Virus record (IMG/VR): IMGVR_UViG_3300032305_000524
Span: 1 to 40,138 of that record
DNA length: 40,138 bases
Strand: one strand, 5' to 3'
Origin: a virus
Taxonomy: Duplodnaviria; Caudoviricetes
Shown here one piece after another: positions 1-40,138 of the stretch; the first letter of the stretch is position 1; each line of letters opens with the position of its first letter. The notes beneath the pieces were generated by a model, which saw only the letters and a list, made by a program, of their open reading frames with translations, made no database searches and was not told where the DNA came from. The translations under genes and the position numbers were made by a program.

Positions 1-493
1 CAGTAGTAACTACTGTGCTTTCCAAGGCGCTGGTAGAGTTACCTGTACGGGTAGAACCTGTAGAAGTAGACTGCGCAGCAGCAAAGAAGGTGTTTGCGCC
101 AAGAGCGGCCTGAGTTACTTGACCATCCAATTGAGCTTGGAAAGTAACGTTAGGATCAGTGATCACGTATGCAGTTACCACGCCGGTTGTGCCGGAGGGG
201 TAGTACTGACCGTAAATCTGCTGACCTTGTGCGTTGATGTAGGATGCACCAACAAAAACGCCCCAAGCACCCAAACTAGAACCACCAAGGTTATTGGTAG
301 TCAAGTCTGCGCCGGTAGCGGTACACAAAGCGATATAACCGTCTGCATTGATGAGAACAGCTTGTCCAAAGAACAAGTTAGTACCAGCGCCGCTAGTTGG
401 GTCAATTAGGAACTGACTCGTAGCGCCAGCATAGGGCATGCCGTCGTTACGATTAATGGCTCGAAGGCCATAGGGGGTATTGGTCATTGACAT
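1..493 (-). CDS. Virion head protein, probably capsid decoration/cement type (3' end outside window)
   Basis: ATG at 493-491 with GGAG upstream; open frame to window edge (MSMTNTPYGLRAINRNDGMPYAG...DPNVTFQAQ); Gly/Thr/Ala-rich; lies downstream of scaffold in head operon. Confidence 0.6.
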   Translation of the reverse strand, partial: MSMTNTPYGLRAINRNDGMPYAGATSQFLIDPTSGAGTNLFFGQAVLINADGYIALCTATGADLTTNNLGGSSLGAWGVFVGASYINAQGQQIYGQYYPSGTTGVVTAYVITDPNVTFQAQLDGQVTQAALGANTFFAAAQSTSTGSTRTGNSTSALESTVVTT

Positions 494-512
494 TTTAAGT
501 CTCCAAAAAAAT

Positions 513-971
513 TTAAATACCTTTTCCGAAAGTGACCGTGGACTTACGTTCTTTGAACATAGGCATCCTCGGATCATTCTCGCGCATGTATGTGTTGTCA
601 ACTGATTGCATTTGCGCATCTGCTTGTTGGCGGTAATACGCATTACGCTGTTCAGTAAACTCCACAGGTGTTTTGCAAAGCAATAAACCACCTACCTCAA
701 TACTGTCTGGAAACTTTGCCGCAGCAGAGCTAAACAAACGAATTTCGGGATGATCTGAAGCTTTAACGGGTTCCCAACCCTCGGCAAGCTTGGAGGAATA
801 GTTCGTGGCGTCATCTTTACCTTGTGTAGCGATACGAATCCAGCGAAACGCATAACCCGGTTCCGGTTTCGGATCGGGTAGAAGTTTGGGGGGCATCCAT
901 TGTTTTGGACGCTCCGCCTGTTCGCGGGTATCAAGTTCGCGTGGTGCGCGGTTAGTTTTTTCCATTTTCAT
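513..971 (-). CDS. Conserved hypothetical head-module protein
   Basis: 152-aa ORF coupled to scaffold stop; motifs FRWIR, EGWEPV, GGLLLCK resemble proteins at this position in related phages. Confidence 0.75.
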   Translation of the reverse strand: MKMEKTNRAPRELDTREQAERPKQWMPPKLLPDPKPEPGYAFRWIRIATQGKDDATNYSSKLAEGWEPVKASDHPEIRLFSSAAAKFPDSIEVGGLLLCKTPVEFTEQRNAYYRQQADAQMQSVDNTYMRENDPRMPMFKERKSTVTFGKGI

Positions 972-1921
972 TTCCTCATTTCTTCAGCAACCTTACGGGC
1001 GTACAGTTCCAATGGAACTCCCAACCGCTTGGCGAGATTCACCTGTGTCTGCGTCAGCACGATTTTGCGCGGTGCTGTACTACGCGTTGCAGGTGCAACG
1101 TTATTGGATTTAGTTCGCTGAGGTTTCGCATCAGCGGGTTCGTCGGCTCCAAATTGGTCGGCAAACCTTTCGCGCATGTCAGTGTTGATACGTTTGTAGT
1201 ATTCATCACTACCTGCTGGGATTCCTTCCCCTACCAAGTCCTCGTGCAAGCCGAGGGCATAAGCTGTCATCCGTTTATTTGAACCAAACCACTGATTTTG
1301 GTCTTGCCATGCAAGTAGTTTTTCGTCCACGGGTGCAGCCGGTTGGGGCTGATATGCGGGTTGTACATTAGTTTTTTCTACTTGTAAAGGGGCTGGGCGA
1401 AAATTATTTACTTTATCCGCTTTCATCTTGGCCGAGGTAAGCGCTTCTTGAGCGTTCACCAGAGCATCAGAATCACCCGCTTCATAGGCTTCTTTGTACT
1501 GACGTTTTGCAGTTTCAAGCTCATTGGCCACCACTTTCTTGGCTTGTTCAATTAACGCTGTCTGATTCTGGTTAACAGAACCCTTGAGCTTGTTGTTTTC
1601 TTCAGCCAAAGATCGGGCAAACCGCAGTGCTTCTTCTTTCTCACGTTCAGCCGCTTCTTTAGCGCGGCGCTCGTCGTGGTAGCCTTTTGTAAAGTGTTTT
1701 ATACGTTTTTGGACACTTTCATCATACTTTGACAACTCTTCATCCGTCACATCTTTGGGCGGCTCAGACATGGGTTTACGCCCACGGTCTTCGGCAGGTG
1801 TGTCGTCTACGACTTCAATTTCCGGTGCGTCAGACTCAGGTTCTACAACCTTGCCACCCTTACGGGCGTTGACTTCAGCTTCATCAGGAAACTCAAATTC
1901 CGTTTTTTCAATTTCAGCCAT
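968..1921 (-). CDS. Putative capsid scaffolding protein
   Basis: Acidic N-terminus, long coiled coil, C-terminal AKRLGVPLELYA helix; AGGAG RBS; located between portal and capsid genes. Confidence 0.65.
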   Translation of the reverse strand: MAEIEKTEFEFPDEAEVNARKGGKVVEPESDAPEIEVVDDTPAEDRGRKPMSEPPKDVTDEELSKYDESVQKRIKHFTKGYHDERRAKEAAEREKEEALRFARSLAEENNKLKGSVNQNQTALIEQAKKVVANELETAKRQYKEAYEAGDSDALVNAQEALTSAKMKADKVNNFRPAPLQVEKTNVQPAYQPQPAAPVDEKLLAWQDQNQWFGSNKRMTAYALGLHEDLVGEGIPAGSDEYYKRINTDMRERFADQFGADEPADAKPQRTKSNNVAPATRSTAPRKIVLTQTQVNLAKRLGVPLELYARKVAEEMRK

Positions 1922-1930
1922 GATTACTCC

Positions 1931-2335
1931 TTAGTTAGGGCGTTGGATACCACGAGGGTCTTGCACAACGGCTTGTATGGAATCATCGTTAATTAAACGC
2001 CATTCAGTGCCATGAATTTTCATGCGAGTGCCAGTGTTTGGGCGAACCAAAACAAAGTCACCAACTTTGCATGATGGACCAGATGGGAATCTGGCAGCGT
2101 CTTTAAACGCATCAGGACCAATCTTTGCAACAAACAACACGGGGGAGAGAAGCTCCTCGTGGTGCATAGCTGTGGCAGATTTTAAAATCCCTGTCTCGCT
2201 GAATTCTTCTTCAGCTTTAGGCAACATACACAAAATATGGTACGTCGCGGGGTCCGGCACTTGTTTGGCTTTTTCTTCAGCGGATGTGTTTAGCAATCCC
2301 GTCAGATCGACCGCACTAACGTCGAAATCAGTCAT
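1931..2335 (-). CDS. GroES-like co-chaperonin
   Basis: Motifs ETGIL, VAKIGPDA, CKVGDFVL, RLINDDSIQAVV match the Cpn10 fold; start trimmed to MTDF, which overlaps the upstream stop. Confidence 0.8.
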   Translation of the reverse strand: MTDFDVSAVDLTGLLNTSAEEKAKQVPDPATYHILCMLPKAEEEFSETGILKSATAMHHEELLSPVLFVAKIGPDAFKDAARFPSGPSCKVGDFVLVRPNTGTRMKIHGTEWRLINDDSIQAVVQDPRGIQRPN

Positions 2336-2522
2336 CGTCATAATCCTTAGTTTTTCGCACGAGGTCAGCAAGTTCATACTGCGCGGTTTGCAGACCTCGG
2401 ATAGTTCCGCACAGTTCTTTATAGTGCTCGTGGGATTTAGCTCCACCAGCGCTAATTACGTCAACCAACTGCTTGACGTGTTCGTTTAGTTTGCCGTCTA
2501 AAACTTCAAGCAGATTGGCCAT
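2328..2522 (-). CDS. Hypothetical protein
   Basis: 64-aa ORF with GGAG RBS directly after portal; YKELCGTIRGL helix. Confidence 0.7.
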   Translation of the reverse strand: MANLLEVLDGKLNEHVKQLVDVISAGGAKSHEHYKELCGTIRGLQTAQYELADLVRKTKDYDDD

Positions 2523-2524
2523 GA

Positions 2525-5086
2525 TTACTCCCTATTGCCTTGTAATAACTTTGTAAGTCTGTCCATCTCGGCATGCTCCAACTTCTGGCTATGTACTTGT
2601 CCGCCATGAGCCATCTTCTGTTGGACCTGCGCTTGTTGCTGCTGCATAGCTTGCTGTTGCTGGGCCTGAGCTTGTTCAAGCTCCATCCGTTTAGCAGCCA
2701 TCTCCATACCGTGTAACTCCTGCGCCTGCATAATTTCTTGCTGCAATCGCATTGATGCCATGGCTGGGTCTTCGCCTGTTCTCGCTGCACTTTCTTGCGC
2801 CTTGAGTGACAACTCCTCGGCCTTAAGCTGCAAGTCACCCTTGACCTTGAGCGCTTTAGTGTCAGCTTCTTGTTTCTTGATCGCCAACTCTGCTTGCTGC
2901 AACTGCATGACTGGGTCTTGCTGCATCTGCTGAGCTTGTTGGTTTGCCACCTGACCTTTGCTCGCAGCCAGCACTTGTTGTGCGCCTTGGGCAACCAGAC
3001 GTGACAACATAACTTCTGCATCTTCTGGCATTTGTTCGTCGGGTGGTGGCAATGGCACGCCAAGTTGCTCTTCCACTTTTTTGCGGTACGCAAACGCCAA
3101 GTGTTCTGAGAGGTGAGCTTGAATCTCGGCCATCATCTTCTGGGCTTGTGGGTTCTGACCAACCTGCGCCATGATAAGCGGGTCCTGCATCATTGATGTA
3201 TGTACAGAAATGTGTGCGTCGTGGTCTTGATAGATAAACGCTTTGGTCGGTTTGCCATTCAGGAACGCCATGTTTTCGCTGACAGGATCGCGTGGTGTCA
3301 TGTCGTCATCTGTAGGTACAAGTTTCTCAGCGTTCTTTACACCAAGCACCTCGATCATTTGGCGGTGCAATATCGGCAAGTCATAAATCTGCGGAGCCTG
3401 TTGCGCCAACTGCATCACCGCTTGGTACTGCATGATGCGCTGCGCCATCGTCGCGCTGTTCGGATCGCTGACTGGAATTACGTCCACCATGTCGTAATCT
3501 TCTTGCTTTGCCATGCGGTCGCCGCTTGATGGATCAAAGCTGTACTGATCTGGTGTGTAGTCGCGGATAATGTCACGCAAAAGTTTGAACTCTTGCTTCA
3601 TGCTGTAGTGCACGCGGGCCTGTACAGCAGACATTGTTTTTAGCTGACGCTCCAACAGAGCGAGCGTGGTACCTACCGGAGCATTCGCACTCATGTCACT
3701 GATGTTCATATCAGCAATAGAGCCTAAGCGTTTACCCTCGTCGGTGATCTGATTTAACAAGGCAAGTAAGACTTGTGATGGTTCTTTGTACGGCAACATC
3801 ATGATGTTGTCTTTGACTGCGCCGCTTGGCACATCTACATCACGGAACTCACCGGGGTTGATTGGTGTATCGTCACCCTTGATACGCAAGCCACGAGCTT
3901 TAAGTCCACCGGGCAAGTTAGCCAACGTACCAGCATCAACCAACTGACGGATGATAGAAGTACCTGCGCGTGCGTAGCCGCCGATCAAGTGGATCAAGCC
4001 AAGACCGTAAGCACCAAAGCCGGGTATGTATGTGTACTGTACGAAGTGATCGCGTTTTAATTTGCGCTTGTCTTCTGGGTTCCAGTTACGGCGAATGGCC
4101 AACACTTTGTTAGTGCCGCGATCAATTGTCACCACGTATGGCAGTGCAATCTCATCTTCATCCTCGTAACCCGGCAGGTCGTAGTCAACGTGAAGTTCCA
4201 GAATCTGATAGCGGTCGTCATCCGTAAGCGTAAAGCCTTGGTCTTCCGCTTTCTTCTTCTCAATATCTGTATGTATGACTTGCGGCTCACCCAACTCAAC
4301 GTCACGATAAAAGCCCGCTACCTGCAGCTTCTTCATGTCGTTCTTGGTCTTACGCATGATGTGTGCAACACGATCAGACGTCTTCAGGCTTGACGCGCCA
4401 TACGGAATAATGATGTCTTCCGCAGGTATAAACACCGCAATCTGGCGATTCAGACTGGGGTCAAAGTAAACTTTCTTGAACGCGCTACCAGCCAAACCAA
4501 GGGAGTACAGCATCTTCTCATGCTCAGGGCGATACTCAGACATCACCTCGGTCAACTGGTAATTCATGTCCTCTCGAACGCGCTCCGCCGCCTCTTCTTT
4601 AAGTTTATCAATTGCACCAATGATTTCCGTTTTGACAGGGCCTTGAGCCGGGAAAGTCTCAATGATAGTTTCGCTTTGGAAACGTACTGCGGCTTCTGTG
4701 AGTACAGTGGAGAATACCCCACAAGCTCCGAGCCAAGGCTCCGTTCTTTCTTCATACTTCATCCCCAAAACGTCTAGACCTTTGACATACATCTCAACCC
4801 AGTCTTTGCGGCTGCCAATGTCTGCATCTACCAGTTCAATCAAGTCACTGGCAAGTTTCTGCAACTCGCCCTCGTCCATCTCGTCAGCAAGGTTAGCGTC
4901 GAAGTCGTCGCTCTTATCGCCTGCAACAATCTCCATCAGGTCAATCTCAACTCCGTCCATACCGACGATCAAACCCTCAGGGTTCTCAATCTGAATCTCA
5001 ATGCCGGGACCCTCATCCAACTCAGGGGCCAGTGCATCCAACCCAAGCGGTGCTGGGTTTAGTGAAGGGAACATATTAGTAGCCAT
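2525..5086 (-). CDS. Portal protein (P22-like) with Gln-rich C-terminal extension
   Basis: 853 aa directly after TerL; GSAFKKVY, FYRD, GLGLIHLIGG, GTTLALLE motifs; coiled-coil Q-rich tail. Confidence 0.85.
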   Translation of the reverse strand: MATNMFPSLNPAPLGLDALAPELDEGPGIEIQIENPEGLIVGMDGVEIDLMEIVAGDKSDDFDANLADEMDEGELQKLASDLIELVDADIGSRKDWVEMYVKGLDVLGMKYEERTEPWLGACGVFSTVLTEAAVRFQSETIIETFPAQGPVKTEIIGAIDKLKEEAAERVREDMNYQLTEVMSEYRPEHEKMLYSLGLAGSAFKKVYFDPSLNRQIAVFIPAEDIIIPYGASSLKTSDRVAHIMRKTKNDMKKLQVAGFYRDVELGEPQVIHTDIEKKKAEDQGFTLTDDDRYQILELHVDYDLPGYEDEDEIALPYVVTIDRGTNKVLAIRRNWNPEDKRKLKRDHFVQYTYIPGFGAYGLGLIHLIGGYARAGTSIIRQLVDAGTLANLPGGLKARGLRIKGDDTPINPGEFRDVDVPSGAVKDNIMMLPYKEPSQVLLALLNQITDEGKRLGSIADMNISDMSANAPVGTTLALLERQLKTMSAVQARVHYSMKQEFKLLRDIIRDYTPDQYSFDPSSGDRMAKQEDYDMVDVIPVSDPNSATMAQRIMQYQAVMQLAQQAPQIYDLPILHRQMIEVLGVKNAEKLVPTDDDMTPRDPVSENMAFLNGKPTKAFIYQDHDAHISVHTSMMQDPLIMAQVGQNPQAQKMMAEIQAHLSEHLAFAYRKKVEEQLGVPLPPPDEQMPEDAEVMLSRLVAQGAQQVLAASKGQVANQQAQQMQQDPVMQLQQAELAIKKQEADTKALKVKGDLQLKAEELSLKAQESAARTGEDPAMASMRLQQEIMQAQELHGMEMAAKRMELEQAQAQQQQAMQQQQAQVQQKMAHGGQVHSQKLEHAEMDRLTKLLQGNRE

Positions 5087-5095
5087 TTAAAGTCC

Positions 5096-6619
5096 TTAGT
5101 AATACGCTTGGCGACGGCCCGCGTAATAGGGTTCATTATCCTCGTGGTCACTACTTAAGCGCAATAGCCCACCCTTGCGAATTCTCATCAACGCCAGTGT
5201 CATGGTGTCCACCTCGTCGTCATGCTCGCCTGCGGGAAATGCCAAAATCTCCTCCACAGTGGCCGCAGCCCACGCATTCTCGGGGAACCAAACGTGTCCT
5301 GACGCAAACATATCTGCCACGGCATTAAGCCTAGCAATTTTATCCTGACCCTTGCCGGGGCTGAAGTCCTGCACAAATATACCTGACCTGCGCATCTCGT
5401 CAATCAGCGGCTGACCACTGGCTTTAGCCTCGACGATCACACTGTCCGGCTCCCATATCTTGTACTGCTCGTGCGCCATGGCTTTTAGCTCAGGAAACTC
5501 GTATTTCCCCTTGACTTTGTTCAGCAGTATGACGTTCTGTGTGCCGTCTTCTTCACTTTCAAACACGCCCCACGTATGGCACACGGAAAAGTCAGATCGT
5601 TCCTTGGTTGTAAGCGCCGTATCAAACGCCTGCACCATAAAGTCAATTTTTGGCGGGTCATCCTTCTCCCACCAGCGTATCCAGTCCCGTTTTATGATCG
5701 CAGCCTCGGCTGCTGTTGGGTTTTGCTGGTATTGAGCGTACCACTGCCACATGATGTGGTGCATTGACGCCCGGGTTTGCTGCAAACTCTCGATTGACCA
5801 CTGTTCGGGCCAGATTGACTTCTCGTTATCCGTGCCTTCGTTCAAAATTGCAGGGAATTCAAAGGTTTCGTAGTTATCCCCGCCCTCATTCATGGCCGAG
5901 TCTTTGATAAGCCTGCCAATTAGGTCCCTCTGGTGCCATCTTGTGTGCAAAACACAAATTTTCCCGTCCGGCATGAGTCGAGTACGCAAACCAGCACTGA
6001 ACCACTCGTATGCATTGTCCAAAGATGTGGTGTTTCCGGCCTTAATGTCCTGCTCAGACAGCGGATCGTCGGCAATAATCAAGTGGGCACCACGACCAGC
6101 GAGCGCACCACCCACACCAATTGCAAAATACTCGCCACCTTTGGTCGTATTCCACTGCGCAGCAGCTTTTGCGTCGCTTGCAATGTTTGTCTCAGGAAAA
6201 ATTGCTTTGTATTCGGGCGTATTAATCAGATTTCGCACCTTGCGAGCCATGACAACCGCCAAATCTGCAGTGTGTGAGGCCACAATTACCTTGTGGTCAG
6301 GGTGTTTTCCCAAGTACCAAGCCGGATAGTAGATAGAAATCATCTGGGATTTACCCATACGAGGTGCCATTGACACGGCAATCCGGTTCTTGACGTTCTG
6401 TTCGACCTCCATCAGCAGGCTACCCAACCGTTTTAAGTGCGTACCAAACTTATAGTTAGTATCAATAGCAGCAATGAAAGATAGAAAGTCATTCTGGGCC
6501 AACTGCTGGCGCTTTCGGCCATCTAACTCCGCAAACATGGCAAGTAACTCCACTGCCTCGTCTGGAGGCAGCTTCTTAGAAATCCGCTCAATGATCTCTG
6601 GCGTTAGGGTTTGCTGCAT
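5096..6619 (-). CDS. terL: Terminase large subunit
   Basis: Walker A APRMGKS, Walker B LIIADD, coupling motif TRWH, nuclease motifs FDTA and HDDEVD. Confidence 0.95.
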   Translation of the reverse strand: MQQTLTPEIIERISKKLPPDEAVELLAMFAELDGRKRQQLAQNDFLSFIAAIDTNYKFGTHLKRLGSLLMEVEQNVKNRIAVSMAPRMGKSQMISIYYPAWYLGKHPDHKVIVASHTADLAVVMARKVRNLINTPEYKAIFPETNIASDAKAAAQWNTTKGGEYFAIGVGGALAGRGAHLIIADDPLSEQDIKAGNTTSLDNAYEWFSAGLRTRLMPDGKICVLHTRWHQRDLIGRLIKDSAMNEGGDNYETFEFPAILNEGTDNEKSIWPEQWSIESLQQTRASMHHIMWQWYAQYQQNPTAAEAAIIKRDWIRWWEKDDPPKIDFMVQAFDTALTTKERSDFSVCHTWGVFESEEDGTQNVILLNKVKGKYEFPELKAMAHEQYKIWEPDSVIVEAKASGQPLIDEMRRSGIFVQDFSPGKGQDKIARLNAVADMFASGHVWFPENAWAAATVEEILAFPAGEHDDEVDTMTLALMRIRKGGLLRLSSDHEDNEPYYAGRRQAYY

Positions 6620-7170
6620 CAGATTGCTTCGACGTCGCTAATATCTATCTGTACTTGGGACTTGGTTGGTTTAGGGTCTACAACTTCCGCTTCCAGCACC
6701 TTGGTCAGGCGTTCACGCAGCATTTGTTCCAACTCTTCCGTGGGCCGGTGGCGCATTGTAATTTCTGTCTTGTCTGTGAACAGCCCAACGTCGCTGATCT
6801 TGCCCAGCAGTTCCAATGACTTCATTCGTATGCGTGGGTCTGGGTTTGCAGTTTCTGCAAGTAGCTTATTAGTTACATAGGTTCGCATCTGCTGCGCCGA
6901 CTTCACAATTACCGTGTCGTATTCTGACAACAGAGACTGCAGATATACCACCATGCCGGGGGAAGACAAGTCCTCGTCTGATGCCAACTCGTTCCCAATG
7001 AACACCTCGCGGGCTTTGTGCTTGTCCGTTTCGGATATTTCGTTTGGGGATGGCAGATTGTTAGTGTCTACTAACGCAGCCATGGCTGCGGCCACGCGGG
7101 TCTCCAGCGACTCGAATGTCGGGGAGTAGTCCGCAAGCGGAATGTTGAAATCTATAACTGGTGTGTACAT
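6619..7170 (-). CDS. Putative terminase small subunit
   Basis: Abuts terL; helical RMKSLELLGKISDVGLF motif typical of TerS-position proteins; start uncertain (7170 or 7185). Confidence 0.6.
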   Translation of the reverse strand: MYTPVIDFNIPLADYSPTFESLETRVAAAMAALVDTNNLPSPNEISETDKHKAREVFIGNELASDEDLSSPGMVVYLQSLLSEYDTVIVKSAQQMRTYVTNKLLAETANPDPRIRMKSLELLGKISDVGLFTDKTEITMRHRPTEELEQMLRERLTKVLEAEVVDPKPTKSQVQIDISDVEAI

Positions 7171-7439
7171 AAGAGGGAATCGCACTCCTAGGGGTTGTGC
7201 AATTATATATGTAATTTTTTTCTTGTGTGTTTTATTTTTGATGGGGGGGCCTTTTCTGTGGAAGGGGGGTGGGTCTGGTAGTTGATATAGTTTTGTATGG
7301 CCGTGGTTTTATTTTGCTGCCAGAGGATTCAACGCTCAGCGTAAGGGGACGTGGGACTCCTAACGCCACCAGCTTGGGGTGGCGGGGCGGTGGGGTCAAA
7401 CCCTGCCGAAAACTATAAGGTTATACCTAAAGAAAAGGG

Positions 7440-7468
7440 TTGACAAAACTATAAAGTTGCTATACATT
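7440..7468 (+). promoter_or_regulatory. Sigma70-type promoter for first rightward operon
   Basis: TTGACA (7440-7445), 17 bp, TACATT (7463-7468); degenerate copy of the 22-bp motif upstream (7409-7428) and a half-site in the spacer. Confidence 0.7.
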
Positions 7469-7534
7469 ACACACATCGGTTAAGCAATTCGGTTTAGCCG
7501 ATATTTAAATCAACGCTATTCAAGGGAAACTAAA

Positions 7535-8074
7535 ATGGCACAATTTACGAAAATCCACGCATCGATTATCGGTGCATTTGCAACTGCTAAGGCTAAAGCT
7601 GACAAGCTGATCGCTGAGAGCATCACAAAACAAAATGCTGAAATCCAAAAATTGGTTGACGCACACGTTATCGCTTGCAGTACCACAAAAGCCGAATACC
7701 TGAAGGGTAATTCCAAAACCAATGAAGCAAGGGGCGAAGTAAAAGCATTGTTTGATTCGCTTGTCTCAAAAGAGTATATTAGCAAAAATTCAGCGCAACA
7801 ATACGCACAATGTTTTTGGATAGCGTTCGAAACGAACGTGCCGTTTTCCCGAGACCTTGCAAATAAAAAAGCCGAAGCAAAAGCCGAAGCAAACACAAAA
7901 GCCGAAGCTACGGCTAAAGCTGGAAAAGTAGAAGTTACTGATATGCCCGCTTTGATTGCCACATTACAAAAGGCTTTGCATCAATGTACCCTGTTAAATC
8001 AGAGCATGCTGAAGGCTTCGCTGATCGATGCTATTGTCGAATTTATCCCTGATTTCACCGAATCAGTTAAGTAA
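7535..8074 (+). CDS. Hypothetical early protein
   Basis: 179-aa ORF, AAGGGA RBS, Ala/Lys-rich KAEA repeats. Confidence 0.8.
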   Translation: MAQFTKIHASIIGAFATAKAKADKLIAESITKQNAEIQKLVDAHVIACSTTKAEYLKGNSKTNEARGEVKALFDSLVSKEYISKNSAQQYAQCFWIAFETNVPFSRDLANKKAEAKAEANTKAEATAKAGKVEVTDMPALIATLQKALHQCTLLNQSMLKASLIDAIVEFIPDFTESVK

Positions 8075-8089
8075 AAACCTAAACAACGG

Positions 8090-8117
8090 AAACCCTAGGG
8101 GAAACCCTAGGGGTTTT
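8090..8117 (+). terminator. Hairpin CCCTAGGG-GAAA-CCCTAGGG followed by GTTTT (weak terminator or processing site)
   Basis: 8-bp stem with GNRA loop and short U tract between ORFs. Confidence 0.5.
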
Positions 8118-8120
8118 AAA

Positions 8121-8306
8121 ATGAACAAATACATGCACTATTCAAAAGCAAAACCCGAAGCGGACGTTTTGACTTGGAAAATCTACAATGACCCATTGGT
8201 TAACCGATGGAAAGTTGAATTTTCCGATGGTGAAAAGCGTTCTTTCCGTCATGAAAAAGATGCAAAAGCATACATCAATGACAAATTTTTCTCAATGTAT
8301 TTTTAA
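8121..8306 (+). CDS. Hypothetical protein
   Basis: MNKYMHYSK... 61 aa; start trimmed to the ATG after the hairpin. Confidence 0.6.
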   Translation: MNKYMHYSKAKPEADVLTWKIYNDPLVNRWKVEFSDGEKRSFRHEKDAKAYINDKFFSMYF

Positions 8307-8316
8307 GGGTAACATC

Positions 8317-8517
8317 ATGTCAGATTTTGTTGGAGTTCTTACAATTTATACTTGGGTCAATGCACCAGAAGGTAAAAGGGGCAAACGTCTAAACGTCAAT
8401 AAATCCCATTTTTGCGATACCTTTGAAATGGGAAAAGACTTATTGAACCAATGGAGGAAAGCAAACCCCAATATTGAAATGCACGCCGAATTGGTCATTA
8501 CCCGATACATTGACTAA
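8317..8517 (+). CDS. Hypothetical protein
   Basis: MSDFVGV... 66 aa with AAGGG RBS, ends just before terminator. Confidence 0.65.
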   Translation: MSDFVGVLTIYTWVNAPEGKRGKRLNVNKSHFCDTFEMGKDLLNQWRKANPNIEMHAELVITRYID

Positions 8518-8534
8518 ACCCTAGGGTTTCCACT

Positions 8535-8558
8535 AGCCACCGCAAGGTGGCTTTTTTT
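8535..8558 (+). terminator. Intrinsic terminator
   Basis: AGCCACC-GCAA-GGTGGCT followed by T6. Confidence 0.9.
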
Positions 8559-8559
8559 C

Positions 8560-9260
8560 GCCCAAAATTTTTCCCAAAAATTTTCTCTGCGTGCGCTTCC
8601 ATTGTCCGTTTGGAAAACGTCATAGTAGTTAGGCGGTGCGGGAGAGCGAGCGCGCGAGTGCGTGTGCGTGAGTGAGGGAGAGCTTCGGGGCGACCAAGGG
8701 GACAAAAATCAGCAAAAGTTATAAGGTTATAACTTTCGGTCGGCACTACTATGATTTTACCCTGCGTTACAATGTAACAAAACACCCCCAGTTTGTTACA
8801 AAACTCTGTAACGTTGTTTTTTTGCAAATAGCCCCGCAAATGTAATACTAAGCGTTTCAAAAACTCAGAGAGAGAGATAGATATATATATATATTATATA
8901 TATGTTACATTGTAACAGTCTTTTTGGAGAACGAAGGTCAAAATTCTAAACGTTATAGGTCGCTTAATGTTTATGGTAACACCTATAACAAACTAAAGAA
9001 AAAAGATTTTAGGTCTTCATACCCCCAAATACCCTGTTACAGTGTAACCACGACCCATTTTATAGCCCCACTATATCCAAAACACCGCTAAGTTGTTGAT
9101 TTCATTAAGTACCCCCTACACCCCCATCGTAACAACCCCCCTGTAACATTTCCCACCCCTTTTGTAACATTGTAACAAGCACCCCCAAACCCCACAAAAG
9201 CCCCCGAAACTTATAACCTTATAACTTTTCATATATAATCCACCTATCACCAACCCAACC
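8560..9260. repeat. Repeat-rich non-coding block (GTTACA/TGTAAC repeats, (GA)n(TA)n tract, IHF site); putative origin or terminus element
   Basis: GTTACANTGTAAC at 8766, 8904, 9036; further TGTAAC/GTTACA at 8795, 8807, 9142, 9163, 9171; AT dinucleotide run ~8877-8903; no credible ORF. Confidence 0.6.
9089..9101 (-). promoter_or_regulatory. IHF binding site
   Basis: Reverse complement AATCAACAACTTA matches the WATCAANNNNTTR consensus exactly. Confidence 0.55.
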
Positions 9261-9271
9261 AAGGACTTACT

Positions 9272-9721
9272 ATGACACAAGACCTCTACACCCTAACGCT
9301 AAACTTCCCCACAGAAGTTGCAGACCGACTGGAGAACTCACACAAGAACGGCATCGAGGGAGCCACGACCCAAGCCATCAAGTTCTGGCTACAACTAGGC
9401 GACGACACATGGGAAACCATTGCAACCCAAGCAAACACCGAAGGCATGTCCCGCGCTGAGTTTGTCCGAAGAGCCGTTGCCAAACTGATGCAACCCGAAG
9501 CCCCTGCATATACCAACCTCAAGTCAGACATACCACTTGCTGAACGACGCAAGGCACGGAACGAAGACATTGCGTATCGGGCACTCAGAGGCGCACCACG
9601 CAAGGAACTTGCAACCCAATATGGCTTATCAGAAATACGCATACATCAGATCGTAGCTGCTGCAAAAAAGAAGCTAAACAAGGAAAAACTAGCCCAAGAA
9701 TGGACACCAGATGTGGACTAA
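9272..9721 (+). CDS. Transcriptional regulator: ribbon-helix-helix domain(s) plus C-terminal Mor-like HTH
   Basis: EGMSRAEFVRRAVAKL (CopG/RHH-like); RNEDI...RKELATQYGLSEIRIHQIV (Mor/HTH-like); AAGGA RBS. Confidence 0.7.
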   Translation: MTQDLYTLTLNFPTEVADRLENSHKNGIEGATTQAIKFWLQLGDDTWETIATQANTEGMSRAEFVRRAVAKLMQPEAPAYTNLKSDIPLAERRKARNEDIAYRALRGAPRKELATQYGLSEIRIHQIVAAAKKKLNKEKLAQEWTPDVD

Positions 9722-9738
9722 AAACTTATCAAAAACAC

Positions 9739-9767
9739 TTGACATAAACCTATAATTCTGGTATAAT
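9739..9767 (+). promoter_or_regulatory. Consensus sigma70 promoter with extended -10
   Basis: TTGACA, 17 bp, TATAAT with TGn; A-rich UP-like sequence upstream; motif half-site AAACCTATAA in spacer. Confidence 0.9.
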
Positions 9768-9773
9768 TGATTT

Positions 9774-10448
9774 ATCAAGTCGAGTAACGCCTCGGCTTGG
9801 TTTGTTCTTTAAAAATATATCAGTTAGGTTTTTGTGTATCTTGTAAAGTTATAACCTTATAACTTTCGTTCAGCCCACACAGGATACACAGACCTTCGAG
9901 CCGTCGCTGCATACATTGCAGAAGCCATACAGATTAGTGTCCAGTTCATACAAGAGTTGGTCGTATCCCGATGCCTCAATAGCCACCGCACCTCTTATGC
10001 GTGTTTCATATCCCATTCACTTGGGTTTCCCTGATTCCGAGAGTTTACTGTAAGTCCCCAAGGGTAGGTAGTGCCATGCCAGTTAGCTATTGTTGAGTAA
10101 AGATACTGAACCGCCAAAGATGTAAGTTACTTTTCTTCCTAGGTGAATAGACGTTGGGTTCAGCCCCAGTATTTTGATGGAGTACCTCCATAGGCTAGTG
10201 TCACACGAGTGAAAGTCAAAATGCAAAGCATACGCACACTACCTAAATGGGTGCAGTATTTGTATGCCAATCATACAAACTGCTCAGTGGAGTTTATGTA
10301 GCACCTCGGGATGCTACCGCTAAGACAACCATGGGAACACGGACTGACATGGGTCAGGATATACGTGAACGACAAACCCTATCGTAGTTTAAAGATACCT
10401 GTTTATCTTGTAGCCCTGCGAGTCAGGGCTATGTGATGCACAGCATCA
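9774..10448 (+). ncRNA. Putative large structured non-coding RNA (~670 nt)
   Basis: No ORF of 60 aa or more behind a perfect promoter; many stems, some with G-U pairs (9833-9844/9879-9890, 10177-10191, 10253-10283, 10298-10317, 10344-10357, 10411-10431, 10434-10448). Confidence 0.6.
9776..9815 (+). promoter_or_regulatory. boxB-like hairpin + boxA antitermination signal (rrn-leader type)
   Basis: CAAGTCGAG-TAACGC-CTCGGCTTG hairpin then TGTTCTTTAAAAA, close to rrn boxA TGCTCTTTAACA. Confidence 0.65.
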
Positions 10449-10480
10449 AACCTATAACCTTATAACTTTTGGAGAATGAT

Positions 10481-10726
10481 ATGAAAGTGTCCGAACTAAT
10501 TGCAGAACTAGAGTGTTACGACGGTGATGCCGAAGTACACATGGCGTATGGGGCAGGCGACTACTGGCGTACAACGCTAGCCCCAAGGGTGGGTCGAACC
10601 TGTCAAGGTAAGGTGCAGAAGTCTGAGTATCACCAGACCTACCGCTTGTATGAACGTGACAACGACGAACCCGAGGACGATGACGACGAGCCAGTTTGTC
10701 AAGTTGTGGTGATTGAACACTTATAA
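10481..10726 (+). CDS. Hypothetical protein
   Basis: MKVSELIAELE... with GGAG RBS fused to repeat; stop lies inside next repeat copy. Confidence 0.8.
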   Translation: MKVSELIAELECYDGDAEVHMAYGAGDYWRTTLAPRVGRTCQGKVQKSEYHQTYRLYERDNDEPEDDDDEPVCQVVVIEHL

Positions 10727-10749
10727 CCTTATAACTTTTGGAGAACAAA

Positions 10750-11082
10750 ATGAAAGTACGCAAGAACAAACACAAGATACTTGACCGCATGGCTAACCCA
10801 TCGTGGAAAGAGGACTTGAACAAGATGTGGTTTATCCGAGACACGACACCATGCAAATCGTATAGCCCTTGGTGTCCTGACTGTAACGCAAGGTTGTTTT
10901 ACAAGACGATGCAACGCTTCCCCTACTCATACGAAGAGTGGCGTGTGTTTGAGTTACGCCAAGCAGCACCCGAGGAAGCAGAGTTCAACCGACTTGAAGA
11001 CGAACGCAACCGAGGGATTAAAGAACTAAGCGATGCCGCTAAATTTCGGGAACTATCCAACCAACTGGAGGACTTTAAATGA
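10750..11082 (+). CDS. Hypothetical protein
   Basis: MKVRKNK... GGAG RBS after repeat; CxxC motif. Confidence 0.75.
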   Translation: MKVRKNKHKILDRMANPSWKEDLNKMWFIRDTTPCKSYSPWCPDCNARLFYKTMQRFPYSYEEWRVFELRQAAPEEAEFNRLEDERNRGIKELSDAAKFRELSNQLEDFK

Positions 11083-11231
11083 TTGAACCCAGCTACACAG
11101 AGACACGGCACTACATCCTGCTCAAGAACCTACTCATTGCTATTGCTCATGATCGTGATGCCTTACGCATTATGGCTACCAAGAAAGAAATGGCAGAAGC
11201 CGTAGCTGCAATGAAACATTTGTGGGAGTAA
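11079..11231 (+). CDS. Small hypothetical protein (50 aa)
   Basis: ATGA overlap with upstream stop, GGAGG RBS; MIEPSYTETRHYILLKNLL...KHLWE; below ORF-track cutoff. Confidence 0.65.
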   Translation: MIEPSYTETRHYILLKNLLIAIAHDRDALRIMATKKEMAEAVAAMKHLWE

Positions 11232-11233
11232 GT

Positions 11234-11440
11234 ATGACACGCCTATTGCAAGACGAGATGGAAGGCTACGAATGTCAACGGCTTAGCCGTTGGTTCGCAA
11301 GCCGTATAGATGCCAAACAAATTGTAAGGAAACACCATGAGCGAAAACTTATACCTACCAATCTGCACTTGTTGTTATGCGACACGGGTCGAACCCCAAC
11401 GCAAACACATGAAACGACCCACATGCCTAGCATGTGGTGA
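11234..11440 (+). CDS. Hypothetical protein
   Basis: GGAG RBS; MTRLLQDEMEGYECQRLSRWFASRIDA; 3' part overlaps next gene. Confidence 0.55.
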   Translation: MTRLLQDEMEGYECQRLSRWFASRIDAKQIVRKHHERKLIPTNLHLLLCDTGRTPTQTHETTHMPSMW

Positions 11441-11558
11441 AAGCGAAGCACGCAAAGTAAACCATTGCATCGTGCCTATGAACAAGTCCAACTGTATTGT
11501 GGTAACTGACCTATCAATACTACGCCAGTTGAACCCCAAGCTAACAACAAACTTATAA
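11337..11558 (+). CDS. Small C4 zinc-finger protein (DksA/TraR-like finger)
   Basis: CTCC...TCLACGE; AAGGA RBS; stop inside repeat copy. Confidence 0.65.
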   Translation: MSENLYLPICTCCYATRVEPQRKHMKRPTCLACGESEARKVNHCIVPMNKSNCIVVTDLSILRQLNPKLTTNL

Positions 11559-11582
11559 CCTTATAACTTCTGGAGAAACACA

Positions 11583-12341
11583 ATGAGCATGTACTCAAAA
11601 CTTTCAATGCACTTATCACGCCACATGTACAAGCGTGGCAAGAACAAAGGCGACGCCCCTGCCAATGCGCACCGACGTGCAATGGACCACTATCGTGTGG
11701 TCAAGGGTAACGACGACACATACCGCATCCGCATGCATAGCACGGACATCATCACCGCTTACCCCAATGGCGATGTGAAGATCGACACTAACGGATGGCA
11801 CACACATAACACCACGATCATTAGACTGAACGAAGCGTTTGGTTTCTTCGAAGGTGTGGGCGTGGGCATGAGTAAGCGTAGCATCTTGAGCTATTCGCAA
11901 CCTGTGCTTCGTGTCGGCACTAAACTTTATTATTACTATGACGGCATCACACTCAATGCCCAAGGCGAAGTCATCACGCCACTTCAAGCGTTTGAGCAGA
12001 AGCGAGTAGATAGAGCAGCGACCAAGGAACTAACCAATGAACTGCAAGAGTCAGGGTTCACCGATGCGTTTAAGTTACTGTATGCCGTAGCTACACCCGA
12101 CGATATAGAACGTGACAACTACGGGATGTTTGGTGTACGACTACCCGATGCACTCACCGATAACGCACGAGCCGATCAATGGAAAGTAATTATTGCTCGC
12201 AGTAAATTCGAACGTCAGTACGCATACCCGCAGTACAAGTACATAGAGAAATCAAATGCAACGGCATGTTGGGCATCCATCATGTCTCAATGCAAAAAGA
12301 ACATGTACATTGTGTCTCGCTCTGAGACCTTTGTCTTGTAA
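11583..12341 (+). CDS. Hypothetical phage protein
   Basis: 252-aa ORF with GGAG RBS fused to repeat. Confidence 0.85.
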   Translation: MSMYSKLSMHLSRHMYKRGKNKGDAPANAHRRAMDHYRVVKGNDDTYRIRMHSTDIITAYPNGDVKIDTNGWHTHNTTIIRLNEAFGFFEGVGVGMSKRSILSYSQPVLRVGTKLYYYYDGITLNAQGEVITPLQAFEQKRVDRAATKELTNELQESGFTDAFKLLYAVATPDDIERDNYGMFGVRLPDALTDNARADQWKVIIARSKFERQYAYPQYKYIEKSNATACWASIMSQCKKNMYIVSRSETFVL

Positions 12342-12404
12342 ACGTGGCGTAAGCCAACTTAAGTAAACTTATAACCTTATAACTTTCAATTCAAGGAAAT
12401 CAAA

Positions 12405-13472
12405 ATGAACCTGTCTATCAATCTCAAACAAGCATCGACCCTCATTCGTAATGTGGGTACAACAAACACAGTCCTACTGCGTGGTCAGCCGGGTGTGGGC
12501 AAATCGTCCATCCTTGCGACACTAGGTAAAGAGCTACCTGACTATCAGATGTGCTACATCGACTGTGCAAACCTAGACCTCGGTGACTTGGCAATGCCTG
12601 TCATTGACCGAGAGAACATGACCACATCGTATGCACCCAATGTGCGTTTCGGTATCGGTCGAAATCAAACCCGCCCTGTTGCGCTAATGCTCGACGAGTT
12701 GGGTAAATCACTGCGACCAGTGATGAACATGTTGTTGCCGACTATCCTTGAGCATCGTGTAGGTGATGTGCTTCTACCTACTGGCTCGATTGTATTTGCA
12801 ACGACCAACCTAGATACAGATGGTGTGGGTGATAACATCCCTGCCCATGCCTACAACCGCATGACTGTGGTAAACCTAGCCAACCCAACTGTAGAGCAGT
12901 GGCTCGAGTGGGCATCCGACAACGACATAGCCCCCGAGGTGATGGCATTTGCCAAGCAGTATCCGCAAGTGTTCGACTGCTACACCGACCTCGACCCTAA
13001 GGCTAAGAACCCCTACATCTTCAACCCATTGACGGGCAACACCAAGGCATACTGCTCGCCTCGTTCACTCGAGAAAGCATCTAACCTTATCAAGATGCGT
13101 CATGTATTGGGTGATGCCTTGTTGCCTGCATTGGCAGGTACTGTGGGTGAAGCAGCAGCTAGAGACATGGATGCACTCATTCACTTGGCAGATCAGTTGC
13201 CCTTGTATGAGAACATTGTGAAGGAACCATACAAAGCCAAGGTTCCAACAAGTGCAGGTGCGTTGTTTATTCTCGCCTTCATGTTGGCAGGTCGTGTCGA
13301 TGCTAAGTCTATCGACGCAGTGATGGACTACTCAGATCGTATGGCTAACGAATCGTTCGAGGCACATGCTTTATTCATTACCTCATTGGCATCCAACAAA
13401 GCCAAGGTAGGTATGGCATGTGGTAGCCGTAAGTTCACGACCCAAGCAGCCAAGCTTGGTAAGTTCTTCTAA
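12405..13472 (+). CDS. MoxR-like AAA+ ATPase
   Basis: Walker A GQPGVGKS, Walker B LMLDE, sensor I ATTN, Arg finger NR, sensor II SPRS. Confidence 0.9.
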   Translation: MNLSINLKQASTLIRNVGTTNTVLLRGQPGVGKSSILATLGKELPDYQMCYIDCANLDLGDLAMPVIDRENMTTSYAPNVRFGIGRNQTRPVALMLDELGKSLRPVMNMLLPTILEHRVGDVLLPTGSIVFATTNLDTDGVGDNIPAHAYNRMTVVNLANPTVEQWLEWASDNDIAPEVMAFAKQYPQVFDCYTDLDPKAKNPYIFNPLTGNTKAYCSPRSLEKASNLIKMRHVLGDALLPALAGTVGEAAARDMDALIHLADQLPLYENIVKEPYKAKVPTSAGALFILAFMLAGRVDAKSIDAVMDYSDRMANESFEAHALFITSLASNKAKVGMACGSRKFTTQAAKLGKFF

Positions 13473-13492
13473 ACTTATAAGGTTATAACTTT

Positions 13493-13582
13493 ATGTTTAC
13501 ACCTTGGGAACGCTTCGAGCGTTTGATCTTAGCCCTAGCCGTTATCGTGCTAGTCCTTGACTTATTCTATTGGAGACCGTGA
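13493..13582 (+). CDS. Small single-pass membrane peptide (29 aa)
   Basis: MFTPWERFERLILALAVIVLVLDLFYWRP; fills the gap exactly, TGATG coupling to next gene. Confidence 0.65.
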   Translation: MFTPWERFERLILALAVIVLVLDLFYWRP

Positions 13583-13755
13583 TGCTTATCGTAGAACGAA
13601 CATCTAATGGGCAGAGCATTGTCGTTATCAAAAAAGATTGGCATCCCAATCGTATCGGCAAGGCATACCAACGCCCAATGCAAAACAACATGCAGTCCCA
13701 TGACGCATGGAGATTACAAACCGCTTACTTAAACAAACAAGGGAAACAATCATGA
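13582..13755 (+). CDS. Hypothetical protein
   Basis: MLIVERTSNG... GGAG RBS, coupled at both ends. Confidence 0.65.
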   Translation: MLIVERTSNGQSIVVIKKDWHPNRIGKAYQRPMQNNMQSHDAWRLQTAYLNKQGKQS

Positions 13756-14351
13756 GCAACATGTACGACATCGCAAGACAACTGCAAGCCCCCGGTGTAC
13801 TCACCACGGCAACCTTTAACCCAACACGTTTGACTAAGACGCTACGTAACTTGGTGCGCAAGAGTATTGCGTCAGGCAAGCACAACGGTGGGTGGTCAAG
13901 TCAGACTAAAGGGGTGCGCAACCTCGTCTTTAAGTTAGCGGGTGAAACGCCTGTGATTTACGCTGAGCCTGCGCATGGTAGCTATCTATCTTTTCGGTCA
14001 TCACGAGATATTAACCCCGAGCTACGCCTTGAGATTATTGGACTGCTTGAGGCAGATTGCTCGCTCTCTAAGATGAACTACGAAGAAGAGAAAAAGAATT
14101 ACTACAAGACCACATACGCTGAGTTTGTAAAAAACATGGATGATAGGTTTGATACAAACATCCAACGCCTTAACGATATGGGTAAGAACCCACACTACTC
14201 AATGGTGATACGCAACAAAACACTACGAGAGCAATTAGTTACTGCTTTCCTTACACAACGAACACCCGAAGAGGTGGCATTAGCTGAGCGCATAGCTTCG
14301 CTACTAGATAGGGATGAAGAGTTCCCTATCCCGACACATCACAACTTTTGA
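13752..14351 (+). CDS. Hypothetical protein
   Basis: MSNMYDIAR... ATGA overlap; ends at repeat copy. Confidence 0.8.
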   Translation: MSNMYDIARQLQAPGVLTTATFNPTRLTKTLRNLVRKSIASGKHNGGWSSQTKGVRNLVFKLAGETPVIYAEPAHGSYLSFRSSRDINPELRLEIIGLLEADCSLSKMNYEEEKKNYYKTTYAEFVKNMDDRFDTNIQRLNDMGKNPHYSMVIRNKTLREQLVTAFLTQRTPEEVALAERIASLLDRDEEFPIPTHHNF

Positions 14352-14385
14352 AAACTTATAACCTTATAACTTCTGGAGAAATCAA

Positions 14386-15558
14386 ATGAACGTACAAGAT
14401 CGAATCAAGAAAGCTCACATCGCTATCATGCAACACAAAAAGTTCTGTGTGTATAGCGGTATCCTTGCGTGTGGCAAGGTGCATGTCAATGACGACGTAC
14501 CTACCGCAGCTACCAACGGTTGGGATGTGATCTACAACCCTGCCTTCATCGAAGAACACATGAAGACCGACCCCGAGTTGCGCTTCCTCATCTTGCATGA
14601 GGGTCAGCACAAAGCATATCGTCACTTGCAAGTATGGTCTGCATTGCATGACGAGGATGCTCAGTTGGCTAACATCGCAGCAGATCACTTCGTTAACTTA
14701 TCCTTAGTGGATATGGATGATGGCGAGGGGTTCATCAAGATGCCTGAGTTGGGTGTGCAACCTGATGCCAAGTATCGTGGATGGTCGGTCAAGCAAATCT
14801 TCGAAGACCTCAAGCAAGAGGAAGAAGAAGGCGGGGGTGGTGGCGGTGGCGAGGGTGGGCAAGGGTTCGATGAGCATGACTGGGCTAATGCAACAAGCGG
14901 TGACCCTGCTAAAGATGCCGAGCGTGGTAATGAGATTCAACGAGCCATTCGTCAGGGTGAGATCGTGCGTCGCAAAATGCAAGGCAAAGGTGCAGGCGAT
15001 GCAGATGGTGCGTTCGGTGACTTGTTGCAACCCAAGATTGATTGGAAGAAAGTCTTGCGTGACTTCGTTACTGAGACATGCGCAGGTCGTGACGAGTCAT
15101 CATGGCGTAAGCCCAATCGTAGGTTTTTGAGCTACGACGTTTACATGCCCTCTATGGTAGGCACAACTATGACGGAGTTGGTGATCGGGTTTGACACGTC
15201 GGGTTCTTGTTTTGGTGGTGATGAAATGACTGCGTTCGTATCCAACATCAAGACCATCATCGAGGATGTCAAGCCAACCAAGACACACGTTATCTATTGG
15301 GACACTCAGGTAGCAGGGCATCAGACATTTGAAGATGGTCAGTTTGCCGTAGCCGACATGAAACCCAAAGGCGGTGGTGGTACAGATGGCTCTGTGTTAT
15401 TTGAATACTTGCGTGAACAACGTATCAATCCACAAGCTATTGTGCAGTTTACCGATGGCTATGTAGGTGACTGGGGTAACACCAATGTACCTACCTTGTG
15501 GGCTATCACAACCGATGTGGTTGCACCTTTCGGTACGACGGTTCGTGTCGAAGTTTAA
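14386..15558 (+). CDS. DUF2201-type metallopeptidase + VWA domain protein (MoxR partner)
   Basis: PTAATNG, zincin HEGQH, MIDAS DTSGS, GGGGT, FTDG. Confidence 0.9.
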   Translation: MNVQDRIKKAHIAIMQHKKFCVYSGILACGKVHVNDDVPTAATNGWDVIYNPAFIEEHMKTDPELRFLILHEGQHKAYRHLQVWSALHDEDAQLANIAADHFVNLSLVDMDDGEGFIKMPELGVQPDAKYRGWSVKQIFEDLKQEEEEGGGGGGGEGGQGFDEHDWANATSGDPAKDAERGNEIQRAIRQGEIVRRKMQGKGAGDADGAFGDLLQPKIDWKKVLRDFVTETCAGRDESSWRKPNRRFLSYDVYMPSMVGTTMTELVIGFDTSGSCFGGDEMTAFVSNIKTIIEDVKPTKTHVIYWDTQVAGHQTFEDGQFAVADMKPKGGGGTDGSVLFEYLREQRINPQAIVQFTDGYVGDWGNTNVPTLWAITTDVVAPFGTTVRVEV

Positions 15559-15590
15559 AACTTATAACCTTATAACTTTTGGAGAAAACC

Positions 15591-15959
15591 ATGGGATATA
15601 GATCAGATGTGCAGGCACTTATTTACCCTGCAAACGGTGACACCAACTTGTTGGAGTACAACAAGCTTAAATTGCTATTCAACACTACGTTCAAGAATGT
15701 GTTTGAGGCGTGGGGCGAGGATTACTTCAGTTGGAATGATGCGCATCGTGTGCTTAAGTTCTCTGCTAACTCGGTTAAGTGGTATGACTCGTACCCCGAA
15801 GTTCAGACGTTTGTTACGTTCTTAACTGATGTAGCTGGGCTTGGCTACGAGTACGAGTTCCTTCGTCTTGGTGAGGATGACGAAGATGTAGAGGATGACC
15901 GCACAGGCGATGCTGAAGGGTTTATGTATGTGCAACGAACAATAGAGGTGTCATTTTGA
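15591..15959 (+). CDS. Hypothetical phage protein
   Basis: MGYRSDV...VKWY...FLRLGEDDED; GGAG RBS after repeat. Confidence 0.85.
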   Translation: MGYRSDVQALIYPANGDTNLLEYNKLKLLFNTTFKNVFEAWGEDYFSWNDAHRVLKFSANSVKWYDSYPEVQTFVTFLTDVAGLGYEYEFLRLGEDDEDVEDDRTGDAEGFMYVQRTIEVSF

Positions 15960-16225
15960 AATTTAAGATGACCATCAATGGGCATAGCGTTTTGGTAGAT
16001 GCAAGGCAACTTGAAATCCTTACTGACACGTTGTCATTTGCCGAACACTTAACTGAAACTCATGTGGGCAACAACCAAGGCTCGCAAGGGTATCAGAGCG
16101 CATTTGTTCCTGTAATTAAACCAGTCGTAACACACGAGATATTCACTGTAGCACCAGTGAACCAAGACTACATCGACACAATCAAACTGTCGATGAAGCT
16201 AAATAACAAACCTATAACCTTATAA
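15956..16225 (+). CDS. Hypothetical protein
   Basis: TTG start with GAGG RBS, overlaps upstream stop; stop inside repeat copy. Confidence 0.7.
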   Translation: MKFKMTINGHSVLVDARQLEILTDTLSFAEHLTETHVGNNQGSQGYQSAFVPVIKPVVTHEIFTVAPVNQDYIDTIKLSMKLNNKPITL

Positions 16226-16239
16226 CTTTCGGAGAAACC

Positions 16240-17166
16240 ATGAACTACTACACAATCGAAACAGAGAAGCCTATTGCAGGCGTCGCACGTTCCGCCATGA
16301 TGGTGGACTTAAACATCGCAGTCTACTCGGGTCGCAAGCAAGACAAGAGTACGCAAGCCGAGGTCACCAATGCCAAGGGGTCAGGCTCCAAGAAAGCAGC
16401 GTCGGTGTACAAGAACTTGTTTGCTGAGTGCAAAGAGTTGGAAGCTATCACCAAGTTTCAAGCTCGTGCCCGAGCCGAACACTATCGCTTGACTCTCCCA
16501 TGGAATGACCAAGGTGCAAGACTGTTGCCCACTGCAGCCCTGCTTGAGTATCAAAAGGTTATGAACAAACATAACACCGAGTTTAATCGTTTGGTAGATG
16601 CGTTCTTGGACAAGTACGAGACACTCGTAGCAGGGGCAGCGTTCCAACTTGGTACATTGTTTGATCGCAGTGAGTACCCGAGCAGGGGCAAGGTGGCTCA
16701 GCGTTTTCGTATGGAGGCATCGTTCACCCCCTTGCCTACTGGCGGTGACTTCCGACTTGATGTGGAGAGCGAGGTACAACGCAACCTGATCGCCCAATAC
16801 GAAGAGAAGCTTGATGCCAAGCTGAAGGCAGCAAACCAAGACTCATGGACTCGTTTGTATAACGCTATCAGTAAGTTGAGTGACCGCTTGACTGTCGATG
16901 AGGATGGCAAGAAGCGTACGTTCCACGACACAACGGTGACCAATGCCGTTGACTTGTGTGAGTTGTTGCAGGTCATGAATATTACTAACGACCCTGCGTT
17001 GACGAAAGCTTCACGTAAGCTTGAGGAGGTATTGTCTGGGGTAACACCTAAAGAATTGCGTGAAGAAGATAGCACTCGTGCTTTAACTAAGATCAAGGTG
17101 GATGAAATCCTCGGCGCATTTGATTGGGGGGTAGACGATGGGGAAGATGAAGGACAAGTATCTTGA
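16240..17166 (+). CDS. DUF3150-like protein
   Basis: HYRLTLPW..GARLLP, LFDRSEYP, MNITNDP motifs; commonly linked to MoxR/VWA loci. Confidence 0.65.
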   Translation: MNYYTIETEKPIAGVARSAMMVDLNIAVYSGRKQDKSTQAEVTNAKGSGSKKAASVYKNLFAECKELEAITKFQARARAEHYRLTLPWNDQGARLLPTAALLEYQKVMNKHNTEFNRLVDAFLDKYETLVAGAAFQLGTLFDRSEYPSRGKVAQRFRMEASFTPLPTGGDFRLDVESEVQRNLIAQYEEKLDAKLKAANQDSWTRLYNAISKLSDRLTVDEDGKKRTFHDTTVTNAVDLCELLQVMNITNDPALTKASRKLEEVLSGVTPKELREEDSTRALTKIKVDEILGAFDWGVDDGEDEGQVS

Positions 17167-17518
17167 TATACAAACAATGTTGGAGGAACAGGGGTATGAC
17201 ATGAGAAAAGACGACGTTAGATTTAGTGATGCCCAACGCTTGTTGGAAAACAAACTAGGCTACAACAACCAAAACGATATGTATGAATGCAGATACGAAG
17301 AGCGTGATGGCGACTACACGCTTAAACGATGGCGGGATGGGCATGAGGAAGCCTCTCGTGGTCTTATACAAGACATACCTGATTGGCTAGATCAAATCAG
17401 ATCAGTCGCAATGGTAGGTGGGCATCTAAAGCGTGTAACTGTGCCTCCGCCTGACAACATCATGTGGTTTACAACCGATGATGACGGAAACTTACTTAAC
17501 TTTATGGAGCTTCGATGA
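17138..17518 (+). CDS. Hypothetical protein
   Basis: 126-aa ORF in operon. Confidence 0.7.
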   Translation: MGKMKDKYLDIQTMLEEQGYDMRKDDVRFSDAQRLLENKLGYNNQNDMYECRYEERDGDYTLKRWRDGHEEASRGLIQDIPDWLDQIRSVAMVGGHLKRVTVPPPDNIMWFTTDDDGNLLNFMELR

Positions 17519-17688
17519 ACTATGACAACTTGACCGATAAAGAACTAATCCGCGTTGCCGATGGGCAATCGGGGTTAATCAAAGTCTTATCTGAAAGGTT
17601 GGAGATGCGAATGCGTGACGTGGAAGATTTGATTCGCACCATACCTGACCCTAAACAACTTAACTTATTTGAGGATGACGATGCCTGA
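17515..17688 (+). CDS. Small protein with C-terminal sliding-clamp-binding-like motif QLNLF (57 aa)
   Basis: GGAG RBS, ATGA overlap; MNYDNLTDKELIRVAD...DPKQLNLFEDDDA. Confidence 0.7.
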   Translation: MNYDNLTDKELIRVADGQSGLIKVLSERLEMRMRDVEDLIRTIPDPKQLNLFEDDDA

Positions 17689-18220
17689 CATACAAACAGA
17701 AATGCAAAAGATATTGCATGCATGGGAACAACCAGAAACAACTGAACAACCAAAGGAATTAACCGTGTTCAAACCTACAAACAACGTATCACAACAAACC
17801 TTTAACTTTGTGCGAGACAACGCGGGGTGTACTCGAGCACACGCCATTCAGAAGCTTGTGCAAAGTGGACATAAGAAATCATCTGTGACATCCTTGATAG
17901 GGCAGATGCTTCGACAAGGACACATAACTAAAAACAACTACGGCATGCTATACCCCAACGGCGACGAGTACAGACCTATTAAATCAGCTAAGGTTACTGC
18001 CAAGCGAGAAGCTAAGGTAAAGAAAGCCAAAAGTTATAAGGTTATAACTTCTAAGACAACTGAGCCTAGCGCAGAGGCATTGGGACTAGCTGCATTGGCA
18101 CTTGACCACAAACCCGACATTCGTACAAACATTGACATCATCATGGATACAGTGAGTCTTAACGATGCGCATGAGTTGTATCGTCGCCTGCACCTGTACT
18201 TCGGTGGCTTGGGTAAATGA
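17681..18220 (+). CDS. Putative winged-helix DNA-binding protein
   Basis: TFNFVRDNAGCTR...SVTSLIGQMLRQGHI; Lys-rich linker; GAGG RBS. Confidence 0.6.
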   Translation: MPDIQTEMQKILHAWEQPETTEQPKELTVFKPTNNVSQQTFNFVRDNAGCTRAHAIQKLVQSGHKKSSVTSLIGQMLRQGHITKNNYGMLYPNGDEYRPIKSAKVTAKREAKVKKAKSYKVITSKTTEPSAEALGLAALALDHKPDIRTNIDIIMDTVSLNDAHELYRRLHLYFGGLGK

Positions 18221-18411
18221 AATCAAAAGCCATACTGGAGTTTGACTACCCCGACGATGAGGATGCGTTGCTGTTCGCATTGAAGGGGCAAGCTATGTAT
18301 AAGGCGTTGGCAAGTATCAAGATGGTCATGTCCGCACCTTATACTAAAGCTGAGATGGTCAGCCAAATCAAAACTGTACTCAACGAAATCTTTGAGGAAT
18401 TAGGAGAATGA
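18217..18411 (+). CDS. Hypothetical protein
   Basis: KAILEFDYPDDE motif; coupled ORF. Confidence 0.75.
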   Translation: MKSKAILEFDYPDDEDALLFALKGQAMYKALASIKMVMSAPYTKAEMVSQIKTVLNEIFEELGE

Positions 18412-19061
18412 CTAAGATATGCACATGCTGTAAACAAGAGAAGCCCTTAACAGAATTCACTCGTCGTAAGAATGTGTACAAGGGCGTAGAAACATGGGGC
18501 CACAAGTCACATTGCAAACCATGTCACACGTTGGGTAACAAGCTTGCTCGTGAAGCTAACTTAGAGAAGGCTCATGCTCGTGAGAAAGAGTTGCGTGAAC
18601 AACGCAAACTTAACAGGACACCCGAGCAGAAAGAGGAATTGCGTCTCAAATTTTTAGCGTGGAATACGGCGTGGCGTAAAGCCAACCCTGACAGAGTCAA
18701 GGCAGCAAAACTTCGCCATCGTAATCGTGCAATAGAACGCAAGCGTGAGCGATACCAAGAGAAACGAGACGAGCTTCGTGCCAAGTGCCGTGAGTACAGT
18801 CAGATACATAGAGAGGAGATTAGTGAACGACAAAGGAAGCGCCACCAACAACCCGAAGTGCGAGAGAGGTTACGCGCCTATCAACAAGCACGACGGCCAC
18901 AAGACCGAATAACAGCGCGAACGAAAATTCGCAATCTGGATACTAACTACATCAAGTTGTTAGTTCGAAGGAACATTGGACTGCCTGCGCATCTGGTATC
19001 CAAGAGCCTAATTGAAACCCAAAGACTTATTGTCCAAATCAAACGAGAGGTTAGAAAATGA
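18408..19061 (+). CDS. Zn-ribbon, Arg/Lys-rich helical protein
   Basis: KICTCCKQEKPLTEF...HCKPC N-terminus as in homing-endonuclease-associated domains; no HNH core seen. Confidence 0.7.
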   Translation: MTKICTCCKQEKPLTEFTRRKNVYKGVETWGHKSHCKPCHTLGNKLAREANLEKAHAREKELREQRKLNRTPEQKEELRLKFLAWNTAWRKANPDRVKAAKLRHRNRAIERKRERYQEKRDELRAKCREYSQIHREEISERQRKRHQQPEVRERLRAYQQARRPQDRITARTKIRNLDTNYIKLLVRRNIGLPAHLVSKSLIETQRLIVQIKREVRK

Positions 19062-19273
19062 AAAACGTTGAAGAACTACGCACCCAACTTGCATCCGTAT
19101 TCATGGGTTTGCGAGATGGCAGTGTCAAACATACAGACGCTTCCGAACTTGCCAACTTAGCGGGTAAGATGATTAACTCTGCAAAAGGCCAAGTTGAATA
19201 CTACGCCTTGCGCAAAGAAACACCATACATCCCGTTCTTGGAATCGTCTACAGATGAATCTAAAAGTACCTAA
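19058..19273 (+). CDS. Hypothetical protein
   Basis: MKNVEELRTQL...NLAGKMINSAK; GAGG RBS. Confidence 0.75.
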   Translation: MKNVEELRTQLASVFMGLRDGSVKHTDASELANLAGKMINSAKGQVEYYALRKETPYIPFLESSTDESKST

Positions 19274-19369
19274 ATGACTTGGCCTTTCCCACCATTCCCA
19301 AACCCCAAGGACACGGGCAACCGAGTCCCTAAGTTCAACCCTGACAATCACGAGGATGCACCAAGATGA
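19274..19369 (+). CDS. Small Pro-rich peptide (31 aa)
   Basis: MTWPFPPFPNPKDTGNRVPKFNPDNHEDAPR; fills the gap exactly, coupled both sides. Confidence 0.55.
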   Translation: MTWPFPPFPNPKDTGNRVPKFNPDNHEDAPR

Positions 19370-19614
19370 AAAACCCACACGTCATAATTTACACAAGGGA
19401 TAACTGCCCAAACTGTGATACAGCCAAACGGATTCTTTCGCAGGCAAAAATTGAATACGTAGATGTTGACATCACGCTAGGCAACCGACTACAAAACTTT
19501 TTAGCGGAGTACCCTGACGCCCGTCAGATGCCTCAGATATTTATCAATGACCAACGTGTCGGTGGCGTAGAAGGTTTGAAAGTTGCGCTACGTAAGTTGG
19601 GGATACTGCAATGA
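19366..19614 (+). CDS. grx: Glutaredoxin
   Basis: IYTRDNCPNC active site, QMPQIFIN..VGG. Confidence 0.92.
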   Translation: MKNPHVIIYTRDNCPNCDTAKRILSQAKIEYVDVDITLGNRLQNFLAEYPDARQMPQIFINDQRVGGVEGLKVALRKLGILQ

Positions 19615-19916
19615 AAGTACTTGACCTTATCCGCTATGACCCAATTAGAGAATGTTTTGTTCTCAAGGGTGGTACTCCACACGTACTTAATCCATGGGAT
19701 GAGTTGCGTTTAGTAGATCGCCCTAGCATCTTTTTAAAAGACCCATACTTCCGCACTAAAGGTATGGGGACAATTGCAAGTGAGAAAGAGCTAGGCTATA
19801 AACTATTTGGCACTTACTCAAAAGCACGACAACCAAACAAACACGAAGGAGAGTTAAACCATGCCACGCCCAAAGCCCCCCGAGCCACTAATAGGAAGAC
19901 AAATAAGGATGTCTGA
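19611..19916 (+). CDS. Hypothetical protein
   Basis: 101-aa coupled ORF. Confidence 0.65.
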   Translation: MKVLDLIRYDPIRECFVLKGGTPHVLNPWDELRLVDRPSIFLKDPYFRTKGMGTIASEKELGYKLFGTYSKARQPNKHEGELNHATPKAPRATNRKTNKDV

Positions 19917-20049
19917 TCGGCAATGGATTATTTTTAATCAGCTTGGTGGTGCCGAGTGGCTACGTACCATCATCACCAAGAAAGCCCCGATGCCCAAGCA
20001 GTACTATGACGCACTACTGAAGGAGCAAAACCATGGCAGCAACACCTGA
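19861..20049 (+). CDS. Small putative DNA-binding protein (RHH-like)
   Basis: MPRPKP...RQIRMSDRQW..FNQLGGAEWLR; AGGAG RBS. Confidence 0.65.
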   Translation: MPRPKPPEPLIGRQIRMSDRQWIIFNQLGGAEWLRTIITKKAPMPKQYYDALLKEQNHGSNT

Positions 20050-20329
20050 GTCCAAGGTCAAAGCCAAGATCAAAACAATCTTGAAAGCGCACGGCATTTA
20101 CTACGCCATGCCTATCGGTACTGGCTACGGCAACAGTGGAGTGCCTGACTTCCTGTGCTGTGTGAATGGTAAGTTTGTGGCTATCGAAGCCAAGGCAGGC
20201 AAGGGGCAGGCGACTGCACTGCAACTAAAAAACCTACAACTAATAAACGCTTGTGGTGGGTATACACTCATCATCCGTGAAGACAACTACGACTACCTAG
20301 AACGAATAATAGAGGAGTGCATGACATGA
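20033..20329 (+). CDS. VRR-NUC domain nuclease
   Basis: PESKVK, GVPDFL, FVAIEAKAG, TALQ motifs. Confidence 0.88.
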   Translation: MAATPESKVKAKIKTILKAHGIYYAMPIGTGYGNSGVPDFLCCVNGKFVAIEAKAGKGQATALQLKNLQLINACGGYTLIIREDNYDYLERIIEECMT

Positions 20330-20751
20330 TGCAAGCAGTACAAGTAATTATTGAACGACTCAAAACCAACCCCGAGGATTTCTTTGGGGATTTAGATGAT
20401 GGTCGCCCACAACATGTAAAGTTTGGTGAGCTTGCGTCAAAAATAGACGACCTGTTAACTGAAAAACAAGACGGACACATACACCGGCTATGGTACCTAA
20501 CCGAAGACGAGAAAGTAGCGTTGATTGACGCATACAGAGAAGCTCGACGCGCAAGGTTTGAAGCCAAAACATTTCACCAACTGTTGTCCCAACCAGAAGC
20601 CCCCACAAAACTTGGAATGGCTGAAAGACGTGGCTTAGATGGTAAACGTTTGATGCAGGGTTGGACTGACCCACGAGCAGTGGGTGCGCAGGTGCAGATA
20701 ATCAAAGATGAAGAAAAATCGTATGCCAAAAATCGTAACCCTAGACCTTGA
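20326..20751 (+). CDS. Hypothetical protein
   Basis: ORF between VRR-NUC and polymerase; start uncertain. Confidence 0.7.
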   Translation: MMQAVQVIIERLKTNPEDFFGDLDDGRPQHVKFGELASKIDDLLTEKQDGHIHRLWYLTEDEKVALIDAYREARRARFEAKTFHQLLSQPEAPTKLGMAERRGLDGKRLMQGWTDPRAVGAQVQIIKDEEKSYAKNRNPRP

Positions 20752-22615
20752 GTGCTTCTACTCAACTGAGTATTCCCTGACCAAGATTCCTACCGAGGAG
20801 TATGTGCGGTCATCTCAGTTTGAGATGATTGGCATTGCAATCAAGGTGGACGATGGCGAAACCGTTTGGTATCCCAAACCGCAAGTGGAACGGATACTGA
20901 AAGAGTTTGACTGGTCTGATGCGATGGTGGTTGCGCAGAACACTGCGTTCGATGGTGCGGTACTTGACTGGCTGTATGGCGTAAAGCCACTGGCTTGGTT
21001 GGACACGCTTGGTATGTCACGAGCCTTATACCCCCACGAGAGAGCGCATGGCTTAGCCAAGCAAGCTGAACGCATGGGTATTGGAGTCAAGGGTGACGAA
21101 GTTGTTCATGCCAAGGGTAAACACTATGCTGACTTCTCGGCAGAGGAGATGGCACGTTACGCTGAGTACTGCATCAACGACACTGAGTTAACGTACAAGC
21201 TATTCAACATGTACATGGCGATGGGTTTCCCTAAGCAAGAACTGAAACTGATGGACATGACTCTGCGTATGTTCATTGAGCCTGTACTCGAGTTGGACAA
21301 GAAGCTACTCGTTGACCACTTGGAAGCCGTGAGGGATGCCAAAGAAGCCCTGATGGAGTCTGTGCGGGACTTTATGCTGAAAGACGCTGATCCCGAATAT
21401 GTACACGCTATCTTTAGCGAGGGCATGGATGGCATCAAGAAGCTACTCATGTCTAATGACAAGTTCTCTAAGGTACTCGAGAACTACGGCGTTGTACCGC
21501 CCACAAAGGTAAGCCTGCGCACTGGTAAGGTAGCGTGGGCATTTGCCAAGACTGACGAAGAATTCAAATCACTTGAGGAGCATCCTGATGAACGAGTACA
21601 AATGCTTGTCGCAGCCCGCCTTGGAAACAAGACGACAATTGAGGAAACTCGCACTGAGCGCTTTATTGGTATGTCTACTAGAGGCAAGTTTCCTGTACCT
21701 CTACGTTACTACGGGGCACACTCTGGTCGTTGGTCTGGTCAAGACTCTGTAAACCTGCAGAACCTACCATCACGCGGAACGAACGCAGGCAAGATCAAGA
21801 AAGCTATCAAAGCCCCCGCAGGGCACGTTGTGATTGACTGCGACTCAGCGCAGATCGAGGCACGTACCTTGGCTTGGTTGGCAGGTCAGCATGACTTGGT
21901 GGATGCGTTCTCACGTTCCCAAGATGTGTACAAGCTAATGGCAAGCAAGATTTATCGGATACCTCCCGAAGATATCGACAAGCAGCAAAGACAAGTTGGC
22001 AAAGTTGTAATTCTCGGTGCGGGATATGGCGTTGGACATCATAAGTTAAAGATATTCCTCAAGATGCAGGCCGGTGTAGATGCAACCGAGGAAGAAGCAA
22101 AACGCATCATTGACGCATACAGACATGCCTACTACAAGATACCCGAGTTGTGGCGTAAAGCCGACGAAGCGTTGATAGCGTTGCGTACAGGCAACGGTTT
22201 CCAAGTAGACGAGCAAGGGCTAATTAAGGCAGTTCCGGGCAAAGGGTTAACCCTACCTAGCGGTCTCCACATCCAGTATCCAGACTTAGCCAAAGTGGTG
22301 GATGAGAAGACTAAAAAAGATCAGTGGCGTTACTTCTCTAAGGGATTACCCGTGTATATCTACGGGGGGAAAGTAGTGGAGAACGTGTGTCAAGCCGTAG
22401 CAAGGCAGGTCGTTGCGGAGCAGATGCTGAAAATCGGCAAGAAGTATAAGGTGGTGTTGACAGTTCACGATGCCGTGGCGTGTATAGCACCAATTGATGA
22501 CAAAGATGAGGCGCAACGATACGTTGAGGAGTGTATGTCATGGAGACCAAAGTGGGCACAAACTTTACCGCTAGCATGCGAATCAGGCGTCGGGGCTTCC
22601 TATGGGGATTGTTAA
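20723..22615 (+). CDS. polA: Family A DNA polymerase with 3'-5' exonuclease domain
   Basis: Exo DLE/NTAFD/YCIND; SGRWSG, NLQN, motif A DSAQIEAR, motif B RQVGKVVILGAGYG, motif C VHD. Confidence 0.95.
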   Translation: MPKIVTLDLECFYSTEYSLTKIPTEEYVRSSQFEMIGIAIKVDDGETVWYPKPQVERILKEFDWSDAMVVAQNTAFDGAVLDWLYGVKPLAWLDTLGMSRALYPHERAHGLAKQAERMGIGVKGDEVVHAKGKHYADFSAEEMARYAEYCINDTELTYKLFNMYMAMGFPKQELKLMDMTLRMFIEPVLELDKKLLVDHLEAVRDAKEALMESVRDFMLKDADPEYVHAIFSEGMDGIKKLLMSNDKFSKVLENYGVVPPTKVSLRTGKVAWAFAKTDEEFKSLEEHPDERVQMLVAARLGNKTTIEETRTERFIGMSTRGKFPVPLRYYGAHSGRWSGQDSVNLQNLPSRGTNAGKIKKAIKAPAGHVVIDCDSAQIEARTLAWLAGQHDLVDAFSRSQDVYKLMASKIYRIPPEDIDKQQRQVGKVVILGAGYGVGHHKLKIFLKMQAGVDATEEEAKRIIDAYRHAYYKIPELWRKADEALIALRTGNGFQVDEQGLIKAVPGKGLTLPSGLHIQYPDLAKVVDEKTKKDQWRYFSKGLPVYIYGGKVVENVCQAVARQVVAEQMLKIGKKYKVVLTVHDAVACIAPIDDKDEAQRYVEECMSWRPKWAQTLPLACESGVGASYGDC

Positions 22616-22656
22616 TTGGTACACTCGGGTTTGCAAAAACAAACTCGGTTTTTTCC

Positions 22657-23322
22657 ATGACGCTATCTCACTCTTACTCAAGCATCAAAGACTACGAGGG
22701 CTGTCCACGCCGATACCATGAGGTAAAGATACTAAAAAAGTATAAGTTTAAAGATACCGAGGCAACCCTATACGGCACTGCCGTACACAAAGCATTTGAA
22801 GAATACATCCGTGATAAAACACCACTTCCAGCGAGTTATGCGCACTACAAACCATTCGTGGAACCCCTTGCCAACTTCCAAGGCGACGTTCGTTGCGAAG
22901 AGAAACTTGGCATCCGAGCAAACTTTACCCCTTGTGGATTCTTTGACAAAGACGTATGGTTCAGAGGCATCCCAGACTACCTTGCAATCAACCACAACAA
23001 CGGCGTTGCAAGAGTAGCCGACTACAAGACCGGCAAGTCAAGCCGATATGCGGACAGCGCTCAGTTAGAACTAATGGCAGCTATGGTGATGATTCACCAT
23101 CCCAACGTAAATACCGTTAAAGGGGCGCTGCTGTTTGTTGTGGTTGGCGATGTAATTAAGTCTGAGTACACTCGGGCACAGTTGCCTGAAATCCTGTCTA
23201 AATGGGCTGGCAGGGCTAGTGCAATCGAAGCAGCGGTAGTGCATGGGGTGTGGAATCCCAAAAGTTCTCCGCTATGTAAGTTCTGCCCAGTTACTACATG
23301 TGAGAATCACAATGGCCACTAA
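22657..23322 (+). CDS. PD-(D/E)XK Cas4/RecB-like exonuclease
   Basis: SYSSIKDYEGCP, GTAVH, GIPD, DYKTG, QL, CKFCP...C. Confidence 0.88.
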   Translation: MTLSHSYSSIKDYEGCPRRYHEVKILKKYKFKDTEATLYGTAVHKAFEEYIRDKTPLPASYAHYKPFVEPLANFQGDVRCEEKLGIRANFTPCGFFDKDVWFRGIPDYLAINHNNGVARVADYKTGKSSRYADSAQLELMAAMVMIHHPNVNTVKGALLFVVVGDVIKSEYTRAQLPEILSKWAGRASAIEAAVVHGVWNPKSSPLCKFCPVTTCENHNGH

Positions 23323-23596
23323 ACGAAACTATAAGCAAGAATACGAACGGTATCAGGGTACGCCTAAACAGTTGGCTGCCCAATCCGAAAGACACAAGGC
23401 TAGACGGGCATACGAGAAGGCTCATGGCACTCTGCCTGACGATGTAGACGTAGACCATAAGAAGGCTATGTCCAAGGGCGGTACGTCTAAGTTAAGCAAT
23501 CTCCGTGCCTCACCGCAGTCTGAAAACACAAGTTTTTCCCGCACTAAATCTGGTGCATTAAAGTCACAAATTTCTAAGCGGGAACGTAAAAAATAA
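23312..23596 (+). CDS. HNH endonuclease
   Basis: DVDHKKAMSKGG...NLR...N. Confidence 0.82.
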   Translation: MATKRNYKQEYERYQGTPKQLAAQSERHKARRAYEKAHGTLPDDVDVDHKKAMSKGGTSKLSNLRASPQSENTSFSRTKSGALKSQISKRERKK

Positions 23597-23674
23597 TGTA
23601 ATATGAACCCACTTAGCGGTTGCCACTTCTAAGTTGTTTCATTTGGTTTCCTTTCTCCTCCCAGTAATGGGTTT

Positions 23675-23704
23675 GCCCAGTAGCAGTGCTACTGGGCTAT
23701 TTTT
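23675..23704 (+). terminator. Intrinsic terminator-like hairpin
   Basis: GCCCAGTAGC-AGT-GCTACTGGGC then TATTTTT. Confidence 0.7.
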
Positions 23705-23725
23705 GTCACCTCTATTCAAATTTAT

Positions 23726-25279
23726 ATGCAAATCATTGACAACAAAGCGTTAGTGTTTAACACACGCAAAGCAGATCAAATCACTTCAATCATTCCTAAA
23801 AGCAAAGTGCTTGAAAACAACGGAGACGTTGACCAAGTCATTGTTAACTGGGGCTTTGACGAAGTGCAACTACTACGCAATCTAGGTATACGAGATGTAC
23901 CTAGTCCCATTTTGGGACGATACAAGTGGCCCGGAATGTTTACGCCTTTCGACCATCAACGAACCACTGCAGAATTCCTCACACTCCATCCACGTTGCTT
24001 TGTATTTAACGAAGCAGGTACAGGTAAAACAAGTGCTGCAGCATGGGCTGCTGATTACCTAATAACACAAGGCAAAGTCAAACGTGTGCTTGTTGTGTGT
24101 CCAGTGTCTATCATGGACACTGCATGGCGATCTGATTTGTTTAAGACTGTCATGCACCGCACAGTGGCTATTGCGCAAGGCTCACGCACACAAAGACAAA
24201 AGGTTATTGATGGTGACTACGAGTTTGTCATTATTAATTTTGATGGCGTTAAAGTAGTTAACAAAGAGCTAGAAGCAGGTGGGTTTGATCTCATCATTGT
24301 GGACGAGGCTAACGCAGTTAAGAGCGTGACTACCGATAGATGGAAGTGCCTTGCAACCTTGATTAAACCTACTACACGCCTGTGGATGATGACAGGTACG
24401 CCTGCCTCGCAGTCACCGCTAGATGCCTATGGTCTGGCTAAGCTTGTGGCACCTGATGCCGTGCCTAGATTCTTTGGTGCGTTCCGTGACAAGGTGATGC
24501 TTAAACTTACGCAGTACAAGTGGGTGCCGAGGCAAGACGCACAACAGATCGTTCATCAAGTATTGCAACCGGCTATCAGATATACAAAACTTGAGTGCTT
24601 GGACTTGCCTGACTTGTTGTACTCGACTCGTGAAGTTCCCTTGACTGCTCAGCAGACCAAGTATTATGACGCGCTCAAAAAACAAATGATGACTATCGCA
24701 GCAGGATCGGAAATTACAGCGGTCAATGCAGCAGCAATGCTTAACAAACTTTTGCAAGTTGCGCAAGGTGCGGTATATACCGATGACGGTGGCGTTGTCG
24801 AGTTTGACGTAGCCAATCGTATGAGTGAACTTATCAATGTGATCGAAGAAACCGACCATAAGATATTAGTGTTTATCCCATATAGACACACGCTTCAAAT
24901 GGTTGAAAATGCTCTGCTCAAAGAAGGATACACAGTGCAAACAATCCATGGCGGTGTCCCATCAACACGACGGGCAGACATTATCAAACAATTCCAAACA
25001 GAAGACGACCCACGCATACTACTGCTAGTACCGCAGGCTACTGCACACGGTATCACGCTGACTCGTGCTGACCAAGTTGTCTGGTGGGGTCCAGTAGCGT
25101 CTACAGAAATCTATCTACAAGCTAACTCACGGGCACACCGTGCAGGGCAAACAAATAAAGTTACCGTCACGCACTTGCAAGGCAGTCCAGTTGAGCGCCG
25201 TATGTACACCATGCTACAAAATAAAATAGATTTACATCTAAGTTTGGTGGATTTATACAAACAAGAGCTTGACACGTAA
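23726..25279 (+). CDS. SNF2-family SF2 helicase
   Basis: EAGTGKT, IVDEA, MTGTP, HGITLT, QANSRAHRAGQ. Confidence 0.93.
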   Translation: MQIIDNKALVFNTRKADQITSIIPKSKVLENNGDVDQVIVNWGFDEVQLLRNLGIRDVPSPILGRYKWPGMFTPFDHQRTTAEFLTLHPRCFVFNEAGTGKTSAAAWAADYLITQGKVKRVLVVCPVSIMDTAWRSDLFKTVMHRTVAIAQGSRTQRQKVIDGDYEFVIINFDGVKVVNKELEAGGFDLIIVDEANAVKSVTTDRWKCLATLIKPTTRLWMMTGTPASQSPLDAYGLAKLVAPDAVPRFFGAFRDKVMLKLTQYKWVPRQDAQQIVHQVLQPAIRYTKLECLDLPDLLYSTREVPLTAQQTKYYDALKKQMMTIAAGSEITAVNAAAMLNKLLQVAQGAVYTDDGGVVEFDVANRMSELINVIEETDHKILVFIPYRHTLQMVENALLKEGYTVQTIHGGVPSTRRADIIKQFQTEDDPRILLLVPQATAHGITLTRADQVVWWGPVASTEIYLQANSRAHRAGQTNKVTVTHLQGSPVERRMYTMLQNKIDLHLSLVDLYKQELDT

Positions 25280-25296
25280 ATTTGACAGTGTATAAT
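25269..25296 (+). promoter_or_regulatory. Sigma70 promoter
   Basis: TTGACA, 16 bp, TATAAT. Confidence 0.75.
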
Positions 25297-25306
25297 TTCT
25301 AAAAAA

Positions 25307-25363
25307 CGGGGGGAAAGCCGTGCAAAGGCTTTTAAAGCTTGCAGACGAGCGGTTAGTACCTCC
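25307..25363 (+). ncRNA. Structured 5' leader hairpin with loop-E-like (GAA/AGUA) internal loop
   Basis: GGGGG-GAA-AGCCG...CGGTT-AGTA-CCTCC enclosing TGCAA..GCTT/AAGC..TTGCA stem, right after promoter. Confidence 0.45.
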
Positions 25364-25396
25364 ACCAATTTGTTCAACGTAAATCAAAGGAATCCT

Positions 25397-25786
25397 ATGG
25401 ATGCAAGTCAGTTAGTCAATGTATACATCAAAATACGTGACGCCAAAGAAATGAGAAAAAAACAAATGGAAGCCGAGATTGCTGACCTCGATCAGCAGTT
25501 GGATGCCGTCGAGCATGAGCTTCTAGAAATCTGCAAAACCACCGGTCAAGACGGTGGCAAAACACAATATGGTTCGTTCACACGAGCCGTCAAAACACGC
25601 TACTGGACCAGTGACTGGGACAGTATGTACAAATTCATCCGTGAGCATGATGCCCCTGACTTACTCGAACGTCGTATTGCGCAAGGTAACTTTGCACAGT
25701 TCGTCAAAGAGAATCCAGACAGCATGCCTGCAGGTGTGAATATCGAGTCGAAATACTCGATCACGGTTCGCCGTTCATCCAAGTAA
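25397..25786 (+). CDS. Conserved hypothetical replication-module protein
   Basis: MDASQLVNVYIKIRD coiled coil, DWDSMYKFI, PAGV; AAGGA RBS. Confidence 0.8.
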   Translation: MDASQLVNVYIKIRDAKEMRKKQMEAEIADLDQQLDAVEHELLEICKTTGQDGGKTQYGSFTRAVKTRYWTSDWDSMYKFIREHDAPDLLERRIAQGNFAQFVKENPDSMPAGVNIESKYSITVRRSSK

Positions 25787-25806
25787 CTTCCCAATAGGAA
25801 ATCAAA

Positions 25807-26700
25807 ATGAGTAACATGACACTTTTCAAATCCGGTTCCGTTATCCCTGACTATTTACGTGAGGCTTCAGACGCTACTACCCGTGACATCGCAGGTAGTT
25901 CTGGCGGTAAGCAAATCTCAATCAAGGGCGGTGTGTGGCGTATGGTCGTAGGCGGTGAAGAAGTCGCCAAGAACGAAGAACGCGCCATGAACTTTGTGGT
26001 GATTGCATCTGGCAAGGGTGTAACCCGCACGTTCTATGCAGACAAATACGAAGAAGGTAAGGACATCAAGCCTGCCTGCTGGTCTGCCGAAGGCGTAGTG
26101 CCCAACGAAGAAGTGGCTAACCCACAAGCCAAGACGTGCGCTACCTGCCCACAGAACATCGAAGGCTCTGGCGATGGTAAGGCTCGTGCCTGCCGTTACA
26201 GTAAGCGTTTGGCTGTAGCTTTGGAGAACGACATCGGTGGCAACATCTACCGCCTGTCAGTCCCTGCCAAGTCATACTTTGGTCGTGCTGAAGGTGAGAA
26301 GATGCCACTGCAAGCGTTTGGTAAGTTCTTGTCAGGACACGGTATTCCGATTACAGGCATCGTGACCGAAGCTCGCTTCGACACTGCCGAAGCAGTGCCC
26401 GTGTTGAAGTTCCGTGCTGTACGCCCATTGTCGAAAGAAGAGTGGGAACTGGGTAAAGCACAGAGCCAAACAGAAGACGCTCGTCAAGCTATCGAGTTGA
26501 AGATGGTTCCATCTAAAGCTGAAGGTATGCCTGCGTTACCGCAAGCGTTCAAAGAAGCCCCTGTGGTAACTAAAGCGGAGCCAGAAGAAGTAGCTGAACC
26601 CGTGAAGCGTCCATCAACTAAAGCTAAGCCTGAGACTCCTGCTGCAGCTAAAAACGTTACTGACATCTTGAGTGACTGGGCCACTGACGAAGATGCGTAA
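25807..26700 (+). CDS. Putative ssDNA-binding/annealing protein
   Basis: CWS..G, CATCPQN..GS, ACR Zn motif; acidic C-terminus DWATDEDA; located in replication module. Confidence 0.6.
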   Translation: MSNMTLFKSGSVIPDYLREASDATTRDIAGSSGGKQISIKGGVWRMVVGGEEVAKNEERAMNFVVIASGKGVTRTFYADKYEEGKDIKPACWSAEGVVPNEEVANPQAKTCATCPQNIEGSGDGKARACRYSKRLAVALENDIGGNIYRLSVPAKSYFGRAEGEKMPLQAFGKFLSGHGIPITGIVTEARFDTAEAVPVLKFRAVRPLSKEEWELGKAQSQTEDARQAIELKMVPSKAEGMPALPQAFKEAPVVTKAEPEEVAEPVKRPSTKAKPETPAAAKNVTDILSDWATDEDA

Positions 26701-26941
26701 TAGATTGCGGGGGCACGACACCCTTTTCATTCAGAAAGTTGAAGATGCAGACCAGAGGCCGATTGTTATGCAGTTGGCTGATGTATGCATTAACAAAGGT
26801 ACACCAATTACCGAAATAGCGCAGATGTTTGGCGTGACTCGTGCGAGTGTGTACAACTGGCTGACTGGTAAAACGGTGCCGCGCGCCTGCTATCAGGCAG
26901 CAATGCCTAAGATTATTGCACGTTTATCCAAGCGTAAGTAA
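26693..26941 (+). CDS. XRE/Cro-like HTH protein
   Basis: ITEIAQMFGVTRASVYNWLTG..P. Confidence 0.8.
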   Translation: MRNRLRGHDTLFIQKVEDADQRPIVMQLADVCINKGTPITEIAQMFGVTRASVYNWLTGKTVPRACYQAAMPKIIARLSKRK

Positions 26942-26949
26942 TCCCCGTG

Positions 26950-26983
26950 GGGGTGACAGGTAGTCCTGTTGCCCCTATTTTTT
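26950..26983 (+). terminator. Intrinsic terminator
   Basis: GGGGTGACAGG-TAGT-CCTGTTGCCCC then TATTTTTT. Confidence 0.75.
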
Positions 26984-27005
26984 CTCCTCAACCCAGTGAG
27001 GTTCT

Positions 27006-29855
27006 GTGACTGACTTTCTCAACTCCGTTTTACCTACGCAGGGCTTGTATTGCACTGTGGGTATTCGGGCAAATGCCGTCAAGCAGTCGTTCCAAGCGAC
27101 GATTGAAGACGTGGAGGCGGTCGGCTCAGGTATGGATTCCCAAGGCGTGGATGCGTTTTTTGCGCTTGCCACATTTAAAGATGCCTCAGGTCGCAAGGCA
27201 GACAATGCCGTCTTTCTGCGGTCGTTCTTTCTAGACTTAGATTGCGGTACAGGTAAGCCCTACGCTGACCAAGCCTCCGCTGCCCAAGCCCTATCCATAT
27301 TTGTTGCTGACACAAAGCTCCCAAGTCCAACGCTTGTTAACTCAGGTGGTGGTCTCCATGTCTATTGGCCTTTGACCGAAGACGTGCCTGTATCCGAGTG
27401 GATACGACACGCAAAATCACTGAAGCGCTTGTGCGCTCAAAAGAAATTATTTGCTGATCCTGCCGTAACTTCAGATGCTGCTCGCATCCTGCGCATACCC
27501 GGCACCCATAACTTTAAGAACGCAACTTCGAGACCCGTACAAATTATTGCAGTGGGGACACCTGTATCCCTTGCCGAGTTTATTGAGCCACTACCCGCCC
27601 CTGCGATGGACTTGAGTGCTGCCAAGCAGTTTGGCATGGACGATACATCTAAGGACTTAGGTGGGGGCGACTATCCCAAGTGTTCGTTTAAGCGTATCGC
27701 TATCCGTAGTATTAACGGTAATGGCTGTGCGCAGATGAAGCATGCCCTTGAGAACGCAGATACATTAGAAGAACCGTTGTGGAGGGCTGCGCTTTCTATT
27801 GCGGTTCGTTGCGAAGACGGCCCTACGGCTATCCATACGCTGTCCAAACGGCATCCCGAGTACTCGGCAGAGGCAACTGAAGCTAAGGCTGCTGAGACCA
27901 AAGGTCCGTATACCTGCGAGTGGTACCGAAGCAACAACCCGTCTCTGTGCGAGGGTTGCCCTCAGAAGATTTCTACACCAATTCTGTTGGGTAAGTTTGT
28001 TGAGCAGGCAGTTGTTGAGGATGACCAGTACATCATTGAGACCCCCGAGGACGAGACCGCACCGGCACTCACCATGTCGATACCGGCATACCCATTCCCA
28101 TACTTTCGTGGCGCTAATGGCGGTGTGTACAAGAAAGAGCGTACCCCTGACGGTGAGGAGAAAGACGTTGAAATTTACCCATACGATCTATACCTGACAG
28201 AACGGTTCTTTGACTCGGACCAGTACGGCAATGGTGAGGGCGAGATGGTGGGTCTGAACTTGCACATGAAGCAAGACGGTGTTCGTAGGTTCTACGCCCC
28301 CGTGACTACGTTATTTACCAAAGATAAAATGCGCGACCTACTAATTAAAAACGGTGTGGTCGCTTACGGAAAACACTTGGATGCAATCATGGCTTATTTT
28401 GCTTCGACACTACGCAAACTGCAATCGCAGTACGCTGCGAACAAAACACGCAGCCAAATGGGATGGACACCTGACGGGCTTGGCTTTGTCGTAGGTGAGT
28501 TGGAATACACCGCAGCGGGTACTAAGTTAGCACCGCCTTCGAGCGGTACACGGGAGTTGGCTGAGCAGTTCAAACCAACTGGCACATTGGAAGAGTGGAG
28601 CAAGATAGCTAACTTCTACAACCGACCCGGACTTGAGACGCATGCACTGGCTTTGTTCTTTGGATTTGGTTCACCCTTGCTGAAGTTCATTGGTCCCAAG
28701 CAGAACGTGAAGGGTGCGTTGATTCACCTTAAACACAACGGCTCAGGCTCTGGTAAGTCAACGGCGCAGATGGTGGTTAACTCTATCTTTGGCAATCCGG
28801 ACACCTTGTTGTTAAAACAAGACGACACGTACGCTTCCAAGATGCACTTGCTTGGCATGATGAACAGTATTGCGTTTACTGTGGACGAGATCACCAACGA
28901 GAAGCCCGAGATTCTGTCTGACTACGCTTATGGGTTCACCTCAGGGCGAGGCAAGCACCGTATGGAATCGCAGAGTAATAAACTGCGTGTGAACAACACA
29001 ACATGGTGTAACTTTACTTTGTCGTCAGGTAACGCCTCTGTTGTGGATGCCCTGCAAAATCTTAAGAGTACGGCAGATGGTGAGCTTCGTCGGGTGCTTG
29101 AGGTTGCATTTCACGCATACACAGGTTCAACCAAGGCTGAGATTAACGAGACGTTTGGTAAGCTAAATACCAACTACGGCGTGGCAGGTCCGATTTACAT
29201 TCAATACATCATTGACAACCACGACCATGTGATGAAGCTGCTTGCCGATATGCAAGCCAAGGTGGACAAGGCGTTGAACCTAGACCAGACTGATCGTTTC
29301 TATTCTTGTTTGCTGACATGTGCCTTTGTGGGTGCGTTGATTGCAACCAAGCTCGGGCTAATTAACATCGACATTACACGTATCTATCAGTATGCGTTGG
29401 GAGTTGTACGGGAGTCGATTGCATCTAACTTGTCTAGCGTTGGCAACCCAATGACTGTGGCTCAGGAAACTCTGGGTGCATTCATCAACGAGAACGTCAA
29501 CAACGCAATGGTTGCAGCGTACACTCCCAAAGGTGGAATGCCTGAGAGACCGGCTCTGACGCCCAAGGGCAAACTGGTTATGCGGTATGACCCTGACACC
29601 AAGACGCTTGCAATCCCCGTGGCTGAGCTTCGCAAATACTTTACTAGCAGGCAAGTAGACGTTAGAGATAGCTTGGCACGGCTGACTACCGCAGGGTATC
29701 TCAAGCATGGTGGCAAATCACACCCAACTCGTATTGGCGCAGGGGCCGTAGGGGGGCTTAGTGGTATTGCAGTACGCTGCTACATCTTTGATGGAGACGT
29801 AATTGGCATCGACGAAACGGCGTTTGCGCAAGCGGAAAACATCACCGCCCCCTAA
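27006..29855 (+). CDS. Primase (AEP/RepB-like) fused to DUF927 helicase domain
   Basis: FLDLD, SGGGLHVYW, RILRIPGTHN, Cys cluster, QMGW, Walker A GSGSGKST, Walker B TVDE. Confidence 0.88.
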   Translation: MTDFLNSVLPTQGLYCTVGIRANAVKQSFQATIEDVEAVGSGMDSQGVDAFFALATFKDASGRKADNAVFLRSFFLDLDCGTGKPYADQASAAQALSIFVADTKLPSPTLVNSGGGLHVYWPLTEDVPVSEWIRHAKSLKRLCAQKKLFADPAVTSDAARILRIPGTHNFKNATSRPVQIIAVGTPVSLAEFIEPLPAPAMDLSAAKQFGMDDTSKDLGGGDYPKCSFKRIAIRSINGNGCAQMKHALENADTLEEPLWRAALSIAVRCEDGPTAIHTLSKRHPEYSAEATEAKAAETKGPYTCEWYRSNNPSLCEGCPQKISTPILLGKFVEQAVVEDDQYIIETPEDETAPALTMSIPAYPFPYFRGANGGVYKKERTPDGEEKDVEIYPYDLYLTERFFDSDQYGNGEGEMVGLNLHMKQDGVRRFYAPVTTLFTKDKMRDLLIKNGVVAYGKHLDAIMAYFASTLRKLQSQYAANKTRSQMGWTPDGLGFVVGELEYTAAGTKLAPPSSGTRELAEQFKPTGTLEEWSKIANFYNRPGLETHALALFFGFGSPLLKFIGPKQNVKGALIHLKHNGSGSGKSTAQMVVNSIFGNPDTLLLKQDDTYASKMHLLGMMNSIAFTVDEITNEKPEILSDYAYGFTSGRGKHRMESQSNKLRVNNTTWCNFTLSSGNASVVDALQNLKSTADGELRRVLEVAFHAYTGSTKAEINETFGKLNTNYGVAGPIYIQYIIDNHDHVMKLLADMQAKVDKALNLDQTDRFYSCLLTCAFVGALIATKLGLINIDITRIYQYALGVVRESIASNLSSVGNPMTVAQETLGAFINENVNNAMVAAYTPKGGMPERPALTPKGKLVMRYDPDTKTLAIPVAELRKYFTSRQVDVRDSLARLTTAGYLKHGGKSHPTRIGAGAVGGLSGIAVRCYIFDGDVIGIDETAFAQAENITAP

Positions 29856-29880
29856 GCCGAAGCCCAAGCTGTTGGACAGC

Positions 29881-30090
29881 ATGAGAGTACTCACCCTTCA
29901 CGGGGTTGAGTATTATCTCAATTGGGAACGGCTTGTAGTCGGTAGTTCGTTCTTCTTGCCAACCACTGCAACACCTGTGCAGGTGCGAGACGCACTCCTA
30001 CCGGCCACTAGGTTTCTCAAAATCAAAATAGAAGTACGCGCCCGTTGTGAGTACGGGCGGTATGGTACGCGAGTGTGGCGGGTTTACTGA
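29881..30090 (+). CDS. Hypothetical protein
   Basis: NWERLVVGSSFFLP...GTRVWR; last rightward gene, converges on virion genes. Confidence 0.7.
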   Translation: MRVLTLHGVEYYLNWERLVVGSSFFLPTTATPVQVRDALLPATRFLKIKIEVRARCEYGRYGTRVWRVY

Positions 30091-33000
30091 ACTTTACGTA
30101 GTTCTGTTTTGGCTTCGCGTACCCAGCCAACTAACTCAATCTCCATCTGTTTGAGTTCTTTGAGTTCTGCTTCGCGGTCTGTCTTGCTCATGTCATTGGC
30201 ACCCTCAACGCTATTCAGATATTTGCGGTAGGCACGGGTGCGTTCCAGTTGTTCAAGCGTAGAATTAATTGCGCCCTCTAACTGCAACTCATCCGCGTGT
30301 TCGTCAATGTATTTCTCTGCCCGATCAAGGTCAGTTTTCATCAACTCGTTTAGCGTAGTGTTTGCCTTGCCAACTTTCTCGCGTTCCTCGTAGAACTCAG
30401 TCATGCGACGTGTGCCAACTGGGTCATACAAGTAGTTGCTGAACAGTGCGTACTTGTGCAGTGGGCGGTCGACTCGCGTTGGGTTAAGCAAGCTGTCCGT
30501 CACCATCGTAACCATAGCAGCAGTTGAACCGAAGTAACCACGCAGTGCGTTGTCAATCATGATTGGGGAAACTTCAACACCAATCTCGTCACGGCTAAAC
30601 ACGGCAATAGCTTTTGCAAGCTCTGACGTTTGCTCAGTCCTACGCATGCTTGGGTCCATTGCCCTGTGGTGATAGCCCTCTAAGTCTTTGCCGGTCAAGA
30701 ATGACTTGTTAGCCCATGCTTCAATCACGGGCTTGATAGCCTGCGGTATTGGCACAGCACGACCTAAGTACTGCTCAAACATGTAGCTCAGCGTTGTACG
30801 CACGGCTTCAAATGCCGTTTGCTCTTCTGGTGTACCCTGACGACGCATGTACTCTACGATACGTTCTGGTATGACTTTAAAGATAGCGCCCAGTTCGCCC
30901 GGAACTCCGATCTTGTATCCGCCACCAAGAATCCAGTTGCTGTCCCGTGTGCGCAAGTCCATCTCGTTGTAGTCTTCGTCATCATCGCCCTTACCCAACG
31001 CATACAGGGAACTCAGCATCGTAACGGTAACCGCACGGCTATAGAACAGTCGTCGAGCTTGCGCACGATCAACAGAAGAACTTGAGTCCTTGCCTGACGC
31101 TGCGCGGTACAGCACATCCATACCTTGAATGTAGGCGTTAAAGAACGGGATGACCGTAATCATGTCGGTCACAAACTGGTTTGCACCACGGCGACGGAAG
31201 TTAATAAACTCGCGGGCACGGGTCTGTGCTAACAACTCATCGCCTTTGCTTTCCTTCATGGTCTGGTCGTAGATTGCTTTACGAACTGCCAAATCAGATG
31301 CGCGAGTAATGCCGTCTAGTTTGTGAATCAGTGACTCAAACCTACCGCGCTTTTTATAGCCTAAGTCTTTTAGCAAAGATGTTGCAGGCTTACCGGCTTC
31401 AAAGTCATACTCACCAGTCAAACCAAGCTTGCCAAAATCTTTGACCATCGGATGCTGGATGCCACGCAGTTCTGCCAATACCAACTTGGGGAAGTTAGTC
31501 AGAGACATCCAAACCAAAGCGCCGGGGTTCTTTACACCAGACGTCATGATGGCACGTTGCACGTCATCCATCACCTGCTTCAACGCAAATGGCGGCAGTA
31601 CAGTAACTGTTTTACGAAGGATGTTAGAGAACGCACCCATAGCCCGAATCCAACCCGCTTTAGGTGGGTTCAAGTCTTTAAACGCCATGACGTCGTACTT
31701 GCTCGGCACAGACCAATACATCATCTCGCCGTCAACATAAGCGCCTACAACGTTTGGCTGGCCTTGATTAGTGCGTCCCAAAAATTTAGCCTGTCCAATG
31801 TCTTCCAGACTACGCAAAGTTATTAGAGTAGCGTCGGCTTTAAGTGTTTGCCCAACCATCCACCCCAACGTGTTTAGGTAGTTATCGAACACATTGCCCA
31901 CCGGACGGTTAAGAGAACCAACCAACTCCGGCAGTTTGCCTAATTGCGCCAGACCTTTGCCACTAATCTTTTTAGCTTTGTTAAAGTTGGCAGTAACCCC
32001 TTCAATTGTTTCACGGTCAAACGGTACATAGCCTACGACTTCACGCCATAGCTTGCCTTCTTCAGCAGATAACCTACCTACCGCAACCAAGTTGTCAACC
32101 ATTGCTTTACGAGCGTCGTCCATGAGCTTGCTCATTTCCTGCAGGTCTGAGTCGGCGTTGTACTCTTTTACCAACTGGTCAATCTCATTGTCTTTCAAAT
32201 GAATCAGGAACGTTGTGCCGTCCTGCGCATTAGACCTGCGCATCTCATTTAAACGCACACCTTCCAATACACGGCTGGCAATCTGTGTGGCGCGTTCACG
32301 GCTGTATCCGTTCTTCTCTGCATACTTGTCAATTAACGCATAGACTTCTGCGGGTGGGCGTACGCTTTTGCCTGTGTTTGGGTCTACATCTCCAGACTTC
32401 CACAAACCTGTTGCTTTGTCTTTGTATAACGTACCAGTTTGGAAATATTCAAGCAGCATCTTGGTGTAGTCTTGCGCTTGACGATACAGACCCATGGGGT
32501 TTAGGTTGCCTAAAGAGTCGCGCACAGCGCCGTCAAACTTCTCACTTAGCCGTTTCTCAATGGTGGCAGCAACGTCCGTTACTTGCGTACGGAATTTGGT
32601 TACGTAGCCAACGTCAGGATTAGCTTTAACACCGGTAATTAGGTTTTTTAAACCAGACCTTTCAGGCGCACTTAACGGACCCATAGAGTCAATAAGCTGT
32701 TCCGTGCTAACCGATACAGAGAATTGTTCTTTTATTTGTTGCGAGTCAGGTTGCAACGAAATGTTTGACTGCACAACAAAATTTGCAGGGCCTGCTTTGT
32801 TTAGGAAGTCTGCAACGGATTTGGCTGGTGGATACTTACGGCTGGTGACAATCGCCACCAAGTCGCGCATCATCTGAGCAACTCTAGAGAAAAACTTATC
32901 TGCAATACTCAATGGCTTTTCGTTAGTTGTAGCCCAACGGGAAACGTTATCTGCAAACCACTCGCCAAATGAAATCCAATAGGAATCAAAATCTTGCATT

Positions 33001-36000
33001 GTGGATGCAAGGGTATCTGCATCGTTATACGCTTCAGACCTTTTAATATTGGCTTCAGCGTCTTCGCGATTGCGCAACATGTACATAAGGTCACGTTTTG
33101 TTGCTACTTTAGCTTTTGCGCGCCATGCCAAGTATTCGTTGGTAATAGCTTTTTGTTCGGCGCTACTGGCTGTATCGTACAACTGAGCTTGCACAATGTG
33201 GCCAATTTCGTGAGCAAGAACTTCTAACCGCTGGCCATCGGTCAGGCCGGACCTCAAATAAATGCCATAAGTTCTGCCGTCTATACCAAGATTTGTTGCA
33301 GAACCGTTTACGGTAGGTTCTCGTATTTCAGCTAGTCTAGCAAATGGGCCATACAGTTTGTATGTGTCTATGTAACTGCTATCAAATGTATCTGGTTTGC
33401 TATGTATAAATACCCGAAGGTGACCTAACCCTAAAGAATTTAATAAATTTTTGGTGTACCCCGCAATGGCGGGGTCGAGAGAGTTTGCGGCAACAATGTT
33501 TTTACCTGTAGAAAACGGCCCGTTGGGATTGTTTCTAGCCAGTTCTGTTTCTTTTAATTCCAACGCTTGTCCAGCGTCGCGCAATACTTCGTAGTCTCCC
33601 GCAAGTAACCAACTAGGTTGGTTGGCCCGCATTTGAATAGGGTATCTTGACTCTTCTCCTTGGCGGTTAATTGCATAGTATCGCACTTGTTTAAGTTTGT
33701 TTAACTGACGAACTAAGGCAAAACTAGCGTCTTCGTAAACAATTGGTGTGCGTGGCGTTCCAAAAACTTTTGACCATGTAGGCTTAACAACAAGTTGGTC
33801 GTAAAATTGTTTGGCTACGGCAGCTTTCTTAGCTTCTTCAGCTTTACGTGCTTCTTCAGCTTTGCGTGCTTCTTCAGCCTTCTTAACTTCAGCAGCTTTC
33901 TTGGCGTCGGCAGCTTTCTTGGCTTCCTCGGCTTTACGCGTTTCTTCAGCTTTAGTAATTTTATCGGCGGTTTTCTTAGCTTCTGCAGCAGCTTTTTCGG
34001 CGTCTTCAGCGGCTCTGGCGGCTCTAGCCGCAGCTTGACCCGCCTTAGTTTCTTCGGTTTCAGCTTGTAATTTTTCGCCAATTGTAGACGGGCCACTAAT
34101 ATCAAACGGGGATTTGGTTTTTGCGGGTTTAGGCGCTTCTTCCTCAACCGTTGTTTCGGCGGTGTCTGTATCTCTTACCAATGCCGCAAACGGATTTACA
34201 ACTTTAGGAGCGCCAGTAGTAGCCGGTGCTTGAGTCTCTTTGGCAGTGGTAGTTTTAGTAGTCCGCTTAGTAGTCTTCGCTGGTCCCGTAGTAGTCGTGG
34301 TAGTGGCAGCAGCACCAGTATCAGCAGGAGTAGTTGTAGGCGCATTTGTGGCGGACGGTTCTTTTAGTGATTGGGCGTAAACAACTGTACCGTATTCGGT
34401 ATTGTCGTAGCCTTTAATACCACGTACATCAATACCTTCAAACCCCAGAGCTTTCATTACTCTGGTCGACGCAGAATCTATGTATGTGCTTTCAAACATA
34501 ACATCGTCGGTTAACTCTGCTTTAGCTTGGGCTACTGCGCGTTTAATAATACTACGGAGGTCTTGACGGGATGCCGTAGTTACCATCGACATATATAAAT
34601 TACGTACCGCTGTGTCCAGACCGTTTTTGTACTGATCGCTATCAGGCTCTTGGCTTACTAACCTGTTAACTTCTTTAAGCCCTTCATGTAAATCCCTTGC
34701 GTTGGATTCAATACGGGGTTTAGCAAGGTTGTATTTAGACAGATCAACGGTATTAATAGGCCTATCATTTCTAGCAAACTTACCTACAGCGGCTTCTGGC
34801 GTGCTGACAAAATACACTCCAGTGCCAAAGTGCCCAGTACTTCTACCACCCATTTTTCCTAGCGTAGTGTCTTTGCCGTAACCTAAATCGCCCGCATGGT
34901 ATCCAGCATTTTGCGGTTCTATTGAAGTGGGCTGCGTTCCTTGAGTTGTAGTTCCCGTGCCAGCAGGTTGTCCAGCAGGTGCCAATCCGAGTCCGTCAGG
35001 TGTTTCAGATGTTCCGGTGGTGGCGGGAACTCCGGTTCCGGGTTGTACCACGTCGGTGCCGGTAGGCTTACCAGATACTCCCACGCCTGACTCACCTCCT
35101 CCGAGGTCAAGCTCTCCTTGAGGCTTATCCGTTTGGGTAATGGTCGGCTCATTTGGTTTCTCCTCAAAAACTGCAGGTTGTGGCGATATTAACGCTTTCA
35201 ATACCCCCGCACGCGCCCCAGTACCGCTAATAAGTTTGGGGTCGCGCTGAACTAGCGCTTTAATTTCTTCAACGGTTTTGCCAAGCACATTGTCGGTTAT
35301 CCATTGCTTAGACGTGCGTAATGGAAGGCCGATAGCATCAATATCTGCTTGTGTGATAGGCGCGGTAGTTGCACCAGCCAAACCGGGGAAGCGTTGCGCA
35401 CCGGCTTCGTCAGCAGCTTTCTTTTCTGCTTCTTCCGTAAGTTGTTGTTCTTTAACAATTTTTTCGGCTTGACGTCTGCCAATATCTGCCTCGTCGTATG
35501 ACGCCCGTTGCTCGGCTAGTTCCTTGATACGCGCCTTGACCTCAGGGGTTTGGGGCTGCATCTTAAGCGTTTCTTGTTCTTTGACAAGGTCAGCGTACTC
35601 ACGTTGAAAGTCTAAACCAAGGCCAATTTGTTCGCCTTGCTGCACTGCAGCAGGCTGGGCCGGGGCTGCCTCTTCTTTGGGTTCTGGAACACGCTTACCC
35701 ATCTCTTTGGGCGTGAACAGCGTACCCTGCGTACCCACAGGAGCTTCTTCAGGCAGCTTGGCTCCGGGAACTATTTCTTCTGGGGGTGGAGGCGCGGGTC
35801 TTGCCGCTTCTTCAGCACGTTTTTGCTGCTCTACTTGACCACGGGCTTGGCCTCGTTCCACAACCCCTGCTGCTCCGCCTATTGGGGTACCAATTAATGC
35901 GGCTTGGTATGCAGCTTCGCCATACGCTTTAATGGCTTCGGGGGATGTTAGGTCTTGACCAGACTGGTAGCGGTCAATAATCTCTTGCCCAACCTCAACG

Positions 36001-36806
36001 GGTATTTCAGCAGTACCACGGACAACGCCTCGCCCTGCGGATGCAGCCAGCGAACGCTCGGCGGCTTTGACTAACTCAGCTTGCGATTTGGCTGTAACAA
36101 GGGCGGCATCATCAGCAATACCAAGAATACCTTTGATAACTCGTTTACCTAGGGTAAATGCAGTACCTGCACCTTCTAACGCTGCCATACCAGCGGCAGC
36201 TGTGTATGCTTTTGTGCGGTCAATATCTACGGGTTCGCCACGCTCCATCTGCTCTGCTGCTTGGGTTTGTACAGTCTGCCCCATAAACTGAGGAAGCAAT
36301 GCACCTGCTGCACCTGCTGCACCACCAACAATACGGCCTCGCACACCAAACGGGGCACCAGCAGCGGCACCGGCTTTACTTCCGGCATACATGGTTGCAA
36401 AGTTTGCCGCTTGTCCAGCTAAACCTCGAGATACTTGGGATGGAAGTTCTTTGGCTGCGCCAAGCAGCCCGTCTTTTTCATAGGCTTTTTGCAGTGCTTC
36501 AAACGAAGCGCCTTCGCCAGCTTCTTCTCCAATAGCTTGGCTGCGGGCAACACCTTCGGTAGCTGCTTTGTTTTTATCAAACAAGCTTTCTGCGCCCGCA
36601 CGCGCTGAAGATACTAACTGTTTACCACCACGGACTATCTCACTACCGATTGTGGATTGTTTGGGTGCGGTTGGCTCTGCGGCAGGTGCCACGGGCGTGG
36701 CAGATTGAACCTGTTGAATGTACTGAGCGAGCCGCCTAGCCCCCTCTGTGTCTCCCGCAGCGTCAGCTTTGCGAAGTGCTTGATAGAGGGCGTTTATATC
36801 GGCCAT
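30084..36806 (-). CDS. Large polyvalent internal virion/ejection protein (ART-like, zincin peptidase and LPD38-like regions)
   Basis: 2240 aa; YHAG...GTGVYF...GFEGI (ART-like), LAHEIGH...EWFAD (zincin), C-terminal NFRRRG..IPFFNAYIQG..KIGVPGELG..NKSFLTG (LPD38-like). Confidence 0.8.
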   Translation of the reverse strand: MADINALYQALRKADAAGDTEGARRLAQYIQQVQSATPVAPAAEPTAPKQSTIGSEIVRGGKQLVSSARAGAESLFDKNKAATEGVARSQAIGEEAGEGASFEALQKAYEKDGLLGAAKELPSQVSRGLAGQAANFATMYAGSKAGAAAGAPFGVRGRIVGGAAGAAGALLPQFMGQTVQTQAAEQMERGEPVDIDRTKAYTAAAGMAALEGAGTAFTLGKRVIKGILGIADDAALVTAKSQAELVKAAERSLAASAGRGVVRGTAEIPVEVGQEIIDRYQSGQDLTSPEAIKAYGEAAYQAALIGTPIGGAAGVVERGQARGQVEQQKRAEEAARPAPPPPEEIVPGAKLPEEAPVGTQGTLFTPKEMGKRVPEPKEEAAPAQPAAVQQGEQIGLGLDFQREYADLVKEQETLKMQPQTPEVKARIKELAEQRASYDEADIGRRQAEKIVKEQQLTEEAEKKAADEAGAQRFPGLAGATTAPITQADIDAIGLPLRTSKQWITDNVLGKTVEEIKALVQRDPKLISGTGARAGVLKALISPQPAVFEEKPNEPTITQTDKPQGELDLGGGESGVGVSGKPTGTDVVQPGTGVPATTGTSETPDGLGLAPAGQPAGTGTTTQGTQPTSIEPQNAGYHAGDLGYGKDTTLGKMGGRSTGHFGTGVYFVSTPEAAVGKFARNDRPINTVDLSKYNLAKPRIESNARDLHEGLKEVNRLVSQEPDSDQYKNGLDTAVRNLYMSMVTTASRQDLRSIIKRAVAQAKAELTDDVMFESTYIDSASTRVMKALGFEGIDVRGIKGYDNTEYGTVVYAQSLKEPSATNAPTTTPADTGAAATTTTTTGPAKTTKRTTKTTTAKETQAPATTGAPKVVNPFAALVRDTDTAETTVEEEAPKPAKTKSPFDISGPSTIGEKLQAETEETKAGQAAARAARAAEDAEKAAAEAKKTADKITKAEETRKAEEAKKAADAKKAAEVKKAEEARKAEEARKAEEAKKAAVAKQFYDQLVVKPTWSKVFGTPRTPIVYEDASFALVRQLNKLKQVRYYAINRQGEESRYPIQMRANQPSWLLAGDYEVLRDAGQALELKETELARNNPNGPFSTGKNIVAANSLDPAIAGYTKNLLNSLGLGHLRVFIHSKPDTFDSSYIDTYKLYGPFARLAEIREPTVNGSATNLGIDGRTYGIYLRSGLTDGQRLEVLAHEIGHIVQAQLYDTASSAEQKAITNEYLAWRAKAKVATKRDLMYMLRNREDAEANIKRSEAYNDADTLASTMQDFDSYWISFGEWFADNVSRWATTNEKPLSIADKFFSRVAQMMRDLVAIVTSRKYPPAKSVADFLNKAGPANFVVQSNISLQPDSQQIKEQFSVSVSTEQLIDSMGPLSAPERSGLKNLITGVKANPDVGYVTKFRTQVTDVAATIEKRLSEKFDGAVRDSLGNLNPMGLYRQAQDYTKMLLEYFQTGTLYKDKATGLWKSGDVDPNTGKSVRPPAEVYALIDKYAEKNGYSRERATQIASRVLEGVRLNEMRRSNAQDGTTFLIHLKDNEIDQLVKEYNADSDLQEMSKLMDDARKAMVDNLVAVGRLSAEEGKLWREVVGYVPFDRETIEGVTANFNKAKKISGKGLAQLGKLPELVGSLNRPVGNVFDNYLNTLGWMVGQTLKADATLITLRSLEDIGQAKFLGRTNQGQPNVVGAYVDGEMMYWSVPSKYDVMAFKDLNPPKAGWIRAMGAFSNILRKTVTVLPPFALKQVMDDVQRAIMTSGVKNPGALVWMSLTNFPKLVLAELRGIQHPMVKDFGKLGLTGEYDFEAGKPATSLLKDLGYKKRGRFESLIHKLDGITRASDLAVRKAIYDQTMKESKGDELLAQTRAREFINFRRRGANQFVTDMITVIPFFNAYIQGMDVLYRAASGKDSSSSVDRAQARRLFYSRAVTVTMLSSLYALGKGDDDEDYNEMDLRTRDSNWILGGGYKIGVPGELGAIFKVIPERIVEYMRRQGTPEEQTAFEAVRTTLSYMFEQYLGRAVPIPQAIKPVIEAWANKSFLTGKDLEGYHHRAMDPSMRRTEQTSELAKAIAVFSRDEIGVEVSPIMIDNALRGYFGSTAAMVTMVTDSLLNPTRVDRPLHKYALFSNYLYDPVGTRRMTEFYEEREKVGKANTTLNELMKTDLDRAEKYIDEHADELQLEGAINSTLEQLERTRAYRKYLNSVEGANDMSKTDREAELKELKQMEIELVGWVREAKTELRKVQ
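34919..35152 (-). CDS. Probable overprinted small protein nested in the 2240-aa gene (alternate frame)
   Basis: GAGGAG-7nt-ATG; 77 aa with helical amphipathic pattern; host frame here is low-complexity G/T/P linker. Confidence 0.55.
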   Translation of the reverse strand: MSRPLPKRISLKESLTSEEVSQAWEYLVSLPAPTWYNPEPEFPPPPEHLKHLTDSDWHLLDNLLARELQLKERSPLQ

Positions 36807-36819
36807 TGCTCAGTCCTTA

Positions 36820-38814
36820 TTAGCTCCCATATTTTTTCATAAGAGCTTGTATATCAGATGGGGTTCCGCCGGGGCTTGCTGCGCCGGGGGCTGCAGCCAT
36901 TGTACCGCCACCTGCGGCGTTCATCAACCTATCGGTTTCGGCTCTAACCAACTGCTGCATAAGCGTAGGGTTTTTACCTACTGCCATTTGCAATTTCATG
37001 TTGGCCTTGAGCGCTGCGGTTACGTTGTCCATTGCTTTATCAGCAATCATTGCTCGCTGATTCTGGGTCAACTCCATGTTGTTACGCGCCGCCGTAGCCG
37101 CAACTTGCGCCATAGCTGCGTTGTATGTCAGGTCCTGACCACGCTCTTGCGTTTTGCGCTGTGCTTCGGATGTAAATGCAGAACCCAGAGACTGCATTTT
37201 TTCACGATCAAACAGCTTTCTATCCCCAATGTCTTTTTCTCTAGCCGCGCCAACTCTAGTAGCAGAAGCTGTTTTCTCGCCACGTTGAGTATCTTCAACG
37301 CCACCCATCAACTCGTTGATTCGTTCAGCATGCGCCAAATCAGCGGCACGTTTCTTCTCGGCCATACTTGTGTATGCGGGGGCCAAGCCAGATAAGCCTT
37401 TGTACTGACCTGACTTACCAAGCATAGAGATAAGTTCATCCATGGGAGACAGTTGCGTTGCCGCATACTGTTGTTTAATCTCGGCAATGCGATCAAGTTT
37501 GTTTTTACCTGCTGGCTCGTCTAGGCCCAGACGTTTTCTAATGTCTAAGTCTTCTGCAATAAGGTCTTCGACTTTGCGCTCTTTAGGGCCACCTTCCAAT
37601 GACGTTCTGTACATAGCTTCCATGCTATCTGGAGCAGGCGCTGCGGGTGCCGCAGGAGGTGTATTGGGTTTTACCTTAGTTGCGTTGGGGTTGACGTTCT
37701 GTGGAACGGCAGGAGGCTTAGGTCTAGCCGACGCTGGGATAAGGTTAGGCGATACATTGATGCCGTTGCCCGTAGCAACTTGACCCGTACGACGGCCTTC
37801 GGTACCCATGTCTGGAGCCGGTGCTTTTGCAGCCAACCGAGCGTTTTCGGAAGCCATGTTGCCCTTTTGTGACTCACGATATTTCTTAAGCGCCTCGCCC
37901 TCTTGGTCAATCAGAGCAGCAAGGCCAGTGCCTGCTGCGGCACCACCGATAGTTCCCGCGACAGGAGCTACGAAACTGCCTGCAACACCACCTGCAATAG
38001 GTAACGCAGTCCTAGAACCTGTGCGAGCAAACTGTTTTATCTTCTCAGACATTGGTACGTTAGGGTCGTCGTAGAAGTCTTGGGCATCGCTTACTTCACT
38101 CAGTCCTTGATAGGCCGCTAAACCTACGTTAGCACCGGGAATTGCTTTAGTTTTGGCTATATTCTTTGCTGCGGCTATTGCAGGGCGCATGGCTTGACCT
38201 GCGGCAAAGGCTTTTGGAGAGGCGTTACCTTGGACGGTCTGTGGAGTAGGTGCTGCTTGCGCTGTGGGCTGTGAGCTTTGTGTGGCACGGAACATGTCTT
38301 TAATATTGTCTTGGGCAGCGGCAGATGACTTAACAAAGTCTGTGTAGTCAATACCCATGCTCTGTAAAAACTTAATAAACTCAGGGCCAGCTTTAACCTT
38401 GTCTCCAGCAGCGAACGCAACGATACCGCCACCTGCCATCTTGATATTGGACTGCAGTTGGTTAAGCCCAGCCATCTGTGGGGGTCGAGGTTGTGCTTGG
38501 GGTTGTGGAGTTCCCGTAGGTACAGGCCCTCTCATAGGGCGTGGCTCCATCAGTTGCTGTTGCGTATTCCGTTGTTGAGCCATTTGAAGCCCCAACAATC
38601 CGGCTTTCTGCTCAATTTGTTCCTTGACGCTGGGTTGTTCGCCAGTTTCTGCGCCTTCTAAATTATTAGCCGTCTCAGCAAGTTTTGTTTTAGCTTGCAT
38701 AACGCCGGTGGCTACCCATGGGGGAATCATGGCGGGGTTCATTCCATCCGCGTACTTTTGCAAGTCCGATATGGGGAGCGACTGTGCGTATTCTTGCGCT
38801 TTAACGAGATTCAT
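36820..38814 (-). CDS. Internal virion/DNA ejection protein
   Basis: 664 aa Ala/Gln/Gly-rich, MAGGGIVAFAAG motif, glycine-zipper hydrophobic segment. Confidence 0.65.
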   Translation of the reverse strand: MNLVKAQEYAQSLPISDLQKYADGMNPAMIPPWVATGVMQAKTKLAETANNLEGAETGEQPSVKEQIEQKAGLLGLQMAQQRNTQQQLMEPRPMRGPVPTGTPQPQAQPRPPQMAGLNQLQSNIKMAGGGIVAFAAGDKVKAGPEFIKFLQSMGIDYTDFVKSSAAAQDNIKDMFRATQSSQPTAQAAPTPQTVQGNASPKAFAAGQAMRPAIAAAKNIAKTKAIPGANVGLAAYQGLSEVSDAQDFYDDPNVPMSEKIKQFARTGSRTALPIAGGVAGSFVAPVAGTIGGAAAGTGLAALIDQEGEALKKYRESQKGNMASENARLAAKAPAPDMGTEGRRTGQVATGNGINVSPNLIPASARPKPPAVPQNVNPNATKVKPNTPPAAPAAPAPDSMEAMYRTSLEGGPKERKVEDLIAEDLDIRKRLGLDEPAGKNKLDRIAEIKQQYAATQLSPMDELISMLGKSGQYKGLSGLAPAYTSMAEKKRAADLAHAERINELMGGVEDTQRGEKTASATRVGAAREKDIGDRKLFDREKMQSLGSAFTSEAQRKTQERGQDLTYNAAMAQVAATAARNNMELTQNQRAMIADKAMDNVTAALKANMKLQMAVGKNPTLMQQLVRAETDRLMNAAGGGTMAAAPGAASPGGTPSDIQALMKKYGS

Positions 38815-38823
38815 GATTTACCT

Positions 38824-40138
38824 TCATCCCAATTTAAGGTTAGCCAATTTTTGATACAACGATGCAAGCCCACTAATGTCTGTTTGCAGTTTAGATAATG
38901 TGTCTTGGTTTGTCGATGTTGTTGACGCCCCAATTGGCAGGTCAGTCAGCATCTTGCGCTGGAATTCTAAGTTAGTGTACGGACGAGCTTGTTGTTGCTC
39001 AAACTGAGCTTTGTCTGCGGCAATACCTTCAGACTCAATACCACGCTGTGTGGCACCTGCTTGCATAAGATCATTGAGGGATTTAAGCCCAAAGTCTGCA
39101 CTGTATCGGCGTGACTCTTCTGTAGCTTTTTGCGCTGCGTCTCCGTATTGCGCCGCGTTTTGTGCAGAAGTCATACCTAGCGTTGACCCGTACTGAGCTT
39201 CCTGCATCTTGCGCTGCTGGTCAGCATTAAACTGAGACATTGCCGTGTCGTAGGCTTTGCTATATCCCGCACCAGTAATGCCTGCCAAGTTTGCACCCAA
39301 AGAACGTTGGGTTTCAGCGTCCATAATTGCACCGCGTGAGCCACCAAACGCGCCAGCCTGAGTCATCTTGGCAGCATTCTGCTGCTGGGTAATCTGGGAT
39401 TGCCTACGGGCTTCGTCAATCTGTGGCTGCAAAGATGCCGACAGGTACGGGTTCATGTACTGGCTAGCTGCTGCCGTATCAAAAGACGAAGTCGTGGGGC
39501 TGTACGGTGTGGGAGCCTTATATTGACTAGTAAATGTGGTTGGGTTAAATCCACCCTTGGCAACTTCACCGATACCAGCAAACCCTTGCTGCTGCAAGTT
39601 AGATGCACCCGCCGTTAAAGGACCGCCGTATACCTGCTGGGGAGCTTCGGTCAGGGCCTGTGTTTTGCCCAACATATTGGTAACGTAATCACCAGCCCAT
39701 GGGGACAGGGTGGAAGTCTTAGACGTATCAAGTGGGATACCACCTTCTTGAAACTTTTGCACAGAGCCACCACCGGCATAAGCCGCAGCCAAACCGCCTG
39801 AAGCTGCCGCAAGGAATTTGTCAGGGTTAATCTTTTTACCCTGTTTTTTTGTGCCAGTACGAGCTTCACGAATGCGGTCCATCATGGCGTACAACTTTTG
39901 GGCACCTGCATCGGAGTTGCCATTACCCAAGTGGGATACCACATCGGCAGGTATTACGAACTCACCATGGCTTAGTGCCGCCTCTTGGTCACCATCAATT
40001 GTGGTTGAAATCTTATCAGCCATACCGTCAGTGCCACCACGCAAATAACGACCTTTAGCCATTGCAATACCGCCATCAGCCATACCAATTGAATTGATTT
40101 TGTAGTTGGGGTCCATAAGCTGTTGTTGGGTTGGTATA
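38824..40138 (-). CDS. DNA transfer/pilot-like virion protein (frame open to window edge)
   Basis: GGTDGMADKI..ALSHGEFVIPADVVS domain then YMNPY / AGAFGGSR pilot-like region; no in-frame stop from 40116 to the end. Confidence 0.65.
   Translation of the reverse strand, partial: IPTQQQLMDPNYKINSIGMADGGIAMAKGRYLRGGTDGMADKISTTIDGDQEAALSHGEFVIPADVVSHLGNGNSDAGAQKLYAMMDRIREARTGTKKQGKKINPDKFLAAASGGLAAAYAGGGSVQKFQEGGIPLDTSKTSTLSPWAGDYVTNMLGKTQALTEAPQQVYGGPLTAGASNLQQQGFAGIGEVAKGGFNPTTFTSQYKAPTPYSPTTSSFDTAAASQYMNPYLSASLQPQIDEARRQSQITQQQNAAKMTQAGAFGGSRGAIMDAETQRSLGANLAGITGAGYSKAYDTAMSQFNADQQRKMQEAQYGSTLGMTSAQNAAQYGDAAQKATEESRRYSADFGLKSLNDLMQAGATQRGIESEGIAADKAQFEQQQARPYTNLEFQRKMLTDLPIGASTTSTNQDTLSKLQTDISGLASLYQKLANLKLG

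What the first reader, a model, noticed from the sequence alone, without database searches (positions are those of the whole stretch)
9774..10448. Candidate ~670-nt ornate non-coding RNA behind the most consensus-like promoter
Seen: an ORF-free stretch in an otherwise gene-dense genome, starting at a perfect TTGACA-17-TGnTATAAT promoter and packed with stems: 9833-9844/9879-9890, 9907-9921, 10106-10112/10157-10163, 10177-10191, 10253-10283, 10298-10317, 10344-10357, 10392-10409, 10411-10431, 10434-10448. GTTCAGCCC occurs twice (9868, 10158), so CTGAAC (10106) has two possible partners, allowing a pseudoknot or switch. The region ends exactly at a 22-bp repeat copy. Known: large structured RNAs of similar size (GOLLD, ROOL) occur in phages/prophages with unknown function. 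I cannot assign it to a family; it may be new.
Basis: partly seen in the sequence, partly recalled or inferred. Interest (0 to 1): 0.85.

Follow-up and report, generated by a model that had tools for sequence, protein, structure and literature searches.

The report
Pseudoknotted RNA leading phage early operon
This gene-free stretch encodes a conserved, pseudoknotted RNA of no catalogued family, found in dozens of uncultured phages between their strongest promoter and first early gene; host enzymes likely cut it free as a stable ~660-base molecule, predicted to act on host proteins early in infection.

Summary
Real and apparently a new RNA class. The stretch folds far better than shuffles (z -6.1). 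Homologues sit at the same place in 49 of 53 related phage loci with enough upstream DNA. In 45 aligned sequences, 47 pairs are 92% paired and 38 show double changes; 14 column pairs pass a tree-aware null. The constant part is a pseudoknot core of about 80 nt (9899-10168, split in the window by a 200-nt insert); a second domain (10238-10388) is usual but optional. The locus is therefore a T7-type early leader (promoter, boxA, RNase III hairpin, first gene) into which an ornate RNA has been inserted. Lake and river RNA-seq contigs cover it and start 9-15 nt after the predicted start, a weak hint given how the runs were chosen. No Rfam family matches. The proposed CTGAAC switch is not conserved. 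Best guess: a released, stable, trans-acting RNA (0.45); main rival: cis-acting antiterminator (0.3). Function is untested.

The parts
9272..9721 (+). Upstream gene, 149 aa, weak ribbon-helix-helix plus helix-turn-helix similarity; candidate binder of the palindromic repeat (inferred)
   Evidence: Sub-threshold PHROG/Pfam/NCBIfam hits; homologue upstream of the RNA promoter in 30 loci
9739..9767 (+). Consensus sigma70 promoter with extended -10; predicted start about 9773-9774
   Evidence: all 44 full-length homologues begin with TTGACA
9777..9798 (+). 5' hairpin (boxB-like position)
   Evidence: 313 of 338 cells paired, 68 double changes
9804..9814 (+). boxA, perfect match to GYTCTTTAANA
   Evidence: consensus from PMC5725501 passages; 34 of 60 homologues perfect, 55 of 60 within one mismatch, background 47 of 3000 windows
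9845..9866 (.). Copy of the genome's 22-bp palindromic repeat (likely DNA operator) inside the leader
   Evidence: leader palindrome matches each genome's own repeat, mean 9.2 vs 0.1 copies for other types, 41 loci
9899..10168 (+). Constant pseudoknot core: PK 9900-01/10163-64; Pa 9902-05/10150-53; Pb 9907-21; Pv 9924-26/10142-44; Pc 10155-58/10165-68
   Evidence: core only 76-85 nt in compact homologues
9933..10134 (+).
10169..10224 (+). Helix Pd with an E-loop-like internal loop (motif name recalled)
   Evidence: N-N positions U-U 27, A-A 12 of 67
10238..10388 (+). Second domain: Pe 10238-42/10384-88, conserved internal loop, Pe2 10249-51/10377-79, Pf 10253-83, optional hairpin 10288-10331, Pg 10335-70 with a G.A/A.G swapping pair
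   Evidence: motifs found in 58 of 67 cores with enough downstream DNA; 2 of the 9 misses (L005, L039) are regex misses (alignment)
10401..10442 (+). Long irregular hairpin resembling T7 RNase III sites; predicted single cut near 10434/10435
   Evidence: cut position inferred from recalled T7 sites
10448..10476 (+). Repeat copy and ribosome-binding site of the first early gene (10481-10726)

Best explanation
The stretch is a conserved, pseudoknotted RNA at the 5' end of the phage's early operon, which host RNA polymerase likely makes in large amounts from a consensus promoter, host Nus factors likely escort through boxA, and host RNase III likely cuts free as a stable ~660-nt RNA that would act in trans as a decoy or scaffold for a host protein. 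Shown: promoter, boxA, covarying structure, position, RNA-seq contigs over it. Inferred from T7 and rRNA: Nus loading (protects the long untranslated stretch from Rho, aids folding) and a single RNase III cut near 10434 that leaves a protective 3' hairpin. Guessed: the trans target. Step odds: real structured RNA 0.97, functional boxA 0.9, RNase III release 0.8, job done in trans 0.5.
For: Structure: 47 pairs in 12 helices, 92.2% paired, 38 pairs with double changes, slid controls 32-44%; 14 of 35,778 column pairs at E<0.05 under a tree-aware null, 13 canonical and one G.A/A.G swap; G-U alternations fix the + strand. boxA in 55 of 60. T7 has the same punctuation: perfect boxA at 813 after promoter A3 and a hairpin at about 858-898 before gene 0.3; that window is the best match in T7 1-7800 for our 43 hairpins (z 4.0), and three more intergenic T7 hairpins rank 3, 5 and 6. 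T7's boxA is called an anti-termination element (PMC3709561, passages). One A-U pair is invariant in 43 of 43 hairpins and 42 of 43 fold as a long stem; extra copies precede the ATPase gene in three relatives. Single RNase III cuts leave protective 3' hairpins (PMC1540722, passages). All 6 RNA runs laid (of 18 listed) have contigs inside the RNA; X2 has one 594-nt contig 9783-10378; X1, X2, X3 begin 9783-9789. Both ends carry hairpins, and the 350-600 nt of conserved fold is far more than T7 needs for read-through.
Against: No target or partner was found. The RNA runs were picked because they hold this stretch, are contigs only, and cannot show strand, level or ends; contigs stop 50-120 nt short of the predicted cut. 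The window's own hairpin aligns poorly to T7's (score 18 vs 34-44 for three homologues), the profile search gave T7 only 6.6 bits, E 0.61, and two non-site windows ranked 2 and 4. The RNA is always in cis at the operon head, as an antiterminator would be, and lambda also places an RNase III site after its nut site (recalled), so processing does not prove a trans role. Two complete relatives lack it. Host unknown.
Confidence: 0.45

Rival explanations
1. The pseudoknot core is a cis-acting processive antiterminator (like HK022 put, EAR or conAn RNA) that, with the boxA-bound Nus factors, modifies host RNA polymerase to read through the ~20-kb early/replication operon.
For: Core lies 35-93 nt after boxA in all 78 unique cores counted with promoter and boxA (these were selected for having both). 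Always + strand, 1.3-5.2 kb upstream of the ATPase. Intrinsic-terminator-like sites sit about 30 nt before the helicase (W, G001, G005) and primase (W, G001, G002, G003) genes. The second domain is dispensable. RNA-based processive antitermination is known (PMC8191782, introduction).
Against: Hairpin-plus-U-tract elements also precede helicase and primase in G007 and G008, which lack the RNA. boxA occurs alone at another early promoter in L030, L230, L233. T7 reads through with boxA alone. boxA-core spacing is loose and the core takes inserts up to 200 nt.
Confidence: 0.3
2. The RNA self-assembles into a multimeric RNA-only particle like GOLLD or ROOL, and that assembly is its function.
For: Size (about 420-770 nt), phage origin, modular peripheral domains, variable linker, GNRA-type loops and a receptor-like internal loop (motif names recalled). 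GOLLD and ROOL form cages (PMC12286853, passages).
Against: No Rfam similarity; no tRNA in the window; no covarying kissing loop other than the 2-bp pseudoknot. Overlaps with the best explanation rather than excluding it.
Confidence: 0.1
3. The RNA is a ribozyme (self-cleaving, splicing or circularising), perhaps derived from a group II intron scaffold.
For: Invariant unpaired bases; a GC dinucleotide at the core's 5' end pairs with an AGC loop as in the epsilon-epsilon' contact; E-loop and receptor-like loop (resemblances recalled).
Against: No D5/D6 in five near-complete genomes and no D1-D4 match (only 1 of 7 D1D4 models tested this way, all by cmscan). Domain order differs from canonical and circularly permuted introns (PMC8637638, parts 1-2 of 9). 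No RNase P match. No joint inside the RNA in six RNA runs, though contigs drop rare forms.
Confidence: 0.07
4. It is a riboswitch-like or CTGAAC-driven switch that controls the first gene, or only a 5' stabiliser.
For: Pseudoknotted ~80-nt core of aptamer size upstream of a ribosome-binding site; alternative short hairpins flank the 3' stem in the window.
Against: The proposed switch is kept in 2 of 28; the first gene differs between phages; the core is 280 nt from the binding site and separated by the predicted cut.
Confidence: 0.08

Closest known systems
Phage T7 early leader (promoters A1-A3, boxA, RNase III site before gene 0.3)
   Same: Strong host promoter, hairpins, perfect boxA, RNase III-type hairpin with similar sequence, then first gene.
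   Different: T7 has about 35 nt between boxA and the hairpin; here 350-600 nt of covarying pseudoknotted structure. Model R1 finds nothing in T7.
GOLLD (RF02032) and ROOL (RF03087)
   Same: Large ornate phage RNAs of unknown function with variable linkers (PMC12286853, passages).
   Different: No model match; those lie often near tRNA islands, this one heads an early operon with no tRNA in the window.
rrn leader boxB-boxA and Nus complex
   Same: Hairpin followed by GYTCTTTAANA near the start of a long untranslated RNA.
   Different: No rRNA, no leader-trailer helix enclosing the RNA.
RNA antiterminators put (HK022), EAR, conAn
   Same: Structured RNA at the head of a long operon with internal terminators.
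   Different: No Rfam match; read-through untested; terminators persist in relatives lacking the RNA.
Group II and circularly permuted group II introns
   Same: Recalled module resemblances (AGC loop contact, E-loop, receptor-like loop).
   Different: No D5/D6, different helix order.

Membership tests
GOLLD | Match to RF02032 conserved 3' region | tested here: not met
   0 of 5 related genomes at E<=10 (no control genome over the cut-off)
ROOL | Match to RF03087 | tested here: not met
   0 of 5, where no control rang either, so that call alone is weak
GOLLD/ROOL | Multimeric nanocage | not testable with these tools
   needs cryo-EM or mass photometry
Group II / CP group II intron | Catalytic D5 and branch D6 | tested here: not met
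   RF00029 over cut-off in 0 of 5 genomes, controls 5 of 14
Group II / CP group II intron | D1-D4 scaffold and domain order | tested here: not met
   RF02001 0 of 5; helix order differs from PMC8637638 parts 1-2
RNase P RNA | P4 core and RF00010 match | tested here: not met
   0 of 5, controls 8 of 14 over cut-off
boxA / Nus-factor site | GYTCTTTAANA near the transcript start | tested here: met
boxA / Nus-factor site | NusB-NusE binding | not testable with these tools
   needs binding assay or ChIP
T7-type RNase III site | Long irregular intergenic stem with internal loop and conserved pairs | tested here: met
   sequence similarity modest for the window's own copy
T7-type RNase III site | Cleavage by RNase III | not testable with these tools
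   contigs cannot show ends
RNA processive antiterminator (put/EAR/conAn) | Located before terminators that must be read through | tested here: inconclusive
   present but also in RNA-lacking relatives
RNA processive antiterminator (put/EAR/conAn) | Read-through depends on the RNA in cis | not testable with these tools
   needs transcription assay

The most novel reading that the evidence does not exclude
A new class of large phage RNA that uses the host's rRNA-style Nus machinery to fold a pseudoknotted core and RNase III to release it in the first minutes of infection, where it disarms a host defence or binds RNA polymerase as an RNA-only takeover factor; an elaborated, functional form of the T7 leader long treated as a by-product.
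Probability: 0.3. Interest if true: 0.9.

Novelty: new variant of a known kind. Interest (0 to 1): 0.74.

Why it matters
Large bacterial and phage RNAs with conserved tertiary structure are few and mostly of unknown function. This one comes with about 90 distinct core sequences, a minimal ~80-nt core, natural deletion variants and defined predicted ends, so it can be made and tested at once. Either leading outcome is of interest: a new RNA-only antiterminator working beside boxA, or a released early RNA aimed at the host. It also shows that the T7-type leader between boxA and the first RNase III site can carry a complex RNA.

Tried and rejected
Rfam 15: no gathering hit in the window; E<=10 gave only a chance asX2 match on the - strand and nothing at the locus in 7 related loci, one of them (L040) the divergent short form. 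blastn against cultured phages and plasmids: only promoter-sized or chance matches. Model R1 (5' core): nothing in DSL-LC04, HTVC027P, T7, a Fluviibacter MAG or G012, phiEco32 60,000-77,554 or 151 genomes of the MAG's class (no positive control, so 'not found in those searched'). R1 is weak on long-insert forms (it splits the window's copy, and missed L234). Two motif scans mostly returned unrelated loci. tRNA-binding idea (UGGN as in T-box/RNase P): the N covaries as U-U/A-A with the opposite strand, which fits a structured loop; dropped. Pairing of the conserved CUCC bulge with GGAG/GGUG or with ribosome-binding sites: no covariation at E<0.05. L229 lacks both RNA and boxA at its promoter but is 23% complete, so it shows nothing. 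Lack of RNA-seq cover on flanking genes is no evidence. Host from MAG bins is contradictory (Aquiluna, Fluviibacter, Rhodobacteraceae). Print searches that found no description of this RNA; Fremin 2023 (PMC10690425) supplements 3-6 had no motif hit, but files 1-2 and mmc1-3 could not be read, so a fragment (their motifs are 29-151 nt) may be listed there.

Full report
Setting. The window is a 40-kb virus record, 63% complete. It has terminase, portal and virion genes on the - strand and an early/replication arm on the + strand from about 10.5 to 30 kb: ATPase, VWA protein, DNA polymerase A, exonuclease, SNF2 helicase, primase. The closest cultured terminases are 42-45% identical (HTVC027P, HTVC023P, DSL-LC04). 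The finding lies at the head of the + arm.

Observation. The promoter is 12/12 at 9739-9767. The region has no ORF of 60 aa and its small ORFs are not kept in relatives. It folds with z -6.06. Rfam has no match.

Homologues. Loci were collected through the ATPase gene and by DNA motifs. Of 79 viral loci, 53 have at least 4.3 kb upstream of the ATPase; 49 of these carry the RNA at E<1e-10. Of the other four, L234 has a remote copy (E 0.0045), L230 a shorter divergent RNA at the same place, and L231 and L233, both from complete genomes, have none that I could detect. In the metagenome scan 59 of 118 loci were strong homologues; the scan stopped after 35 of 64 parts. 44 full-length sequences had mean identity 58% (37-97%). 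A descriptor search gave 78 unique cores with promoter and boxA upstream and 14 others, of which I judge 12 true. Promoter-to-end length in 60 sequences is 454-802 nt.

Structure. On a 45-sequence alignment of the core (homologues chosen by me, leaving out divergent or poorly aligning ones such as L032, L033, L035, L040), 47 pairs in 12 helices are 92.2% paired, 38 pairs have double changes, and slid controls fall to 32-44%. The structure was derived from these sequences, and I dropped two misaligned Pd pairs, one non-pair and a weak 2-bp hairpin, so I also ran a tree-aware null: 14 of 35,778 column pairs reach E<0.05, 13 canonical and one G.A/A.G swap at 10342/10363. The pseudoknot pair 9900/10164 is G-C in 31, A-U in 13 and G-U in 1 of 45 (E 0.1). 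Many proposed pairs are too invariant to score, and Pv2, Pd3 and Pe2 have no pair at E<0.05. The constant unit is PK-Pa-Pb-Pv-Pc, 76-85 nt in compact forms, with inserts up to 200 nt at the tip of Pv. The second domain is lost or replaced in at least seven sequences of two types and in L258.

Punctuation. At +31 the window has a perfect boxA by the consensus in PMC5725501 (passages seen); 34 of 60 homologues are perfect and 55 within one mismatch, against 47 of 3000 random windows. The 3' hairpin forms a long irregular stem in 42 of 43 homologues with one invariant A-U pair. T7 shows a perfect boxA at 813 behind A3 and a hairpin before gene 0.3. Scoring our 43 hairpins along T7 1-7800 puts that hairpin first (z 4.0) and three other intergenic hairpins at ranks 3, 5 and 6; ranks 2 and 4 are not sites and the hairpin near 6430 was not in the top ten. 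That these T7 hairpins are RNase III sites, their names and the cut position are recalled; the record does not annotate them. PMC3709561 (passages) calls T7's boxA an anti-termination element; PMC1540722 (passages) states that internal loops limit RNase III to one cut and leave a protective 3' hairpin. Extra copies of our hairpin lie just before the ATPase gene in L185, L190 and L196, as expected of processing sites. The locus is thus a T7-type leader with an ornate insert.

Expression. 18 RNA runs, 16 of them labelled lake, freshwater or river, hold part of the stretch, none half of its words. I laid 6 of the 18. On the window, contigs cover 9789-10059 (X1), 9783-10378 (X2), 9825-10140 with 36 further letters before (X3) and 9836-10115 (X4). 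On the closer relative L162, X2's 594-nt contig differs at 3 letters and starts about 9 nt after the predicted start; X5 and X8 also have contigs inside the RNA; run X19, of unrecorded kind, covers all 30 bins. No joint was seen within the RNA in the RNA runs. The runs were chosen for holding this stretch and are contigs, so this shows presence in RNA libraries and a weak hint of the start, not level or strand.

Mechanism. Shown: conserved fold, promoter, boxA, position. Inferred: Nus loading and RNase III release of an RNA of about 660 nt with hairpins at both ends. What the fold does is open. For a cis antiterminator: position, and terminator-like sites just before helicase and primase. Against: similar sites in the two relatives without the RNA, boxA alone at other early promoters, loose spacing (35-93 nt). 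For a trans role: protected ends, more conserved structure than read-through needs, strongest promoter at the earliest time. I commit to the released trans-acting RNA at 0.45, antiterminator 0.3, cage 0.1, switch 0.08, ribozyme 0.07.

Known families and novelty. Models of GOLLD, ROOL, RNase P and group II D5/D6 and D1-D4 find nothing at the locus in five near-complete relatives. Circularly permuted introns need D5-D6 at the 5' end (PMC8637638, parts 1-2 of 9); absent here. GOLLD and ROOL are often near tRNA islands (PMC12286853, passages); the window has no tRNA. Paper searches (listings and abstract starts only unless named) found no description; part of the Fremin 2023 supplement could not be read. 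Earlier notes of this scan report other boxA-led phage RNAs, unchecked; model R1 found no match in phiEco32's right end. Verdict: a real, apparently new RNA class inside a known leader design; interest 0.74.

Noticed in passing
window 8715-18051 (12 sites), also 7409-7428: 22-bp palindromic repeat, in both orientations, mostly just before ribosome-binding sites of early genes. Its arm sequence changes between phages but is shared within each genome (9.2 vs 0.1 copies), and copies even sit inside RNA loops in some homologues. Likely a DNA site for a phage protein, perhaps ORF 9272-9721.
   Followed up: partly
window 23675-23697 and 26947-26978: Strong intrinsic-terminator-like hairpins about 30 nt before the helicase and primase start codons, conserved across relatives including those without the RNA; possible attenuators of replication genes.
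   Followed up: partly
window 8560-9270: Low-complexity gap after a terminator (8535-8552) with AT run, C runs and repeated GTAAC/GTTAC words; several related contigs begin 450-500 nt upstream of the promoter. Candidate genome end or origin; G008 has tandem repeats in the same place.
   Followed up: no
L030:347, L230:3876, L233:3508: boxA behind a second early promoter, without a structured RNA, ahead of an alanine-rich early gene.
   Followed up: partly
L230:6404-6800 and L213:1480-1930: A shorter, different-looking folded RNA at the same position with boxA-like site and the 3' hairpin; model R1 does not match it. May be a second family.
   Followed up: partly
window 25269-25296: Second 12/12 sigma70 promoter upstream of a small ORF and the 297-aa gene, with no boxA near it.
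   Followed up: no
window 30084-36806: 2240-aa virion-side protein with an LPD38 domain and an 18-nt tandem repeat at 33797-33976.
   Followed up: no
L010:6188-6214 and L026:7722-7777: Weak Rfam matches (nuoG E 1.6, fluoride riboswitch E 0.07 at 22.5 bits, below cut-off) in early regions of relatives.
   Followed up: no
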